A stretch of DNA of 64,000 nucleotides from assembly GCA_963666215.2 (NCBI GenBank), contig CAXWPL010000001.1:288001-352000 (forward strand). Direction: 5' to 3'. Source of the DNA: Acidobacteriota bacterium. GTDB lineage: Bacteria; Acidobacteriota; UBA890; WLXD01. A program made the translations under genes and the position numbers. The notes beneath the pieces were generated by a model that was given only the letters and a program-made list of their open reading frames with translations, was not told the origin of the DNA and did not search any database. Of this stretch, positions 1 to 64,000 are shown piece after piece (the first letter of the stretch is position 1; each line of letters opens with the position of its first letter).

Positions 1-63
1 CAGGCAGCCTTCGAGCGTCTGTTCCTCGTTGCGCGTGATGACGACGAGCGACAACTTGGCCAT
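1..63 (-). CDS. Glycosyltransferase family 2, 5' end only (runs off the window)
   Basis: ATG at 63 reads MAKLSLVVITRNEEQTLEGCL, a typical GT2 N-terminus. Not in the ORF track because it is partial. Confidence 0.7.
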   Translation of the reverse strand, partial: MAKLSLVVITRNEEQTLEGCL

Positions 64-86
64 CGGAGTCATTCGAAAGAGTGGCG

Positions 87-542
87 CTAGCGGGGCCGGG
101 GTGCGTCGCCCTCGATCGCAAGCAGGCCAGCTCGAAACTCCGCGGGCATCGGCATGCTTGCCTCGGCAACGTAGTCGTACATCACTTGAACTGTCATGCC
201 TTCTGCGATCAGCGCGGCATCGTCGTCGCGAACGAGACGATAGGCGAAGTCGAAAGAGCGAGTCCCGAGACGGCCGGCGCGCACCCCCAACGTCAGGCGG
301 TCACCGACGTGCGCCGCAAGGCGAAAGTCGATCTCGGGCCTCGCGAGAACGAACGGTACGCTGGCGTAGTCGGGGTCGTACGTACCGGCCGCGGCCACAT
401 CGACGAGCCGTCGCCAGTAGCCCATGCGTCCGTTCTCGAAGTACGTCAGGTAAACGGCGTTGTTGGCGTGCCGTATCGCGTCGGTGTCGCGAAAGCTGAC
501 TTCGATCGGCACGAGAACCTTGAACTCGTCGAATCCCTGCAT
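87..542 (-). CDS. Acyl-CoA thioesterase (4HBT/YbgC hotdog fold)
   Basis: Motif VSFRDTDAIRHANNAVYLTYFENGR, plus GTRSFDFAYRL. Start placed at MQGFDE. Confidence 0.85.
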   Translation of the reverse strand: MQGFDEFKVLVPIEVSFRDTDAIRHANNAVYLTYFENGRMGYWRRLVDVAAAGTYDPDYASVPFVLARPEIDFRLAAHVGDRLTLGVRAGRLGTRSFDFAYRLVRDDDAALIAEGMTVQVMYDYVAEASMPMPAEFRAGLLAIEGDAPRPR

Positions 543-675
543 GCCGCCGGAGTATATCGACGCGCCCGCCAAGCAGTACCCGCCAAAGGGCTCGAGCTCG
601 CGCGAGCGTGACGGGCGGCTACGCAGCCGTCGCGCTGGCGGGTCGTGGCGGAAACTTTCCAGGGCGCGGCGCCGT

Positions 676-1995
676 TCAGACAGTCAAACCGTGGGTAACC
701 GCGTGCTCGAACGCGTCGCAGAAGCGGTCGAGCTCTTCGAGCGTTGTGAACACGCTCGGGGAGATTCTCAGGCCGGTGTACTCGTCGTGGTTGATGGCCA
801 CACTGATGATCTTGTGCTCGCGCCACAGCCAGCTGTTGAGCTCCGACGTGTCGAGGCCGCGCACGCCAACATTGGCAATGCCCGCCGCGAAGCCCGGCTT
901 TTGACTCGTGTTGAGGTACACGCGGTCCGAGAAGGACTGCAACCGGTTCGCCCAATAGTCGCGCAAGAAGACCAGGCGTTCGGTCTTTCTGACGCTCCCG
1001 ATGCCCTGATGGAATGTCAGCGCGTCGCCGATCCCCAGGTAGTTGGCCGCCGGGTGGGTGCCGATCTCCTCGAACTTGCGAATATTGTCGTCCTGGGCCT
1101 GGTTCGCTGCCATCAGAGGCCACAGATTCTTGATCTTGTTGCGGCGGACGTAGAGCAAGCCGGTACCGTGCGGTGCGAACAGCCACTTATGCAGGCTGCT
1201 GGAGTAGTAGTCGCAGTCGAGGTCGGAAAGCTTGAAGTCGAAATGCGCCAGCGTATGGGCGCCGTCGACGATCACCGGAATCCCGCGCGCTCTCGCCATC
1301 TGCGCCACCTTGGCCACTGGCAGGATCTGCCCGGTGAGGTTAATCATGTGGCACATGTGAATGATCTTGGTGCGCGGCGTGATGTGGCTCTCGAAGGCTG
1401 CGACGATCTCGTCGGGGTTCTCCGACGGCACCGGAAGCGAGATCTGCGTGAGCACAACGCCCTCACGACGTTCACGCTGCTTGTAGGTGGTGATCATGCG
1501 GCCGTAGTCCTGATTGCTCGTCAGAATCTCGTCGCCTGGCTTCAGATCGATCCCGAATTGGCAAATCTGGAGTCCCTCGGAGGCGTTGCGCACCAGCGCG
1601 ATCTCCTCCGAGTCGACGGCCCACTCGCGAGCCAACCGTTCGCGCACCTGCTCACGCTGCGGCTCGAGGATCTGCCACATCGTGTAAGTGGGCGACGTGT
1701 TCGAGAAGGCGAGGTAGCGCTCCATCGCCTCCTGCACCACCACGGGTGACGGTGAGACCCCGCCGCTGTTCAGGTTGATGATTCCGGGCTCCGCCGAGAA
1801 GGCTTGCCGGACCTGATACCAGTAGTCTTCGTCTTCGGCGATCGCACTCGGGGCGCCGGGGTGAGCTTCGAGCTCGCCAGCCATTGCGAGCGCGCGCCCC
1901 ATCCGATCCGGCTCGAACAGCACCCCCGAGACCGCGGCCGTGGCCGGCATCGACATCCATCCGAAAAAGACGCGGCGATTCAGAGCGTTGCGCAT
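676..1995 (-). CDS. Aminotransferase class V PLP enzyme (isopenicillin-N-epimerase/cysteine-desulfurase-like) with Tat-like signal
   Basis: Motifs LNSGGVSP, RNASEGL, VDGAH, SSLHKWLFAPHGTG (PLP Lys). N-terminus NRRVFFG. Confidence 0.85.
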   Translation of the reverse strand: MRNALNRRVFFGWMSMPATAAVSGVLFEPDRMGRALAMAGELEAHPGAPSAIAEDEDYWYQVRQAFSAEPGIINLNSGGVSPSPVVVQEAMERYLAFSNTSPTYTMWQILEPQREQVRERLAREWAVDSEEIALVRNASEGLQICQFGIDLKPGDEILTSNQDYGRMITTYKQRERREGVVLTQISLPVPSENPDEIVAAFESHITPRTKIIHMCHMINLTGQILPVAKVAQMARARGIPVIVDGAHTLAHFDFKLSDLDCDYYSSSLHKWLFAPHGTGLLYVRRNKIKNLWPLMAANQAQDDNIRKFEEIGTHPAANYLGIGDALTFHQGIGSVRKTERLVFLRDYWANRLQSFSDRVYLNTSQKPGFAAGIANVGVRGLDTSELNSWLWREHKIISVAINHDEYTGLRISPSVFTTLEELDRFCDAFEHAVTHGLTV

Positions 1996-2223
1996 GCGAA
2001 ACCTCGAGGACGGCTGTGTTGGGTCGATCTTGAACAACGGCTGCGCGGATTCTACCGGTCCGGTGAGCAAACCGCGCGGGCAGGCGTGGATGACCGGATA
2101 ATCCGAGCTGGCGGAGTGCCGGAAATCAACGGCGGGGCTTGCTTATTGGATCGGATCTCGTTATAACGGAATCCGATCTAGTTGTTCAATCCCACCCAAC
2201 CCCGCATGGAAGACTGCACGCTC

Positions 2224-2565
2224 ATGGACGACGCTCACCAGTTCCTGCCACTTACGCCGCGAGTGCTCCACATCCTGCTGGCGCTGCTGCACGGTCCGCA
2301 GCACGGCTATCGAATCATGAAGGATGTCGAGGAGCTCAGCTCGGGCCTCGTGAAGATCGGCCCGGGCACGCTGTATGAAGCGATCCACGGACTACGCGAG
2401 AAGGCTCTGATCGAGCCCGCGGCCTCAGAAGGCGACGCTCGCCGCCGCGCCTATCGCCTCACAGAGCTCGGCCGCGACGTCGTAGCGGCCGAGACCAGCC
2501 GGCTCGCCGACGTTGTCGACTATGCGCGCTCGGCCGCCGCTGGCGGCACCGGAACCTCACGGTGA
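2224..2565 (+). CDS. PadR family transcriptional regulator
   Basis: HILLAL..GPQHGYRIMK..GPGTLYEAI..RRRAYRLTELGR. Its stop overlaps the permease start (GTGA). Confidence 0.9.
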   Translation: MDDAHQFLPLTPRVLHILLALLHGPQHGYRIMKDVEELSSGLVKIGPGTLYEAIHGLREKALIEPAASEGDARRRAYRLTELGRDVVAAETSRLADVVDYARSAAAGGTGTSR

Positions 2566-5260
2566 GTCGCAAACTCTACCGCTGGACGCTGGTCGCCTAC
2601 CCGCCCTCCTTCCGCAACGAGTACGGCGATGAGATGGCCGAGACCTTCGCGGTGGGTCTCCAGAGTGCCACCGGACTGCGCGCTCGACTGGGATTCGTGC
2701 TCCGCTCGGGCCTCGACTTGGGAGTCTCTGCCGCGCGTCTGCGCCTGGATTCGCGGCGTGGTCGCGGCAAACGGGATGCCGATCATGGATTTGCTCGATT
2801 GGGCGGGCCTGGTCGACGTGGGAGCCGAGCAGGCGGCGACCGCACCGCAATCGACGGGTTGCTCAACGACCTCCGATTCTCGGCGCGCAGCCTTCTGCAT
2901 CGACCCGGCTTTGCTGCGATCGCCCTGATCACCCTGGCGGTGGGCATCGGCGCCAACGTCGCGATGTTCAGCCTCGTGAAGGCCACTCTTCTGCAGTCGT
3001 TGGGCTACGGCGAGCCCGAGCAGCTCGTAACGCTTCACTCGGCGATCGCGCGCGAGGGGATCGAGTTCGGACAGACCTCGATGGCCGACTTCCTCGACAT
3101 CCGTGAGCGCAACCGCGCCTTCGAAGCGGTTTCGCTGTGGTCATTTCGCTCCGCCAGCGTGGCCACCGACGAGGGCGCCGTGTGGATCTCTGGCGTGGCG
3201 GCGACAACCAACATCTTCGACCTGCTACAGGTGCGCCCTTTGTTGGGGAGTACATTCGCCATCGGCGACGACGGCCCCGACGGGCCGCGAAACGTGGTGA
3301 TCAGCGAGGGCCTGTGGAACACGCTGTTTGGCGGCCGCGCCGAGGCGATCGGAGAGTCGCTGCGTCTCGACGGCGTAGAGCACACAGTGGTCGGGATTGT
3401 GGCCGACGACGCAGCCTTTCCCGGTGGCACGCAACTGTGGGTGCCGCTGCCGCTCGAGCTCGAGAACGAGCCGCGCTATCGGCGAGTGTACTGGGGCTGG
3501 CGCGCGTAAAGCGCAACACCAGCGCGCTACAACTGCGGGAAGACCTCGACCGGATTGCAACCGAGCTCGCCAATGAGCACGAGGCCAGCAACGGTGGCGT
3601 TGCGCTGGCGACCCAGTCGGTGCACGACTATCGCTTTGGGCAGATGCGCGCGGCGCTCACGCTGGCCAGCGGAGCGGGCGCCGCTCTGCTCTTGATCGTG
3701 TGCGCTAATCTCGCGAACCTGCTGATCGCCCGTGGACTCGACCGCGCCAACGAGGTCGGCGTCCGCAGTGCCCTAGGCGCGAGCCAGGGACGGATCATCC
3801 GGCAACTGGCCACCGAGAACGCGTTGTTGGCCGTCGTCGGTGGCGCACTTGGCTTGGCCCTGGGTACCGGTCTCACAGCGGGCATCGATCGCTACGTTGC
3901 CGCCAACGGAACAGACTGGATCAACGTCAGCGTCGATGGGGGCGTGATCGTGTTCACGGTCGGCGTCTGTTTCCTGTCGACACTTCTGTTCGGTTTTCTG
4001 CCGGCGGTGGGCCTGGCACGGCAGGGCGCGAGATCGATTGCCGGAACCACGGGCCGATCGCGCGCCACCAGTGCCGGCCTACGATCGTCGCTCGTCGTCG
4101 TCGAGGTTGCGATCTCAACGGTGCTGCTGGTGGCAGCGGGACTCATGGTCCGCAGCCTGGTCGAGCTGCGTTCGGTCGACCCCGGGTTCGACCCCGAAGC
4201 CAGCTTGACCGTCACGATTCGACTACCCGCGGCGAACTACCGCTGGCTCGCGCGCGCCGACTTCGTACGCGCCACCGAGGAGAGCCTGGCCACGCTGCCG
4301 GGCGTTCAGGCGGTGGGTACGAGCGCAATGGTGCCGCTGGCAGGCACGGCATTCACGTCTGTTATCAGGTCTGGGCAAACTCCGGAGGAGGCACGCGGCA
4401 ATCCGCCGGTTCATTTCATGCCGGTCAGCGCCGGCTTCTTCAAAGCCATGGGAATACCTCTGCAGACTGGACGACTGTTCGAGGCCGACGACGGGCAGCG
4501 CGACGAGAACGGCGATCTGCTCGGCCGACCGGTCGCGATCGTCAACCGGACGATGGCCGAGCGCCTCTGGCCCGGGCGCGATCCGGTGGGGCTCGGCTTC
4601 CGCACAACCGGTGATGAGCAAGACACCATCGTGGTGGGAGTCGTCGGAGACGTGCGACAGGTCTCGCTGCGCGAGAGCTCAACGCTGCAGATGTATGTGC
4701 CGTTCGCGCAAGACCCCTGGCGGCTGATGAGCTTCGTCTTACGCACCGCGGGCGACCCACTGGCGCTCGCCGACGGCGCACGAGCGGTGATCCAGCAGGG
4801 AGATCCAGAGCTCGCGATCGCGCGCGTGGCGACGCTCAGCGATGTGCTGCAACAATCGCTGACAACAGAGCGCCTGTTCACCACACAGTTTTGGATGATC
4901 GGCGCCGTCGCTCTCGGACTCGCGGCCATTGGCCTTTATGGATTGATCACCCACTCGATCTCGCAACGAACGCGGGAGATCGGTATCCGCATGGCACTCG
5001 GTGCACGCTCAGCGAGCCTCGTTGTGATGGTGACCCGCCAGGCTGTCGGACTGGTTGCGCTGGGACTGGTGCTCGGCCTGGGAGCGGCCGTGGCGGGCTC
5101 GCGACTCCTGGAGAGCCAGCTGTTCGCCGTCAGTGCGCTCGACCCCGCGACCTACGCCGGCGTCGCCATCGCCCTACTGGCAGTAGCCGCGATCGCCGCC
5201 GCTGCGCCGGCACGACGGGCCGCGCGGGTGGAGCCGACTCAATCGTTGCGCAGCGAGTAG
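2562..5260 (+). CDS. ADOP-type duplicated ABC permease (MacB/FtsX), split by a 1-bp frameshift near 3493-3496
   Basis: ORFs 2562-3509 (DLRFSARSL..PGF, LAVGIGAN) and 3137-5260 (LLIVCANLANL, EVGVRSALGA, REIGIRMALGA, ARRAARVEP) join if one G is added to the GGGG run. Confidence 0.85.
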
Positions 5261-5311
5261 CCGGTTGCAGTGCTGAGATCGGGACGTTCGAGCCGCTAAA
5301 CAGAAGATGTG

Positions 5312-6427
5312 TCAGAGCTCAGACGGCAGCAGGAGGCGGATCCAACGATCCCGGCTGTTACCCATTGTGCTCTCGAGATCGACCCTCAACACCTTGCCGT
5401 CGGGCTCGATGTAGACCTTCTTGATGCCGTCACTGACCTCGATTTCCCACGCATGGAACCGCCGCGGTCCAAGCTCGATGTCGACGCTGGCGCCGAGCTC
5501 CATCTTGGTGCGTTCGAAATAGCGCCGCAGGTTGTTGATGTTGTTGCGCTCGCGGTGCACCCAGGGGTCGATGCGGATCATCTGGAACGGCGACACGTTG
5601 ATGCCGGCCGGCATGAAGAACATCACGTCGCGCTCGCCGTCCTCCTCCTCGAGCAAGGCCGGCATCATCAAGCTGAGAAGTCCGGGATTCGAAAAGGCCG
5701 GGTCGTTCTCACCGCAGAGCCCGCCGTAAGCATCGCCCAGGCAAGCGACGGACGAGGGGACAAACGTGAACAGCCCTCGCGGAATCGATAAATCCACGGT
5801 CTTGTCGCTGGCGATGCCAATCTTGAAGTCCCAGTTCCGCTCGTCGAACCAGACTTGCTTCTCCATCCTTCTGCCGTCAAACGAAAAGCGAACGAACCGG
5901 CGCCCGTAGCGCGACATCTCCTCACCCGCGATGCTGTGTTTTTCGACGTACTCGAGCTCGAGCGGGAACCCGTCGAGGTTTACCGTGAGCTCGCCTTCCA
6001 CCGAGACGTTGAGAAAGCGCCGCTGGGTATTCAGCGCCTGTCGTAAGAACTCGAAGCGCTCGTGCTCGAAAGCGAAGATCGCCCGCACGTCACGTGCGCC
6101 GTTGACGCCTGCTCCGTCGTCGAAATGATCGAGACGCAGCACCCAATCGGCCGACTCGCCCGCCCGCATCGAGTCTTCCGACCCCATCCGATAGCGCCGC
6201 TCCTCGCCGAGCTTGAAGCTGAACGCACCCATCATCATGCCCGTCGCGGTGTTCTGCGCCGCCGACTCCTCGGCGGCCAGAGCGCCCGCCTCCATTTCGA
6301 CGAGGGCCGCAAGCGGAAGCGCGGAAGCCAACGCGAGTAGCAGGACAGCAGCCAGCCCCTGCCGCAGTATCAGCGATCTCGAAACCGCGGCGCCGCGGTC
6401 CGTGACCGAGCCGCCCGTGCTCCTCAC
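5312..6427 (-). CDS. Hypothetical exported protein, paralog of the upstream gene
   Basis: Signal-like N-terminus. GTG start overlaps the upstream TGA. Shares blocks with 6424-7596. Confidence 0.7.
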   Translation of the reverse strand: MRSTGGSVTDRGAAVSRSLILRQGLAAVLLLALASALPLAALVEMEAGALAAEESAAQNTATGMMMGAFSFKLGEERRYRMGSEDSMRAGESADWVLRLDHFDDGAGVNGARDVRAIFAFEHERFEFLRQALNTQRRFLNVSVEGELTVNLDGFPLELEYVEKHSIAGEEMSRYGRRFVRFSFDGRRMEKQVWFDERNWDFKIGIASDKTVDLSIPRGLFTFVPSSVACLGDAYGGLCGENDPAFSNPGLLSLMMPALLEEEDGERDVMFFMPAGINVSPFQMIRIDPWVHRERNNINNLRRYFERTKMELGASVDIELGPRRFHAWEIEVSDGIKKVYIEPDGKVLRVDLESTMGNSRDRWIRLLLPSEL

Positions 6428-7596
6428 GAGCTTTCCGGGAGCGTGAGCTCGATCCACCGGTCGCTCGAGTTGCGCTCGCTCGGCTGCAGATCAACACGCA
6501 GGATCCTGCCGCTGGGCTCGAGATAGACGCGGCGCATCGGCCCCTCTACGTCGAGCTGCCACGCATGGAGCTGGCGGTCGCCAAGCTCGATCGTCGTACT
6601 CTCGCCGAGCTTCAGCGTGTTGATGTCGAAGTAGCGATCGTAGTTGGCGCGTGTGTCACGCTCGCGGATCGACCACTCGCGCACGTTCACCTGGCCAACC
6701 GGATTCCCTCCGAATCCGATCGGCTTGAAGAACACGAAGTCGCGCTGGTTGCCTGACTCGTCGTCGAGCATCGGCAGCAACGCCAGGCTCAGCAGCCCGG
6801 GATTGGCGAACGCTGGCTCCCAGTCACACGTATCGACCACGCCCGCGAGCAAACACCCCAGCGCCGACGGCATGAACACGAACACGCCGCTGGGGACCCG
6901 AGCGTCCACCGTGCCATGCCGAACCGGCGTGATCTCGAAATCCCACTCGCGCCCGCCGAACTCAAGCTCCTTGTGGATCTTGCGGTCGCGATAGGTGTAA
7001 CGAATGCGGTTCGGCGCACCGGCGTAGCGCGCTTGTTCGCCGGAACTGAGCTGGCGCTCCGAAAACTCGAGCTGCAGTGGAAAGCCATGCCGGTTGAGGC
7101 GTAACTCACCCTCCACAAGCACCATATGCGAGCGGCTGCCGGAGAGGTTGCCGAAGACACGGTCGGAGCGCTCGTGCGTAAGCGTGAAGACGGCCTCGAA
7201 GTCGTCGACGGAGCGGCCGGCATCCACGGCACTCCCGTCGAGCGTGCCGTCCACAACTCGATCAAGCTCGATCGTCCATGTCGCGTGCTCGGCGCCGCTG
7301 AGCGCACTTTCGGGTGCCAGTCGATACTCGCGCGATTCGCCAACCACGAACCCGAAAGCGCCCACGGCGGGCTCGCTCTGGCTGGGCGCGGACTCGCCGG
7401 CAACGGGATCAACCGCGAAGCCGATCCCGGCGGCCGCCCCGGTTAGCGCCAACAGCACGAGAGCAAGGCGCCCGTGAGCTCGCGAAGCCGGCGCCAGCCT
7501 CGTTGCCTCCGCCGTATCGCTGCGAAACAGCGCCACGGGAACACGATCCCGTCGGGATTTCCCGTGCCGCCGCGTCGATCTCAACATCAACTCCAA
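6424..7596 (-). CDS. Hypothetical exported protein (tandem paralog); start uncertain
   Basis: Hydrophobic signal LALVLLALTGAAAG. Blocks PAFANPGLLSL and VYLEPSGRILRVDL are shared with 5312-6427. Confidence 0.7.
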   Translation of the reverse strand: MELMLRSTRRHGKSRRDRVPVALFRSDTAEATRLAPASRAHGRLALVLLALTGAAAGIGFAVDPVAGESAPSQSEPAVGAFGFVVGESREYRLAPESALSGAEHATWTIELDRVVDGTLDGSAVDAGRSVDDFEAVFTLTHERSDRVFGNLSGSRSHMVLVEGELRLNRHGFPLQLEFSERQLSSGEQARYAGAPNRIRYTYRDRKIHKELEFGGREWDFEITPVRHGTVDARVPSGVFVFMPSALGCLLAGVVDTCDWEPAFANPGLLSLALLPMLDDESGNQRDFVFFKPIGFGGNPVGQVNVREWSIRERDTRANYDRYFDINTLKLGESTTIELGDRQLHAWQLDVEGPMRRVYLEPSGRILRVDLQPSERNSSDRWIELTLPESS

Positions 7597-7723
7597 GGGT
7601 CATGCAGAGGACAGAAATCCCGCCGTGCGCGATTTTGACTACTGTACCAGCAGCCTTCAATCTCCCGTGAGGGCTATCATTGCAGCCCATCATGCAGATC
7701 ACGCGCCGGAGACGACACAGGCC

Positions 7724-7945
7724 ATGAACGAGCTCGAGCCGTGCTGCCGAACCGAGGCTGAAAATACCCTCCGTCGCCATCGCGATGTCGCGGTGTGCGA
7801 CGACTGCGGCCAGCTCCTGCTCGCCTACGGCAACAATGCCGACTATGAGGCAACGCTCCAGGAGCTCGGCGACCACGCGGTTTCCTTCCAAGCCGGCACT
7901 CTGAGCCTGCCCGCCAAGCTGCTCGTGATCTCGAAAGAACGTTGA
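7724..7945 (+). CDS. Small Cys-containing hypothetical protein
   Basis: 73 aa with CC and CxxC (VCDDCG). Its stop overlaps the patatin start. Confidence 0.55.
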   Translation: MNELEPCCRTEAENTLRRHRDVAVCDDCGQLLLAYGNNADYEATLQELGDHAVSFQAGTLSLPAKLLVISKER

Positions 7946-10131
7946 CCGTGCGGCCGCCTGGGCTCTTGGCATCGATCGCCCTCTTCGGAGCAATCGGAGT
8001 ATTGGGCGCACTCCCCGCCAAGGCGCATGCTCAGGCGTCGCCGCAGCCCCGGTGCCGACTCGGCCTCGCGCTCAGCGGAGGCGGCGCCCGCGGCATCGCC
8101 GAGCTCGGCGTTCTGCAAGCATTCCAAGAGGCCGGCGTCCACGTCGACTGCATCGCGGGGGCGAGTGTGGGCGCGATCATTGGCTCGCTCTACGCCAGCG
8201 GCTACGACCTGGCGAGCATCGAACGCCTGGTGCGAGAGCTCGACTGGCAGCAGCTCTACGCCGACCCTCACAATCGCAACCAGTACCCGCTCGTCCATCG
8301 TCTCGAGCGGCGCAGGACCGCGCTACGGCTGGGCATCGACAGCAGCGGCGTGAAGCTACCACGCGCCTTTCTGAACGACTACCTCGTCAACCGCGTGTTG
8401 ATTGAACATCTCGCCGAGGCAGGGTTCGCTGCCGGGCGCGATTTCTCGAGGCTGCCGATCTCCTTCCGCGCCGTTGGCACCGATCTGCACACCGGCGCCC
8501 GCGTCGTGCTGGCGAGTGGCGACCTCGGCCGCGCGGTGCGCAGCAGCATGTCGGTACCCCTCGCCTACCCGCCGGTGGAGTGGAACGAGTACCTGCTGGT
8601 TGACGGCGGGCTGGTCGACAACATCCCGGTCAGCCTGATTGCCGAGATGGGAGCCCAGTTCACCGTAGCGGTCGATGTGTCGACACCCATCACACCGGAA
8701 GCAACACCCGATGTGTTCGGTGTTACCTCGCGCATCATCGACCTGCTGTACGACGCCAAGAACAGCATCCACTACCGCGAGCCCGACTTGCTGATCAAGC
8801 CGGAGCTTGGCGACCACTCGTTCGCCGACTATTCCGACATCGACAAGCTCATCGACCTTGGCCACGCGGCCGCCTCGAAGGCCATCGAGGAGATTCCCGC
8901 CGAATACCGTCTCGGACCCGGCGGCACGGCACCGGCGGCAAGCGACAGCGCGCCAGGCGCCGTAATCGGGCTGCAGCAGCGCAGCGTCAGCGAGATCCGC
9001 GTCAGCGGCAATCGTTACGTCAACAGCGACGTGCTGCGCCATGAGTTCGGCATGCGCCCGGGTGACCGACTCGATCTAACGCGAGCTCTGCGCGGCCTCG
9101 ACCATGTGTTCTCCTCCGGGCTGCTCGACAGCGCATGGCTCGACTTCATCCCCGACGGCGACGAGGAGGCGATTGTCGAGATTGTTGTTCGCGAGCAGTT
9201 CCGCCGCACGCTCGACGTGGGCCTCGCCTACCAAAACGACGATCAAGCGCAAGCCTACGCGGCAATCGAGCTGCGCAACGAATTGGGCGCTGGCGAGCGA
9301 CTGATGTTCCGCTTTCTGGCCAGCGAGAAGGACCTGGTCCTCGGGGTCCGCGTGCGCAGCGACCAGATCTTCGGCAGCCACTTCGGTTATCAGATCGACA
9401 TCGAGTCGCACCGGGAGAAGCCTAAGGTGTACCGCGACGGGGCCCTCGTGAACCGCGCGGAGTTTCAACGCAGCGACGCGCGCATCCTGGCCGTGGTGCC
9501 AATCGCCTCGCAGCACCTGATCCAGCTCGGATTCCGATTCGGCGAGGTCGATGTCGGTGACCGCCTGGGCCTCGATATCCCCGCGATCTCATTCCAGCAT
9601 CGTGGCCTGCTGGCTCGCTATCTGTGGGACGACCTCGACGCGGTGGTTCTACCAACCAGCGGGCGCCAGCTGACGGTGAATGTGGAGCGTAATCTCAGCG
9701 GGCTCAACTCCACCGCGGCGTACTGGCGAGGCGAGGCGAGCGGACGGGCGATAGTCACGATCACCGACCGCTGGACGCTCGACGCGCGTGCGCGTTTCGG
9801 CTACTCCTCGGGCGCGCTGCCGATCCACGAGCAGTTTCGGCTCGGCGGCCCCGACTACGTACCAGGCCTCGACCGCGAGGAGCTGTGGAACAACCATCTG
9901 CTGGCTGGCAGCGCCGCGGTTGGCTACGAGCTGATGGCCGGAGCACGCGTGACAGCCCGTCTGGGCGCTGGCAATTCGTGGGCCGAGTTCGGCGAAGTCG
10001 ACCCGGCCGACCTAGGAGTGGGGGCTGCGTTGGGGGTGATCTTCTCCACCCCGATCGGCCCCCTGCGCTTCGAGTACGGCTTCGCCGATGGCGATCGCAG
10101 CGAGCTCTACGTCGCGCTTGGGCATCAGTAG
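7942..10131 (+). CDS. Patatin-like phospholipase with POTRA and Omp85/BamA-type barrel (PlpD/type Vd-like)
   Basis: Signal peptide, GGGARG, GASVG (GxSxG), DGG, POTRA (IRVSGNRYV), C-terminal TPIGPLRFEYG..LYVALG. Confidence 0.9.
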   Translation: MTVRPPGLLASIALFGAIGVLGALPAKAHAQASPQPRCRLGLALSGGGARGIAELGVLQAFQEAGVHVDCIAGASVGAIIGSLYASGYDLASIERLVRELDWQQLYADPHNRNQYPLVHRLERRRTALRLGIDSSGVKLPRAFLNDYLVNRVLIEHLAEAGFAAGRDFSRLPISFRAVGTDLHTGARVVLASGDLGRAVRSSMSVPLAYPPVEWNEYLLVDGGLVDNIPVSLIAEMGAQFTVAVDVSTPITPEATPDVFGVTSRIIDLLYDAKNSIHYREPDLLIKPELGDHSFADYSDIDKLIDLGHAAASKAIEEIPAEYRLGPGGTAPAASDSAPGAVIGLQQRSVSEIRVSGNRYVNSDVLRHEFGMRPGDRLDLTRALRGLDHVFSSGLLDSAWLDFIPDGDEEAIVEIVVREQFRRTLDVGLAYQNDDQAQAYAAIELRNELGAGERLMFRFLASEKDLVLGVRVRSDQIFGSHFGYQIDIESHREKPKVYRDGALVNRAEFQRSDARILAVVPIASQHLIQLGFRFGEVDVGDRLGLDIPAISFQHRGLLARYLWDDLDAVVLPTSGRQLTVNVERNLSGLNSTAAYWRGEASGRAIVTITDRWTLDARARFGYSSGALPIHEQFRLGGPDYVPGLDREELWNNHLLAGSAAVGYELMAGARVTARLGAGNSWAEFGEVDPADLGVGAALGVIFSTPIGPLRFEYGFADGDRSELYVALGHQ

Positions 10132-11727
10132 TTGACGACTCCGAACCCGTCGAGAGAGCCCTCCGCATCGTCCAGAGAAGGACGAACCCCGCAGCGCCAA
10201 GGCGCGCGGCAGATCCAGATGGCTCTGCTCGTGCTCATCGTCCTGTGGGCCGGTTGGGTCCGCACCCACGGAATCGCTCGGACCGGCTTCTCTCCCGACG
10301 AGGAGATCACGCGCCTGGCGGTGCAAGCGGTGCGCGACCACGGACTGCCGCAGCTACCGTCCGGGGAAGTTTACGTCCGCGGCATCGCCTACACCTATGC
10401 GGCGTGGGCGGCGGGCTCGATCTTGGGGCACGACCTGCCGAGCTACCGATGGCCGAGCTGGATCTTCGGGTTGGCAACGATGTTGATCATCTTTCTGATC
10501 GCACATCAGTCGGCCGGTCCAGTGGTGGCGCTTGCGGCACTGGCGATGGTCGCGGTCTCCGACAGCCAGATCATGATGTCGAAGTGGGCCCGCTTCTACA
10601 CGCAGTTCCACTTCTTCTATTTCCTCACGCTCCTGCTCGCGATGCGCCGCAACTGGCGAGATTCGCCGCGGCTTCGCCTTGCCGCCGGCGCGTCGATGGT
10701 GATGTGCATCCTCAGCGCTCGACTCGGCGTGACGCTGCTGGCACTGCCCGTGTTCGAGTACCTACGCGGCTGGTGGGGGCGTCGTGGCGCGAGTGACCCA
10801 AGCGACGACGAGTCAGGGCGCACAGGTCTATCGAAGGGCACCGTACTCACGGCGGTTGGCGCCTTCCTCCTGTTTGCCGCGCTCGCCATGGTCGCTCCGC
10901 CGAGCCTTTCTCTACAGCCGGGAGCGTCGGCGATCTACGCCTGGAGGCATTGGCCAGCGAATGTCCTGCTGCTCGCCGCTGTTGCCGCAGCCTATCTCTG
11001 GATGAATCGGCTGCGCCTTTCTCGCCCGGTCGCGCTCTACGGCTGGATGTTGATGACGGGTTTGGTGGCGTTGGACCTCGTCGATCTCGGCCTGGTGCCG
11101 CGATACTTCGATCACCTTCGCCTGGTTTCTTGGTTGCTGCTGCTGCAAATGGCGCACGAGGCGTTCCCTGCCGCCGCCGCCGACGGTCATGGTGTGGCCC
11201 CGCGCCGCGTGTCGGCGGAGACGGTCGCAGTCCTGTTGCTGGCCGTGGCCATGGTAGTTGTCGACAACACCCGAGCTTTCGGCACCGACCCACTTTCGCC
11301 TGCGCCGCTTACCAGCGGGGCGGTGCCCCTGACGATCGACGTCGACGGCTGGCAGCAAGCGAAAGATCTCATCCGGCCAGACGACCTGGTTCTGACCAAC
11401 GACGAGATCGTCGGCGGCCAGATCGCCGGACGCGTTGATTGCTGGATGCTGTCGGAGTTCCACCCAGGCCAGTCCGAGATCCAATTCACCGACGCGGGCC
11501 AGCGCGGCTACTACCGTGGGTCGCCAATCTGCTGGCGACTCGACGTGGAACTGACAGTTGAGCGGCTACAGCCAGGCCGGCGGCTGACGATGCTGCTGGT
11601 CGACTCCGTGAAGAACACGAGTGGCGATTGGGACGACTTGCTCGCCGACCTTGCGTCCCGCGATGAGCTCCTCTCCAGCCGCACGCGCCACGGCTCGTTG
11701 ACACTCTTCCACGTGTCAAGAAACTAG
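10132..11727 (+). CDS. GT-C membrane glycosyltransferase (ArnT/PMT-like)
   Basis: First TM followed by FSPDEE, multiple TMs, and the SKWARFY motif. Confidence 0.7.
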   Translation: MTTPNPSREPSASSREGRTPQRQGARQIQMALLVLIVLWAGWVRTHGIARTGFSPDEEITRLAVQAVRDHGLPQLPSGEVYVRGIAYTYAAWAAGSILGHDLPSYRWPSWIFGLATMLIIFLIAHQSAGPVVALAALAMVAVSDSQIMMSKWARFYTQFHFFYFLTLLLAMRRNWRDSPRLRLAAGASMVMCILSARLGVTLLALPVFEYLRGWWGRRGASDPSDDESGRTGLSKGTVLTAVGAFLLFAALAMVAPPSLSLQPGASAIYAWRHWPANVLLLAAVAAAYLWMNRLRLSRPVALYGWMLMTGLVALDLVDLGLVPRYFDHLRLVSWLLLLQMAHEAFPAAAADGHGVAPRRVSAETVAVLLLAVAMVVVDNTRAFGTDPLSPAPLTSGAVPLTIDVDGWQQAKDLIRPDDLVLTNDEIVGGQIAGRVDCWMLSEFHPGQSEIQFTDAGQRGYYRGSPICWRLDVELTVERLQPGRRLTMLLVDSVKNTSGDWDDLLADLASRDELLSSRTRHGSLTLFHVSRN

Positions 11728-11856
11728 CCGGGGCGGCGGCCAGGACCGCGAAGGCCCCGATCGCGCCGCCGGCCAGTTGCAATTCTCGTGTCGATCCCAT
11801 ACGACGGGCGCATCACGTCAGTTGAGCACTACTGTTGATGTACTCGGGAGACCCTG

Positions 11857-12792
11857 ATGGGCATGTCCAGACGCATGGCGTTCGTTCTGATTCTGCTGGC
11901 GGGAGCGGCGGCTCTCACGTTTTCTCCAGCCCAGCACCTGGCCGGAGCGACGGTCGTCACCGACTACAGCGACGTCGACGCGGCGGCGATACTGGAAGAG
12001 TGGATCGACAGCAAGAACCTCTCGGGAATGGGCGACACGTCGGCGATGGTCGCGGCGGCGAACGAGAGCCCATCCATGCTCTACGCAACGGCGTACTCCG
12101 GCCTCGGCGACTCCACGCGTTCGCGGCTGTACAAGATCAACCTCGACACTCAAGAAGCTGAGTTGCTCAGATTGATCCCCTTCGATCGGGTGAGCGCGAT
12201 GGCCTACAACCCGCGGGACGGCTTTCTGTACGCGATCGGTCGTCCCGACAACCCGATTGACAACAAGGCGGTGCTGATTCGGATCGATCCGGCGACCGGC
12301 AAGGCCGTCAAGGAAACGTCGATCCGCAAGAACGTGGTCGACCAGTACTACACGCTGTACGCCTCCGACATGCTGTTCGCCAAGGAAGGCCGCGGCTTTC
12401 CTGTGCGAGTCCAAGACGCGCAAGAGGGCTTCTTCTCCTTGCGGCGGCGAGGTGCCGCTCGACAGCTCGACAAGGGCACCTCTCCCTCGGGCTCCGCACT
12501 GGCGCGACGCACGAACGGTCGGAAGTACCTGCGGTTCACCAACACAGAGCTGCAGATACTGACCAAGCAGGGTTATCAGATCAATACGAAGCCGCTCACA
12601 TGCGAAGCTGGCGGAAGTGCGCGGGCCACCGCAGCTGTGAACTGCAACAGGCGGATCTTCGTCGTGGTCACCAACGACTTCGGTGGGGGCTCGCCCTCGA
12701 CGCTCGGCGAGCTCGACCAGGCCGCCGGGAAGGTGAACACGCTCTTCGAGTTGCCCGAGCACTTCGAGTCGCTCGCCTGCTGCCCCGAGTAG
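11857..12792 (+). CDS. Secreted beta-rich (propeller-like) hypothetical protein
   Basis: Signal peptide. Repeats such as SRLYKINLDT, MAYNPRDGFLYAI and LIRIDPATG. Confidence 0.7.
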   Translation: MGMSRRMAFVLILLAGAAALTFSPAQHLAGATVVTDYSDVDAAAILEEWIDSKNLSGMGDTSAMVAAANESPSMLYATAYSGLGDSTRSRLYKINLDTQEAELLRLIPFDRVSAMAYNPRDGFLYAIGRPDNPIDNKAVLIRIDPATGKAVKETSIRKNVVDQYYTLYASDMLFAKEGRGFPVRVQDAQEGFFSLRRRGAARQLDKGTSPSGSALARRTNGRKYLRFTNTELQILTKQGYQINTKPLTCEAGGSARATAAVNCNRRIFVVVTNDFGGGSPSTLGELDQAAGKVNTLFELPEHFESLACCPE

Positions 12793-12893
12793 CACAAGGC
12801 AAGCCTGACACCAGCCCATCGGGCCGCCAGGTACAAGACCCACCGAAGTCGACTGCCGCCCGACTAGCCCACAGCGCGCCTGGCGCTCGCTGG

Positions 12894-15800
12894 CTACCGC
12901 CCCGAAGAAAGGTGCGCGCGGATGGCCGCGATGAAGCGTGGCACGGTCTCCCAAACGTCTCCGACGATGGGGTGAACGAGTGGCCGCGCGCGCTGCTCAT
13001 TGAGCCGCATCAGAGGCGCGGCCGGATCGATATTGAACGACAAGATCGTGGCGCGCTCGCCGATGTAGTCGACGTGCTGCGGCGCTCCTGAGACAGCAAG
13101 CGCGATGATCAGCCGCGGGTTAACGGCGAAGCCCGTCTGCCCGATCTGCCGGTCCATCGGCAGCAGCTCCAGGTCTTGAGTGACCTTGCGGGTGGCCCCG
13201 ATCATCACGCCCGGCAGGCCGAGCTCGTCGGCCAGCAGCTTGCGCAGCGGCTCGGCGAGTTGATCGATGCCGTCACGCCCGCCGGCACCGTAGCCGAAGT
13301 CGATGATGACCTCGGCGTCGGCAATCGACGTGTCGCCGGCGCCGAGTCGCGAGAGCAGCGTGGCAACGGGGTCGTCGGCAACACAATAGTCGAGCCGCGG
13401 CGACCAGTAGAACACCTGGCTGTCGGCCGAGCCGGGCATGGCGTACGAGGCACGGCCGAGGTCAACCTGCACGGACCGCCCCAGGGTGACCACTCGGAGT
13501 CCCTCACGCTGCTGGGGGGGCAGGCTGACGGCGGCAGCAGCGGCGCCGCCGTAGATAGGCGTCGCTAGTTGCACGCCGCGGCCCGCGGCGGACGCGTTGG
13601 GTCCGCTCGCTGCGCCGGAGCCGGCGGACAAGGGATCGTTCGCGATCGACTCGACGTTGAACCAGCTCCAACTCTGACGCCGCCCTGCACCCGGCGGCGC
13701 CGAGGCCATCAGACGAGAGAACAGCTCGTTCATCCAGCTCGTTCCCACCAGCCACTGCGGGCTGCCGCGATACATCGCCCACAGCTCTTCGAGCCACTCC
13801 AAGTGACCCGCGGCGCCGAAGCTGGCCATGCCATCGGCGGCGACTACGTAGATCCGTCGCGGTTCGGCGATCGCAGCCGCCCCGCCGGCAATCGCCGCCG
13901 CAGCCTCTTCGGCGCCGTCGATCGGCAGCACCAGATCGAGCGGCAGCCCTACGCCGTCTGCCAGCTGAGCGGCGGCGTGCAACTCCGGGCGTGCGCCCTG
14001 CCATAGCACGTCACCGAGGCTGGGCTCGCCGACGTAGATGCAGCTCGGGTCGGTATCGGTGGGCTGCTCACCAAAGCTCAGCAGGCGTCCACCGTAGGGA
14101 GAAACCACCTCGGAGGAGCTTCCGCCCCCGACCTGCGCGACCACGCGCTGCACAACGGCAGCCGCCTGCTCGGGAGTTGTCGCAAGCCCGCCGGCCACGG
14201 CATCCCCGTTGCTCCTGTTCAGTGACGAGACCCGCAGCCGATGGATCACGTGCGCCGACTCAGCGTCGGGAACAAGCGCCCGCATCGATAGGGTCTCGAT
14301 CTCGGCTGTCGACGCCCGCAGCAGCGCCGGCAACCGGTACTGCAACTCGCTGCCAGCATCACCGGCCATACCGAGCACGGCGGGCAACGCCTGCTTCAGG
14401 GCCGAGCCCTGCCACCCTGATCTGGAAACCTCGAGCGACGGCTCACCACCTGACGACCAACCCACTGTCTCGACCTGCGCGTGCACCGAAGAGCCGAGCA
14501 GCGTGGCCAGATACGGAGCAAGCAATCCTTGTTCGGTATCGGCGGCGCGGTCGCCGCAGAGCACGAGATCGGCCGGCTCGAGTCGAAGCGCAGCGGCGAG
14601 GGCGTCGGCAATAAAGCGCGGATCGTGGGCCACAGCGGCTGGATCGCCAAACGGCGCCGCACCGTTGCCATCGCCGACGCCATCCGCTGTTTCGCCCGGC
14701 TCGATGCTCACCGCGCGATCCACCCCCAGCGCCAGCGCTTCGCGGAGCAACGTCGTCGCTGGTGTGCCTGCGACCGCGTAGGCAACCACCTCCACTCGCG
14801 CAGCATCTCGCGACTTGAGGCGTAGCGCCTCGGCGAGCCCGGCGCGATCGGCGGCGCTCAAGGTGTACATGGGCTCGGCGAATCCAGCGTTGTCGACGCG
14901 CGGCCGCGGGGCAGGCATCGGCACCGGCTTGAGCAGCACCGCGATGCGAACCGGTGCTGCAAGCGGCGCATGGATCGGCCCAGGGACCAGACGCTTCGGC
15001 ATCAGGCCCCAGCCCTCGGTGCGTGTCCCATGCTCCTCGAGCGAGAGGTATCCGAGTTGCAGCTCCGGGGGCCGCGCATTGCGTTCCAGGTACTCGAAGG
15101 AGCTGCGGTAGCGGCGCTCCAGCGTGGCGATCCGCGCCAGCGCCCGGCGCACGAACACCCGGGCCGCGCGCTCGACACACTGCCGGTGCTCGGCCTCTAC
15201 CTGATGTCGAACACACCACGACAAGCGATAGAGCACGGCGTCGATGACCTTCGTGAGACCGGCAATCTCGGGCAGTCGGAACATGCACGGCTGCAGCCCC
15301 ACGTTGGCCCAGATCTGTTGATCGAAACGCCGGACCGCCTCCACGAGGAGCTCGCGCAGAGTCGACTTGGCACGCTCCAGCGCGGCGACGAGGTCGGCGG
15401 CGTCATCGAGGCTCGGCGGCTCGTCGACACCGCTCGACGCCGCCTGGTTTCCTGCATCGGCCGCTTCGTCCCACGACGGCAGAACACGCTGCACCAGGTC
15501 TTTGAGGAGCAGGAACCGCTGCACCTCGTTGGTGCCCTCATAGATGTTGAGCACGCGCGCGTCGCGCCGCGTCTTCTCGATACGATGCAGATGGGTTTGC
15601 CCCTCGAGACCGCGTAGCCGCTCCATCCAGTCGATGACGTCGTGCTCCGCCTCCGAGCCGTAGTACTTGCCGATGGCCGACTCCATACGCACGCTCTCGG
15701 TGTGCTTGTTGTCGAGCAGGCCCACGAGCTCGTAGGTGGTGCCGGCGGTTGCCATCAGCTCATCGGCAACTCGCCCCATCCAGTAGAGATCGAGTGGTCT

Positions 15801-18800
15801 GGCATCTGCAGGGCCGGTCCGATCAGAGTCGCCATGCTCCAGGCGGTCGGCCTCGCCAACCCCTTCCACCTGACTCTTTCTGGAAAGCAGCAGCTCACGC
15901 GCGTCTTCGACCATCTCCTGGATCGTGGCGTGCGTCGTCACCGCCAGCCCGGCGCGGCCCGTGTTGAGCGTTTCGAGCGCATTCACCTGCCCGCGGCCGC
16001 GGAAGCCGATGATGCCCTCACGCGGCACACGCACGTTATTGAACGACAGCTCATTGGTCGGCGAGCCCCTCTGTCCGAGCTTCTCCTCGTCGGCGCCCAC
16101 CACCAGGCCCTCGGCGTGGCGATCGACCATGAATCCGGTCACGCCTTCGGGCTCGGTGCGTGCGTAGAGCGCCATGCAATGCGAAAAGCGCCCGTTGGTG
16201 ATCCACATCTTCGAGCCGTTGAGCACCCAGAACTCGTATGTCAGTTGGCCTTCGACCTGACGGAGCTGGGCGATATCGGTGAAGTCGACCCGCCGGTCAC
16301 CATGCATGTAGAACCGCATGCGGTCGGGCGCATCTTTGTCGTAGTCGTAGTCGCTGTGATCGATCACCGCCGGATCTGCCTCGTCCGAATAACGGTAGAG
16401 AATGCGATGGTCGTCGTAGTCGAACTCGAGACGTTCGGCGTCGACCAGATTGCGGCGATCCGACTGGCCGTCTTCGTCGACGAAGAAGTGCAGCGACCCG
16501 TCGTCGTCGCGATGCACCCGGCGGCTCTCCAGACGGGCGAACGTCTTGACGCCGCCGGAGTCGGACCCGGCGGTCGGCTCGGTGAGCGCAAAAGCCGAGA
16601 TGTAGCCGGCCGAGATGAACTGCAGAAACTGCTCGTGGGCGAGCTCGCGACGCGGATACTCGGCAAGCCGATTGGCGGCTCCGTCGACGATGTCGCCGAG
16701 GAGATCCCGCGCCTCGCGAAGATGAGCCTCGAAGCCATCGATATCCCGCCGTTGGCCGGCGCGACCGGCGGCGAAGAAGGCTCGTAGAAAGCCACCGCCC
16801 AGATACTTGAGTACTGTCGACTTCACGACCCGTTTGCGCACCATGCCCATGAGCTCGGTGTAGTCGGCCGTGAGTTGCACGAGGTTCGGGCGCCGCATGG
16901 CGGCGATCAGCCGATCGACTCCGTCGCGGATGTCGCCAAGCAGCTCCGGGCTGCTGCGCACCTTCTCGAGCTCGGCCCGGGCCCTAGGCAGATCCTGCTC
17001 CATGCCAATGAGTACGGGGGTGGTGCCGATACTGGTGTTGGCCATGATCGCCAGCGACAACGCCGCGTCGCCGTAGCGGCCGATCAGCTTGCAAAGAACG
17101 TAGTACTCGGCCTTCAGCGCACCCCCGCCGCCGAGACGTTTAGGTATCGGCATGCGCATGAATCCGCGCTCGACCATGTAGTCGAGATCGACTTGCGGAA
17201 TGCGATGCAGCTTCTCGAGGTAGCGGTTGTAACTCAGACCCTCGAAGCTCGGCTCAACGAAGCGCGCCCGCAGCTCGCCCTCCAGTTCCTTCCAGTAGGA
17301 CGACAAGCCCGGATCGTTGTACAGAACCTCCGGGACGTAGCGCAGATGATCCGGGTCGAACGGCTCGACGAGCCAGGCTCCCGATCGATACTCGCGGTCT
17401 TCTGTACAGATCACGTCATAGCGTTCGGCGCTGGCGATGTTCGCGGCGCGCAGCTCGCCTTGGTCAAGCAGTTCCTCGCCGATGGCAACGGTCTCGGCCA
17501 GCAACGCGGCTTCGTCGGGGAGATTCGGCACTTCTGCCGCCAGCCGTTCAACCCACAACTTCGCCGCCTCGAGCGTTGCCTCGGCCGGTAGGCCTGCGTC
17601 GAGGCGCCAGAGAGCCCGCAGCAGGCATGCTTTGGCGCCCAATATGCGCACCACCGCGCCGCCTACCAGTTGCTGCAACGGTTCCTCTACCTCGCCTTTG
17701 CCTCGGACTGTTGCCGCCGCGATCGCACGCGCGATGGCGCTGGCGTCCACACCGGCCGCCCACGTTTCCACGATCTCGACCGCTTCCCGGAATCGCTCCA
17801 CGGTGATCGCGAACAACGGCTGGGCGGCGCCGAGCTCGAGCCACCACAGTTCGGCGTCGGACAGCGGTACCAGCCGCTCACCGTCCTCGACCGCGAGCAG
17901 GCGATCGCGGCCGACCTGCACGCGGAGAGCGTCGTCGTGCGCGATGAGAAAGCGGAACGGGCTGCTGTCGCGGTAGTACTTCGCAATAACGTCGTCTTCG
18001 GAGAAGGCGGTTCCGCCGAAGATCTGCCCGGCGTTGTAGGAGAAAGAGCCGAGCGCCGGTCCGAAAGCCTCGGCCGCAAGTACCTTGGCGGCGGGGGCGC
18101 CGGAGCACCTGCTGCCGGTGGCAGGGTTGTGCAGTGTCAGCGCCTCCACCAGATAGCGCTGCGCCTCCATCTCGGCGAGCAGTTGCTTAACGGCGCCGAA
18201 CTTGGCGATGGTGTCGCGGCCGGCCTCGTCTTCGAACGTTCCTGGGAACTGCACCCGGCCGCTGGCGTGGTCGCGAGCGCGGCCGAGAAGGTACTCGCCG
18301 GCGCCGCGCACAATCGCCAGCATGTCGCGTAGCGTGACGTCAATCAGGTCGGCCGCCGGCTCGCCGGCCACCGGCTGCTGCGCGGCGCGAGGGTCGCAGC
18401 CGGCTTCGAGCGACGGCAAAGCGATAACGTCGGCCGCCTCGACTTCATAGCCGTCGAAGCGCACTTGGCGGATGCCCGCACCCATCAGGCCGATCGTGCC
18501 AACATCGCGAACCTCCAACCGAGGGCCCGGCTGCTCGAGGTCGACGAGATAGGCCTTGTTGTCGTGGACCGCGACCAGCCGTGAGGCCAGCGCCAGCGGC
18601 ACGAAATTGAGCTCGCCGTGGAGGGTCGTGACGGTGGAGCTCTCGACTCGCAGCCAACCCTGATGAGCGCAGGCGGCCCACTTGCCACCGTCCCCGAGCG
18701 ACGGCGACGCGCCCTCGGACTTGTTCATCAGGTCCAAGGCTTGCAAATGCGAGGCAGCGAGCCAAGCGATGGCAGGGTCGGCGCGGGCTAGCTCTTCGAG

Positions 18801-21800
18801 AAGCACATCCCGGAAGCCGAATGCCGGAGTCGCGGGCTCGCCAGTTCCGCCCGGCTCGCGCCCGGCTCGTTCCGCCTCGGCGACGTTCTGACGTAGCCAT
18901 TCACGCTGCGCCTCTGTAGGCGCCTCGCCGTGCTCGAGTGCGCGCACCGCCTGGCTGCCAAAAAGCGACTCGCAGTCGGCGCGCAGCGTTTTGCGCCTGC
19001 TGGCGAGGCGCATCGGTTGCGCCTCGATCTCCCGCCAAGCCTGCGACCAGCGCCAGCGCTCGATGCGCTGAACGGCGGGGCTCGCAGCCGAACCGTAGGG
19101 CGCATCATCGGCGGCTTCCAGGAATTCGGTCGACGAGCTGGCGCCAACCGACTCGAACGTATCGAGCAGCGCATGCAGGCCCACGAAATGATGTTCGCGC
19201 AGCTGCTTGCCGAGCACCTCGGCCCAAAACGGCCTGCCCTGCTCGGCGTGTCCACGGAGCTCATCGAAGCGTTCGGTGGCGTCGTCCCACAGTGTGATCG
19301 CCGCTTCGCCTGCGAGCTCGCGCTCGGACGCCAGCGAATCGTCGCGCCACGCCTCGCGCGCTTCCGCGAACGCCGCACGCGCAGCATCGAGGAGTCCGCT
19401 GAGCTGCGCGCGGCCGCTGGGCTCGAGCGTCAGCGGCGCGGCCGCGAGCGCGTCGCCGTAGGCCTCGAGCGACGCTGCCGAGCGCTCCACACAGGCCCGA
19501 ACCGCCTGCAGCGGCAGCCGGCGGGCGGCGGGCGCTTCCGATCGAGCCTGCGACGCAAGCGGGCTCCAGTTGCGAGTCCAGTGGGGTGATGTCGATGTCG
19601 ATGTCGATGTCGACAAGGAGGCAGAGTCGACGGGAACCCGCGCCTGCGGCTCCGGGCGCTGCACAAGATAGTCATGCAACATCCGCTGAGCCGGACCGTA
19701 GGTCTGGTACACCAGCCGGTGTGGGGTGGCGCGGCTCCAGTGAACGTCGCCGGTGGCACGCCAACAGGCCTCGCACTTGATGCAGTTCTCGAAGTTCACC
19801 ACCACGCCCGGCATGCCGGCGCTGTTGCGACGGACCTCGTAGACCTTCGCCGGGCACACGTTCCACAACACCGAGTCTGCGAGCTTGGCCCTCGCGCCGA
19901 TGGGCTCGGGCCACAGCACCTTGATGTGCGAGTGGTGGCCCTCTCGATAGCTGATGGTGCCGAGCCTTTCCTCGTAGCTCGTCGTGTGACGCACGGTGTC
20001 GTCGTCGAGGCGGATGCGCTCGAGGTTTTCTTCTACGAGCTGGTTGGCGAACTGGCGGCGATACGCCGACCGATCCCACTTCAGCACGCCGAACTGCACC
20101 ATCTCGACCAGCCACTGGACGACAACGGTCAGCAGTAGCCCAACTCCGAGCGCTGCTGCCGCCAGCAGATCCCAAATCGCCACCTGCGCCGCGAACAGGC
20201 GCGCTGCTGTGCGCAGCTTGTCGCCGACGTCGCGATCGTCGTTGCGATAGATCGTCGAAAACGCCTCGGCCAGGGCCGGGCCGAAGCGCCGCCAGTACCA
20301 GCCGAACAACCAGGGAACACGGCCAGCTTCTTCGTCGCCGCCCATCACCCGGAACATGGCGCGCAGTCGCGCGCCCTGTGCGTCGATCGCCTCGCTGATG
20401 CCTGTACCCGGGCGTACAGTGCCGGCGAGCGGCTCGCCGCAAGCGCTGGAGCCCACGGCCGAACGCCGGCGATCGGGAAAGAAGGCTGCCAGCGTGTTGA
20501 TGAAGGCGCTGGCGAGGTTTCTTGGCGTCACAGCGGCCCGAACCAGGCCAGCGACACCGATCGTGCGCGAAAGGTCGGCGACGTCGGCCAGAATCGGCTT
20601 GCGCTTGCGCCAGGGCAGCGCCCGCCGCAGAAGGCGCACAAGCTGCCACCATCGACGCACACCGGAGCGGTTACGGCGCGACAGCACGAACGCCGAGTTG
20701 TTGATCACGTCGAGCTGACGCTCGAAGAACATCTGCGTGCGCTCGACGTAGCCCGGCCAGTCCTTCAGATACTCGACATTGCGGTAGTAGTGGCTCGCGT
20801 GCAGCTCTTTCAGGTACGTGCGCTGCAGCGCCGCCGCTGTGTACGGCGAAGCCGCGGGATCGAGTCCCCCTCCGCCGCCACCCCGACTCCGCGGCCCGCC
20901 GTTCTCAGCGGCAATCGCCTGCACCGCGCGGGCGAAGTACAGCCCCATCGCGGTGGCCGGGCCGGTGAAGTTCGGATACGGAAAATCGAGACCGATTCCG
21001 CTCGCGGCGCCACCGATGGCCAGACCATCGTCGACCATGCGAGGGACCTCCCGAAGACCGCCACCGCGGATGATCTTGGCGCCGTAGGAGCTCACGGTCC
21101 CGCCGTCGATCAGCTTGGCGATCTCGGGCAACGCCTTGAACCACTCCATCAGCAGGTTGTGGTCGCCCTGGAAGTTCTCTTTCAGATTGTCGAGCGGCAG
21201 CACGAAGCCGAGCGAGATGCTGTCGGCGTTGGTGTACAGGAAGCCGCCCATGTTGAGGCGCGCCGTGCGGCCGTTGCGCGTGGCGTTGCGCAGCAACATC
21301 TCGTACGCCGCACCATGTCCCTCCCCTTCGCCGAGCCCGAACCGGCGATCGATCTCGTCGGCCGGGAGCGAGATCACCTCCTTCACGCCCTGCAGGAAGT
21401 GCGGCGCTCCGTGCGCCTGCTCCTCGGGAGAGACACGCTCGTAACCCTCCTGGGTCACCAGATGCGACGCATCGCCCTCGGCGAGAAAAACCACGTCGGC
21501 GTACGCCGGCCCACGCTCGGTGTGGACACCGATCACGCGTCCGCGATGACGGATCAGGCTCTGCACGGTGGTCTCGCAGGCCAGCACCACGCCATGCTCG
21601 CGCGCTACCTCGGCAAGATAGCGGTCATAAACCGGTCGCAGGACGGTGTAGCAGGAGTTGTAGACGCTGGCGCCGCGGACCGTAGCGCCGAGCAGCGTGT
21701 GCCCGTTGTAGAGAAAGGCGCCACGCTCGATGAGCCGCCGCTCGTAGGGTGCCGCCTCGACGGCCTCCCGGCCGAAAGCCTCTTCGTGCTCGAGGTTCTC

Positions 21801-21968
21801 GGTGAAGTAAACGGCGCCCGACCAGTTCTCGGCGCCCGGGAAGATGGCCGCTTCGCAGACGAGCACCGAGAAGCCAGCACGACCCAGCGCCGCCGCAGCG
21901 GTAACGCCGGCCGGACCCGCACCTATGACTATGGCGTCGAAATGATCGCCAGCAGGGGCGTTCTTCAT
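12894..21968 (-). CDS. Giant fusion: FixC-like flavoprotein / FixX-like ferredoxin / degenerate ACAD / ACAD / ETF-beta / ETF-alpha
   Basis: One open frame over 9 kb. FixC: GAGPAG, GVKEVI, GGFLYTN. FixX: CPAKVY and CIKCEAC. ACAD1: GRVQF, QIFGG. ACAD2: FALTEPTAGSD, LNGSKMWITNG, EKLGQRGSPT, IYEGTNEVQR. EtfB: VLLKPVP, EALALGVD, DLVLCGD. EtfA: QIGQTG, SGAPQH. Start placed at MKNAPAG (ORF track starts at 22040). Confidence 0.9.
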   Translation of the reverse strand: MKNAPAGDHFDAIVIGAGPAGVTAAAALGRAGFSVLVCEAAIFPGAENWSGAVYFTENLEHEEAFGREAVEAAPYERRLIERGAFLYNGHTLLGATVRGASVYNSCYTVLRPVYDRYLAEVAREHGVVLACETTVQSLIRHRGRVIGVHTERGPAYADVVFLAEGDASHLVTQEGYERVSPEEQAHGAPHFLQGVKEVISLPADEIDRRFGLGEGEGHGAAYEMLLRNATRNGRTARLNMGGFLYTNADSISLGFVLPLDNLKENFQGDHNLLMEWFKALPEIAKLIDGGTVSSYGAKIIRGGGLREVPRMVDDGLAIGGAASGIGLDFPYPNFTGPATAMGLYFARAVQAIAAENGGPRSRGGGGGGLDPAASPYTAAALQRTYLKELHASHYYRNVEYLKDWPGYVERTQMFFERQLDVINNSAFVLSRRNRSGVRRWWQLVRLLRRALPWRKRKPILADVADLSRTIGVAGLVRAAVTPRNLASAFINTLAAFFPDRRRSAVGSSACGEPLAGTVRPGTGISEAIDAQGARLRAMFRVMGGDEEAGRVPWLFGWYWRRFGPALAEAFSTIYRNDDRDVGDKLRTAARLFAAQVAIWDLLAAAALGVGLLLTVVVQWLVEMVQFGVLKWDRSAYRRQFANQLVEENLERIRLDDDTVRHTTSYEERLGTISYREGHHSHIKVLWPEPIGARAKLADSVLWNVCPAKVYEVRRNSAGMPGVVVNFENCIKCEACWRATGDVHWSRATPHRLVYQTYGPAQRMLHDYLVQRPEPQARVPVDSASLSTSTSTSTSPHWTRNWSPLASQARSEAPAARRLPLQAVRACVERSAASLEAYGDALAAAPLTLEPSGRAQLSGLLDAARAAFAEAREAWRDDSLASERELAGEAAITLWDDATERFDELRGHAEQGRPFWAEVLGKQLREHHFVGLHALLDTFESVGASSSTEFLEAADDAPYGSAASPAVQRIERWRWSQAWREIEAQPMRLASRRKTLRADCESLFGSQAVRALEHGEAPTEAQREWLRQNVAEAERAGREPGGTGEPATPAFGFRDVLLEELARADPAIAWLAASHLQALDLMNKSEGASPSLGDGGKWAACAHQGWLRVESSTVTTLHGELNFVPLALASRLVAVHDNKAYLVDLEQPGPRLEVRDVGTIGLMGAGIRQVRFDGYEVEAADVIALPSLEAGCDPRAAQQPVAGEPAADLIDVTLRDMLAIVRGAGEYLLGRARDHASGRVQFPGTFEDEAGRDTIAKFGAVKQLLAEMEAQRYLVEALTLHNPATGSRCSGAPAAKVLAAEAFGPALGSFSYNAGQIFGGTAFSEDDVIAKYYRDSSPFRFLIAHDDALRVQVGRDRLLAVEDGERLVPLSDAELWWLELGAAQPLFAITVERFREAVEIVETWAAGVDASAIARAIAAATVRGKGEVEEPLQQLVGGAVVRILGAKACLLRALWRLDAGLPAEATLEAAKLWVERLAAEVPNLPDEAALLAETVAIGEELLDQGELRAANIASAERYDVICTEDREYRSGAWLVEPFDPDHLRYVPEVLYNDPGLSSYWKELEGELRARFVEPSFEGLSYNRYLEKLHRIPQVDLDYMVERGFMRMPIPKRLGGGGALKAEYYVLCKLIGRYGDAALSLAIMANTSIGTTPVLIGMEQDLPRARAELEKVRSSPELLGDIRDGVDRLIAAMRRPNLVQLTADYTELMGMVRKRVVKSTVLKYLGGGFLRAFFAAGRAGQRRDIDGFEAHLREARDLLGDIVDGAANRLAEYPRRELAHEQFLQFISAGYISAFALTEPTAGSDSGGVKTFARLESRRVHRDDDGSLHFFVDEDGQSDRRNLVDAERLEFDYDDHRILYRYSDEADPAVIDHSDYDYDKDAPDRMRFYMHGDRRVDFTDIAQLRQVEGQLTYEFWVLNGSKMWITNGRFSHCMALYARTEPEGVTGFMVDRHAEGLVVGADEEKLGQRGSPTNELSFNNVRVPREGIIGFRGRGQVNALETLNTGRAGLAVTTHATIQEMVEDARELLLSRKSQVEGVGEADRLEHGDSDRTGPADARPLDLYWMGRVADELMATAGTTYELVGLLDNKHTESVRMESAIGKYYGSEAEHDVIDWMERLRGLEGQTHLHRIEKTRRDARVLNIYEGTNEVQRFLLLKDLVQRVLPSWDEAADAGNQAASSGVDEPPSLDDAADLVAALERAKSTLRELLVEAVRRFDQQIWANVGLQPCMFRLPEIAGLTKVIDAVLYRLSWCVRHQVEAEHRQCVERAARVFVRRALARIATLERRYRSSFEYLERNARPPELQLGYLSLEEHGTRTEGWGLMPKRLVPGPIHAPLAAPVRIAVLLKPVPMPAPRPRVDNAGFAEPMYTLSAADRAGLAEALRLKSRDAARVEVVAYAVAGTPATTLLREALALGVDRAVSIEPGETADGVGDGNGAAPFGDPAAVAHDPRFIADALAAALRLEPADLVLCGDRAADTEQGLLAPYLATLLGSSVHAQVETVGWSSGGEPSLEVSRSGWQGSALKQALPAVLGMAGDAGSELQYRLPALLRASTAEIETLSMRALVPDAESAHVIHRLRVSSLNRSNGDAVAGGLATTPEQAAAVVQRVVAQVGGGSSSEVVSPYGGRLLSFGEQPTDTDPSCIYVGEPSLGDVLWQGARPELHAAAQLADGVGLPLDLVLPIDGAEEAAAAIAGGAAAIAEPRRIYVVAADGMASFGAAGHLEWLEELWAMYRGSPQWLVGTSWMNELFSRLMASAPPGAGRRQSWSWFNVESIANDPLSAGSGAASGPNASAAGRGVQLATPIYGGAAAAAVSLPPQQREGLRVVTLGRSVQVDLGRASYAMPGSADSQVFYWSPRLDYCVADDPVATLLSRLGAGDTSIADAEVIIDFGYGAGGRDGIDQLAEPLRKLLADELGLPGVMIGATRKVTQDLELLPMDRQIGQTGFAVNPRLIIALAVSGAPQHVDYIGERATILSFNIDPAAPLMRLNEQRARPLVHPIVGDVWETVPRFIAAIRAHLSSGR
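19588..19611. repeat. (GATGTC)x4 tandem repeat encoding a Ser/Thr linker in the giant ORF
   Basis: Four exact hexamer copies, in frame, encoding the STSTSTST stretch just after the ferredoxin module. Confidence 0.85.
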
Positions 21969-22092
21969 GAAGAATGATTGCGCCGAGATTGCCCCGGACG
22001 GGGCGAATGATGAGGTCATGGTAAGGGATGCGCCGCGCACCGGCCAGACGGCCTGCTAGGCTTCAGTGCTCCCACCCACGGAGACCGGATTG

Positions 22093-23610
22093 ATGCGCAA
22101 AAACCTCGCTGTTGCCGGCGCCTTCTGTTTCGCTGCCGTCATCGCTGTCGGGATCGGAGGCGGGACGTCCCAGGGGGCGCAAACGCCAGCCCTGCTGCTC
22201 GCCAACGCGCTCATCGTCGACGGGTCGGGCAACGCTCCCTACGTGGGCGACCTGCTGATCGAGGGCGATCGTGTCACCGCGGTCGGCCCCGCCGGCAGCC
22301 TGCGCCCGCGCGGCACCTACGCCTACGAGGACCTCCATGGGCTGGCGCTGGCACCCGGCTTTGTCGACATCCACAACCACTCGACCGACCGCTTCGCGCG
22401 CGACCCCGCTGCCACCACGCAGGTGGCTCAGGGCGTGACCACCGTGATCGTCGGCGCCGACGGCGGCTCCCCCTGGCCAATCGACGACTATCTGGCCAGC
22501 GTCGAGGAGATCGCCCCGGCGATCAACGTCGGCACCATGGTCGGCCACGGGACGCTGCGCGGACGCGCCATGGGCGACGACTATCGGCGCGAGGCCACCG
22601 AGAGCGAGATCGCCATCATGGCCGAGCAGGTGGCGCGCGCTATGGAAAGCGGCGCCTTCGGCCTGTCGAGCGGGCTCGAGTACGACCCCGGCTTCTATTC
22701 CTCCACCGAAGAGCTCATCGCGCTCGCCAAGGTGGCGGCAGCGGCTGGCGGCTTCTACATGTCGCATACGCGCGACGAGGAAGAGGGCGTCATGGATTCG
22801 ATTGCGGAGGCGATCCGCATCGGCCGCGAAGGAGGACTGCCGGTGCAGATCTCGCACATCAAGATGGGCAACGCCTCGGTGTGGGACCGCGCCGGCGAGG
22901 CCCTCGATTTGATCGCCGACGCTCGCGCCGAGGGCATCGACGTCACCGCCGACCAGTATCCGTACACCGCCTGGCAGTCGGGACTCGGAATCGTCGTGAG
23001 CTCGCGCCGCTTCAGCGATCCCGTCGCGGTCGCCGAGGGCCTCGAGGCGCTCGGGGGCGCCGAGCGCCTGCAGATCGTCAGCTACAGCCCCGATCGCTCC
23101 GTCGAGGGCATGCGCCTGTCGGACATCGCCGCGCGCGAGGGACGCAGCGGCGCCGAGCAGTACATCGAGATGATGGCGCAGGGTGGCGCCGGCGTGATCG
23201 GTCATACGATGAGCGTCGAGGATGTCGCCGAGCTCATGCGCAGCCCCCACGTGATGACGGCCAGCGACGGTGGCATCGGCTCGGCACACCCGCGCGGCGC
23301 CGGCGCCTTTGCGCGGGTGCTCGCCTACTACACCCGCGAGCTCGGCCTGCTGTCGATCGAGCAGGCCGTGCGACGCGGCACCACGATGCCCGCCGACCGT
23401 CTCGGCCTCACCGACCGCGGCCGTATCGCCGTCGGCGCCGTGGCCGACCTCGTGGCCTTCGATCCCGCCACCATCGCCGACAACAGCACCTTCATCGAGC
23501 CGCTGCGGACCGCTGTCGGGGTCCACAAGACCTGGGTCGCGGGACAGGTCGTCTGGGAAGACAACGCAGGCACGCAGGCACGCCCCGGCCGAGTTCTGCG
23601 GAAACAGTGA
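22093..23610 (+). CDS. N-acyl-D-amino-acid deacylase family amidohydrolase (exported)
   Basis: PGFVDIHNH, QGVTT, GAFGLSSGLEY, SHTRDE, ISHIK, HPRGAG, ADLVAFD. Signal peptide present. Confidence 0.9.
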   Translation: MRKNLAVAGAFCFAAVIAVGIGGGTSQGAQTPALLLANALIVDGSGNAPYVGDLLIEGDRVTAVGPAGSLRPRGTYAYEDLHGLALAPGFVDIHNHSTDRFARDPAATTQVAQGVTTVIVGADGGSPWPIDDYLASVEEIAPAINVGTMVGHGTLRGRAMGDDYRREATESEIAIMAEQVARAMESGAFGLSSGLEYDPGFYSSTEELIALAKVAAAAGGFYMSHTRDEEEGVMDSIAEAIRIGREGGLPVQISHIKMGNASVWDRAGEALDLIADARAEGIDVTADQYPYTAWQSGLGIVVSSRRFSDPVAVAEGLEALGGAERLQIVSYSPDRSVEGMRLSDIAAREGRSGAEQYIEMMAQGGAGVIGHTMSVEDVAELMRSPHVMTASDGGIGSAHPRGAGAFARVLAYYTRELGLLSIEQAVRRGTTMPADRLGLTDRGRIAVGAVADLVAFDPATIADNSTFIEPLRTAVGVHKTWVAGQVVWEDNAGTQARPGRVLRKQ

Positions 23611-23707
23611 CGACCAGAAGCGAGCACCACCCGACGGAGCGGCACGACAGTCGGAGCACGAAACGAAGCTCCGACGGCGTGCCGATCGGCGACCTCCGAG
23701 CGCGGCG

Positions 23708-24460
23708 ATGAGCGCCGCTGGATGCGACGTCGAGAGCTTGGGGATCGTCGGCTTCGGCGCCTTTGGCAGCTTCGCCGCCGACCACCTACGCCAGCACTTC
23801 GATGTCATCGTCACCGACACCGATGATCGCGCAGCGGCCGCGCGCCAGGCCGGGCTCGGCTGGGCAGCGCTCGACGTTGTCGCCCGTTGTGATGCGGTTG
23901 TGCTTTCGGTGCCCGTCCAGGCCCTGTGCGACACGCTCGACGCCGTTGCTCCGCTGCTCAGCGCCGGCACCCTGGTGGCGGATGTGGCCTCGGTCAAGAT
24001 CGAGCCGGCTCGCTGGATGCTCGAGCGTTTGCCCGCCGAGTGCGAGATCATCGGCACCCACCCGCTCTTCGGCCCGAGGAGCGCCGTGGACGGCCTTGCG
24101 GGCCACCGCATAGCCATCTGTCCGCTGCGAACCGAGCGCACGCCGGCGATCCAGGCGTTCCTCGAGCGCCTCGGACTCGAGGTCATCGTCACCGACCCCG
24201 ACACCCACGATCGGCAGGCCGCCAAGAGCCAGGCCGTGGCCCAGTACCTGGGCCGAGCTCTCCACGACCTGCAGATCGACCAGTATCCGATTCGCACGCG
24301 TACCGCCGAGCTGTTCGCAGAGGCCGGCCGCCTCATGGCGGGCGACTCGCCCGAGCTCTTCGACGCCATCCAGCACCTCAATCCGCACGCCGCCGAGGCG
24401 CGCGCCGAGCTTCGCGAGCGCCTGGTTGCGTGGATCGGATCGCCACCCACAACCGACTGA
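23708..24460 (+). CDS. tyrA: Prephenate/arogenate dehydrogenase (TyrA-like)
   Basis: GIVGFGAFG, DVASVK, IGTHPLFGP, HDRQAA. Confidence 0.8.
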   Translation: MSAAGCDVESLGIVGFGAFGSFAADHLRQHFDVIVTDTDDRAAAARQAGLGWAALDVVARCDAVVLSVPVQALCDTLDAVAPLLSAGTLVADVASVKIEPARWMLERLPAECEIIGTHPLFGPRSAVDGLAGHRIAICPLRTERTPAIQAFLERLGLEVIVTDPDTHDRQAAKSQAVAQYLGRALHDLQIDQYPIRTRTAELFAEAGRLMAGDSPELFDAIQHLNPHAAEARAELRERLVAWIGSPPTTD

Positions 24461-24462
24461 GA

Positions 24463-25692
24463 ATGGTGCCGCCAGGAAGCAACTCCAACGCCACGCGAGC
24501 GCCAGCTCGGGCGCATGCCGCCAGCCAGCACGGATCCCACGAACCGACCGACAACGCGGCGGCGATCTTCTCGCAGGCCGCCGGGCTTCTGACGAGCTGG
24601 TATCACGAGCATGCGCGCGACCTGCCGTGGCGCCGGACTTCGGACCCCTACGCGATTCTGGTCTCGGAGCTGATGCTGCAGCAGACGCGCGTCGAGACCG
24701 TCGCGCCGCGGTTCGAGGAGTTCTTGGAGAGGTTCCCCGACTTCGAGGCGCTGGCCACGGCGACGGCCGAGGAGGTGCTGGCGGCCTGGTCGGGACTCGG
24801 GTACTACCGCCGCGCCCGGGCGCTGCATACGCTGGCTCAGATTGTTGTCGGCGAACATGGGGGGCGTCTCCCGGACGACCGTCAAACGCTATTGACGCTG
24901 CCCGGCATCGGGCCCTACACCGCGGCGGCGGTGAGCTCGATCGCGTTCGGTACGGCGCGCCTTTCGATCGACGGCAACGTGGCGCGGGTGGCTCGTCGGC
25001 TGCTTGACCTCGACGAGGATCCCCGAGCGGGCGCTGCTCGACGGCGGCTCGAGGAGGCGGCCAACGACGCGCTGGCGCGGTTGCCGCCGGGCACGCTCAA
25101 CCAGGCACTCATGGAGCTCGGGGCGACGGTCTGCCTACCGCGCACCCCGCATTGCCACCGGTGTCCGTGCGGGGAGATCTGCGTGGCGCGAGCCAACGGG
25201 CGCGAGCGCCACCCCTCGCCCATCAAGCGGCAGGCCGTGTACGACGTGGTGGAGGCGTCGGCGGTGATCGAGCAGGGCGGCAAGCTGCTGCTGTTCCGGG
25301 GTCAAAGGCCCGGCGTACTTCAGGAGATGTGGGAGTTCCCCACTCTCGACTCGCGGCTGGCCGACTCCTCGGCAGACCACGAGCAGCCCGGCACAGACAG
25401 CAGCGATTGCCTGCTGCGGCAGCTTCGATTGCACCTCAGAAGCCTCGGGTGGGAGCTGGTAGGTACCGAGCACCTCGGCCAGATCCGCCACGGAATCACC
25501 AACCGCCGGATTCGCTGCGAAGTGTACCGAGCGAGGCTCGAGCGGTCGACCCAGCGCTCTACAATTGGCTGGCCACAGGCGTCGGCGGAGCTCGGTCCGA
25601 GCGCCCATCGATGGCTGCCGTTACGCCAAATTGCATCGCTGCCGCTGGCAGCCTCGGCCCGCAAGACTCTGGAGCTGCTCTCGCCAAGCTGA
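24463..25692 (+). CDS. mutY: A/G-specific adenine glycosylase
   Basis: RDLPWRR, VSELMLQQT, WSGLGYYRRA, LPGIGPYTA, DGNVARV, Cx6Cx2Cx5C Fe-S motif, WEFP. Confidence 0.95.
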   Translation: MVPPGSNSNATRAPARAHAASQHGSHEPTDNAAAIFSQAAGLLTSWYHEHARDLPWRRTSDPYAILVSELMLQQTRVETVAPRFEEFLERFPDFEALATATAEEVLAAWSGLGYYRRARALHTLAQIVVGEHGGRLPDDRQTLLTLPGIGPYTAAAVSSIAFGTARLSIDGNVARVARRLLDLDEDPRAGAARRRLEEAANDALARLPPGTLNQALMELGATVCLPRTPHCHRCPCGEICVARANGRERHPSPIKRQAVYDVVEASAVIEQGGKLLLFRGQRPGVLQEMWEFPTLDSRLADSSADHEQPGTDSSDCLLRQLRLHLRSLGWELVGTEHLGQIRHGITNRRIRCEVYRARLERSTQRSTIGWPQASAELGPSAHRWLPLRQIASLPLAASARKTLELLSPS

Positions 25693-25935
25693 CGCATCGC
25701 GTCGCCCGCGCGCGAACAGCTCGAGACCGTGTTTCCCGGGCACTTTCTTTCGCAAGTCCGCGATTCTTCTCTGCTCGGGCCACGTCATCGCCGCGAAAGG
25801 CCTTTCTTGGCGAAGCCAGCTTTCTTGTTTCGGCCGGTCCTCGGAATGCTGTTTAATGACTTTCGAGATGCACAACTGTTTGTAAGCGATCATTATTGAC
25901 GAACTCGATCGCACAGACTCCGAGGAGACACCCCG

Positions 25936-26421
25936 ATGACCTCAACCGAAAACCGCCGCAGGTTGCGCAACTTCCTGCTCGACAAGCCGGTTCAGTACCG
26001 CTACGGGCTCTACTTCTTCCTGGTGAGCGTGATGGCAGCAGTGGTCTCCCAGGTCCTGATGCTGCGCTCGGCGGAGACCCTCGTGCTCGGCACGCTGTCG
26101 GCTGGGGGTGTTGATCCGTCAATTGTCGAGAGCTTCGGCGCCGCGCCTCTGCGGCTGCTGGGACTGCTTACTCTGGTGCTGTTGCCAGCGCTCGCGCTGG
26201 TGTCGGTCGTCCTCGCGATCTTCCTGACACACCGATTTCTGGGCCCACAGGTGGCGATCAAGCGCCATGTGGAAGAGCTGCTCGACGGCAACTACGAATC
26301 TGTGTGCCGCCTCCGCAAGCACGACGAGTTGAGCGAGATCGCCGCTGGCCTGAATCGACTGGCGGCGGCGATGCGCGATGGCGTGGTCGCCCGACCTGAA
26401 CCGGAGCAGCGCGCGGCCTAG
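25936..26421 (+). CDS. Two-TM membrane protein with C-terminal HAMP-like segment
   Basis: RRRLRNFLL..QYRY, two TMs, THRFLGP..RLRKHDEL..LNRL. Paralog of 35131-35616. Confidence 0.8.
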   Translation: MTSTENRRRLRNFLLDKPVQYRYGLYFFLVSVMAAVVSQVLMLRSAETLVLGTLSAGGVDPSIVESFGAAPLRLLGLLTLVLLPALALVSVVLAIFLTHRFLGPQVAIKRHVEELLDGNYESVCRLRKHDELSEIAAGLNRLAAAMRDGVVARPEPEQRAA

Positions 26422-27697
26422 TGGTCGACCCGCCTCGAGCTCACCGTTTCGAGCCTGGCCGCCGCTAGCCCGGTACGTCCGCGGGCCCAGCCGCAGAGGC
26501 CGAGTCTGGCCCGACATGTCGCGGTTAAGTAGCGCACGACGATCAAAGCAGTTTATTTATATGTTTTTATGAGTTCTGATAGGTGACATTAATCAGAACT
26601 ACTTCAAACCAGGAGGGTGGCGGTGCCTACCCAGCGCGAGCAGCTTGCAAACACCGCGTCGGACGAACGCGGCTTCGGCCTGCTGATGACGCTTCTCGTT
26701 CTCGCGACGACTGTGGCACTCGGGATCAACATGATCTCGTCGGGAGTCACCGAGCTCGAGATCTCCGGCAACTACCGCAACCGAGCCACCGCCCACTTCG
26801 CGGCTGACTCGGGAATCGAGCAAACCTACGCCGACCTCAGGAACGGCGGCAGCTGGGTGCCGCAGCTGCTCAACATGTCGACCTGGACCCTCAAGCAGCC
26901 TTTCCCGAGCAGCTTCACAGTGAACGGCTTGACCATCAACGTGGCGATCGACGGCAGTGGCAACGCGGTTGCCGACAGCTACACCGTCGGGTCTCCGCAA
27001 ACGATCAGCAGCGGCACCTTCAGCCGCACGATCTTCCTTGCGCCTACCGTCGAGTTGGGCTGGAACGACGCGACGATCGTCTTCGCTACACGCAGCACTG
27101 GTACCGCCGGCACCTTCGACGATGCGCTCCAGGTGATCAAGGCCGACCTCCGCATGCATGTCGACTCGCACGGTGTGTGGGACAACGCGATCTTCGCCGG
27201 CAGTGGGGCGGCGGGAAACGCGATCAACGGCAACGTGGCGATCCGCGGATCGATCCATATCGTGGGAGACCCGCTCAGCCCGCCGACGATCGCTTTCTCG
27301 GTGATCCTGCACTTGACGAATCATAGGGCCAACGGTAGCATGGCCGGATGCTGCGGATTATCTACATTGTGGCCTCGGCTATATTCTCAGTCATCGGGAT
27401 CGCTGGCATTCCTGAAGACATCGAGGTTTGGCGAAAGTGGCTGGAACCCATAATGGCGTCCGAGTGGCATTGGTGGAATTACCTACTGATGGTCGTGGGC
27501 GCATCAGGTCTTGTCCACTCCACGTACCCGTGGCTGAAAGAAATTCCTACGATTCCGAAACGGCTCCACAAGCTTCCCAGGAAACTCGGATGGGTTTATG
27601 TCCCGAAGATGGGAAAGGAGCTAAAAGTAAGGTAATTATCCCTTGACTGTATAAGCATTTCGGGCTAAAATGGCTCCATTGATAGAGGAGATAGGTC

Positions 27698-28633
27698 ATG
27701 CCACCAGGAAACAGAAAACAGCCGAAACGAGCCAAGTCGTCCGAATCCCAGTATTCGCTCATGGAGTTCATGCGCGAGTTTCCCGACGACGAGACGTGCC
27801 TTACCTGGCTTTGGGAAAACCGCTGTTCGCCTGCCGGCAAGAACGCCATGTGCCCGAAATGCGAGGACATGCGCGCTTTTGAGCGGTACAAGACGAAACA
27901 GCAGCGCCAGTCGTGGACGTGTACGACCTGCGGGCACCATATCCACCCGACCGCTGGAACGATCTTTCACAAATCGTCCACGTCGCTGCAACTGTGGTTC
28001 TACGCCATCTACCTGATGACGAGCACACGATGCGGGATATCCGCGAAGCAACTTGAGCGCGAGCTGGGCGTGACCTACAAGACGGCGTGGCGCATGGCGC
28101 ACCTGATCCGTAACGAGCTTATGGAACAGGGCGACGAGCCTCTGTCCGGCGACGTGGAAGCCGACGAGATATACCACGGCGGCTACCGCAAGGGACGGCG
28201 GGGCCGAGGCGCGGCTGGCAAGACTCCCGTGTTCGGGATGGTCCAGCGCCAAGGGAACGTGGTCGCCATGACGGTTCCCAACGTGAGAGCTGCAACGCTG
28301 CAACCGAAGATCATCGAGCGGGTGCTGCCATCGTCCAGCATCTTCACTGACGAATTGGGTTCCTACCAAGGGCTCGACTACGGCAACAACATGGGCTACC
28401 GCCACCGGCGCATCAAACACACGGAGAAGGTGTACGTAAGCGGAGAAATCCACACGAACACTATTGAGGGCTTCTGGTCGCTGGTGAAGCGTGGAATCAG
28501 TGGTGTCTACCACTCGGTATCCGCTAAGCATCTTCAGGGCTACCTGAACGAGTACGCTTGGCGATACAACCACCGAAACGAGCGCCGCTCGATGTTTCGG
28601 ACGCTACTTCTTCGTGCTGCGCTTGGGCAGTGA
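27698..28633 (+). CDS. IS1595 family transposase
   Basis: Zn ribbon CPKC..CTTC, TAGTIFH, VEADEIY, FTDE, HTNTIEGFWS, YLNEYAWRYN. Confidence 0.95.
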   Translation: MPPGNRKQPKRAKSSESQYSLMEFMREFPDDETCLTWLWENRCSPAGKNAMCPKCEDMRAFERYKTKQQRQSWTCTTCGHHIHPTAGTIFHKSSTSLQLWFYAIYLMTSTRCGISAKQLERELGVTYKTAWRMAHLIRNELMEQGDEPLSGDVEADEIYHGGYRKGRRGRGAAGKTPVFGMVQRQGNVVAMTVPNVRAATLQPKIIERVLPSSSIFTDELGSYQGLDYGNNMGYRHRRIKHTEKVYVSGEIHTNTIEGFWSLVKRGISGVYHSVSAKHLQGYLNEYAWRYNHRNERRSMFRTLLLRAALGQ

Positions 28634-28747
28634 GGGTTTCTCGTCCTTGCCCGGATCGACCAATGTGTTTAGGTTCTTCATGAAATCGGCGCGCTTCGGA
28701 ATCGGGATTTCGACACCGGCGGGAGTCTTCTGCTTCTGTTCGCTCAT
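28604..28747 (-). CDS. 47-aa small protein convergent on the inner transposase
   Basis: Hand translation MSEQKQKTPAGVEIPIPKRADFMKNLNTLVDPGKDEKPSLPKRSTKK. Below the ORF-track cutoff. Confidence 0.5.
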   Translation of the reverse strand: MSEQKQKTPAGVEIPIPKRADFMKNLNTLVDPGKDEKPSLPKRSTKK

Positions 28748-28821
28748 GACTCGAGTCTATCCGACAAGGCGGTTCTTAGGGAACGCGGGCGTTCAGCTCC
28801 GTGCCTCGAGTGGGTGTTTAA

Positions 28822-30384
28822 GTGTCTGAATTAAAACAACTTAGCCTACTCGACAGGCTCGAGGAGCCCTACGAAGCCCTGCTGACACCAAACGAAATTT
28901 TCAAACTGCTCGATGCGGACATGCTCAGGCGACTGGCCGAGGACCGGAGAATCGAATGGAAACCCGCCAGTTTTCAAGGCCATCCGCTCGGAGAATACAT
29001 CTCGATGTGGGCGAACACCGCCCCCGAGGGCGGCATCATAGTCATTGGTGTTTCCGATGACGGTCGCTTGGAAGGTCTTCGGGCAAAAGGAGATCCATAC
29101 ATCAACAAGATGGAGAAGAACCCTCGCACCTTTTGCCCAGACGCAATTGTCGAAACGTCTCGAATACCGGTCACCAACACAAAGGATAACTGCGACTTCG
29201 TACTCGCCTTTCGAGTTCAGTACCACAAGAGCCGCGTCGTCAAAACAAACAAAGGCCGAGCATATACTCGACGGGGCGATTCTAAGTACGAAGTTCATGG
29301 TGCCGAGTTGCTCGAGCTGCAAGCCGACAAGGACGAGCTCAGCTTCGAAGCGGAACCAAGTCGTCTTTCCTATCCGGATGAATTCGATCTCAAGGCTATT
29401 CGATCCTTTACTGAAAACGTCGCCGGAATACGGGACATGGAGGAGGGCCACACTCGAGAGGACATCTTGTCTCTGATGCACCTTGGTGACAGTACGACGG
29501 GAGAGTTTCAGCCGAACATCGCGTGTACCCTGCTATTCGCAAAGGACTCCCGAAAGGAGATTCCGGGATGCAGGGTCAGGTTTCTCAGGTTCGATGGGGA
29601 CGAAGAAGGAACCGGAGGGAAATGGAACGCGGTCAAGGATGAGGTAATCGATGGCCAAGTACCACAGATGATTGTGGAAACGGACACGCTTATCGAATCC
29701 CAGATTCGCACTTTCTCGAGGCTGGATTCGAACGAACGATTCACGCCACAGCCCGAATACCCCAAAACAGCTTGGCATGAAGCGATCGTAAACGCGTGCG
29801 TGCATCGCTCCTACGGGAATGGTCTGAAAACCACGAACATCTTCGTGAAGATGTTTGACAACCGGCTGGTCATTGAGAGCCCCGGTGGATTTCCGCCATT
29901 CGTAACCCCGGAGAACATCTACGATACCCACCGTCCGAGAAATCCGTACTTGATGGAAGCCATGCGACATCTTGACTTCGTGAAATGCGCACACGAAGGG
30001 ACGCGTCGAATGCGCGCGGTCATGTCGAAGATGTCCTTACCAGATCCAGAATTCCAGGAAAAGGAAAGCGGCAGCTTTCGTGTGCGGGTCACGCTTCGGA
30101 ATAACGTTCATCAACGAAAGGCGTGGGTGGACGTTGATGTAACGGAAGTGATCGGCACTTTGCTCGCTCAGCAATTAGACGAAAACGAGAAGCGATTCGT
30201 GAACTTCATCGCAGAGCATGGTGAATTGAATGTGACCGAAGCCGGCCGACTATCCAGGCTGAGCTGGGCGACTGCCAAGAAAATCCTGATGAAGCTGGTA
30301 GAACGGGGCATTCTTCGCCACGATCGTCGCCGCGATATCGATCGCGATCCTCATGCCAGGTTTAGGCTCAACAAACCGGAATAA
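28822..30384 (+). CDS. Schlafen/AlbA_2 domain + RecG-C-like HATPase + wHTH protein
   Basis: EDRRIEWK..WANTAPEGGIIVIGVSDDG (AlbA_2), EAIVNACVHRSY, DNRLVIESPG, RNPYL, EGTRRM, C-terminal HTH. Confidence 0.85.
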   Translation: MSELKQLSLLDRLEEPYEALLTPNEIFKLLDADMLRRLAEDRRIEWKPASFQGHPLGEYISMWANTAPEGGIIVIGVSDDGRLEGLRAKGDPYINKMEKNPRTFCPDAIVETSRIPVTNTKDNCDFVLAFRVQYHKSRVVKTNKGRAYTRRGDSKYEVHGAELLELQADKDELSFEAEPSRLSYPDEFDLKAIRSFTENVAGIRDMEEGHTREDILSLMHLGDSTTGEFQPNIACTLLFAKDSRKEIPGCRVRFLRFDGDEEGTGGKWNAVKDEVIDGQVPQMIVETDTLIESQIRTFSRLDSNERFTPQPEYPKTAWHEAIVNACVHRSYGNGLKTTNIFVKMFDNRLVIESPGGFPPFVTPENIYDTHRPRNPYLMEAMRHLDFVKCAHEGTRRMRAVMSKMSLPDPEFQEKESGSFRVRVTLRNNVHQRKAWVDVDVTEVIGTLLAQQLDENEKRFVNFIAEHGELNVTEAGRLSRLSWATAKKILMKLVERGILRHDRRRDIDRDPHARFRLNKPE

Positions 30385-30687
30385 TTGGTCGCTGCCTTGC
30401 TCTCTCCCTGCCTTATACACACAAGGGATAGTTACCAAAAGTAAAGGGTCAGTTAATTTGGATACACGGCAACGAGCAAGCCATTCTGGTATTTGTGGAA
30501 GCAGATGACGGTAGGACTTATGAACTCACGTTCAGTGGTCGATGGAACACCGACCTTCAAAAAATGACGACAGATGATCGGCTGTGCGCAATCGGACACG
30601 TAGATAGGGTAGAAATCGACAGCGTGTCGTTGTCTGATTGCAGGCTGCTTAGGTGAACACACTTCTGGGCGCAGATGCGGGACGTGA

Positions 30688-31895
30688 TTACAGGAGCTGC
30701 AACTTGACCCGTAGATATTCCATGCCACGGTCGCCCTTAATGCGGTTGCATGAGCCACACAGCAGTTGCAGGTTGCCGATGTGGTGAGTGCCGCCCTTAG
30801 CGCGGGAGATGATATGATCGACCTCCAGGTGACGCGGCTCGAAGTGGGCGCTACATCCGCCGCAATTGCCGCCCTGGGCACCGTAGAGCGTCTGCCGGTT
30901 GGCCGTGCAGTTGTAGGGCGGTATCTTCCCCAGGTCGGTACGGTGCGGAATATCGGTGCGGTGGGAGCCGTCGTAGTACAAGCCCAGTTCATCGTGCATG
31001 CGTCTCTGGACCAGCTCGGCAGCTTTGGGGCTAATGTCGATGCCGATCCACTGACGGTTCAATCCCTGGGCCGAGATGCACGTTGTGGCGCAGCCACAGA
31101 ATGGTCGAGCACCATGTCTCCTTCGTTCGAGCTGGCAGCGATGATGCGGTCGAGCAACTCGAGTGGCTTCTGGGTGGGGTAGCCGACGCGCTCCTTCGCA
31201 TTGGCATTCAGGAAGGAAAGCTCCCACACATCGCGCATAGCCTTGGTGCCGGAGGTAGCAACATAGGTCTGAGCAAGGCTGCCATCGGACTCTATCCGTG
31301 TCGTTCTGTTTTGTCCCTTGTGCCTTTTGATTCCCTTTGCGCTGTGCGGCTCAAACAGTTGATTGAACTTTGCATCTCCAGACTTGCCAAACATGAGCAC
31401 GACATCATGCATTCTCTGAAAGTTCTTGGTCGCACCAGTCCAGCGGTGGTAGCTCCACACGATCTCGTTGCGGAAGTTGCGTCGCCCGAACACCGCATCC
31501 ATGACCAGTTTCAGGTAGTGGCTCATGGTGGGATCGCAGTGCAGGTAGATGCTTGCCGTAGGCTTCATTGTGTGCCGCAGCCCCAGGAGCCGCGCGGCCA
31601 TGTAAGCGAGATAGGACTTGTCCGATGGAGTCATGGCGGCGAGCAGCACCCGATACAGCGCGGGGTGTTTAGCTTCGATCAGGTTGATCCACTCGGCGTC
31701 AACGTCCGAGAGCGTCCAGGTGTCCTTGAACGCGGCTCCGGCCGCCTTAGATCCGATCGGGGCCGCGTAGTTGGCCTTGGAGTTAAAGGGCGGATCGAGG
31801 TAGATCAGGTCAACGGACTCGCTGTTCATGCCGCGCATGATATCTAGGCAATCGCCAGTCCAAATGGTCTGGTGCGCCCAGTTCGGGGCAGCCAT
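30688..31895 (-). CDS. Beta-class N6/N4 DNA methyltransferase fused to an HNH endonuclease; 1-bp frameshift near 31103
   Basis: VDLIYLDPPF and YPTQKP, then (frame change) PFCGCATT, GIDIS, and HNH CGGC..VDHIISRAKGG..NLQLLCGSCNRIKG. Confidence 0.88.
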
Positions 31896-31898
31896 CAG

Positions 31899-32792
31899 TT
31901 AAGCAACCAGGTCCCGGTATTTCAGCGGGTCGGTGTTGACGATGCGCCGCAACGTATCCATGAAGATACTCGGATTGTCGCGGTTGTTGAACCGCCACTC
32001 CAATTCTTCGAGGTAGCGGTCCATGTGCTTCACGCTGATCTTGTGGAAAGAACCTACAATGGAGCGCTTGAACAGGCTCCATACGCCTTCGATGTTGTTG
32101 GTGTGCACGTCTCCGACGACCCACTCATCGGCTCTGTGATTGACCGTAGCGTGCCGCGTGTCGTCGTCTCCGATGCCAAGGTAGGACTTCAGCTCGTCTG
32201 TATAGATTGCCTCGGTTTCGTCGGTGACGTGGCGCTCGATGAATCCGTGAAGGGTGTGCTTGCGGATGTCTGGGATGCGTTCGAGCCGGACCATTCCGTC
32301 ACGCTGGATTGCACCCGCGACCCATGTTTTACCCTTACGGGAGCCCTTACCGACGCCGCGCCTGCGGCCGCCGACCAGCGTCTCGTCAACCTCGACGATT
32401 CCGAACAGCGTGGGGCCGGTGAAGCCGTCGTTTCCCATCGCCTCTCTGATGCGGTGACAGAGATACCAGGCGGTGCGGTAGGCGACACCGAGAGTGTTCT
32501 GCATCTGTATAGCAGATATGCCTTTCTTCGAGACACACATCAAGTAGATGGCTATGAACCACTTGCGAAGTGGAAGGTGAGAATCGTGCATGATCGTTCC
32601 GGCCGTGACGCTGAACTGGTAGCGGCATGAGCGGCACTGCCACTTGTGGCCCTGTGGAAGCTCTGCAACGTTCGTGTCGCCACAGCGTGTGCAGGCCACG
32701 CCTACTGGCCACCGAAGCTGTTCCAAGGCGTCGTTGCACTTGGAGTCACAGTTGAAACGGTCCATCAACGAAACGAGGCTGTAATCGGTCAT
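31899..32792 (-). CDS. IS1595 family transposase (outer element)
   Basis: CTRCG..CRSC, TAGTIMH, VEVDETLVGG, YTDE, HTNNIEGVWS, YLEELEWRFN. Confidence 0.95.
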   Translation of the reverse strand: MTDYSLVSLMDRFNCDSKCNDALEQLRWPVGVACTRCGDTNVAELPQGHKWQCRSCRYQFSVTAGTIMHDSHLPLRKWFIAIYLMCVSKKGISAIQMQNTLGVAYRTAWYLCHRIREAMGNDGFTGPTLFGIVEVDETLVGGRRRGVGKGSRKGKTWVAGAIQRDGMVRLERIPDIRKHTLHGFIERHVTDETEAIYTDELKSYLGIGDDDTRHATVNHRADEWVVGDVHTNNIEGVWSLFKRSIVGSFHKISVKHMDRYLEELEWRFNNRDNPSIFMDTLRRIVNTDPLKYRDLVA

Positions 32793-32970
32793 GGCTCAGA
32801 CTCCCAAGAAACGGAGAAAGCTACCCAAGAATGCTACGCAGCTACCAGACCGAAAGTTCATGGAGAAGGTGTTTGGCAAGCGCATCATGAAGAAGGTCGA
32901 TGCACTCGTCTCCGAGCTGTCGGAAGATGCTGGCAGGAAAGAGATTTCAACGTCCATGAGAGAAAGATAA
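32791..32970 (+). CDS. 59-aa basic small protein divergent from the outer transposase
   Basis: MAQTPKKRRKLPKNATQLPDRKFMEKVFGKRIMKKVDAL.. Its ATG overlaps the transposase start (CATG); it ends just inside the IR. Confidence 0.5.
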   Translation: MAQTPKKRRKLPKNATQLPDRKFMEKVFGKRIMKKVDALVSELSEDAGRKEISTSMRER

Positions 32971-33968
32971 CCCATGGACAATGATTCGTCAAGTGCATAA
33001 TCACCGCTTTCTCTGGCACCGCCGACGTCCGTAACAACTACGCCACCGCCGTCTCCGAATTCGGTGCAACGGATGCCGCCAAGCTACCCGCGCTGCCGAC
33101 GGTGGATGTAGATGGCGTATCCGTGGAAACGATGGAAGCGATCGTTCGTCTCAAGCACGGCACCATCACCATCAGCGGTGCTGGGGACATTGGCCAGATC
33201 AACGACAACACCAACGGCTACAAGGAAACGATGGACTCGGTCCGCGCCGACGGCACCGTCACTCCGGCCAGCGACGTCTACACCGACGATTGGGGTGGCT
33301 ACGACGCCGCCGACCTCGCGTTCCCGACGCTCGACGACCCGTACACCGATCCGGCCACCGGCACCTTGTGGGCGCATCATCGCGATTTCCTCGATTCGGA
33401 GTCGCTGACCATCACCGAGACCGAGATCTCCACCAACGTCGCAGCCTTCTCTCACTCCGACGGCAGCGGCAACTCGATCGCCTGGGACCCTTCGGCGGGC
33501 GTGCTCAACATCACCGGAATCATCAAAGTCGCCGGCGACATCCATCTGGGACGACACATCGGCCCGCCCGACAGCCGTGGCCTCGAATACTCCGGCACCG
33601 GCACGATCTACTCGACCGACGACCTGTACATCGACGGCGACCTCGTGCCGGTCAACAACTACATCCACGACGGCAACCTCGGGCTGATCGCCGATACTCA
33701 TCTGCACATCGCCAACGCCGCACAAATCAACGTGATGGCGGCGATCTACGGCGAGGATCAGGTCACCGTCGCCAAACAGACCATCATCGCGGGCGCCATC
33801 GTCTCGAACTACTTCGACATGGGCAGCAACGTGCCGTCGATCTACCACGTGCCGCTGCTGCCCTCGAACCTGCCGCCCGGGATGCCGGGTGGCGGCGAGA
33901 TCGGCGTGATCAAGGGAGCCGAGATCCGCAACTGGTTCCCGATCACGGACAGGTAGACGAGGCCCCGC

Positions 33969-34382
33969 ATGACCGATCAGAAGCGCAACGAGAGCGGCAT
34001 GTCGCTCGTCGAGACACTGGTGGCGATGCTGCTGGTGGCGCTCGTGCTGCTTTCGGTGGCGCAACTGTTCAGCGTCGGCGTTGTGGTTAACAAGGCGGCC
34101 GACGACATCACGCTGGTGTCCAGCCTGGCGAGCGAAAAGGTGTCAGAGCTCAAGGAACTGCCCTACGACGCGATCGCGACCGGAGGCTCGCTCAACACCG
34201 ACGTCGCCGGCTTCTTCGACGAGCCCGATGTGGAGGGAGATGGCACCGCCGATTACACCCGCAGGTGGACGGTCACCGATCTGGCCACCCGCAAGTCGAT
34301 CGAGGTGCGAGTTATCGCGACGATCCTGACAACCGGCGACGTCAAACAGACGACGCTCGGCGTGCTGGTGGCCGACCGGTGA
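33969..34382 (+). CDS. Type IV minor pilin (PilV-like)
   Basis: Class III signal ESG|MSLVETLVAMLL. Confidence 0.85.
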   Translation: MTDQKRNESGMSLVETLVAMLLVALVLLSVAQLFSVGVVVNKAADDITLVSSLASEKVSELKELPYDAIATGGSLNTDVAGFFDEPDVEGDGTADYTRRWTVTDLATRKSIEVRVIATILTTGDVKQTTLGVLVADR

Positions 34383-35050
34383 TCGTGCCGCGGCCAGAAC
34401 GCGTCGGGAACGAGGGCTTCTCGCTCCTCGAGATGCTCATCGTGACGGCCCTCGTCGGCCTGCTGATGGGCGGCCTCGCGGGGATCATGCAGAGTGGGCA
34501 GAACACGTTCGAAACCCAGCAGGCCGACATGAACATCCGTCAGGAGGCCCGCGTGGCGCTCGATCTGGTGATGCGCGAGACCCGCCTCGCTGGTTACCAA
34601 ATTGCCAACGTCGCCGAAACGCTCACGGTGGCGTCGCCAAGTCAGGTGCAGTTCGCTGGCGACATCGACGACGGCAGCGACTTTCCGCCGTGCGGGAACG
34701 TCTTCGAGAGCGCCGTTAACGGCGGCGTGGAGCGCATCACCTATCAGCTCGTGAGCGGCAGCTTGCTGCGCGCCGTCGACTGCTGGGACGGTGGCACCTG
34801 GACCAACGAGATCAACAATCAGCTGATGACGCCGAATCTGATCGGGCTGCAGACGCTGTTCCGTTATTTCGACGAAGACGGCGCCCAGATCGCGGCTGGC
34901 GGCGGGGCTCTGACTGCCGCCCAGCGCTCCGCCGTGCGCTCGATCGCGGTCTCGTTCGACCTGCTCGATTCGGGCACCACACAGCTGGTGGGGGATACCC
35001 ACGCGAACTTTCAGATCACCGCCCATGTGGCGCTACGGAACAAGCAATGA
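34379..35050 (+). CDS. Type IV minor pilin (PilW-like)
   Basis: EG|FSLLEMLIV and QEARVALDLVMRETRLAGY. GTGA overlap with the upstream gene. Confidence 0.85.
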   Translation: MIVPRPERVGNEGFSLLEMLIVTALVGLLMGGLAGIMQSGQNTFETQQADMNIRQEARVALDLVMRETRLAGYQIANVAETLTVASPSQVQFAGDIDDGSDFPPCGNVFESAVNGGVERITYQLVSGSLLRAVDCWDGGTWTNEINNQLMTPNLIGLQTLFRYFDEDGAQIAAGGGALTAAQRSAVRSIAVSFDLLDSGTTQLVGDTHANFQITAHVALRNKQ

Positions 35051-35130
35051 GCCAAGCCGCCTCCAGCCCCTTGCGGGAACAAACCATCGGCAAGCCTTGG
35101 CAGCACCGCGGGCAACCAGGAGCGACGACC

Positions 35131-35616
35131 ATGACACGACGCCGCAACCAGCGGAAGCTGAGGAACTACCTCCTGAAGCCCGCCTTGCAGTTCCGCTATG
35201 GCTTCTATCTGTTCGCCATGACGGTAACCGTCTCGATGGTGATCCAGATGCAGCTCGTCTACACGCTGCAGCAATCGCTTGTGGCCTCACTCGCCGCCAT
35301 TGGTTTGGACCCATACCTGCTTGCGCAGGCGGTGACGCGACCGCTTCGAACACTCGCGGTGCGAACCGCGATGCTGACCCCCATGGTCGGCTTGTTGTGC
35401 GTCGGTTTCGCGATCTACGCCACGCACCGTTTCGTCGGCCCGCAAGTTACCCTCAAGCGTCACGTGCGCGCCCTGATCGCCGGCGACTACGACAGCGTCT
35501 GCCGGCTGCGAGCCAAGGACGAGCTCGGCGAGATGGCCGAGGTGCTCAACGAGCTCGCCAAGTCGCTCAAAAAGCGTCACGACGTCGCCGAGCACCCCGA
35601 GCGGAAGGTCGCCTAG
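35131..35616 (+). CDS. Two-TM HAMP-like membrane protein, paralog of 25936-26421
   Basis: RKLRNYLLKPALQFRYGFYLF..THRFVGPQV..CRLRAKDEL. AGGAG RBS upstream. Confidence 0.8.
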   Translation: MTRRRNQRKLRNYLLKPALQFRYGFYLFAMTVTVSMVIQMQLVYTLQQSLVASLAAIGLDPYLLAQAVTRPLRTLAVRTAMLTPMVGLLCVGFAIYATHRFVGPQVTLKRHVRALIAGDYDSVCRLRAKDELGEMAEVLNELAKSLKKRHDVAEHPERKVA

Positions 35617-35723
35617 CCGGACTCTGGGATGTCGCCGCATAGAGCGCACGCGACCCACGCAGGAGTGCGCCGAATCGGGCTTGCGCGCCTGCTGGGCGTC
35701 TGCTTTCCTCTTCGCTGGTACGC

Positions 35724-35798
35724 GGCCCCATCGTCTAGCCTGGCCCAGGACACCGCCCTCTCAAGGCGGAGACACGGGTTCAAATCCCGTTGGGGCTA
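35724..35798 (+). tRNA. tRNA-Glu (CTC)
   Basis: Acceptor GGCCCCA/TGGGGCT, anticodon arm CCGCC-CTCTCAA-GGCGG, T arm GGTTCAAATCC. CCA is not encoded. Confidence 0.95.
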
Positions 35799-35857
35799 CT
35801 GCTTCAAAACCCTTTGACAGCAAGGCCAACCGACTCACCGGCCATACGGAGCGGTTC

Positions 35858-36196
35858 GTGTTGAACCGCTGGGTGCCGGAGCCGGCTCGACGAGGGGATC
35901 CAGAGCCACTTCCGCTGGCGGAGAGAATCCTACTCACAGGCAACGCCACGCTGGGCTACGGCTTCTTCTCGGGCAAGGTCTACAACGGGAGTTCCTGGCA
36001 GGTGACAGAAATCACTTTCTCTGTCGGAGCGCTGGAGAAAGACGGCTCGGAGCGCTGGAGAAGGCAGTTTCGGCACAGCGTCACGATTGCGCCCCTCACG
36101 ACGGGGAGCTTCAGCCTGCGCGTCACGGGTGAAGAGGGGGTTAAATCGACGGTGTGGAGCCTAGTCGCCGTACTAGGCTATCCGGCGCAGCGATGA
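35858..36196 (+). CDS. Hypothetical beta-rich protein or fragment; start uncertain
   Basis: Protein-like frame FSGKVYNGSSWQVTEITFSV..TIAPLTTGSF directly downstream of the tRNA. Confidence 0.4.
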   Translation: MLNRWVPEPARRGDPEPLPLAERILLTGNATLGYGFFSGKVYNGSSWQVTEITFSVGALEKDGSERWRRQFRHSVTIAPLTTGSFSLRVTGEEGVKSTVWSLVAVLGYPAQR

Positions 36197-36395
36197 TGGG
36201 CTGCCTCCGTGACTCGTGACCGAGACGCCGCGGCGAGTGATGGCCTGCCGGCAGACCATCCCGAACGCTACCATCGAATCCGAGTCCCCTCTGAGCACGT
36301 CCTGAGCGCGTCGCTGCGTTCGCTCGGGGCAATCTCGCGCAGGCTCCTGGGTCCTTCGCTTGAGCGCTACCAGCGATGACCAACGGCTGTAGCTA

Positions 36396-37456
36396 GGCGT
36401 CTATCAGCCCGCGGCCGCCTTCATTTTCTTCCGCACCGAAGGCGGGGTGACCTCGGTGGCGATCTCGCCGGCCGGCGAGGCCACGGCGCTGGCCGAGAAG
36501 CAGATCATGAACGAGGTCGTGGAGATCGAGCGCGGCTCGAGCCTGTGGGGTCACGTGCAGGCGCAGCTCGAGCGCTTCGACCCCGAGCAGATCGGCGTCA
36601 ACACCGGTAGCAGTCCGATCGCCGACGGCCTGTCGCACTCGCAGTACTCCGCCATGGTCGAGGGGCTGTCACCTCATTGGATCGCGCGCGTCGTGTCGGC
36701 CGAGCCGATGATCCACGCCTGGCTGGCCGTGAAGCTGCCGGCCGAGGTGGAGATCATGCGACGCGCCGCCGAGCTTACGGCGCAATGGGAGGTCGAGGCT
36801 TACCAGGAGGCGATCGGCGGGGTCACGACCGATCGCCAGATCGCCGACTTTCTCGAGGTCAGGATGGAGGCGGCCGGGGTCGCCGACGGCTGGGCGCCGG
36901 AGCAGAACCCGGCGGTGAACTCGGGCAGGGACCGAGGCCACTCCCACCCCACCGACCGTGTGATCCAGCCCGGCGACTTCATCCAGGTCGACTTCGGTAT
37001 CAAGGTGCACAACATGTGGGTGACCGACATCCAGCGCTTCGCCTACGTGCTGGCTCCGGGCGAAACGAAGGCACCGGCCGAGGCGCTTGCCAAGTGGCGC
37101 GCCGCGGTAGCCGGCAGCCGTGCGGCGTTCGAGGCCATGCGCCCGGGTGTCACCGGCGCCGAGGTCGACCGCGCCCAGCGCCAGTAATGTGGAGCACCGG
37201 CCACCCAGTGGGCTACTGGGCCCACGACAGCGGCCCGGCGCTGTCGGGCGGCCGTCCCGGCGCCACCCCCTCAGGGCGTCAGCTACTCGAGCTCCGACCC
37301 GGCATGACCTTCGCCTTCGACGGCTTCCACTCCTGGGAGCTCGACGACGCCGACACCAAGACGATCTCCGTGGAGGAGATGGTGGTGATCACCGAAGAGG
37401 GCGCCGAGTGGATCGTGCAGCCGCAGCAGGACCTGATCTTGATCGAGAGCCGCTAG
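36396..37456 (+). pseudogene. M24 (Xaa-Pro) peptidase, 5'-truncated, with an internal frameshift/deletion at ~37180
   Basis: GHSHPTDRVIQPGDFIQVDFG and TDIQR, then a frame change to WSTGHPVGYWAHD..SVEEMVV. In-frame TAG at 36390; no start or signal peptide. Confidence 0.75.
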
Positions 37457-37490
37457 CGTTCCGGGTTCTGGATGGCCCGTGGCGGTTCGG

Positions 37491-38897
37491 TCACTGCAGC
37501 GTGAGCGCCTCCAGCAGCTCGACCATCATCCGGGTCCCCCGCCGCACCTGCTCGACTTCGATGCGCTCGTCGTTGCCGTGGTAGCGGACCATCTCCGATG
37601 GCGCCAACACCATCGGCGAGTAGCCATAGGCCAGGATGCCGAGATCTCGGAAGAAGTGGCTGTCGGTGAAGCCGCTGCTGACGCCGGGCATCACGCGAGC
37701 CCCGGAATAGTGGCGCTGACTCAGCGCGTGAATCGCTCGAAAAATATCCGTGTCGGAGTCGGACACCGCCGGAGAAAAGCCCATGATCTTCTCCATGCGG
37801 ATCTTGCTGTCGTTGATGATCGTCTCGAGCTGGGCAACGAAGGCGTCCGGGTCCTGATCGGGGAGCAATCGACAATCGAGCTCGGCCGCCGCCACCGGGG
37901 GCACGACGTTGATCTTGCCCGAGCCCTCGAGCACCGTGATCGAGCAGGTGTTGCGAGTGAGCGCGTGCAGGAACGGGTTGTAGATCTGCAACGTGGTCAG
38001 GAACGCGCGATCGCGGACCGACGATGCGATGTCGACGAAGGCCGATCGCCACGGCTCCGCGTGCGACTCCGCCTGGGCGCGGAAGTACTCGCCCACCGCG
38101 GGAACGATTCTCGCTTCGAACTCGTGGGCCTGGATGTTGCTCAGCGCGCGCAGAAGCCGCGTTACGGACGACTCTGCCTGCGGCATCGAGCCGTGGCCCG
38201 GCGTGTTCACCGATACGAGCCGCAACCATAGCGGCACCTTCTGAGTGACCTCGACGGTGAACGTAACGCCGTCTTCCTCGAAACTCCCGTCGCCGCCCTC
38301 GTTGAGCACGACGCCGACATCCGCGAACAGCTCCGGACGATTCTCCACCAGCCAGCCGGCGCCGAAGAAGCCGCCTGCCTCCTCGTCGGCGGTGGCCATG
38401 TAGATCACGTCGCGATCCGGACGGATACCGGAGCGGTGCAGCGCCAGGAAGGCCTGGAGGTGCACGATGCCCAGGCCTTTCGTGTCGAGCGCGCCCCGGC
38501 CGTACAGGTAGCCGTCACGGATCTCGCCGCCGAGCGGATCGACCGTCCACTGATCGCGATCCGCCGGCACCACGTCGATGTGGTGAAGCAGCACGAGGCG
38601 TGGCACGTCGCCCCCGGGAATGCGGGCCCAGATATTGCCGCGGCCCGGCGCCGATTCGCCCGTCTCGTACGGCACTCCTTCGGCATCGAAGATGGCCGCG
38701 AGGTACTCGACCCCGGCCGTCTCGTTGCCGGGAGGATTGGTCGTGTCGACGCGCAGGTATTCGATAAGGCGCTCGACTGCCTGGTCGCCAAGCGCATCGA
38801 AATCGGGGGCGAGTTGCTGTCCGATGGCGGGCGACGGTATGGCCGCAACGAGCAGAACGAGCGCCACGCTGCGGACGGCTGCGGGGATTCGGATCAC
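37491..38897 (-). CDS. M20/M25/M40 metallopeptidase (exported)
   Basis: TTNPPGNE, LLHHIDVVP, GRGALDTKG, ADEEAGG, GHGS, GFTDSHF, HGNDER. GTG start with AGGAG RBS. Confidence 0.92.
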   Translation of the reverse strand: MIRIPAAVRSVALVLLVAAIPSPAIGQQLAPDFDALGDQAVERLIEYLRVDTTNPPGNETAGVEYLAAIFDAEGVPYETGESAPGRGNIWARIPGGDVPRLVLLHHIDVVPADRDQWTVDPLGGEIRDGYLYGRGALDTKGLGIVHLQAFLALHRSGIRPDRDVIYMATADEEAGGFFGAGWLVENRPELFADVGVVLNEGGDGSFEEDGVTFTVEVTQKVPLWLRLVSVNTPGHGSMPQAESSVTRLLRALSNIQAHEFEARIVPAVGEYFRAQAESHAEPWRSAFVDIASSVRDRAFLTTLQIYNPFLHALTRNTCSITVLEGSGKINVVPPVAAAELDCRLLPDQDPDAFVAQLETIINDSKIRMEKIMGFSPAVSDSDTDIFRAIHALSQRHYSGARVMPGVSSGFTDSHFFRDLGILAYGYSPMVLAPSEMVRYHGNDERIEVEQVRRGTRMMVELLEALTLQ

Positions 38898-38959
38898 GAT
38901 GTCATCGCTCCTGTGACCAGCGCGACTTTGCCACTCAATAAGCTGGCCATCTTTCCTTC

Positions 38960-39655
38960 TCACCCTTTGGCGACAAATTCCTCGACTTCATACACTACGA
39001 CATCTTGAACCTGGTCAAAAAACTCTTGCACCAGGGAAACACCCCCCGGCAGCATGACCTGCCCCAGCTCTGCTAAATCCTGGTTCATATCCGCCCGTGT
39101 GGACCACCAGGTTTCAATAAAACCGTAAACACTCTCATCCCCTTTTATAATCTGGTTGACGCGGTTGATGATGTATTTCTGGCGGGCATAATCGGTTTGC
39201 GAAGCGTTGAGCACATCCGTAGCGTGCTTGTTGGTGTGATACTGAAGAAACGCCGTTCCATCGACGCCGTCGGCCAAGCGGTAAAAAGTCATACGTTTGA
39301 CGGACGGTCCTTCGAGATCGTCCAAAGCGACGAATTCTTCGACATCATAACTGGTGTAGCTTGCCACTCGGGAGTCAAAATCATCGGAAACGGACAGGCC
39401 GTTGGGCAGCATGGTTGTATTCAGTGATCTGAAAGCACGGTCGATGTCGTCTCGGCTCTCCCACCAGGTCTCCACCATACCGAACCAGCGCCCCTGGCCC
39501 GCAATAACCTCCCGTACCCAGTTGATCGTGTAGCGTTTCAGATAATCACCAAATGCCTGCCGAGCCTGCCCGGCGTGGACTTGGGTATGGTAGTGCCAGA
39601 ATTCATCCCCGTCGGTATCATCAGGTAGAGAGTAGACTCCCAGTCGTTTGATCAT
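38960..39655 (-). CDS. Tandem EthD-like dimeric alpha/beta barrel protein
   Basis: Two similar halves (FWHYHTQVH..GMVETWW and FLQYHTNKH..GFIETWW). Visibly lower GC than its neighbours. Confidence 0.75.
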   Translation of the reverse strand: MIKRLGVYSLPDDTDGDEFWHYHTQVHAGQARQAFGDYLKRYTINWVREVIAGQGRWFGMVETWWESRDDIDRAFRSLNTTMLPNGLSVSDDFDSRVASYTSYDVEEFVALDDLEGPSVKRMTFYRLADGVDGTAFLQYHTNKHATDVLNASQTDYARQKYIINRVNQIIKGDESVYGFIETWWSTRADMNQDLAELGQVMLPGGVSLVQEFFDQVQDVVVYEVEEFVAKG

Positions 39656-39678
39656 TTAGCTCTTTTCCCCGACAATGC

Positions 39679-41087
39679 GGGGATGTCACACCGTCCGTTG
39701 AACTAAGGCGACGGTGAAGTGGTTGGGGATTGTTACGCAGTACGGTGCTCCTGCTCAAGGGGAACGTCGACGGCGGTGTTGAGTGCGGCATCGAGCTTGG
39801 CGATGTCGCGGTAGCCACGAACCCTCCGGAACTTGCTCTCGGCCTCGATGAGTGCAGTAACCGCCCATCGAACGATCATGCTCCCGGAGCGCCACCGCTT
39901 TACGTTGCGGCTGACGTGTTTGATCGTCCCGTTCAGGTTCTCGATCGTATTCGTTGAACGTAACGTCCGAAGCAGCGGCCCCTGAACTCGGAGCCGAGTG
40001 ACGGTGAGCGTCTCTTGCATTCCTTCTCTGAGCGAGGCCGCTGCACCGGGGTGATCGGTCTCCAGCTCCTTGACCACGGCGTCGAGCTGCTTGGTCGCTG
40101 CCGTGGCCGTCTCCGCCTTCCACGCCTTGCGGATCTTGGCTGCGAACCAGGGCCGGATATGCCCTGGCAGATGCTCCAATACGTTCTTGATCTTGTGGAC
40201 ACGGCAGCGCTGGATCAGGGCCCACTCGCCGAACGTGTCGCGCACTGCTTTACGGAGGCCCTTGGAGCCATCGATTACCACCAACCGCGCCCGTTCGACG
40301 GGCATGCCGCGCTCGATCAACTGCCGCAGCAGCGACCGGCACACGTGGGAGCTCTCCGTGGTGCCCTCTACGACACCCAGCACATGCTTGACGCCGTCCG
40401 CGTCGATGCCCATGGCGATCACCAACAAGTGCTTGCCCATGTGCGTGCCGTCGATCACCAGCACCGGCAGGTCCACTTCATTGAGCGGTTGGGCCAGGTA
40501 CTGCTGCACCTGCTTGGCTGTACGCGCTACGAACCGCCGCGACACACTCGAGCGACTCGTTCCCGACGAAGCTCGCCCGTCGTCGAGCCGCTCTAACGAG
40601 CGCTCGTACTTGCGCGTCGTGACGCCGCACAGGATCTGCTCTACGGCGCGCTCTTCGAGCGGATCTGTTGCCTTGAACCTCTCCCAGTGCGGCAGCGGCA
40701 GCTCTTGGCCATCGACGCTCCGAGCCCGCGGCTTGCGTACCTTGACCCGCCGGCCGCCCATCACCAGCGAGCCCTCGTCGTAGCCGTGTCGGTACGCCCG
40801 CCGCTGCTGTGACCGCGCGTGGCGTTCTCCGCATAGCTCAGCTCTGTCTTGCTCGAGCAGCGAACCCAACACCCCGAAGCCCGCGTCCATGACCAGAGCT
40901 CGTAGATCCGATCGCGCCGCTACCACTGCCTCCAGGAGCGGGTTCTCTTGGCGCTCCGCTTTCCTACTTGTCTCTGTTCTGCGACTCTTGCCCATGACGG
41001 TGATCCTCCATGCCTAGTGGATTGACCCCGACACACTATCGAGGTCGGATCACCGTCACCTTTTTCAACGGAAAGCGAGACATCACC
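39679..41087. mobile_element. IS256-family insertion sequence
   Basis: Imperfect IRs GGGGATGTCACACCGTCCGTTGAA.. and the reverse complement GGTGATGTCTCGCTTTCCGTTGAA.. flank the transposase. No TSD seen. Confidence 0.85.
39733..40995 (-). CDS. IS256 family transposase
   Basis: LVIDGT, IDGSKGL, QRCRVHK, STNTIENLN, FRRVRGY. Confidence 0.95.
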   Translation of the reverse strand: MGKSRRTETSRKAERQENPLLEAVVAARSDLRALVMDAGFGVLGSLLEQDRAELCGERHARSQQRRAYRHGYDEGSLVMGGRRVKVRKPRARSVDGQELPLPHWERFKATDPLEERAVEQILCGVTTRKYERSLERLDDGRASSGTSRSSVSRRFVARTAKQVQQYLAQPLNEVDLPVLVIDGTHMGKHLLVIAMGIDADGVKHVLGVVEGTTESSHVCRSLLRQLIERGMPVERARLVVIDGSKGLRKAVRDTFGEWALIQRCRVHKIKNVLEHLPGHIRPWFAAKIRKAWKAETATAATKQLDAVVKELETDHPGAAASLREGMQETLTVTRLRVQGPLLRTLRSTNTIENLNGTIKHVSRNVKRWRSGSMIVRWAVTALIEAESKFRRVRGYRDIAKLDAALNTAVDVPLEQEHRTA

Positions 41088-41313
41088 GGCTCGCCAGCGC
41101 CAGGGTGAAAGCGACTATCGTGGCTGGGATCTTTGACGTCGGCTTCACGCGGTCGTTACCTCACGAGCGAATCTGCGTTGGCGGCCTCGACGGACATCAG
41201 TCGGTCGATCTGGCAACCGCGCTATCCTCGCACGCGTCTCGCGCCGCGGCTGACACAAGCCGGCATCGATTCATGATCTTCGGTCCATACCGAATCGCGG
41301 AGTTCTCCTGACG

Positions 41314-42501
41314 ATGAGCGCAGCGCCGCTCGTTCTGGCCACGATGACCCTTCTCGGGTGGCTAGCGTTCGCGTTCGACGCCTGGCGAGGGCGTCGGCTC
41401 GTGCGATTCCTCGAGCACGTCGATCCTGCGACCATCGATCGGCGCGCGCTGCCGTCAGTCTCGATCGTGATCGCGGCGCGCAACGAGGAGCGCAACCTGC
41501 GCCAGGCGCTGCAATCGGTGCTGGCGCTCGACTATCCGGGCCTCGAGGTCGTCGTCGTCAACGATCGCTCAGAAGACGGCACGGCGCTGATTCTCGAAGA
41601 GCTCAGCCGCGGCGTCGCAGAAACAGCGCAAGCGAACGACAGAAGCGCGCCAGCTGCTCGTCTCGCCATCGAGCAGGTCACCGAGTTGCCGGACGGCTGG
41701 CTCGGGAAAAACCACGCGCTGCACCGCGGCGCCGAGCGTGCCACCGGTGACCTCCTGCTGTTCACCGATGCCGATGTGATCTTCGAACCCACTTCGTTGC
41801 TGCGTGCGGTGGCGTGCATTCAGCGCGACAACCTCGACCACCTCCCCGCGGGCAGCGACGTCAGGACCCCCACGGCCGCTCTCGAGCTGTTTGTTGCGAC
41901 ATTCGCGCTCTTCTTCAACGCCTACTTCCGGCCCTGGCGGATGGCCAACGAGAAGACGAAGCAGGGCATCGGTATCGGCGCGTTCAACCTGGTTCGCCGC
42001 AACGCCTACGAGCGTGCCGGCGGGCACCGTGCGATCGCGATGCGCACCGACGACGACATCCGGCTCGGTCAGGCCCTGCGCGATACAGGCTCCCGTCAGG
42101 CCTTCGCCGTTGCCGGCCAGCTGGTGGCGGTGGAGTGGTATCCAGACCTACCCGCGGCCATGCGCGGGCTGGAGAAGAACGCCCTTGCGGCGACCAACTT
42201 CTCGCTCGTCACCCTCGTTGGCGGTGCGGCGGCGCAGCTGATGCTCACAACATGGCCGTTCGTGGCGATCTTCCTCACCCACGGACCAACCCAGCTCGTT
42301 AATATCGCCGTCTACATCCTGCTCACCGCAATCCAGCTCGCCTTTTTGAGCCACCTCAGCGTACGGAGCTGGACTGCCTTCGCCCTGCCCCTGGGCTCCC
42401 TCCTGGTGGTGTTCGCCATGTTGCGCGCCGCGATCATTACCTACTGGCGCGGCGGCGTTGAATGGCGCGGCACGTTCTACGAGCTCGACAAGCTTCGATA
42501 G
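41314..42501 (+). CDS. Membrane glycosyltransferase family 2
   Basis: SIVIAARNEE, NDRSEDGT, GWLGKNHA, FTDAD, DDIRLG, WRG. Confidence 0.9.
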   Translation: MSAAPLVLATMTLLGWLAFAFDAWRGRRLVRFLEHVDPATIDRRALPSVSIVIAARNEERNLRQALQSVLALDYPGLEVVVVNDRSEDGTALILEELSRGVAETAQANDRSAPAARLAIEQVTELPDGWLGKNHALHRGAERATGDLLLFTDADVIFEPTSLLRAVACIQRDNLDHLPAGSDVRTPTAALELFVATFALFFNAYFRPWRMANEKTKQGIGIGAFNLVRRNAYERAGGHRAIAMRTDDDIRLGQALRDTGSRQAFAVAGQLVAVEWYPDLPAAMRGLEKNALAATNFSLVTLVGGAAAQLMLTTWPFVAIFLTHGPTQLVNIAVYILLTAIQLAFLSHLSVRSWTAFALPLGSLLVVFAMLRAAIITYWRGGVEWRGTFYELDKLR

Positions 42502-42605
42502 ATCAGCCGGCGGGTCCGCCCACGCGCGCGCCGTGGTGTTCGCTGCCCGCCCCACCGCTCCGTTAGCAGTGCTATCTGGCGGGCAGAGAGTCCCCCCGGT
42601 CCGGC

Positions 42606-43020
42606 TCAGTACTCCAGAGCCGTCGTGGCGTCCTTGTCGTCCTTATCGAGGAAGGCACCGCGACCGGCGCCCTTGATGTTGGGCCACATGGCGGCGTTGA
42701 AGACCGTCGAATGGTCGATTCCCAGAGCGTGCCCGAACTCGTGGTTGAGCAGCTCAATGAGCCCTTTGGTGGTTGTGTCCAGCCAGCACTCGATGCCGTC
42801 CTGGGTGACGATGTCGCCCTCGGTGATCGTCTTGAACGTCGTTGCACTGTCGGCCTGCGCGGTCGAATGATTAGAACCGTCGGTCCACCATCCACCGAAC
42901 GCCAGGATGCCACCGGTGACGCAGTTGAACGAGCCCGCGATGTCGTTGTTCTCGTCGTTGAAAAGCAACGTGTTGACGCCATCGGGACCACCGAAGCCCG
43001 CTGCCGTGGCTGCCGTCGCC
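42606..43020 (-). pseudogene. Matrixin (metzincin) metalloprotease C-terminal fragment
   Basis: HEFGHALGIDHS plus Met-turn AAMWP. The frame lacks a start and signal upstream of ~43020. Confidence 0.75.
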
Positions 43021-43788
43021 CCGACCGAGGCTCTCGGCCAAACCGCCCTCTATGCCATCGTCTACGACTACGACGATGCTGGTCGCGGGGCCCTCTACCA
43101 CATCGACCCGGCTACCGAGACCGTGACGGAGATCGGTGGTCTCGGGTCCGCGATCCATTACGTCAGCGGGATCGCTTTCGACGCCGACGGCACATTGTAC
43201 GGATGGGGTTTTCCGACCAATGACTGCTGCGGGATAGCTGGGCTCGTCACAATCAACTTGACCAGCGGCAAGGCGACGATTGCGGCCAAGAGGCAAGCCG
43301 ATTTCGAACTGGCCTTCGGCGACATTACCTTCAAGCCTGGCGTCAAGCGCTTCGGGATGCTAGCGAACTCCGCACAGGACGAGGATCTAGATCAGGGAGT
43401 GTTCAAGATCCGCAGGAACGCCAAGATCGCTCCGCTGCCCAACATGCGGGCGCCGGCAGGCGACGAGGGCAACGCCATCGCGGCCAACGCCAAGGGCCAG
43501 GTCTTCGTGCTCGACGATGTCGAATTGGCCATGGTTCAGGCGGACGGCAAGCTGCGCAAGCACCGCACGCTGGATTTCGGCGCCATCTCCGGGCCCGACG
43601 ACTCACGCGTGAACTCGGCGACATTCGACACCGACGGAACCCTCTGGGGCATCGTGAACACGATCGACGAAAGCTTGCCGGACGTCGGCGGCCAGTACCT
43701 CGTCACGATCGATAAGAAAGGCAACGTGACGACCAAGTTCAAGTTGCCCAAAAAACTCCACTTCGACGCCCTGGCGGCGCCGCGCTGA
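43006..43788 (+). pseudogene. Secreted beta-propeller-like protein lacking its N-terminus; related to 11857-12792
   Basis: ..APTEALGQTALYAI..GALYHIDPAT, SGIAFDADGTLYG, ATFDTDGTLWG. The upstream part of the ORF is matrixin antisense. Confidence 0.65.
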
Positions 43789-44127
43789 ACCGAGACGCCG
43801 ACGATCGATCGCGGCGAGCCTGGCGGATCGACGACACACGGGTGCAGTACTTCGCACCCGGGACCACCGAGCTGTCCGTGAGCTCGGTGGTCTCTGCGGG
43901 CGAGGCCAACTTGTTGCGGCCAACCTCGTGTTCGGGCCGCACGCCACCAAGTACCCCTCACCTCGCCGCCGATGTAGCGCCGGCCCATCTCTGGTGGGCA
44001 AATCGGTTGACCTGCACCGAGGGAAGTTGTCGAACATGATCCGCGTCATGTTCTTGCGGCTGCAACTTCGGCATGATCGGGTCTCACCGCCCTAGCATCA
44101 CGCCACCCGTCAGCACGTGAGGTCCAC

Positions 44128-44682
44128 ATGTCGAGCTACGCCCGATTCGTCGGCCCGACGATCGTCACTGTCCTCGCCGCGAGCACACTCAGCGGCTTCG
44201 TCTCGAGCCCGCGGCCCTTCGCCAGGCCCCAGACCGGCCTCGAACAGGCCGGGCAGTCGATCTTCAGCGCCCTCGAGGAGGTCGTGGCCCGCCTCGAGGC
44301 CGACCCCACCACCGATTGGTCCGAGGTCTCGATCGACTCACTGCGCGAGCACCTCGTCCAGATGGATGACGTCTTCGTTCACGCGCGGGTAACCCACGAA
44401 GCCACGCCTGCCGGCGCGCGCTTTCTGATCGACGGCAGCCCGCAGGTGTTGGCCTCAGCCACCGCGATGCTCCAGGCCCACACTCGCATGTCTGCCGACT
44501 TCCGCGGCTGGCAAGCCGTCCTCGAAACCGATCCCGAGCTCGTCCTCACGCTCTCGAGCGACGACCCTGACGAGCGCCTGAGGATCCGCGCGCTCGGCCT
44601 CTTCGGCTACCTCGCGGCAGGCGGCCATCATCGTCGTCACCACCTGATGATGGCCACCGGCGCACATCCACACTCGCCTTAG
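44128..44682 (+). CDS. Exported His-rich hypothetical protein
   Basis: Signal peptide, LREHLVQMD, C-terminal GGHHRRHHLMMATG. Confidence 0.7.
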   Translation: MSSYARFVGPTIVTVLAASTLSGFVSSPRPFARPQTGLEQAGQSIFSALEEVVARLEADPTTDWSEVSIDSLREHLVQMDDVFVHARVTHEATPAGARFLIDGSPQVLASATAMLQAHTRMSADFRGWQAVLETDPELVLTLSSDDPDERLRIRALGLFGYLAAGGHHRRHHLMMATGAHPHSP

Positions 44683-44809
44683 CGCCGCCAGCCCAATCCA
44701 TCTCCGCGAAGGTCTGGCTTCTGCCCGCCTGCAACTCGCCCGTGCACGGCCGTCTCATCTGGTTGGAAGTGACTTCCGAAGACGGAGATGACGTGATATG
44801 GGTATATGG

Positions 44810-45055
44810 GTGAAAACAACCGTAGATATTGCCGACCCCCTGTTCCGCGAAACCAAGCGTGTCGCGGCCGCTGAAGGCACGACGATTCGCGCGCTCATCG
44901 AAGCCGGTCTGCGATCGGAGCTGAAGCGGCGCACTGCGACCCGCGGATTCCGCTTGCGCGACGAGAGCTTTGGAGGTGAGGGGCTACAACCTGGAGTCGC
45001 GGAGGGCGGCTGGGAGCGAATCCGAGACATGATCTACGAGGGCCGCGGCGGGTGA
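44810..45055 (+). CDS. vapB: VapB-type antitoxin
   Basis: (M)KTTVDIADPL..RALIEAGLR RHH-like pattern. Overlaps the toxin start. Confidence 0.85.
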   Translation: MKTTVDIADPLFRETKRVAAAEGTTIRALIEAGLRSELKRRTATRGFRLRDESFGGEGLQPGVAEGGWERIRDMIYEGRGG

Positions 45056-45492
45056 TCGCGGTCGACACGAATCTGCTCGTCTACGCACATCGCGCCGACT
45101 CACCGTGGCACAAGCCGGCCGCGGCGGCGATCCAAGCGCTCGCGCAGTCGCCCAGCGCCTGGACGATCCCATGGCCTTGCCTCCACGAGTTCCTCGGAAT
45201 CGTCACGCATCCGGGGATCTACCTGCCGCCAACGTCTTTGGTCAAAGCCCTGGCTCAAGTGCGCGCCTGGCTCGAGTCACCCGGACTCGATCCGCTGTCG
45301 GAAAACGCCGGCTATGCGGACCGACTCAGCGAGGTGCTTCGAGCTTCGAAAGTGGTCGGACCGCGCGTTCACGACGCGCGCGTCGCGGCGCTGTGTCTGC
45401 ATCACGGGGTGTCTGAGCTGTGGACCGCCGACCGTGACTTCAGTCGCTTTCGCGATTTGAAGACTCGCAATCCTCTCGTGAAGAGCGCGTAG
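45052..45492 (+). CDS. vapC: VapC PIN-domain toxin
   Basis: IAVDTNLLVYAH, EFL, VHDARVAA, TADRDFSRF. Confidence 0.93.
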   Translation: MIAVDTNLLVYAHRADSPWHKPAAAAIQALAQSPSAWTIPWPCLHEFLGIVTHPGIYLPPTSLVKALAQVRAWLESPGLDPLSENAGYADRLSEVLRASKVVGPRVHDARVAALCLHHGVSELWTADRDFSRFRDLKTRNPLVKSA

Positions 45493-46099
45493 CTCCGCCG
45501 ACCACCGTCGGTCGCTCAGCATCCGACGCGAGCACGGCTTCGAAAGACTCGCCCTGGCGTTCGAGCCAGCCCTCGAGGCGGTCGGTGCAGTCGCAGTCGC
45601 TGCAGGCCCACGGCTCGGTGCCGTTCTTGTCACGGCAACGCGCTGGGTTGTGGGCGTTCTTGATCGCCAGCAGCTCGAAGTACTCCTCCCAGTAGGGGAT
45701 CTCCTCTTCGAGCGGCGTCGGGCAGTAGCAAACTTCGACCCAACGGACGGCGCCGTCATCGAACCGACGTGCATGCGCCATATCGCGGATGTACTCACCA
45801 CCAGCAACCGAGCCGGCGCCGAGGCTGCCGTCGTCGACCGCGCGACGTAATGCGCCAGCCTTCCCGGGGCGAAGGCGAGCTTTCACGAAGTAGCGCGTCG
45901 GGACAGTTTCCCACGCGGCGAATCTTCCGATGGCGTGGGTGCGGTCACGAGAGGCGCGCTTCGGTGGGAACAGCCGCCCCCTCTTGACGCGTCGGAGGAA
46001 GAAGACAACGATCAGCGGAACGCCAGGCTGTCGATTCCGGGCCGTCCTCGCCTCCTTCCAGGAACTGCGCCGCTGCCGAGGCCCACTGTGAACGAACAA
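45440..46099 (-). CDS. Cys-rich hypothetical protein; true start probably near 45900
   Basis: Core YFVKARL..WVEVCYCPTPLEEE..C..WACSDCDC. The upstream part of the ORF looks non-coding. Confidence 0.6.
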   Translation of the reverse strand: MFVHSGPRQRRSSWKEARTARNRQPGVPLIVVFFLRRVKRGRLFPPKRASRDRTHAIGRFAAWETVPTRYFVKARLRPGKAGALRRAVDDGSLGAGSVAGGEYIRDMAHARRFDDGAVRWVEVCYCPTPLEEEIPYWEEYFELLAIKNAHNPARCRDKNGTEPWACSDCDCTDRLEGWLERQGESFEAVLASDAERPTVVGGATRSSREDCESSNRESD

Positions 46100-47284
46100 C
46101 GTCTCCCTGTTTTCGCTGCCCTCGCGGCGGCTCTATCGCTCGCCCTTGCGGCTGGCGTCGCGGCCTTTGTCATCCGCTCCGAGCCGCGCGTCCGCCCGGC
46201 GCCGGCGTTCGAGAACGCGCCCCGGGTCGAAGTCGATGCAACGCCGCCCGCAGCAACAACGATCGCCAATCCCGACTACTTCGACGCCATTACAAACGCG
46301 CGCCGAGTTGCCCGCGACAACCTCGGCATCGGGCTTCCAGGGCTGTCGATTGCGGTCAGCGTCGGCGGTGAGATCGTCTGGGCAGAGGGATTCGGTTGGG
46401 CTGACATCGAGCAGGGCATGGCGGTTACGCCACGCCACAAGTTCCGCATCGGCAGCGTATCCAAGCCGATGACCGCCGCGGCGTTGGCGCTGCTCTGGGA
46501 AGAAGGCGCGATCGATCTCGACCTTCCTGTTCAGACGTACGTCCCCGACTTTCCCGAGAAGGAATTCCCGATCACCACGCGACAACTGGCCGGACACCTA
46601 GCGGGAATCCGTCACTATCGAGGCGACGAGTTTGTCAGCTCGCTGCACTACCCGACCGTGTCAGACGGTCTCGAGATCTTCGCCAACGACGCGCTGCTCC
46701 ACGAGCCCGGCTCCGCCTACCAGTATTCGAGCTACGGATGGAATCTGATCTCTGCGGTCATCGAGGGAGCCTCCCAGAGTGAGTTCCTGGAGCTCATGCA
46801 GGCGCGCGTTTTCGACCCGCTCGGGCTCCGCCAAACCGCGCCCGATCAGAACCTCGACGTCATCCCGCACCGCGTCAGCTTCTATAGCCAAAGTCCAGCG
46901 GGAAACGGACGCTTCATCAACGGCCCCTACGTCGACAACAGCTACAAGTGGGCCGGCGGCGGCTTTCTCTCCACGCCCAGCGACCTGGTCCGCTTCGCGT
47001 CCGCCCATCTGGAGCCAGGTTACCTGCGCGCCGAGACGCTCGAGCTTCTCTTTACGTCGCAGACCCTTGCTGACGGCACGGAGACCGGCTACGGCATCGG
47101 CTGGGGAGTTCGCGACGATCCCGGCGGCAGGAGGCTCATCTCTCACGGTGGCGGATCTGTGGGCGGCACCACGATGCTCGCGATGTGGCCAGAAGAAAAG
47201 CTGGTGGTGGCAATGGCAACCAATCTGTCCAGCGCCCCCGCCCTGCGGTTTCAAGAGATCGCCGAGGCCTTCCTCGCGCGGTAG
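46088..47284 (+). CDS. Serine hydrolase, beta-lactamase/AmpC family
   Basis: IGSVSK (SxxK), YSS, HGG, LAGHLAGIRHY. Confidence 0.92.
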   Translation: MNEQRLPVFAALAAALSLALAAGVAAFVIRSEPRVRPAPAFENAPRVEVDATPPAATTIANPDYFDAITNARRVARDNLGIGLPGLSIAVSVGGEIVWAEGFGWADIEQGMAVTPRHKFRIGSVSKPMTAAALALLWEEGAIDLDLPVQTYVPDFPEKEFPITTRQLAGHLAGIRHYRGDEFVSSLHYPTVSDGLEIFANDALLHEPGSAYQYSSYGWNLISAVIEGASQSEFLELMQARVFDPLGLRQTAPDQNLDVIPHRVSFYSQSPAGNGRFINGPYVDNSYKWAGGGFLSTPSDLVRFASAHLEPGYLRAETLELLFTSQTLADGTETGYGIGWGVRDDPGGRRLISHGGGSVGGTTMLAMWPEEKLVVAMATNLSSAPALRFQEIAEAFLAR

Positions 47285-47296
47285 CCGGCGGTCGCT

Positions 47297-47827
47297 CTAG
47301 TCGTCGAGCCCCGGATGTGCGCCTGCGACCGCGTACCGGCCACGCTCGAACAACAGCGCGTCGCCCTCGCTCGATTGAATGGCCACCACTTGGCCGACGA
47401 AGATGACGTGGTCGCCACCGTCGTATTCGTTCCACAGCCGGCATTCGAAGCAGACCACGCAACCGTGCAGGAGTGGCGCGCCACCCGCACCGCGTTCGAA
47501 GCTCACACCGTCGAACTTGTCGTCTCGGGTCGTTGCAAAGCGGTTCGACAGCTCAATCTGGTCGGCCGCGAGCACGTTCACCGCGAAGTGCGACGCGGCG
47601 CGAAAGACGTCGAGTGCCCCCGAGCTTCTCTGCAGGCTCCAAAGGATCAGCGGCGGCTCCATCGACACGGAGCTGAAGCTGTTGACCGTGAGACCGACGT
47701 TGTCGCTACCGTCGACGGTATCGGGCAGCCTGAGCTCTTCCGGTACCTGCGCCGTGACAATGGTCACGCCGGTGGCGAAGCACCCCAGGGCGTTGCGCAA
47801 CTCGCGCGTGTCGATGGCTTCAGTCAT
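47297..47827 (-). CDS. Flavin reductase-like protein
   Basis: LRNALGCFATGVT, NSFSSVS..PP, GGDHVIFVG. Confidence 0.93.
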   Translation of the reverse strand: MTEAIDTRELRNALGCFATGVTIVTAQVPEELRLPDTVDGSDNVGLTVNSFSSVSMEPPLILWSLQRSSGALDVFRAASHFAVNVLAADQIELSNRFATTRDDKFDGVSFERGAGGAPLLHGCVVCFECRLWNEYDGGDHVIFVGQVVAIQSSEGDALLFERGRYAVAGAHPGLDD

Positions 47828-47850
47828 GGCGCTCGTAAATTGTGGCTAGA

Positions 47851-48893
47851 TGTGAGTTCTAGGTAGGTTGTTCACGAACTCACCCCTGAGAGCCGAGCGA
47901 TCGGCGGTGTCATGCCGATGCCGGCGTGGGGGCGGTGACGATTGTAGTGGTTGAGCCAGGGCCGTAGAGCTCGAGTACGTCGAGCTGAGGTCTGGTAGCA
48001 GGTGCCGTAGGCCCACTGCTCCTTGAGTGTGCGGATGAAGCGTTCGGCTTTGCCGTTGGTTCTGGGGGTGTAGGGCCGGGTGTAAATGTGCCGGATCTCG
48101 AGTTGATGGCATAGGCGATTGAAGCGCTTCGAGACGTAGCCAGGCCCGTTGTCTGTCATCACTCGGCGCACCGCTACTCCCATCGAAGCGAAGTGCTCGA
48201 CGGCTCGCTGCAGGAACGCTGTGCAGGTGTGTTGGTCTTCGGCGGGCAGCACTTCGACGTACGCCACCCGAGAGTGATCGTCGATAGCGACGTGGGCGTT
48301 CTCCCAGCCGACGCCGTAGGCCCGCTTGGAGCGGTCGCCGTGGATGCGGTGTCCAGGTCGCCGGATACGGGCCAGTTTCTTCGTATCCAGGTGCAGTAGG
48401 TCACCGGGGTGCTCGTACTCGTAGCGAACGATCTCGGGCTTGGGCTCGAGCGCATCAAGCTTGGCGAGTCCGAGCCGCTTCAGCCACGCCGAGACGGTCG
48501 AGCGCGGCACAGCCAACCTTCGGCTGATCTGCCAGGCCGTCAGTCGCCGCCGACGTAGCTTGTCGATCTGCCTCACAACTCCAGCGCTTGTTGCGTGCGG
48601 ACAGCACGTCGGCCGGCTTGATCGATCGAGCAGCCCGGCCTCACCTTCTCGCTCGTATCTATCCAGCCACTTGTAAACCGTTCGAGCCGACACGCCGAGC
48701 GCCGCCGCCGTTTCCGTCACGGGCTCCGCCCGCTCCCGGACTCGGCGGACCATCTCTCGGCGTATATACGGCGTCGTGCGGGCGTTACCATGCAGCTGCA
48801 TCGGGCACTCCTTCTGAGGTCGTGGAGTCTTTTGAACAACCCCATTGATCTCAGAAGTGAGCCCCGATGTGAACAACCTACTTAGAAAACACA
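47851..48893. mobile_element. IS481-family insertion sequence
   Basis: TGT..ACA ends and 25-bp IRs matching 22/25. Flanks GCTAGA/GCTAGT fit the NCTAGN target. Confidence 0.93.
47872..48801 (-). CDS. IS481 family transposase
   Basis: MQLHGNARTT, LHLDTKKL, IDDHSR, MTDNG, TNGKAERFI. Confidence 0.95.
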   Translation of the reverse strand: MQLHGNARTTPYIRREMVRRVRERAEPVTETAAALGVSARTVYKWLDRYEREGEAGLLDRSSRPTCCPHATSAGVVRQIDKLRRRRLTAWQISRRLAVPRSTVSAWLKRLGLAKLDALEPKPEIVRYEYEHPGDLLHLDTKKLARIRRPGHRIHGDRSKRAYGVGWENAHVAIDDHSRVAYVEVLPAEDQHTCTAFLQRAVEHFASMGVAVRRVMTDNGPGYVSKRFNRLCHQLEIRHIYTRPYTPRTNGKAERFIRTLKEQWAYGTCYQTSARRTRALRPWLNHYNRHRPHAGIGMTPPIARLSGVSS

Positions 48894-49027
48894 GCTAGTC
48901 AGGTTGTGGCAAAGAGGCAAACGGCGCTCTAGTCTAACGCTCGCCGAGAGTCGCGTGATGGCGGCGGAAGCTCGGCGCAAGATTCGCGCGGTCATCGCAA
49001 ACACCGAGTCCAGGGCATCCGCAAACC

Positions 49028-50674
49028 ATGGAAACTCCGCTACTTGTCGACGACTTCTTACAGCGTGCGGCGCGGGTGTATTCCGACAAGATCGCGATCG
49101 TCGACGGCTCGCTGCGGCTGAGCTACGCCGACTTCGAGCGCCGTGTGAACCAGCTGTCGCACGCGTTGACCGGCCTCGGGATCGGCAGGGGTGACCGCGT
49201 ATGCATCCTCAGTCCGAACTCGCACCACTTTCTCGAGAGCTTCTACGGCACGGCGCAGATCGGCGTCATCCTGGTACCGCTCAACTACAGGCTCGTGGCC
49301 GAGGACCATCGCTACATCCTCGATCACGCGGGCGTAAAGGCAGTCCTTGTGGACGACGAGTACACCGATGTTGTCGACTCGATTCGAGAACATCTCGACG
49401 CGGTCGAGCATTGGATCGTCGCGCGTCACGCCGCCAGCTCGGCTCGCGAGGCCGATCAGGACGACCCACCGGACTCCGAGTGGAGCGCCCCCGATGGCTG
49501 GGTCGACTGGGAGGAGCTCATCGCTGACCTTCCGCAGACGCCGCCCGACAGGCCGGAGCGCAGCGAGAACGACGTCGTTTCGATCAACTACACCTCGGGG
49601 ACGACGGCGCGGCCGAAGGGCGTGATGCTTACCCACCGCAATTGCTACATCAACGCGTACAGCCTCATCGCGCATCTGCGTGTGGCGCACGACGACGTCG
49701 AGCTCTGGACGCTGCCGATGTTCCACTGCAACGGCTGGGGCGGCGTGTACGCGCTCACCGGGATGGGCGGCACACACGTCGTGCTGCGAACCATCGACGG
49801 CGAGCGGATTTTCGATCTCATCGAGCACGAGAAGGTCACGTTCGCCTGCATGGCGCCGACGGTGTTGCGGGTGATCCTCGACTATCCCGACAAGCAACGG
49901 CACGCCATCACCACGCGGCCGCGCTTCACGCTGGCGGGCGCACCACCTCCAGCGGCATACATCGAGCGTGTGGAGGACGAGCTCGGCTGGGAGTTTCTGC
50001 AGATCTACGGGCTCACGGAAACCGCACCGTTTGTCACGTCGTCACAGGTCGATCACGCCACCCAAGCGAGCGACTACGCGCGGCGATCGCGAGCCGGGGT
50101 GCCCGGCATCGGCGTCGACGTGGTGTTGCTCGACGACGACGACAACCCCGTGCCGCGCGATGGCCAGACGGTCGGCGAGATTTGTGTGTGCTCCAACGTC
50201 GTCTTCAAGGGCTACTGGAAACAACCCGAGGAAACCGCGAGAGTCGTTCGCGACGGCTACTTCCATACTGGCGATCTCGCGGTGTGGGACGCCGGCTACA
50301 ACGTCCATGTCGTCGATCGCAAGAAGGACGTGATCATCTCGGGAGGCGAAAACGTCAGCTCGCCGGAGGTCGAAGACGTGCTCTACCAGCACCCGAACGT
50401 CCTGGAGTGCGCGGTGATCGGAGTGCCGCACGAAAAGTGGGGCGAAACCCCCAAGGCGCTGGTGGTTCTTCGAGAAGGAGCGGCGAGCGGCAACGAGCCT
50501 GACCTCACTACCGAGGACGAGCTGCTCGAATTCGCCCGCGAGCGGCTAGCCCATTTCAAGTGTCCGACATCGGTCGAGTTCGTAGAAGCGCTGCCGCGAA
50601 CCGCCACCGGGAAGCTTCAAAAGTACCGGCTACGCGAGGCGTATTGGAAAGGCCACGATCGGCGGGTGAGTTAG
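49028..50674 (+). CDS. Fatty-acid--CoA ligase (AMP-binding)
   Basis: YTSGTTARPKG, YGLTE, FHTGD, DRKKDVIISGGEN, TATGKLQK. Confidence 0.93.
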   Translation: METPLLVDDFLQRAARVYSDKIAIVDGSLRLSYADFERRVNQLSHALTGLGIGRGDRVCILSPNSHHFLESFYGTAQIGVILVPLNYRLVAEDHRYILDHAGVKAVLVDDEYTDVVDSIREHLDAVEHWIVARHAASSAREADQDDPPDSEWSAPDGWVDWEELIADLPQTPPDRPERSENDVVSINYTSGTTARPKGVMLTHRNCYINAYSLIAHLRVAHDDVELWTLPMFHCNGWGGVYALTGMGGTHVVLRTIDGERIFDLIEHEKVTFACMAPTVLRVILDYPDKQRHAITTRPRFTLAGAPPPAAYIERVEDELGWEFLQIYGLTETAPFVTSSQVDHATQASDYARRSRAGVPGIGVDVVLLDDDDNPVPRDGQTVGEICVCSNVVFKGYWKQPEETARVVRDGYFHTGDLAVWDAGYNVHVVDRKKDVIISGGENVSSPEVEDVLYQHPNVLECAVIGVPHEKWGETPKALVVLREGAASGNEPDLTTEDELLEFARERLAHFKCPTSVEFVEALPRTATGKLQKYRLREAYWKGHDRRVS

Positions 50675-50688
50675 CACCTTCTAATCCG

Positions 50689-52521
50689 CTAGTCGCGCAG
50701 CCGGCCGTAAAGGAATCCCGCACAGGCAATGGCTATCGCGGCGCCGAACGCCGCTGTTCCGTGCCGGTGGGCAACGAGATACATCGGCGACAGGTAGAGC
50801 GCCGTGATGCCGACGATCGCCAACAGAGTATTGAGGGCAACGGCTCCCGCCCGGCGGTCGTCGTCCGCCATTTCCACGTTGCGCGTGTTGTGTCCGCCGT
50901 CGTTCGTGGCCGTGGTCATGGGGGCGGCGACCGCCTGTTTGACCTCCGACCAAGCACCGAACGGCCGCACCGTCCGGTAGAAATCGGCGAGCACGCCAGA
51001 GTCGGTTGGCGGCGTAGCGAACGTCCCGACCAGGCAACCCAGCACCGACCCGAAGCAAACCACCGGAAACACGACGTAGAGCGGTAGCTCCGGCGACACC
51101 AGCCCGATCAGCGACAATCCGATGCCGCCGGCTACACCCCAGGCGTAGCCCCAGCCGTTGAGTCGCCACCAGTACCAGCGCAGGACGTTCGGAATGATGA
51201 CTCCGGCCCCCAGCGCCATCATCATCCAGTTCCACACCCCGGCAATGGAGTCGACGCTGAATCCGATCGCAACGCCAACCAGCACCACACCGACGGTCGA
51301 GATCTTGCTGATCCGAATGAGGTGTTGCTCCGACGCATCCGGGGCGACCAGCGGCTGCCACAAATCCCGCACTACGAAGGACGCACCAGCGTTGACGGTG
51401 GAGCTGAAAGTCGACATGAACGCAGCCAGGAGCCCCGCGATCACAACGCCGCGCACTCCGGGCGGCAGGTAGAGGCGCAGCACTTCGGGCATCACGAGCT
51501 CCGGATCGCCGGCGGCCACCAGACCGGTTGCCGCGAGCAGGGCGATGCCCATCACCATTCCCCAGCGCAGCACCAGAAAGAACGGCCAAGCGGCGGCCAC
51601 CTTCGTGGCCTCCCTCGAGTCCCGACTCGCCAGGTAGCGCTGGAAATCGTAGAGCTGCGCCGGACCGCCGGCGTTCATCAGCAAGCCTTTGGCCACCCAG
51701 ACGATGGTCAGAAGGCCGAACATCTCGAACGCAGCGGTGCTCGGGTCGCCGGCAAGATCGGCGCGGCGCCAGACCGGCGCCAATCGAAAGAAGCCTTCCG
51801 AGGTGTGGCTGGCGATCAGCTCAGGCGTGAGATTAACGTAGGCAATGCCCATGATCAGCACCGACGCGAGCGAAAGCACAACCGCCTGAATGACGTCCGT
51901 TACGACGACGCCGTAGAGGCCGCCTGAGACGACGTATGTCGTTGTCAGGGCGAGGATCGTTACGGCGAGCACCGCCGGCTGATTCGCCAACAACCAGACG
52001 GCGGTGCCATCGGGTAGTCGCAGCGGCATCATCGCGACGATCCCGTCGAGCGGCAAGTAAACCGACGCGAACTTGCCAATGCCTTGGAATGCGTAGCCGA
52101 CGGCTGCCGCGGAATAGATCACCGCGGTGGCGGCGTACGCGGTACGTGCCGCCGCCCCTTCGCGCCCCTGGCCGAATCGCGTGGTCATCCACTCGGCCGC
52201 GGTCATGACGTTCGACCGCCGGACCCATCGAGCCATGTGCGTCAGCGCGAAGGCGGGCAACGCCACGCCCCACATCCAGTGATGCCACCACGACTGCATT
52301 CCTACAACGAGCAACACCGAGACCATCCACATGGTTCCGGTGATGTCGAAGTTCGACACGGCGCCGGAAGCCGACAGCGCCAGCCAGTGGATGCGTCGAC
52401 CACCCAGGAAGTAGGCGTCGAGGCCGGCCTGAGCTCGCCGACGGAACCAGAGGCCACAGCCCACGACGAGCGCGAAGTAGGCCGCGATCGCGACCCAATC
52501 TACCGGCGCGAGCCGACTCAT
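50689..52521 (-). CDS. Sodium:solute symporter
   Basis: YFLGGR, GLYGVVVTD, QRYL, GLLAAFMST and many TMs. Confidence 0.9.
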   Translation of the reverse strand: MSRLAPVDWVAIAAYFALVVGCGLWFRRRAQAGLDAYFLGGRRIHWLALSASGAVSNFDITGTMWMVSVLLVVGMQSWWHHWMWGVALPAFALTHMARWVRRSNVMTAAEWMTTRFGQGREGAAARTAYAATAVIYSAAAVGYAFQGIGKFASVYLPLDGIVAMMPLRLPDGTAVWLLANQPAVLAVTILALTTTYVVSGGLYGVVVTDVIQAVVLSLASVLIMGIAYVNLTPELIASHTSEGFFRLAPVWRRADLAGDPSTAAFEMFGLLTIVWVAKGLLMNAGGPAQLYDFQRYLASRDSREATKVAAAWPFFLVLRWGMVMGIALLAATGLVAAGDPELVMPEVLRLYLPPGVRGVVIAGLLAAFMSTFSSTVNAGASFVVRDLWQPLVAPDASEQHLIRISKISTVGVVLVGVAIGFSVDSIAGVWNWMMMALGAGVIIPNVLRWYWWRLNGWGYAWGVAGGIGLSLIGLVSPELPLYVVFPVVCFGSVLGCLVGTFATPPTDSGVLADFYRTVRPFGAWSEVKQAVAAPMTTATNDGGHNTRNVEMADDDRRAGAVALNTLLAIVGITALYLSPMYLVAHRHGTAAFGAAIAIACAGFLYGRLRD

Positions 52522-54473
52522 CGAACGGCTGCCTTGATGGTTGCGGAGACCTCGTCGGGCGCGAGGGCCGAGGCAGGCCGAACGATGTACGGGCCGACCG
52601 CCGCGGGAACAACGAACACCTCGGCATAGCCTGCTCGGAAAGGCTCGAAGGCGCCGCTCGGGCTCTCGACCACCACCGGCCCGCCCTCTACGACGGCGAG
52701 CACATCCACGCTACCGCCCGTGTCGTGTTCAACGGCACGAGTGAACCAGTGCCGGCGGGTCTCGATGAACTGCGACTCGTGCAGCCCCGTACGCTCTTCG
52801 CGAACGCCCGGAGAGTCGGGCAGAACCTCGACGCGATCGAGCGCTTCCCGCGCGGCCCAATCGCGGTTGTGCTCCCAACGCAGATTCGCCAGCCCACGCT
52901 CCAGGTGAATTGGCCGCGGGCGGCCGTCGAGCCCCACCCGACCCCAGTCCCATAGCTTGAAGGTGAAAATGTATGGCGTGGCGCTGATCTCGAGCACCAT
53001 GCTATTGCGGCCCTGGCAGTGAATCGTCCCCGCCGGAATCGAGACGTGGTCGTGCTTGCGCACAGGCCAAACGCAGACATGCCGCTCGGCCTCGAACTCC
53101 GTCCCGTCCGTCCCCTCCTTCCCAGGTTCGTGGGCCGCGCGCAAATCGCGCTCCAGCAGAGCCGGATCTGCGCCGTTGCGCAGCCCGAGAACCATCTCGG
53201 CGCCTGGTTCCGCGTCGAGAAAATAGTAGCTCTCGTCCTGCGTGTAGGTGAGGCCGAAGTGCTCCCGCGCGTACTCCGCAGTGGGATGAACCTGCAGGCT
53301 GAGATTGCCACCGCCCATCGTATCGAGCAGATCGAAGCGGATAGGAAACTCGCCGAAGCGCTCGTAGACGTCCCGGCCGATAAGGGCCTCGGGTTCCAGG
53401 AGCACGAGATTGATTGCCGGAGTCTCCAGCGTCACGTCGCCGAACTGAAGCAGTAGCGAGTTCTCCTCGGGCACGCAGTTGAAACACCAGGCGTAGTTCG
53501 GGGGTCGAGCGTCGGCGGGACGGTGGTCGTCGAGACCGCAGACTCGGCGCATCCACTGACCACCCCAGGGGCCCGGATCGAAGAATGGCACCACGCTGAA
53601 CGGTTGCTTCACCACCTGCGACAGGGCCGCGCGATACGCGTCGCCGGTGACGAGCCGCGGCTCTCCGGGGCGCGTGGTGTCGAGCACGAAGTCGCAGGTG
53701 GGCAGAAACGTTTGCTTGTGGCAGTCGCAGGCTCGCCAGTCGACGAAGAACGCCCGTTTGTACTGAGCTGCGGCGGGTGCGGCTCGATCTTCCGAGCCGA
53801 GGTTGGCGATCTCGTTGCGCCGGAAGCGCAGCTGGTGCTCCCAGCGCGGCATGTCGGCATAGATCGTCACGCAGCGATCTCCAGCGAGGTCGTGTGCCGA
53901 GGGCGCGTGGCTACTGCGAACGGCTGAGGACAGCGCTCCGGCGGACCCGGCAACAAACGCGGCGCCGACCCCCAAGAGAAGAACCGCCCTGGGGCGCGAC
54001 TCGGACCCCTCGGCGCCCGGCGCGTCGGGTTCGCAGCGCATCGCGCGATGAATCGCCGTTCGTAGAGCTGCCAGTCGATCGGGTTCGAAAAAGTCCTCGA
54101 GCTCGAGGTCGGTCAGCCGACCAAACACCGGATCGTCGCCAGGATCAGGGGTGAGATCAGGAGCTACGAGCGCGTCGATCGCCTCGGCAGATCGCAGCGC
54201 GTCTCTGGTGCGAAACACCGGGACGGCCTCCCGTCCGCCGCTCAGGGCGAGCGCATGGCGCAGCTCCTCACAGTCGCCGATCTCGTCCTCGAACACGCCA
54301 GTATGGCAATCGACCACGACAAGCCGCGCTCGCCCACCGTCTTGCGCCGCCGCCTTCACTGCGTCGGCGATGGCGCGGGCCACCGCGCTCCAGCCCTGCC
54401 GGGCGACGTCGACCCCATCCATGTCGACCACCACGGATGGGCTGCGATTGAAGTGGGACCCGGTGCCGGTCAT
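52518..54473 (-). CDS. Mannose-6-phosphate isomerase class I-like (long form)
   Basis: PGPWGGQW, FDLLDT..NLSLQVHP, QDESYY, PAGTIH, LEIS, RPIH. Confidence 0.85.
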   Translation of the reverse strand: MTGTGSHFNRSPSVVVDMDGVDVARQGWSAVARAIADAVKAAAQDGGRARLVVVDCHTGVFEDEIGDCEELRHALALSGGREAVPVFRTRDALRSAEAIDALVAPDLTPDPGDDPVFGRLTDLELEDFFEPDRLAALRTAIHRAMRCEPDAPGAEGSESRPRAVLLLGVGAAFVAGSAGALSSAVRSSHAPSAHDLAGDRCVTIYADMPRWEHQLRFRRNEIANLGSEDRAAPAAAQYKRAFFVDWRACDCHKQTFLPTCDFVLDTTRPGEPRLVTGDAYRAALSQVVKQPFSVVPFFDPGPWGGQWMRRVCGLDDHRPADARPPNYAWCFNCVPEENSLLLQFGDVTLETPAINLVLLEPEALIGRDVYERFGEFPIRFDLLDTMGGGNLSLQVHPTAEYAREHFGLTYTQDESYYFLDAEPGAEMVLGLRNGADPALLERDLRAAHEPGKEGTDGTEFEAERHVCVWPVRKHDHVSIPAGTIHCQGRNSMVLEISATPYIFTFKLWDWGRVGLDGRPRPIHLERGLANLRWEHNRDWAAREALDRVEVLPDSPGVREERTGLHESQFIETRRHWFTRAVEHDTGGSVDVLAVVEGGPVVVESPSGAFEPFRAGYAEVFVVPAAVGPYIVRPASALAPDEVSATIKAAVR

Positions 54474-54498
54474 CGCACCACGACGGTGGGCGGTGCCG

Positions 54499-55488
54499 TC
54501 ACTGCGCGGTCGAGTCAAACTGGGACGCCAGCCCCACCAGGGCCGCCGTCTCCCCGAGATCAGCGGGAACAATCTCGAGTGGCGATGCAGCCGTAGAGCG
54601 CCAGGCGTGCGCGCCCACGTAGTCGCGGACGGCCGGCAAGATCTTGTCGGCGCTGCCCATGGCGCCGCCTCCAAGAATCACGATCTCCGGGTCGTAGGCA
54701 TGCACGAGGTTGACGACCGCGGCGCCCCAGCCTCGCAGGACGCGAGCGCGAATCGCCGCTCGCTGGGCGGATGCGGCGCCTGTGATGGCTGGGGTGTCGG
54801 TTTCCGGGTCGAACTCGGTTCCGCCTGCACCGACCGCAACGACACCGGGGGCGGACTCTGAGAACAACCATTGGAGATCGGCGTGGTCGCCAAGCTCGCG
54901 CCGCAACGCCCAGGTAGAGGCGTGGGTTTCAACGCAGCCGACGTTGGTACACAGGCACGGGTCGCCGTCGACGTCGATCGTGAAGTGACCGCCGAGATTG
55001 CCGGCGGCCCCGTTGGCACCGCGCAGCGGCTTGCCGTCGAGGATCACGGCGCAGCCGACGCCGGTGCCGAGAGTCAGCATGGCGACGTTGTCAACGCCTC
55101 GACCGGCTCCATGCCGCCACTCGCCCAGCAGCGCGGCGCGGGCGTCGTTTTCCATCAACAACGGTAGCCCGAGCTCGTCGCGACTCCAGCCAACGAGATC
55201 GAGCTCGGCGGCGTCGGGATACTTCGTAAGCCGCGAGACCACGCGGCGCCGTTCAACGTCCAGCAGGCAAGGCAGCGCCATGCCAACGCCAACGACGTGC
55301 TTCTGGCTTACTCCTGCGGATTCGCACAGCGCCGCCAGCGAAGCGACCAGCGTCGGCAGGCTTCGAGCTAGACCTCTTCCGGCCTCGGCGGGCACCCGCC
55401 GTGCTGCAAGCACCTCGGCGCTGTCGACCGCACGGACCAAACCGAGCTTGATGGTCGTGCCGCCGAGATCAATCGAGTAGACAAGCAT
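54499..55488 (-). CDS. ROK family sugar kinase
   Basis: IDLGGT, ENDARAA..GE, LGTGVG, GH..CLCTNVGCVE. Confidence 0.9.
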   Translation of the reverse strand: MLVYSIDLGGTTIKLGLVRAVDSAEVLAARRVPAEAGRGLARSLPTLVASLAALCESAGVSQKHVVGVGMALPCLLDVERRRVVSRLTKYPDAAELDLVGWSRDELGLPLLMENDARAALLGEWRHGAGRGVDNVAMLTLGTGVGCAVILDGKPLRGANGAAGNLGGHFTIDVDGDPCLCTNVGCVETHASTWALRRELGDHADLQWLFSESAPGVVAVGAGGTEFDPETDTPAITGAASAQRAAIRARVLRGWGAAVVNLVHAYDPEIVILGGGAMGSADKILPAVRDYVGAHAWRSTAASPLEIVPADLGETAALVGLASQFDSTAQ

Positions 55489-55539
55489 TGGCGCAGGATA
55501 CCGTCCGAAGGGCTGGCGCAAATTCTTTCTCGAATGATC

Positions 55540-55568
55540 TTGACTGATCAGTCCATGTTAGCTACAGT
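55540..55568 (+). promoter_or_regulatory. sigma70-like promoter TTGACT-N17-TACAGT overlapping the palindrome GACTGATCAGTC (putative TetR operator)
   Basis: Perfect 12-bp palindrome at 55542-55553. The -10 box ends 7 nt before ATG 55576. Confidence 0.7.
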
Positions 55569-55575
55569 CGCCGCC

Positions 55576-56175
55576 ATGGCAATCACACGACCCGGACCCG
55601 ACAAACAATTCGACCGCGACCAGGCCCTGGGCGCGGCGCTCGGCCTTTTCTGGAAACAGGGCTACGAAGCCACCGGTATCAGCGAGCTCCTCGACGCCAT
55701 GGGCATCGGACGCCAGAGCATGTACAACACGTTCGGCAACAAACGAGCCCTGTTTCTCGAAGCGCTGGGCTCCTACCTCGATCGACTCGGTGGACGCGTG
55801 TTCGCGCAGCTGCGTGCCCCGGGATCGCCGCTCGACAACGTCGAGAAGGTGTTCGGGATCTGGGAGGAGATGGCGGACGAGCATTGCGATAGTGGTTGCC
55901 TGCTCGGCAACACCGTCCTGGAGCTCGGACCGCGCGACCCGGAAATCGCGACCGCGATGCAAACCGCCATCGGCGCCCTGCGGCGTGAGTTCGCGAACGT
56001 CTTCCAGCGCGCTCAGGAGGCCGGCGAGCTCAACAGCGAGCTCGACCCCGAGGACCTCGCCCACCTGGTGGCTGCCACCGGACAAGGCGCGGCTCTTCTC
56101 ACCAAAGCCTATGGATCCCCCGAAGTTGGCAAGAGCGTTCTTCGCAGTCTTTCGAAACTCTTGAGAGGCACCTGA
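55576..56175 (+). CDS. TetR/AcrR family regulator
   Basis: RPGPDKQFD, FWKQGYEAT, MGIGRQSMYNTFGNK, GCLLGN. Confidence 0.93.
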   Translation: MAITRPGPDKQFDRDQALGAALGLFWKQGYEATGISELLDAMGIGRQSMYNTFGNKRALFLEALGSYLDRLGGRVFAQLRAPGSPLDNVEKVFGIWEEMADEHCDSGCLLGNTVLELGPRDPEIATAMQTAIGALRREFANVFQRAQEAGELNSELDPEDLAHLVAATGQGAALLTKAYGSPEVGKSVLRSLSKLLRGT

Positions 56176-56215
56176 GCGATGCAGCCCGTCGCGCCTGATT
56201 TTTTTTGTACCGAAC

Positions 56216-56233
56216 GTGGATTGATCAGTCCAC
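56216..56233. promoter_or_regulatory. Second putative TetR operator GTGGATTGATCAGTCCAC
   Basis: 18-bp palindrome with one mismatch, sharing the TGATCAGTCCA core with 55542. Lies upstream of the MMPL gene. Confidence 0.7.
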
Positions 56234-56312
56234 ATTGTGGAACCTCGAACATTCCGCCCACAGACCGACACGCTACTCTCATCCTCGCAACCATTCGATC
56301 CGGAGAAAGCTC

Positions 56313-58654
56313 GTGAGCCCCGATCAGTACAACCTCAGCGACCGATTTGCCGTTCGCCTCAGCGACCTCGTCACCGGCAGGCCCTGGCTGGCGATCATCG
56401 CATCGCTGGTTCTGGTTGTTGCCGCCTCCAGCGGCGCCCGTTTTCTGGATTTCTCGAACAACTACCGCGTGTTCTTCAGCCCCGAGAACCCCGACCTGCT
56501 GGCGTTCGAGGAGTTCCAGAACACCTACACCAAGAACGACAACATTCTGTTCATCGTCCAGTCGGGCGCCGAACAGGGCGACGTGTTCGACGCCGATCTT
56601 GCCAGCGACCTCGAGTGGCTCACGGCTGAGGCGTGGCAGATTCCGTACGCGATCCGGGTCGACTCGGTGACGAATTTCCAGCACTCCTGGGCCGACGGCG
56701 ACGACCTCACGGTCGAGGACCTGGTCCGCGACGCCGAATCTCTCGGGCAGGCCGAGCTCGAGCGGCGACGCGCGATCGCGTTGGCCGAGCCACTGCTGCG
56801 CGGCAATCTGATTTCGCCCGACGCCCGTACGACCGGCGTCAATGTCACGCTGCAGTACCCCGAGGAGAGCCTCACCGAGGTGCCTCGAGCGGTGGGACAC
56901 GCACGCGACCTAGCGCGCCAGCTGCGCGAGCGGCAGCCCGGCGCGACAGTGGCGCTCAGCGGCGTGTCGATGCTCAACAACGCCTTCGCCGAGGCGGGCC
57001 AAACCGACGCCATGACGCTCTTGCCGGGCATGTTCGCCGTTCTCGTGGTCTTCATGTCTCTGGTGCTGCGAAGCTTCGCGGGCACCACCGGGACGGTGCT
57101 GGTGATCGCGTTCGCGGCGCTGAGCGCCCTGGGGCTCGCGGGCCACGCCGGCATGCGCCTCGACCCGATCTCGCTGACCGCGCCGATCATCATCATGACG
57201 CTCGGGATCGCCGACAGTGTCCATATCTTGATCACGGTCCTGACGCTCATGCGCCGCGGCAGCGAGAAGGCAGCGGCGATCCGCGAGAGCCTGCGCACCA
57301 ACTTCATGCCGGTATTCGTCACGAGCCTGACGACGATCATCGGCTTCTTGTGCCTGAATTTCTCCGATTCGCCACCCTTCTGGTACCTCGGCAACATCAC
57401 CGCGATGGGTATCTCCGCGGCTTTCCTCTACTCGGTGGTGTTCCTCCCGGCGTTCCTCACCGTGGTCCCGCTCAAGGTCCGACGGGCGAAAGAAGGCAAC
57501 CAGGCACCGCGCGCACTGATGCAGTCTCCGATTGGGTCATCACGCGCTACCGGCCGGTCGCGCTCGTCATCGGCACGGCCACCATCGTGCTCGTCACGAT
57601 GATCCCGACAATCGATCTGAACGACGAGTTCGTGAAGTACTTCGACTATCGCATCCCGTTCCGAGGCGATGCGGAGTGGGGCATGGAGCACCTCAACGGC
57701 ATCTACCTCGTCGAGTTCTCGGTGGAGGCCGAGTCGGAGGGTGGTATCAGCAACCCCGCCTACCTGCGTGATCTCGATCGGTTCACCGCGTGGCTGCGCG
57801 AGCAACCCGAAGTTACCCATGCATTCAGCTACACCGATGTCGTCAAGCGCCTCAACAAGAACATGCACGGCGACGACGAGGTTTGGTACACGGTCCCTGA
57901 GACTCGCGAGATGGCCGCGCAGTACCTGCTGCTCTACGAGCTCTCGTTGCCCTACGGCCTCGACCTCAACGACCGCATCAGCATTGACAAGTCGGCCACA
58001 CGGGTTACGGCCAGCCTCGGCAACCTTTCCACAGGGGAGATCCGCAGCGTTTTCGAGCGTGCCGAGGCCTGGCTACGCGCCGAAGCTCAGGAATCGATGT
58101 GGGCCGACGCCACCAGCGCCAGCGTAATGTTTGCGCGCATTTCCGAACGCAACATCCGCAGCATGCTGCGCGGCAACGCGGTGGCGATCGTGCTGATCTC
58201 GATTGTTCTGATGATCACCCTGCGCAGCATCGGCATCGGCGTTCTGAGCCTGATTCCCAACGCCATCCCGATCCTCATGACGTTCGGGCTGTGGGCGATT
58301 CTCGTTCGACAGGTGGGAATGGCGGCGGCGACGGTGTCGGCCACTTCTCTGGGCATCGTCGTCGACGACACCGTTCACTTCCTGGCCAAGTACCTGCGCG
58401 CCCGGCGGGAGAACGGCTACGATCGGCCGGCAGCGATCCGCTACGCGTTCGAGATGGTGGGCACGGCGCTTGTCAGCACCACCGTGATTCTTTCCTTCGG
58501 ATTCGCCGTGCTGGCGCTGTCGTCGTTCCGCATCAACGCCCAGATGGGACTGCTGACGATGATGGCCATCGTGCTGGCCCTCGCCACCGACCTGCTTCTG
58601 CTTCCCGCACTTCTAATGATCGGCCACCGATCCCCCGACGAGGAGACCGTCACC
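56313..58654 (+). CDS. MMPL/RND family transporter, frameshift near 57518; no stop before the next module
   Basis: Two RND halves (GIADSVH, TSLTTIIGF; GIVVDDTVHF) spread across ORFs 56205-57602 and 56633-59122. Confidence 0.85.
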
Positions 58655-59122
58655 GTGAAAAGCAACACCGAGCTCGAATTGGGTAAGGTAATCTCCGCAC
58701 TGCTCGTGGGCGCACTGCTGATGGTCGGCAGCGCATCTGCACACCCGGCGACGTCCCAGAGCGGCGACACCTCGATTGCCTCAGCGGCGCGCGAGAAACT
58801 GACCAACGTCGACCTGGACGAGGCCCTGCGCGGCGTCGACCTCACGCCGGAGGAGCGCGGCTGGGCCATCGCGGCACGTTCCGACCGCACCGATCGCGGC
58901 TTTGTTGACAGCATTGTGGAGCTCCAGATGCTGCTGCGTAACGCGGCTGGCGACGAGAGCACCCGCAGCCTCATTCTCAACACGCTCGAGGTGCCCGACG
59001 AGAGTGTTGGCGATCGGAGCATGATCGTCTTCGATCGCCCGGCCGATATTGTGAGTTGTCGGGCGCGGGGCGGGGCAGCGGGTACCGTGCAAGCCGCGGA
59101 GTTGGCTGGAACGCTAACGTGA
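58655..59122 (+). pseudogene. Outer-membrane lipoprotein-sorting (LolA-like) protein N-terminal part, truncated ~59050, in frame with the MMPL
   Basis: AGGAG + GTG, signal-like segment, GF.DS..MLLRNAAG..DRSMIVFDRPADI, then the similarity stops abruptly. Confidence 0.6.
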
Positions 59123-59159
59123 GCGCGGAGGCGAGCCGGGCTCGAATCACGCTGCGTCG

Positions 59160-59537
59160 CTAGCGCCGCGGCCCGTAGCTGCCGATGAGCTGGTTGACGC
59201 CGTAGCCATAGCGGGAGGCGTAGCCACGGAAGTGGCCGCAGCTCGCGTGGTGGTAGTGGGTGTTGCCGCGGCTGTAGCAGAAGCGTCCGCAGCCGCGAGC
59301 ACCGGACAGATAGGTGCTGACGAAGTAGTAGCCACTACCGTAGCCGCGCGGGCGATAGAGCACCTGATAGTGACCACCTCCGAGACGGAAGCGAGACCCG
59401 TACAGGTAGTCGGAGTAGTAGCTGCTGGACGAAGCGCGGATCGAGGCTCCGTAGTGCGAGTGGAAGCCGGCGAGCAGGAGCGTGGCGCTCGCTGCGAGCA
59501 GCAGTCCTAGCAGGACCCTGGCGCGGCGTTTGAACAT
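59160..59537 (-). CDS. Small secreted Tyr/Gly-rich protein
   Basis: Signal peptide, GAGG RBS, YG-rich body with CGRFC..HHASCGH. Confidence 0.55.
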   Translation of the reverse strand: MFKRRARVLLGLLLAASATLLLAGFHSHYGASIRASSSSYYSDYLYGSRFRLGGGHYQVLYRPRGYGSGYYFVSTYLSGARGCGRFCYSRGNTHYHHASCGHFRGYASRYGYGVNQLIGSYGPRR

Positions 59538-59664
59538 GAGATTCCTCCGCGTTCCGAGTGGAAGACGGCCGGAAGCAGAGGACCTACGAATAGTGAAGCA
59601 GAAACCAGGTGCGCCGCGCTATGACAGCGCGTAAGCCCGCCTACTGGCGTACTCATTAGAGGGC

Positions 59665-60495
59665 CTAGCGGAGCACGATCGCCACAACGCCTGCGACAAT
59701 CATCGCTGCGCCCGCCAAGCGTCCCCCCAGGGGGCCGACAGGGGCCACCTTCTCGAGCAGAACAAAGAACGTGATCGCGGCGATCCACAGCAGGTTCATG
59801 ACGCCGCCGAAGAAGAGCAGCCCCATCAACGCCCAACAGCATCCGATACAGAAGCCGCCATGCCCGAAGCCCATGCGGAAGGCGCCGAGCGTGCCCGGAT
59901 GCCAGTGCCGCGCGAAGAAATGGGCGGGCGCACGGCAATGCTCCAAGCAGACGCTTTTCGCGGGCGTCAGCTGGTAGATGCCTGCAGCGATCAACAAGAG
60001 GGCACCGAGCGCGGGGCTGGTCGCCACCATCATCGGCGACAACAGTGCGGCTTGGTCGAGCGCCCACTGCGCCGCGGTGGCGAGGACGCTGAAGAGACAC
60101 CACATGGCGAGGTAGCCAGCGACGAAAGCTCCCGTCGGTGCGAGGGTGGCGCCCTGCCTCGCGGCTTTGCGGGCGACAGCAGCGTAGAGAAGCGTCATTG
60201 GCGCCGCGCTGGGCACCATCATCCCCACCATCATCACTGACCACATCAGGAACATCAGCAGGAAGTCGAGCGTGGCCCAAGGGCGCACGCCCGCGACGTC
60301 CATGTCGCTGGCCATGGCACCGCCGGTGGCCATAGACCCGGCTCCCGCCATGTCACCCATCTCGAGCGCCACGTACACGAGGTATGCCCAGGCAAGCAGC
60401 GTCACGCCGGCGAGGGCCACCAGAATCGCGATACGGTCGCGACGAGGCAGTGTGGGGGCCGTAGGGGTGACGGGGTCCCGGGAGTCACTCACCAT
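59665..60495 (-). CDS. DUF2182 metal-binding integral membrane protein
   Basis: MWSVMMVGMMVPS, YQLTPAK..CL..C, CIGCCWALM..GGVMN, LEK. Confidence 0.9.
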   Translation of the reverse strand: MVSDSRDPVTPTAPTLPRRDRIAILVALAGVTLLAWAYLVYVALEMGDMAGAGSMATGGAMASDMDVAGVRPWATLDFLLMFLMWSVMMVGMMVPSAAPMTLLYAAVARKAARQGATLAPTGAFVAGYLAMWCLFSVLATAAQWALDQAALLSPMMVATSPALGALLLIAAGIYQLTPAKSVCLEHCRAPAHFFARHWHPGTLGAFRMGFGHGGFCIGCCWALMGLLFFGGVMNLLWIAAITFFVLLEKVAPVGPLGGRLAGAAMIVAGVVAIVLR

Positions 60496-60544
60496 CGTTT
60501 CAACACGTCCGCTCGCGGCGACTGCGAGCCGCGTGGACTCGAGC

Positions 60545-61177
60545 TCAGCGGATCACACCGTCCTGGTTCATGTGCAGGACGTTGAACTGACCATAGCTGT
60601 CGGCCAGGTCGAGCTCGATCCCCATGCGCACGGTAGATGTGCCGTTGCCCATTTCGGCGTAGGTGTACTCGAAGCCCTGCGGAAGATGAATACCGGAGCG
60701 CGCCGGCTCGCCGCTGAAGGCGTTGATGATGGGAACGCCCTTCGACTCCACCAGGTCGGGGACCTTGATGTGCGCCTCGCGAGCGTCGACGTCGATCGCG
60801 ATATCGATCGGCGCGACGATCGGCTCGAGCACCTCCGACATCGTGCTGTTGAACACGAAGTAGTGCGTCACCCCCGGTGCCGTCGACTCGCCGTGCGCGA
60901 TCTTGCGGAGCGCCTCACGCTGCTCAGTCGTTCCGCTCTCGTCGAGGATCACCTGCTGGCGGCCGTTGCCCGCCGCGATCTCGCCCGGCCACCAAAGAGC
61001 CAGCACGAAGCTCAGGCCGTCGAGGTTGATGTCGTTGAAGTGCCCTTCGTCGATACGAGAAGTGGCAACGGCCTCACACCGACCATGGGTTGTGGGTGAG
61101 CCGAACTGGCATGGGCAGCCCCAATCGCAGTTACAGTTCGTGTACTCGGCGCCCTTGATCATCCATTGGTCCGTCAT
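60545..61177 (-). CDS. DUF1326 domain protein
   Basis: NCNCDWGCPC..PT.G.C, WPG, EQREAL. Usual partner of DUF2182. Confidence 0.88.
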   Translation of the reverse strand: MTDQWMIKGAEYTNCNCDWGCPCQFGSPTTHGRCEAVATSRIDEGHFNDINLDGLSFVLALWWPGEIAAGNGRQQVILDESGTTEQREALRKIAHGESTAPGVTHYFVFNSTMSEVLEPIVAPIDIAIDVDAREAHIKVPDLVESKGVPIINAFSGEPARSGIHLPQGFEYTYAEMGNGTSTVRMGIELDLADSYGQFNVLHMNQDGVIR

Positions 61178-61427
61178 CGTTCGCTCCATCGCGGTTGACC
61201 ACTTCTTTGCAGTGACGCGTTTGCTCGAGAGGCCGTCGCCGCAGCCAGTTGAAGCACGCAGTCTAGCAACGGCGGTCGCCGCTCTCCAGACCTGCCCGGC
61301 GGCTTGGTGATGACCACCGACGTTGTCGGCCAGGCCGCGGATGGCTAGAGTGACGGCGCTCTCCATACCAACGGACTCCTGGCAGTCGCGCCGAGCGTGG
61401 CTCCGGATCCAAACGAGACCTCATGCA

Positions 61428-64000
<2,573 letters not shown>

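Follow-up and report, generated by a model that had tools for sequence, protein, structure and literature searches.

In textbooks, acyl-CoA dehydrogenase (ACAD), electron-transferring flavoprotein (ETF), and the ETF:quinone oxidoreductase (ETF-QO, or FixC together with FixX) are separate proteins, and the alternation of the ETF FAD domain has been studied on transient complexes. The separate-gene systems of mitochondrial and bacterial β-oxidation (ACAD plus EtfBA plus FixABCX or ETF-QO) comprise five or six polypeptides, which encounter one another by diffusion or form noncovalent complexes. PMC5736913 describes deep-sea Chloroflexi with a fixABCX cluster linked to an ACAD. In PMC12042025, the ETF of Sulfolobus acidocaldarius (SaETF) is a monomeric EtfB-EtfA fusion, reported to be bifurcating with two FADs, and the same source cites Bystrom and Wolthers (2024) for a butyryl-CoA dehydrogenase from F. 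nucleatum that carries EtfA domain II, has three domains, and passes its electrons to a flavodiiron protein. Here we describe a locus at which the same set of modules as in the separate-gene systems, in the same presumed electron order, is found in one chain, with a degenerate copy apparently in place of the second ACAD subunit. SaETF has EtfB followed by EtfA in one polypeptide, which is the order found here, but it is reported as an ETF alone, whereas the ETF module described here shares its chain with an ACAD and a quinone reductase and apparently lacks the nucleotide site of the ETF base. The F. nucleatum enzyme resembles the protein described here in fusing an ACAD to the EtfA FAD head domain but, as far as that citation describes it, lacks EtfB, FixC/FixX, and a second ACAD unit.

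The window that we analyzed, a 64,000-nucleotide stretch of DNA from an Acidobacteriota bacterium, contains on its reverse strand a single open reading frame (ORF; positions 12894 to 22040) that is stop free on translation and encodes 3,048 aa; the runner-up among ORFs overlapping the 10- to 25-kb region encodes 940 aa. Simple arithmetic, with ~67% G+C and ~2.3% stop codons at random, puts the chance of 3,000 stop-free codons near 1e-31. The frame is open up to a GTG at position 22040, but the start codon is likely to be the ATG at position 21968 (Met25 of the ORF), because the database copy of the protein (P0002) opens MKNAPAG and homologues open a few residues ahead of the FAD motif. From this ATG the coding sequence (12894 to 21968) has 3,024 codons, with the stop codon at 12894 to 12896. 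The starts of P0002 and of the homologues thus agree with an earlier note, made from the sequence alone, in which positions 12894 to 21968 were taken to be one intact frame. The order of six modules proposed in that note, FixC-FixX-ACAD′-ACAD-EtfB-EtfA, is the order given by Pfam, NCBIfam, profile, and fold matches alike. The modules also lie near the positions proposed for them, except that the first ACAD unit, which occupies residues 1001 to 1390 by fold, had been made to start ~60 residues later.

We compared the window gene with contigs from four runs in four studies, which are independent assemblies, and found 0 indels and 0 gaps; assembly pieces overlap across both unitig breaks. In a variant strain, the 30 listed differing sites comprised 16 synonymous and 14 nonsynonymous changes and no stops. 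Of the findings that the earlier note said would refute a real fusion, two were contradicted: no indels were found in the four assemblies, and relatives were found to keep the fusion rather than to have separate genes. The absence of indels, the variant-strain pattern, the complete relatives, and the spread of the fusion within its order (see below) all point to a gene that is real and under selection. None of the 24 listed runs holding this DNA is an RNA run, and they have no bearing on expression. Elsewhere in the window, where other genes had been thought to be broken by frameshifts, a loose check yielded one candidate, a MacB/FtsX permease gene at 2562 to 5260.

The N-terminal fifth of the 3,024-residue chain is the counterpart of ETF-QO (2gmh) and of FixC/EtfC plus FixX/EtfX (7koe), with which it shares a FAD domain, a four-cysteine [4Fe-4S] domain in the same place as that of ETF-QO, and a presumed role between the ETF FAD and quinone. 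Its FixC/EtfC-like FAD-dependent quinone-reductase module (20556 to 21953, reverse strand, as are all of the features given below; residues ~30 to 495) matches NCBIfam PRK10015 (E 3.2e-45) and PRK10157 (E 1.4e-41) over residues 32 to 453, and its GxGxxG motif (G40/G42/G45) is invariant in the homologue alignments. We modeled residues 25 to 800 (pLDDT 87.3, pTM 0.89) and found that the FixC part aligns with Thermotoga maritima EtfC (7koe_C, VIA) over 426 of 438 residues (Z 35.2, rmsd 2.4), while the N-terminal part as a whole, FAD and FeS domains included, aligns with porcine ETF-QO (2gmh_A) over 475 residues between positions 7 and 756 of the model (Z 30.9, rmsd 3.3). The N-terminal profile gave E values of 1.1e-54 to 7koe_C and 4.1e-19 to 2gmh. 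The protein differs from the FixC and ETF-QO families in falling below the NCBIfam FixC and Pfam UQ-binding cut-offs: it scored 142.6 bits with PRK10157, against a curated cut-off of 610, and 17.7 bits with the UQ-binding domain of ETF-QO (PF21162), against a cut-off of 27.7, while its fold aligns with 2gmh across this region.

The protein further differs from ETF-QO and EtfCX in having, between the FAD and FeS domains, an additional ~210 residues (19929 to 20555; residues ~496 to 704). This insert is family specific, helical with a small sheet, and passed over by the ETF-QO alignment, and no Pfam family matched residues 460 to 720. It contains a long helix (20085 to 20177; residues 622 to 652, corresponding to helix 598 to 628 of the model) that is a candidate membrane anchor. 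The mean Kyte-Doolittle (KD) value of residues 627 to 645 is 2.17, the maximum for the protein, and the segment at the anchor position has a KD value of at least 1.6 in 42 of 51 sequences; it is weakly hydrophobic in the other 9, in two of which KD falls below 0.7. A single-pass topology would place FixC and FixX on opposite faces of the membrane, in conflict with their ETF-QO-like joint packing in the model, and for this reason the helix is more likely to be a monotopic anchor. The description of the protein as membrane tethered in the earlier note therefore retains its conserved hydrophobic helix, with the qualification that a monotopic anchor is likelier than a single-pass one.

The FixX/ETF-QO-type [4Fe-4S] domain (19671 to 19928; residues ~705 to 790) carries Cys729 and Cys753-x2-Cys756-x2-Cys759, all four of which are invariant (25/25 and 50/50 sequences). 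It matches Fer4_ETF_QO at residues 716 to 759 and superposes on the C-terminal domain of 2gmh_A; PF05187 scored 22.9 bits, against a cut-off of 24, when the whole protein was scanned and 29 bits, above the cut-off, in the genome search. Residues 650 to 800 hold these four cysteines only, in the pattern CP...C-x2-C-x2-C, which we take to be that of Escherichia coli FixX as well, and do not show the eight cysteines of a two-cluster EtfX. According to PMC10734219, T. maritima EtfX has two clusters, whereas the protein described here has one. The EtfX chain of 7koe did not appear among the 60 sequence matches listed for the N-terminal profile, so that the basis of the FeS assignment is Pfam, the cysteine pattern, and the ETF-QO superposition. 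A linker and helical region (19041 to 19670; residues ~791 to 1000) with a Ser/Thr repeat, low identity, many gaps, and no Pfam match leads to the ACAD units.

In ACAD dimers, one subunit helps to bind the FAD of its partner, and in ChsE4-ChsE5 of Mycobacterium tuberculosis, an ACAD-fold partner without an active site of its own pairs with a catalytic one. The first ACAD unit of the fusion, ACAD′ (17871 to 19040; residues 1001 to 1390), has a complete ACAD fold without the catalytic Glu. It aligns with many whole ACAD chains (VIA; Z 31 to 32.6, rmsd 2.8 to 3.0, 328 to 341 residues), its top structural neighbor, ColB1 (7xp7_A), being tied with ordinary ACADs, and ChsE4-ChsE5 (4x28) and Tcur3481-Tcur3483 (6wy8), heteromeric ACADs whose dimers have one active site, are among its neighbors (Z 29.8 to 30.0). 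PF00441 matched as the C domain only (E 2.8e-6; 28 bits, cut-off 22.4). When ACAD′ was aligned with unit 2 by hhalign, L-I-A stood opposite Y-E-G and FVPL opposite WITN (probability 52.6%, E 1.4e-4); ACAD′ has neither the catalytic Glu at the YEG position, which is unconserved in the family, nor a WITN-type flavin segment, and it keeps a conserved QxFGGTAxSEDD...YRD segment. A phmmer search found no ACAD′ outside the fusion family. Because the full fold is kept but the catalytic Glu is missing, we read ACAD′ as probably a noncatalytic, built-in partner of unit 2 and not a second dehydrogenase, and by analogy with ACAD dimers it may contribute to the binding of its partner's FAD. The two ACAD units of the earlier note therefore both stand as ACAD folds, the first of them probably without catalytic activity.

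The two units are joined by a helical region (17361 to 17870; residues ~1391 to 1560; helices 395 to 527 of model mfcc5aaa11389). The model of residues 1001 to 2200 has a pLDDT of 87.1 and a pTM of 0.88, and its best Foldseek matches are the long dimeric ACADs of the VLCAD/ACAD9 type. Unlike the subunits of heteromeric ACADs, the units described here are in covalent tandem across a helical bridge of ~170 residues, and we propose that they pack in a dimer-like manner. Unit 2 (15006 to 17360; residues ~1561 to 2345) is an ACAD of the long FadE/VLCAD type with family-specific insertions, in which Y1898, D1899, Y1900, D1922, and R1927 are invariant. Its Pfam N, M, and C domains lie at residues 1609 to 2179, all above gathering cut-offs (PF02771, 27.5 versus 22.9 bits; PF02770, 69.2 versus 33.3; PF00441, 69.3 versus 22.4), and its profile matches CarC (9.3e-61) and VLCAD (6.8e-60) in the PDB. 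The match to NCBIfam FadE (E 3.8e-48) scored 164.4 bits against the 600 of equivalog NF058590, which suggests a relative of the FadE-type long ACADs rather than a FadE equivalog. The TEPxAGSD, KMWITN, and IYEGTNE motifs are invariant in unit 2, with Y2167, E2168, and G2169 present in 25/25 and 51/51 sequences and falling on the IYEGT of CarC, the position of the base in MCAD/Bcd-type enzymes. Unit 2 is predicted to bind FAD and oxidize acyl-CoA.

The ETF part begins with a weakly conserved EtfB-like module (14211 to 14978; residues ~2355 to 2610), which scored 41 bits with PF01012 (cut-off, 26.7), matches mft_etfB at residues 2392 to 2592 (E 4.5e-17), and gave E values of 1.5e-26 to 4.4e-13 to PDB EtfB chains by profile. 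A part resembling EtfA domain I (13341 to 14048; approximately residues 2665 to 2900) was aligned to CarE and 5ol2_A by profile. EtfA domain II, the FAD “head” domain (12897 to 13340; residues 2901 to 3048), scored 54.6 bits with PF00766 (cut-off, 27), the PF00766/NCBIfam ETF alpha match covering residues 2903 to 3042, and its SGAPQH, RKV, and QIGQxG motifs are invariant in 50/50 sequences. Over the whole ETF part, matches to PDB EtfA and EtfB chains ranged from 4e-35 to 4.4e-13; the best matches of the EtfA part are the bifurcating CarE (4e-35) and 5ol2_A (2.9e-34), versus 7.5e-25 for human ETF alpha. Conservation within the protein is lowest in EtfB and EtfA domain I, with 24 to 32% column identity and almost no invariant residues. 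According to PMC8958531, an Arg in domain I is found in 447 of 449 canonical ETFs and, together with a “zipper” in EtfB, holds AMP or a second FAD. In 50 sequences of the fusion family, the column of this Arg reads E20 D7 A6 P4 or, one column away, N17 E13 A7 R4 (two HMM alignments differ by one column), and the first Asp of the zipper, mapped by eye, is D in 3/50. The base of the ETF, made up of EtfB and EtfA domain I, may therefore be a scaffold with a degenerate-looking nucleotide site.

The search for relatives gave 247 family matches at 90% clustering, with names that are all automatic, and 176 relatives across species-representative genomes, so that the protein belongs to a family and is not unique, although nothing in that family has more than an automatic name. 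The cluster members of 10 homologues likewise have automatic protein names only, and the labels now in use are “acyl-CoA dehydrogenase family protein” or “ETF-quinone oxidoreductase.” We fetched 77 loci, all from metagenome bins, and found complete frames of 2,480 to 3,053 aa with all modules, co-linear, in 50 of them, the smallest being a Verrucomicrobiota form. The carriers belong to five phyla (Acidobacteriota, Planctomycetota, Verrucomicrobiota, Gemmatimonadota, and Nitrospirota) that are abundant and poorly cultured in soil and water, and within the order to which the window belongs, 22 of 25 other genomes have the fusion. Linker lengths differ among relatives, and stops never occur in linkers. 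Interrupted relatives are few: L072 has a frame change, L076 has one in-frame stop, and G012 has one TAA. The tree omits loci L072 and L047, each of which is also absent from one subalignment (frame change, N runs). As the earlier note had supposed, we found no characterized protein of such architecture in the literature, nor any description of the full fusion; our search scarcely covered subscription journals, and mention elsewhere is possible.

We propose, with a probability of roughly 0.65, that the protein is a single-chain, ~330-kDa acyl-CoA:quinone oxidoreductase that combines the first oxidation of β-oxidation with the whole of its electron-delivery line. This is the function put forward in the earlier note, and it is the best supported one, judged from the cofactor and catalytic motifs that are invariant across 25 to 51 homologues from five phyla (GxGxxG, the four cysteines, TEPxAGSD/KMWITN/IYEGTNE, and SGAPQH/RKV/QIGQxG). 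The catalytic ACAD (residues ~1561 to 2345; base, Glu2168) would dehydrogenate acyl-CoA at its FAD and would pair within the chain with the preceding ACAD′ (residues 1001 to 1390). Since ACAD′ lacks the base but has the QxFGGTAxSEDD...YRD segment, it would replace the second subunit of an ACAD dimer. Single electrons would then move to the FAD carried by the mobile head domain of EtfA (residues 2901 to 3048) and from there, by way of the single [4Fe-4S] cluster (Cys729/753/756/759) and the FixC-type FAD (residues 30 to 495), to membrane quinone, with the hydrophobic helix (residues 622 to 652), most likely as a monotopic anchor, keeping the quinone end at the membrane. The frame, the modules with their order and folds, the conserved motifs, and the breadth of the fusion are observed, whereas the loading of cofactors, the substrate, the direction in which electrons flow, and the binding to membranes are inferred. 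Clustering of the ORFs that flank the gene at loci with long frames gave no neighbor family common to more than 12 loci, which is consistent with a self-contained system; the families common to some flanks reflect within-phylum synteny, and no β-oxidation genes adjoin the fusion gene.

Against this proposal, it could be argued that the gene is an artifact or dead, either a misassembled chimera or adjacent genes read through in stop-poor, GC-rich DNA. The source genome consists of five contigs with 91.7% completeness and is probably a metagenome bin, another gene in the window may be frameshifted, and a few relatives are interrupted. However, the four independent assemblies are identical with 0 gaps, the fusion is co-linear in 50 complete loci from five phyla with stop-free linkers, and the modeled segments (residues 25 to 800 and 1001 to 2200) are compact multidomain bodies with pTM values of 0.88 to 0.89. 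An artifact has a negligible probability, and the identical assemblies and conserved complete fusions rule it out for practical purposes. A different question is raised by the finding that the same genome also encodes a separate EtfA, a separate FixC-FixX pair, and at least four free ACADs, so that the fusion would supplement the general route rather than constitute it and may be devoted to a special substrate. The chain might then work as proposed on something unusual, such as a special lipid, a thioester bound to a carrier, or an acyl-CoA with a branched or cyclic chain, with the fusion insulating the pathway from the general ETF pool. The large insertions of unit 2, with their invariant residues, would fit such a substrate, as would the use of a carrier-tethered substrate by ColB1, the top structural neighbor of ACAD′, although level with ordinary ACADs; but unit 2 is closest in sequence to fatty-acyl enzymes (FadE, VLCAD, ACAD9, Bcd, and CarC) and no conserved neighbor suggests a special pathway, and we consider an unusual substrate unlikely.

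The separate ETF and FixCX set also leaves room for a distinct job in which the chain runs in reverse, as a (mena)quinol-dependent enoyl-CoA reductase that would move electrons from quinol through the FixC FAD, the [4Fe-4S] cluster, the ETF FAD, and the ACAD FAD to enoyl-CoA, for example, at low oxygen. By redox potentials, however, the transfer from quinol to enoyl-CoA is strongly unfavorable if the quinone is ubiquinone, and the sequence carries no sign of direction. Every module does belong to a reversible chain, and PMC8805022 describes enoyl-CoA respiration in syntrophs that relies on ETF together with a membrane oxidoreductase; even so, operation in this direction seems doubtful to us. 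A further possibility is a bifurcating or confurcating enzyme of the FixABCX/Bcd-Etf type, in which the ACAD would be one arm and NADH plus ferredoxin or flavodoxin would also be used. In its favor, the N-terminal module has its closest counterpart in T. maritima EtfC, from a bifurcating EtfABCX, PDB chains of bifurcating ETFs match the EtfA part best, and EtfB of P0001 retains D-T-x-Q, like the bifurcating zipper in PMC8958531. Against it, the domain I Arg, on which both ETF classes depend to bind the nucleotide, is unconserved, the zipper varies within the family, no modules are less conserved than EtfB and EtfA domain I, and there is one four-cysteine cluster against the two given for T. 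maritima EtfX in PMC10734219. With a nucleotide site that looks degenerate, bifurcation would not be expected, and the loss of ETF-base residues alongside an invariant electron-transfer FAD site argues against it; we regard this reading as very improbable.

The odds seem to us about even that the protein is the first described natural enzyme with the complete path from C-C oxidation to membrane quinone (dehydrogenase, shuttle flavoprotein, iron-sulfur relay, and quinone reductase) in one polypeptide, and that the fusion has remodeled two of its parts, with a dead ACAD copy serving as the dimer partner and the ETF base doing without the nucleotide that glues the subunits of ordinary ETFs, made dispensable by covalent linkage. 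It would then be a ready single-particle system for the swinging of the ETF head domain between donor and acceptor and a natural test of why ETF retains AMP. As a natural 1:1:1 fusion of ~330 kDa, it offers one object for cryo-electron microscopy and for kinetics of the whole path, and it could be a template for engineering acyl-CoA oxidation wired straight to the quinone pool. For annotation, the present labels hide the fusion in abundant, poorly cultured phyla. The family itself amounts to a set of evolutionary experiments, with a pseudo-ACAD as partner and an ETF base that seemingly does without near-universal nucleotide-site residues.

The ORF listing of the window contains a single, uninterrupted frame of 3,048 aa (12894..22040, minus strand), and none of the next ORFs overlapping 10-25 kb exceeds 940 aa. 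Because by our arithmetic random codons at the ~67% G+C of the fusion region would include ~2.3% stops, an open frame of 3,000 codons is not a product of chance. The gene probably starts at ATG 21968 (Met25, counting from the ORF start at 22040): the database copy of the protein starts there, and in the alignment homologues start a few residues ahead of the FAD motif, so that the coordinates 12894-21968 assigned in the earlier note are correct. The fusion stretch was detected in 20 sequencing runs from 11 studies, and contigs from four runs in four studies span it in three overlapping pieces with 0 gaps and 0 insertions or deletions, the contig breaks (~16190-16226 and ~21134-21167) being overlaps between pieces. 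The former falls in the ACAD segment with the highest conservation, to which many unrelated contigs are also joined in all four runs. A 35-base stretch at 16190-16226 has a word depth of 19-50 in the four runs, versus ~5-15 elsewhere, and its sequence is evidently near-identical in other community members. In one run the stretch is present as a variant, for which 30 substitutions are listed (16 synonymous, 14 non-synonymous, 0 stops). Thus, the indel-free contigs, together with the occurrence of the fusion in relatives, uphold the earlier view that it is real and its frame intact. For the accompanying claim that other genes in the window are frameshifted, a single candidate emerged, a MacB_PCD/FtsX-type permease at 2562-5260 (plus strand) that lies over two overlapping frames (in the domain scan, MacB_PCD in ORF 2562-3509 and MacB_PCD plus FtsX in ORF 3137-5260, both plus strand); this split could stem from a frameshift or from misassembly.

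Pfam/NCBIfam, profile, and structure matches agree on the order FixC-FixX-ACAD prime-ACAD-EtfB-EtfA read from the sequence alone. In 25 full-length homologues and sub-alignments of 50-51, the GxGxxG of the FixC part, Cys729, Cys753, Cys756, and Cys759, the TEPxAGSD, KMWITN, and IYEGTNE (Glu2168) motifs of ACAD unit 2, and RKV, QIGQxG, and SGAPQH of the EtfA head domain are all invariant. In the Pfam and NCBIfam scans, residues 32-453 match a FixC-like FAD oxidoreductase and residues 716-759 match Fer4_ETF_QO. Two segments were modeled on alignments of homologous sub-ranges from 49-50 loci. The model of residues 25-800 (pLDDT 87.3, pTM 0.89) best matches 7koe_C, the EtfC chain of EtfABCX from T. 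maritima (Foldseek E 2.5e-27; VIA Z 35.2, rmsd 2.4, 426 aligned), and next porcine ETF-QO (2gmh_A; Z 30.9, rmsd 3.3, 475 aligned). The latter superposition runs over model 7..756 on chain 33..583, so that the iron-sulfur domain is predicted to be placed as in ETF-QO. The FAD and FeS parts are separated by a ~210-residue insert without a Pfam match, which holds a long helix (622-652). The hydrophobicity peak of the whole protein falls at residues 627-645 (mean KD 2.17), and 42 of 51 sequences have a KD of at least 1.6 in the aligned segment, the sequence itself being unconserved. There is no signal peptide, since the N terminus opens directly with the FAD motif, and a single transmembrane pass would split FixC from FixX, which pack together in the model; the candidate helix would thus more plausibly anchor the protein monotopically, close to the quinone site.

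Two ACAD units follow. In the catalytic one (unit 2, residues ~1561-2345), Pfam/NCBIfam identify the ACAD N, middle, and C domains (residues 1609-1677, 1936-2003, and 2093-2179), a FadE-type match extends to residue 2311, and YEG falls over YEG in the alignment with CarC. The model of both units (residues 1001-2200; pLDDT 87.1, pTM 0.88) is as a whole closest to VLCAD and ACAD9. In ACAD prime (residues 1001-1390), a scan of the unassigned middle alone found an ACAD C-terminal domain at ~1250-1364 (E 2.8e-6), and residues 1-390 of the model form a complete ACAD fold that matches many ACADs (Z 31-32.6, rmsd ~2.9, 328-341 residues). By profile-profile comparison, ACAD prime aligns only weakly with unit 2 (probability 52.6%, E 1.4e-4); in this alignment, FVPL faces WITN, QIFGGTAFSEDD faces RGLEGQT of unit 2, and L-I-A faces Y-E-G, which suggests loss of the catalytic base there in ACAD prime. 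The unit retains this strongly conserved loop (QIFGGTAFSEDD), which unit 2 has lost; in ACAD dimers, such a loop of one subunit touches the FAD of the other. From the lost base, the kept loop, and this dimer contact, we read ACAD prime as a putative non-catalytic, built-in partner of unit 2, comparable to that in heteromeric ACADs such as ChsE4-ChsE5. The structural neighbours of ACAD prime include 4x28, the entry for ChsE4-ChsE5. A phmmer search with residues 800-1600 against 1.84 billion representatives yielded just 113 proteins, and every long one among them has the length of the fusion; ordinary ACADs, which dominate the databases, were absent from these matches, which argues that ACAD prime is specific to the fusion family.

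At the C terminus, Pfam/NCBIfam assign residues ~2392-2592 to ETF beta and residues 2903-3042 to the FAD domain of ETF alpha, and the profile of the last 700 residues matches solved EtfB chains (over profile positions 16-250) and EtfA chains (over 286-642) with E values of 4e-35 to 4.4e-13. Conservation within the fusion is lowest in EtfB and EtfA domain I. According to PMC8958531, a domain I Arg present in 447 of 449 canonical ETFs and a highly conserved EtfB peptide (D-G-D-T-A-Q or D-D-D-S-N-Q) both hold AMP or a second FAD. In HMM alignments of the fusion proteins to CarE and 5ol2_A (n = 50), the Arg column reads E20 D7 A6 and the alternative, adjacent column N17 E13 A7 R4; when the EtfB zipper is aligned by eye, 3 of 50 sequences have D at the place of its first Asp. 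As the Arg and zipper residues are not conserved across the family, we infer a degenerate nucleotide site in the ETF base and a non-bifurcating enzyme.

A homologous-protein search returned 247 proteins of at least 1,676 aa, and the full-length ones among the matches listed (2,385-3,036 aa) have the same Pfam set as the fusion. A scan of species-representative genomes gave 176 relatives, from which 77 loci were fetched; 50 of these hold complete open frames (2,480-3,053 aa), confirming that the fusion is kept in relatives. All segments are present in 48 of the 50, L072 and L047 lacking one end, and the Verrucomicrobiota forms are shorter, mostly inside residues 801-1560. Two loci contain N runs (L062 and L047), L072 has a frame change at ~10834-11320, L076 has a single in-frame stop at 16628-16630, and the fusion gene of G012:C5 is interrupted by one TAA; the interruptions in the last three may reflect errors in sequencing, recent decay, or genes that are naturally split. 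The fusion occurs in 10 of 10 genomes of the window's own family, in 12 of 15 of the sister family, and in none (0/5) of five other families of the phylum. In a FastTree analysis of 49 sequences, from which neither root nor donor was read, the window falls in an Acidobacteriota clade with full support; Planctomycetota is split and each of four phyla forms a single clade. Two full-length paralogues (L008 and L030, also G008:C15 and G008:C14) occur together in one Acidobacteriota genome and belong to separate sub-clades within the group of that phylum. Two further loci, L028 and L068, are labelled Alcaligenaceae, and L028, the one in the tree, nests among Gemmatales sequences, which suggests a mis-binned contig or transfer.

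The fusion is flanked upstream by divergent genes (an amidohydrolase, a prephenate-dehydrogenase-like gene, and MutY) and downstream by an uncharacterised ORF, and no flanking family is common to more than 12 loci. Elsewhere in the window, 7942-10131 (plus strand) encodes a 729-aa protein in which a patatin-like phospholipase is fused with an Omp85 domain, an arrangement resembling PlpD-type outer-membrane lipases. The stretch at ~26000-34000 has a G+C of 0.55-0.60 versus ~0.65 elsewhere, includes an ORF with Schlafen AlbA_2 and HATPase_c_4 domains (28822-30384), and may be an acquired island.

The known fusions found are only partial. ETF-QO combines FixC and FixX in one chain, only part of the six-module set, and an ACAD with an EtfA head domain, cited in PMC12042025, is reportedly another case. 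A monomeric EtfB-EtfA and an unfused ACAD, Etf, and fixABCX cluster are described in PMC12042025 and PMC5736913, respectively. A full-text literature search found no paper on a six-module protein, and databases name family members automatically only, consistent with the earlier statement that no characterised protein with the full architecture is known. We conclude that the fusion is genuine and conserved and that it represents a hitherto undescribed variant of a familiar electron-transfer system; confidence in its predicted function is moderate. Because the same genome holds a separate EtfA and an unfused FixC-like gene directly followed by a FixX-like ORF (G000:C2:598000-599431 and G000:C2:564623-564865 for these genes), as well as several free ACADs, the fusion would be an additional route beside the conventional, unfused one.

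Follow-up and report, generated by a model that had tools for sequence, protein, structure and literature searches.

The IS1595 family of insertion sequences was reportedly described by Siguier, Gagnevin and Chandler in 2009. Members of the family are characterized by an 8-bp target-site duplication and terminal inverted repeats (PMC8101967, PMC5704250), as well as by an N-terminal zinc-ribbon that is found in all IS1595 groups except IS1016 (PMC8101967), and their transposition is suggested to be replicative (PMC5704250). Elements with an IS-like structure that harbor passenger genes unrelated to transposition have been termed transporter ISs (tISs), and, according to the TnCentral preprint, occur only in the IS1595 and IS66 families. 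Two published examples, MTnSag1 (tISSag10) and tISCpe8, measure 1.7-2.0 kb and display 25-bp inverted repeats, 8-bp repeats and AT-rich targets, together with one IS1595-type DDE transposase and an antibiotic-resistance cargo (PMC5704250).

Within the 64-kb stretch of DNA analyzed here (the window), two IS1595-family tISs are found one inside the other, each with one zinc-ribbon and DDE transposase, and each apparently autonomous. The outer element (27300-33005, 5706 bp) interrupts the first gene of a pilin-like operon in an uncultured bacterium. Its inverted repeats agree at 23 of 25 positions (27300-27324 on the plus strand, at the end distal to the transposase, and 32981-33005 on the minus strand, at the proximal end), and it is flanked by two copies (27292-27299 and 33006-33013) of the 8-bp duplication GCTTTCTC. 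The inner element (27631-30436, 2806 bp) inserted into a membrane-protein gene, AT-rich in composition, at the transposase-distal end of the outer one, where its own repeats (27631-27655, plus strand, and 30412-30436, minus strand; 22/25) are flanked by the duplication AAAAGTAA at 27623-27630 and 30437-30444. For either element, the 25-mer ends (allowing up to three mismatches) occur exactly twice within the window and 0 times in 100 dinucleotide-preserving shuffles, such that no chance pair of inverted repeats is expected. Excision of the outer element in silico joins the two parts of the interrupted host gene (26617-27299 and 33014-33956, both on the plus strand) into a 541-aa frame that is collinear with orthologues of 533-540 aa, and gapless at the junction, in four genomes belonging to the same family. 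When the inner element is likewise removed, 27348-27630 and 30445-30656 become joined into a 164-aa frame. The host gene has no Pfam match, and the flanking genes comprise one without a family, two prepilin-type genes and a gene for a HAMP protein. An initial annotation of this DNA had proposed two nested, passenger-carrying IS1595 elements with 8-bp duplications, the removal of which restores open frames, and its coordinates, repeat counts, duplications and frames were all confirmed.

As a mobile element, the locus obeys the published rules for IS1595 transporter ISs. The elements resemble MTnSag1 and tISCpe8 in their imperfect terminal repeats of approximately 25 bp (here beginning GGTnAnnnT), their 8-bp duplications, AT-rich targets, single transposase and small size, and in the presence of passenger genes between the ends: a Schlafen-type gene inside the inner ends, and a methyltransferase-HNH gene and a membrane-protein gene inside the outer ends, which place both elements within the definition of a tIS. 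They differ from that pair in that their cargo encodes a Schlafen-type protein and a methyltransferase-HNH fusion, not antibiotic resistance, that the outer clade possesses two further conserved genes, and that one element is nested inside the other. Among sister loci, pairs of inverted repeats with perfect 8-bp duplications were identified at 11 of the 35 that are of the outer type and at 11 of the 14 of the inner type; neither cargo gene is carried by any of these 49 loci.

The inner transposase (27698-28633, plus strand, 311 aa) matches PF12762 (DDE_Tnp_IS1595, 1.1e-41) and NF033547 (214 bits), and the outer transposase (31899-32792, minus strand, 297 aa) matches PF12762 (3.1e-34), PF12760 (7.6e-09) and NF033547 (208 bits, the cut-off of that model being 75 bits). 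The two proteins are distinct (42% identical), as had been annotated. The inner transposase retains all 41 of the 41 invariant columns of alignment A1, including D136, D199 and E263 (in the numbering of the outer transposase), and the outer one retains the invariant Cys, D, D and E columns. The zinc-ribbon model PF12760 gave 35.8 bits for the outer protein against a cut-off of 25.4, and only 16.9 bits for the inner; the four invariant zinc-ribbon Cys columns are present in both. The elements may tentatively be placed in the ISNwi1 subgroup of IS1595, for which ISfinder gives an end consensus of the type ggnnatTAT and a DDEK signature. That consensus fits three of the four element ends (GGTAATTAT, inner left; GGTAACTAT, inner right; GGTGATTAT, outer right; GGTGATCCT, outer left). 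The best annotated relatives of the transposases in 72,556 plasmid records were less than 45% identical, and a scan of viral contigs with the outer transposase returned no relative. No pair of inverted repeats was found for the IS1595 transposase on contig C5, and the sole locus recovered with the outer end motif in a metagenome scan (L098) proved to be a chance match, without similarity or related ORFs. A 48-aa minus-strand ORF behind the inner transposase (28602-28748) was dropped as a gene, having no match in 14 inner-type loci, and an Rfam search of 26500-33800 returned no family.

Prokaryotic Schlafen proteins carry the nuclease-domain motif Ex4(E/D)xK, and the Slfn-HisKinase-HTH architecture accounts for 19.2% of 5,930 such proteins, making it the second commonest; defence in E. 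coli has been shown for two architectures, DUF262-Slfn and Ig-like Slfn5 (PMC12330615). The carriage of these genes by insertion sequences is not mentioned in the available text of that paper, in which the word 'transposon' occurs 0 times. The passenger of the inner element (28822-30384, plus strand, 520 aa) combines a Slfn/AlbA_2 domain (PF04326, 6.4e-12), a GHKL-type HATPase_c_4 domain (PF13749, 4.8e-18) and a C-terminal HTH (HTH_28, 0.0049), and its Ex4ExK motif is intact (EDRRIEWK). With the Slfn nuclease domain, the motif, and the fusion to HisKinase-like and HTH domains, it shares the features of the prokaryotic Schlafen antiphage effectors as far as the available text describes them, but its Slfn-GHKL-HTH architecture is not one of the two for which defence is reported there. 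From these domains we infer that one gene encodes a Schlafen-type nuclease together with a GHKL ATPase and an HTH, a fusion that would most likely be an effector of abortive infection, through cleavage of tRNA or of some other RNA. PADLOC returned a partial match of the same protein to a pAgo model (6.1e-43).

Restriction-modification enzymes of Type IIC/IIG, such as MmeI and BpuSI, unite an N-terminal PD-(D/E)XK nuclease and a gamma-class methyltransferase in one polypeptide. The passenger of the outer element (30688-31895, minus strand, approximately 400 aa) would likewise place a methyltransferase and a nuclease in one chain that could both restrict and protect; unlike those enzymes, it is composed of a beta-class N6/N4 DNA methyltransferase, similar to M.RsrI and CcrM, and a C-terminal HNH nuclease. 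In the window, a 1-nt frameshift adjacent to 31102 divides the gene into 31059-31895 (PF01555, 2.7e-30) and 30688-31227 (PF01844, 5.7e-14, with the tail of the methyltransferase), and DPPF and HNH motifs are present. In the contigs of three public read sets from as many studies (X5, X6 and X9), one extra base after 31102 restores the frame; it is a G in X5 and X6 and an A in X9, where the affected codon specifies Leu instead of Pro. The frameshift and the Pro-to-Leu change suggest that, in some strains, this gene may have lost its activity or be selected against. Intact homologues of approximately 400 aa, with up to 80-82% identity, form a large family, and of 18 places of homologous genes across nine other genomes, 13 have a match to an IS1595 transposase no more than 1 kb away. 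PADLOC models match only the methyltransferase part (residues up to approximately 303 of a 402-aa homologue). Such a protein would most likely modify host DNA and cut unmodified DNA, and so could both restrict invaders and penalize loss of the element.

In addition to the methyltransferase-HNH fusion, the outer element carries inside its ends a basic protein of approximately 50 aa and the split membrane gene, which appear to be accessory genes of the entire clade. The gene for the small basic protein (32791-32970, plus strand, 59 aa in this copy) is divergent from the transposase gene and is conserved in the IS clade: at the equivalent place, 29 of the 35 loci of the outer type gave a tblastn match; all 13 extracted copies start with ATG, encode 48-59 aa and align with in-frame indels, and no Pfam or PADLOC family matched the protein. 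The 5' part of the membrane-protein gene (27348-27630, plus strand, 94 codons) encodes an N-terminal hydrophobic helix, is cut by the inner element, and stands in frame with the 3' part (30445-30656, plus strand) after excision. Its N-terminal module, VPGxxDDxxxWxxWL, is common to the end-proximal ORFs of four sister elements (L011, L012, L015 and L018). For the 3' part of the restored 164-aa frame, no relative was found that would confirm the frame, and a Protein Atlas search with a sister membrane protein gave no usable match; among 18 outer-type cargo ORFs, Pfam returned one match only.

The duplications of 31 elements for which these are perfect have a mean GC content of 0.31, against 0.58 in their 300-bp flanks, and fall below the flanks in 28 of the 31. 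Octamers with at most one G or C occur at 6.9 per kb in the outer element and at 1.3 per kb in the genome (65% GC), and this approximately fivefold greater density would explain nesting: tISs would choose AT-rich octamers for insertion, and whereas a chromosome of 65% GC offers few of these, foreign DNA of 55% GC, another tIS included, contains them at several times the density. Taken as a whole, a reading of the locus as nested autonomous IS1595 tISs, with AT-rich target choice, Schlafen and methyltransferase-HNH cargo, and accessory genes, is one in which we place high confidence.

That the nested arrangement might instead be an assembly artefact, produced by a chimeric join of repeats, is extremely improbable. 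The window consensus is indeed imperfect, since at 29070 it disagrees with all three read sets, whose one extra base after 31102 it also lacks, and the genome contains a further copy of the outer right end; yet in each of X5, X6 and X9 a single contig covers 26500-27778, running from the host flank through the outer and inner left repeats into the inner transposase, and the inner right junction is crossed by another contig. Three junctions of the four are thereby bridged in three studies; for the outer right junction, coverage comes only from two contigs with an overlap of approximately 30 nt. Both excisions, moreover, restore frames, and the host frame matches its orthologues. The strain in X9 has the same nested structure and differs at approximately 13 listed sites across 5.7 kb, such that strains approximately 0.2% apart have this structure in common; the insertions had been called recent, with which the perfect duplications agree, but against which this shared structure in the contigs of three studies must be set. 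The nested elements had also been credited with a fully reconstructable history. Their nesting establishes that the inner element entered the outer one, and both target frames can be restored, but the composite retains intact outer ends and an intact outer transposase and could have moved as a unit, so that nesting does not fix the order of arrival at this locus. In that event, the inner element would already have resided in the outer one elsewhere (at another site, or on a plasmid or phage), and the 5.7-kb composite would have transposed into the pilin-like gene in a single local event by means of its outer ends and transposase. We regard such an arrival as having a little less than an even chance. 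It is consistent with the intact outer repeats, outer transposase and both duplications, and with the finding, in the genome and in the contigs listed for four runs, of no outer copy free of the inner element; furthermore, all 25 nt of the inner left repeat recur unchanged at the left end of an element carried by a viral contig (L122), where this relative adjoins capsid genes, and outside donors therefore exist. Against it, neither the composite nor the inner element has a second copy in the genome, whereas replicative transposition, of the kind that PMC5704250 suggests for IS1595, would be expected to leave a donor copy, and AT-rich target choice makes nesting in place equally easy. A search for other copies and empty sites did recover, elsewhere in the genome, a deletion derivative of 1071 bp that has the outer ends and is flanked by a separate duplication, GAACGGAC. 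Two joints (27323>30697 and 30737>32447) correspond to this derivative, and its 157-aa ORF has no significant similarity to the 164-aa frame (E 0.42), so that the derivative provides no empty site for the inner insertion. None of the 15 joints listed, of 40, skips 27631-30444 or 27300-33013, in contigs that by their nature cannot show absence.

Each of the two nested tISs carries what is, judged by sequence, likely an anti-virus or self-preservation gene. The suggestion of a defence island was not borne out: the flanks belong to a pilin-like operon, with no cluster of several recognized defence systems, and PADLOC returned only methyltransferase matches and the one partial pAgo-model match inside the elements. 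A limited literature search found no description of IS1595 elements with defence or methyltransferase cargo. It is conceivable, although we think it somewhat doubtful, that the passengers serve the elements and not host defence, and that nothing here constitutes an immune island: the methyltransferase-HNH protein would act as a module for addiction or for helping transposition, the Schlafen-GHKL-HTH protein as a regulator, and the membrane and small basic proteins as integral IS accessory genes. Such service to the element would agree with the conservation of the small protein, with the pilin-like flanks, and with the association of methyltransferase-HNH genes with two transposase lineages only 37% identical, in which they are intact in multicopy elements (three copies each in the related genomes G186 and G366 and two each in G190 and G196, with distinct 8-bp duplications); in addition, 30.4% of prokaryotic Schlafen genes do not lie near defence genes (PMC12330615). 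It accords poorly with the intact Ex4ExK nuclease motif, and with the defence-candidate or toxin-antitoxin-type genes of sister elements (PADLOC PDC-S45 in three inner-type sisters, PDC-S42 in one outer-type sister, and DUF433 with a PIN-like gene in two). A broader proposal, which we offer as speculative and rather unlikely, is that IS1595 elements with GGnnATTAT-type ends are dedicated cross-phylum shuttles for single-gene immune or addiction modules, with a distal cargo slot and with islands that self-assemble by nesting. The modules observed include Schlafen nucleases, methyltransferase-HNH fusions, trypsin-like PDC-S45, DUF7946/PDC-S42 and DUF433-PIN pairs; the slot may lie at the end far from the transposase and, in the outer clade, may keep a conserved membrane-anchor N-terminus with exchangeable C-termini. 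Because insertion would occur at AT-rich octamers, such elements would land preferentially in one another or in other foreign DNA, and small mobile defence islands could consequently self-assemble and then move as a unit. The locus itself documents well how, in nature, very small transposons can stack passenger genes, and ties prokaryotic Schlafens (recently recognized antiphage candidates) and a widespread methyltransferase-HNH family to IS-sized, phylum-crossing vehicles; if the cargo genes defend or addict, the elements would provide a cheap route by which immune genes spread and cluster, and the AT-rich target rule a testable reason for the formation of such clusters.

One of the multicopy elements, the 3.0-kb element present in two copies in G190 (L099:404-3407), allows the outer tIS to be compared with a relative. 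Its transposase is 72% identical to the outer one, its methyltransferase-HNH protein is 65-69% identical to the passenger described here, and it likewise harbors a small basic ORF, an end-proximal membrane ORF and an 8-bp duplication, there AAAAGTTC. In contrast to the outer element, it contains no nested element, its membrane protein is unrelated in sequence, and its methyltransferase-HNH and transposase genes occupy opposite strands.

The nested pair of elements is real and cleanly delimited, and belongs to a known class, the transporter insertion sequences (tIS). The outer element occupies 27300-33005 (5706 bp), with terminal repeats identical at 23 of 25 positions and GCTTTCTC at both flanks; the inner element, inside it at 27631-30436 (2806 bp), has terminal repeats identical at 22 of 25 positions and is flanked by AAAAGTAA, and the coordinates, repeats and duplications that the initial annotation had given were reproduced exactly. 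With up to three mismatches permitted, each terminal 25-mer was found within the 64-kb window at its own two ends only, and none occurred across 100 shuffles. The mismatches between paired repeats are inherited asymmetries that bear no sign of decay, because relatives display the same end differences: GAC/GTG, from the inner element, recurs in L074 (a locus whose transposase is 88% identical to the inner one), and ATCC/ATTA, from the outer element, recurs in the genome's second outer-type copy. Transporter ISs are an established class, said in excerpts of a TnCentral preprint and of the ISsaga paper to occur in no families but IS1595 and IS66, and all of the defining IS1595 features, as set out in sections of PMC8101967 and PMC5704250, were found in both elements. 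Of particular interest are the Schlafen cargo, the multicopy methyltransferase-HNH elements, a conserved small protein and a target-rule account of the nesting.

In-silico removal of the outer element with one copy of its duplication joined 26617-27299 to 33014-33956 in a 541-aa frame that is collinear with four orthologues (533-540 aa) and ungapped at the junction in their alignment; the 3' part of the interrupted gene has matches in six same-family genomes, where the genes occupy open frames of 533-590 aa. The uninterrupted orthologues represent an orthologous empty site for the outer insertion. Removal of the inner element joined 27348-27630 to 30445-30656 in a 164-aa frame, a membrane-protein gene at the far (left) end of the outer element, whose first ~70 residues have a module (VPGxxDDxxxWxxWL, then a hydrophobic stretch and WW) in common with end-proximal ORFs of four sister elements (L011, L012, L015 and L018); beyond the inner junction, no relative was found among the ORFs of sister elements or in that of the deletion derivative described below. 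Both target frames can be restored, as the earlier description of a fully reconstructable history implied, but the order in which the elements arrived at the locus is not readable from the sequence. The accompanying suggestion that the insertions are recent agrees with the perfect duplications, and sits less easily with a strain in the public sequencing run X9 that has the same structure despite ~13 listed site differences in the elements.

The nesting is what an AT-rich target rule would predict in a GC-rich host, because the duplicated octamers are AT-rich and such octamers are denser in the elements. Across 31 elements with perfect duplications, a set in which copies within one genome are separate insertions yet the elements are related to one another, the octamer averaged 31% GC versus 58% in the 300-bp flanks, and was below flank GC in 28. 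The genome has a GC content of 65.1%, the outer element without the inner one 56.2%, the inner element 54.8% and the membrane gene ~50%, and the density of octamers with at most one G or C is 6.9 per kb for the outer element as against 1.3 per kb for the genome. AT-rich targets have already been reported, in a section of PMC5704250, for MTnSag1 and tISCpe8.

The product of the inner transposase gene (27698-28633, 311 aa) scores well over the cut-offs of DDE_Tnp_IS1595 and NF033547, and the inner cargo gene (28822-30384, 520 aa) matches SLFN_AlbA_2, HATPase_c_4 and, weakly, an HTH domain. This Schlafen-GHKL-HTH protein contains the segment EDRRIEWK, in keeping with Ex4(E/D)xK, the motif at the active site of prokaryotic Schlafens. 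As described in parts of PMC12330615, prokaryotic Schlafens comprise 5,930 proteins of 55 architectures, among which Slfn-HisKinase-HTH is second commonest (19.2%), and two of seven Schlafen genes tested, of architectures other than that one, protected E. coli. A partial PADLOC match of the cargo to the pAgo model (model positions 59-449 of 1121) fits the Slfn-GHKL-Argonaute fusions reported in bioRxiv 10.64898/2026.05.29.728809.

Matches to the inner transposase (E<=1e-40) were present in 65 of 401 genomes of the phylum, a tally that includes two unpublished genomes (G024 and G049) used in that count only; across the 401, identity is 88%, 76% and 76% for the top three matches and no higher than 58% for the others. 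Perfect 8-bp duplications flank 11 of the 14 inner-type regions fetched, with lengths of 1995-3684 bp, and one further region has ends without a duplication. The cargo of these sisters varies between elements: trypsin-like PDC-S45 matches in three, a DUF433/HTH gene with a PIN-like gene in two (one of which also has a ClpP-like gene), a nested rve-integrase IS in one, and unassigned genes in the remainder. The methyltransferase, the HNH domain and the Schlafen gene were found in none of 49 sister loci. The closest inner relative (L074:3371-7054, in genome G215) has an rve-integrase gene (IS3/IS481-like) nested inside it, which makes it a second case of nesting in the inner-element clade. Another relative, on a viral contig (L122:1279-3295) and with a transposase 66% identical, adjoins genes for the major capsid protein and a head-tail adaptor. 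Over 25 nt its left end shows no difference from that of the inner element; it has a degenerate right end and no duplication, and its 282-aa cargo belongs to no family. The same 2073-bp inner-type element, whose cargo is an unknown ORF of 288 or 381 aa, was also observed in two genomes of different genera (L075 and L076, in G039 and G082) at different sites, with duplications GATCTGAT and ATTAAAAT.

The outer transposase (31899-32792, minus strand, 297 aa) and its inner counterpart have 42% identity; an alignment of 14 sequences has 41 invariant columns, four Cys, two Asp and one Glu among them, and every one is retained by both. The elements may belong to the ISNwi1 subgroup, a tentative lead. 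Starting three bases downstream of the transposase, the outer cargo is a beta-class methyltransferase fused to HNH, split in the window into 31059-31895 and 30688-31227; among the best 120 homologues, most are ~400 aa long with PF01555 and PF01844 both present, and identity reaches 80-82%. The methyltransferase part is similar to M.RsrI, CcrM and M.MboIIA, and the HNH part to the corresponding domains of Cas9 and group II intron maturases. Divergent from the transposase lies a small basic ORF (32791-32970, 59 aa), for which tblastn located counterparts in the equivalent place of 29 of 35 outer-type loci; all 13 extracted copies have an ATG start and 48-59 aa and can be aligned with in-frame indels, and the predicted product is taken as that of a genuine conserved gene of the outer-element clade.

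Those 35 outer-type loci, recovered by a scan of the genome collection, have transposases 40-79% identical to the outer one and come from Acidobacteriota, Gemmatimonadota, Chloroflexota, Deinococcota and other phyla. Eleven have ends and a perfect 8-bp duplication, three a duplication matching at 7 of 8 positions, nine a recognisable end pair without a good duplication, and in 12 no end pair was found. Every delimited element (1475-3477 bp) exceeds the ~1.1 kb of a bare IS, and the additional DNA usually contains a single ORF beginning immediately inside the far end. When 18 of these cargo ORFs were compared with Pfam, the only family found was DUF7946, in a single ORF that corresponds to the PADLOC candidate PDC-S42 (1.1e-40). 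Among 72,556 plasmid records, the best transposase relatives were less than 45% identical and bore a generic name only.

Methyltransferase-HNH genes also ride on IS1595 elements in related genomes. The intact homologue P0121 matches 10 of 401 genomes of the phylum (E<=1e-60), and 13 of the 18 places where such a gene occurs outside the window's genome lie within 1 kb of an IS1595 transposase match. Comparison of copies within each genome defined four multicopy elements: one of 2577 bp in G186 (three copies, duplications AGAACTTG, CTACCTAA and TACTCTTA), one of 2756 bp in G366 (three copies, with TTCGATTT and ATCCTGAA at the two read), one of 2696 bp in G196 (two copies, CAGCGCTG at the one read) and one of 3004 bp in G190 (two copies, AAAAGTTC at one). 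The first three encode transposases only 37% identical to the outer transposase, versus 72% for that of G190; the G190 element resembles the outer one in having the small ORF together with a membrane ORF, but the methyltransferase-HNH gene in it is inverted.

The second outer-type copy in the window's genome (C1:626466-627536, also L002:1502-2572) is 1071 bp long with its own duplication, GAACGGAC. The outer right end recurs unchanged at its right, the left end matches at 23 of 25 positions, and identity to the outer element is 97% across the rightmost 573 bp; it also has a 157-aa membrane ORF. Its transposase ends at residue 114 (CHRI) and then runs into KGDRGMEY, the C-terminal tail of the HNH domain (CNRIKGDRGMEY), which matches 30716-30746 at 26 of 31 nt. 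Since the transposase frame runs into this tail, the copy is a non-autonomous deletion derivative of an element that also bore methyltransferase-HNH. The genome's third passenger-carrying IS1595 element (C2:685053-687666, 2614 bp, partly in L007) has a perfect 22-bp inverted repeat and no target duplication at its ends; its transposase, and then a methyltransferase with a long C-terminal extension, are 34% and 35% identical to the outer pair.

The flanks of the nested pair do not bear out the proposed defence island, as they consist of the family-less interrupted gene, then two prepilin-type genes and a HAMP protein. Very long minus-strand ORFs lie upstream at 12894-22040 (3048 aa) and 22063-24885 (940 aa, with no Pfam family). 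The pilin-like operon lies between two small ORFs (25936-26421 and 35681-36196) whose N-termini are similar (RRLRNFLL..P.QYRYG..F), a neighbouring ORF (35047-35616) has a HAMP domain, and a Mutator/IS256-family transposase gene (PF00872, 9.5e-46) is present at 39733-40995, 7 kb downstream.

A search of public sequencing runs found six, from three studies, that contain 0.89-0.95 of the sampled words, and sponge- and seawater-metagenome runs that contain small shares. Contigs, rather than reads, were compared from X5, X6, X9 and X1, of which one run may be the source sample. In X5, X6 and X9 each, a single contig covers 26500-27778 (from the host flank across both left junctions into the beginning of the inner transposase), and another bridges the inner right junction (28528-31199, 28534-31548 and 28519-30920, respectively). 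The outer right junction is covered by only two contigs that overlap by ~30 nt (32572-33006 and 32977-33800), which accords with the repetition of that end elsewhere in the genome; the joints 27323>30697 and 30737>32447 in the same three runs are those of the 1071-bp derivative. X1, labelled a sponge metagenome, contributed eight short pieces, of which one shows one difference from the window and the other seven none.

One additional base follows 31102 in X5 and X6 (G, restoring LDPF) and in X9 (A, giving LDLF), so that the codon at 31100-31105, in the methyltransferase motif VLDPFCG, has three states in four data sets: a frameshift in the window, CCA (Pro) in X5 and X6, and CTA (Leu) in X9. 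Either a misassembled short run of C, or repeated change in a conserved codon of the AdoMet motif, could account for this. At position 29070, inside the Schlafen gene, the window has G and all three runs C, a second indication that the assembled consensus has small differences. Summed contig depth rises 10- to 40-fold over baseline at 27964-28207 and 31624-32111 in all three communities, where the conserved core regions of the inner transposase, of the N-terminal part of the methyltransferase and of the C-terminal part of the outer transposase are encoded, and many related elements are therefore present in those communities.
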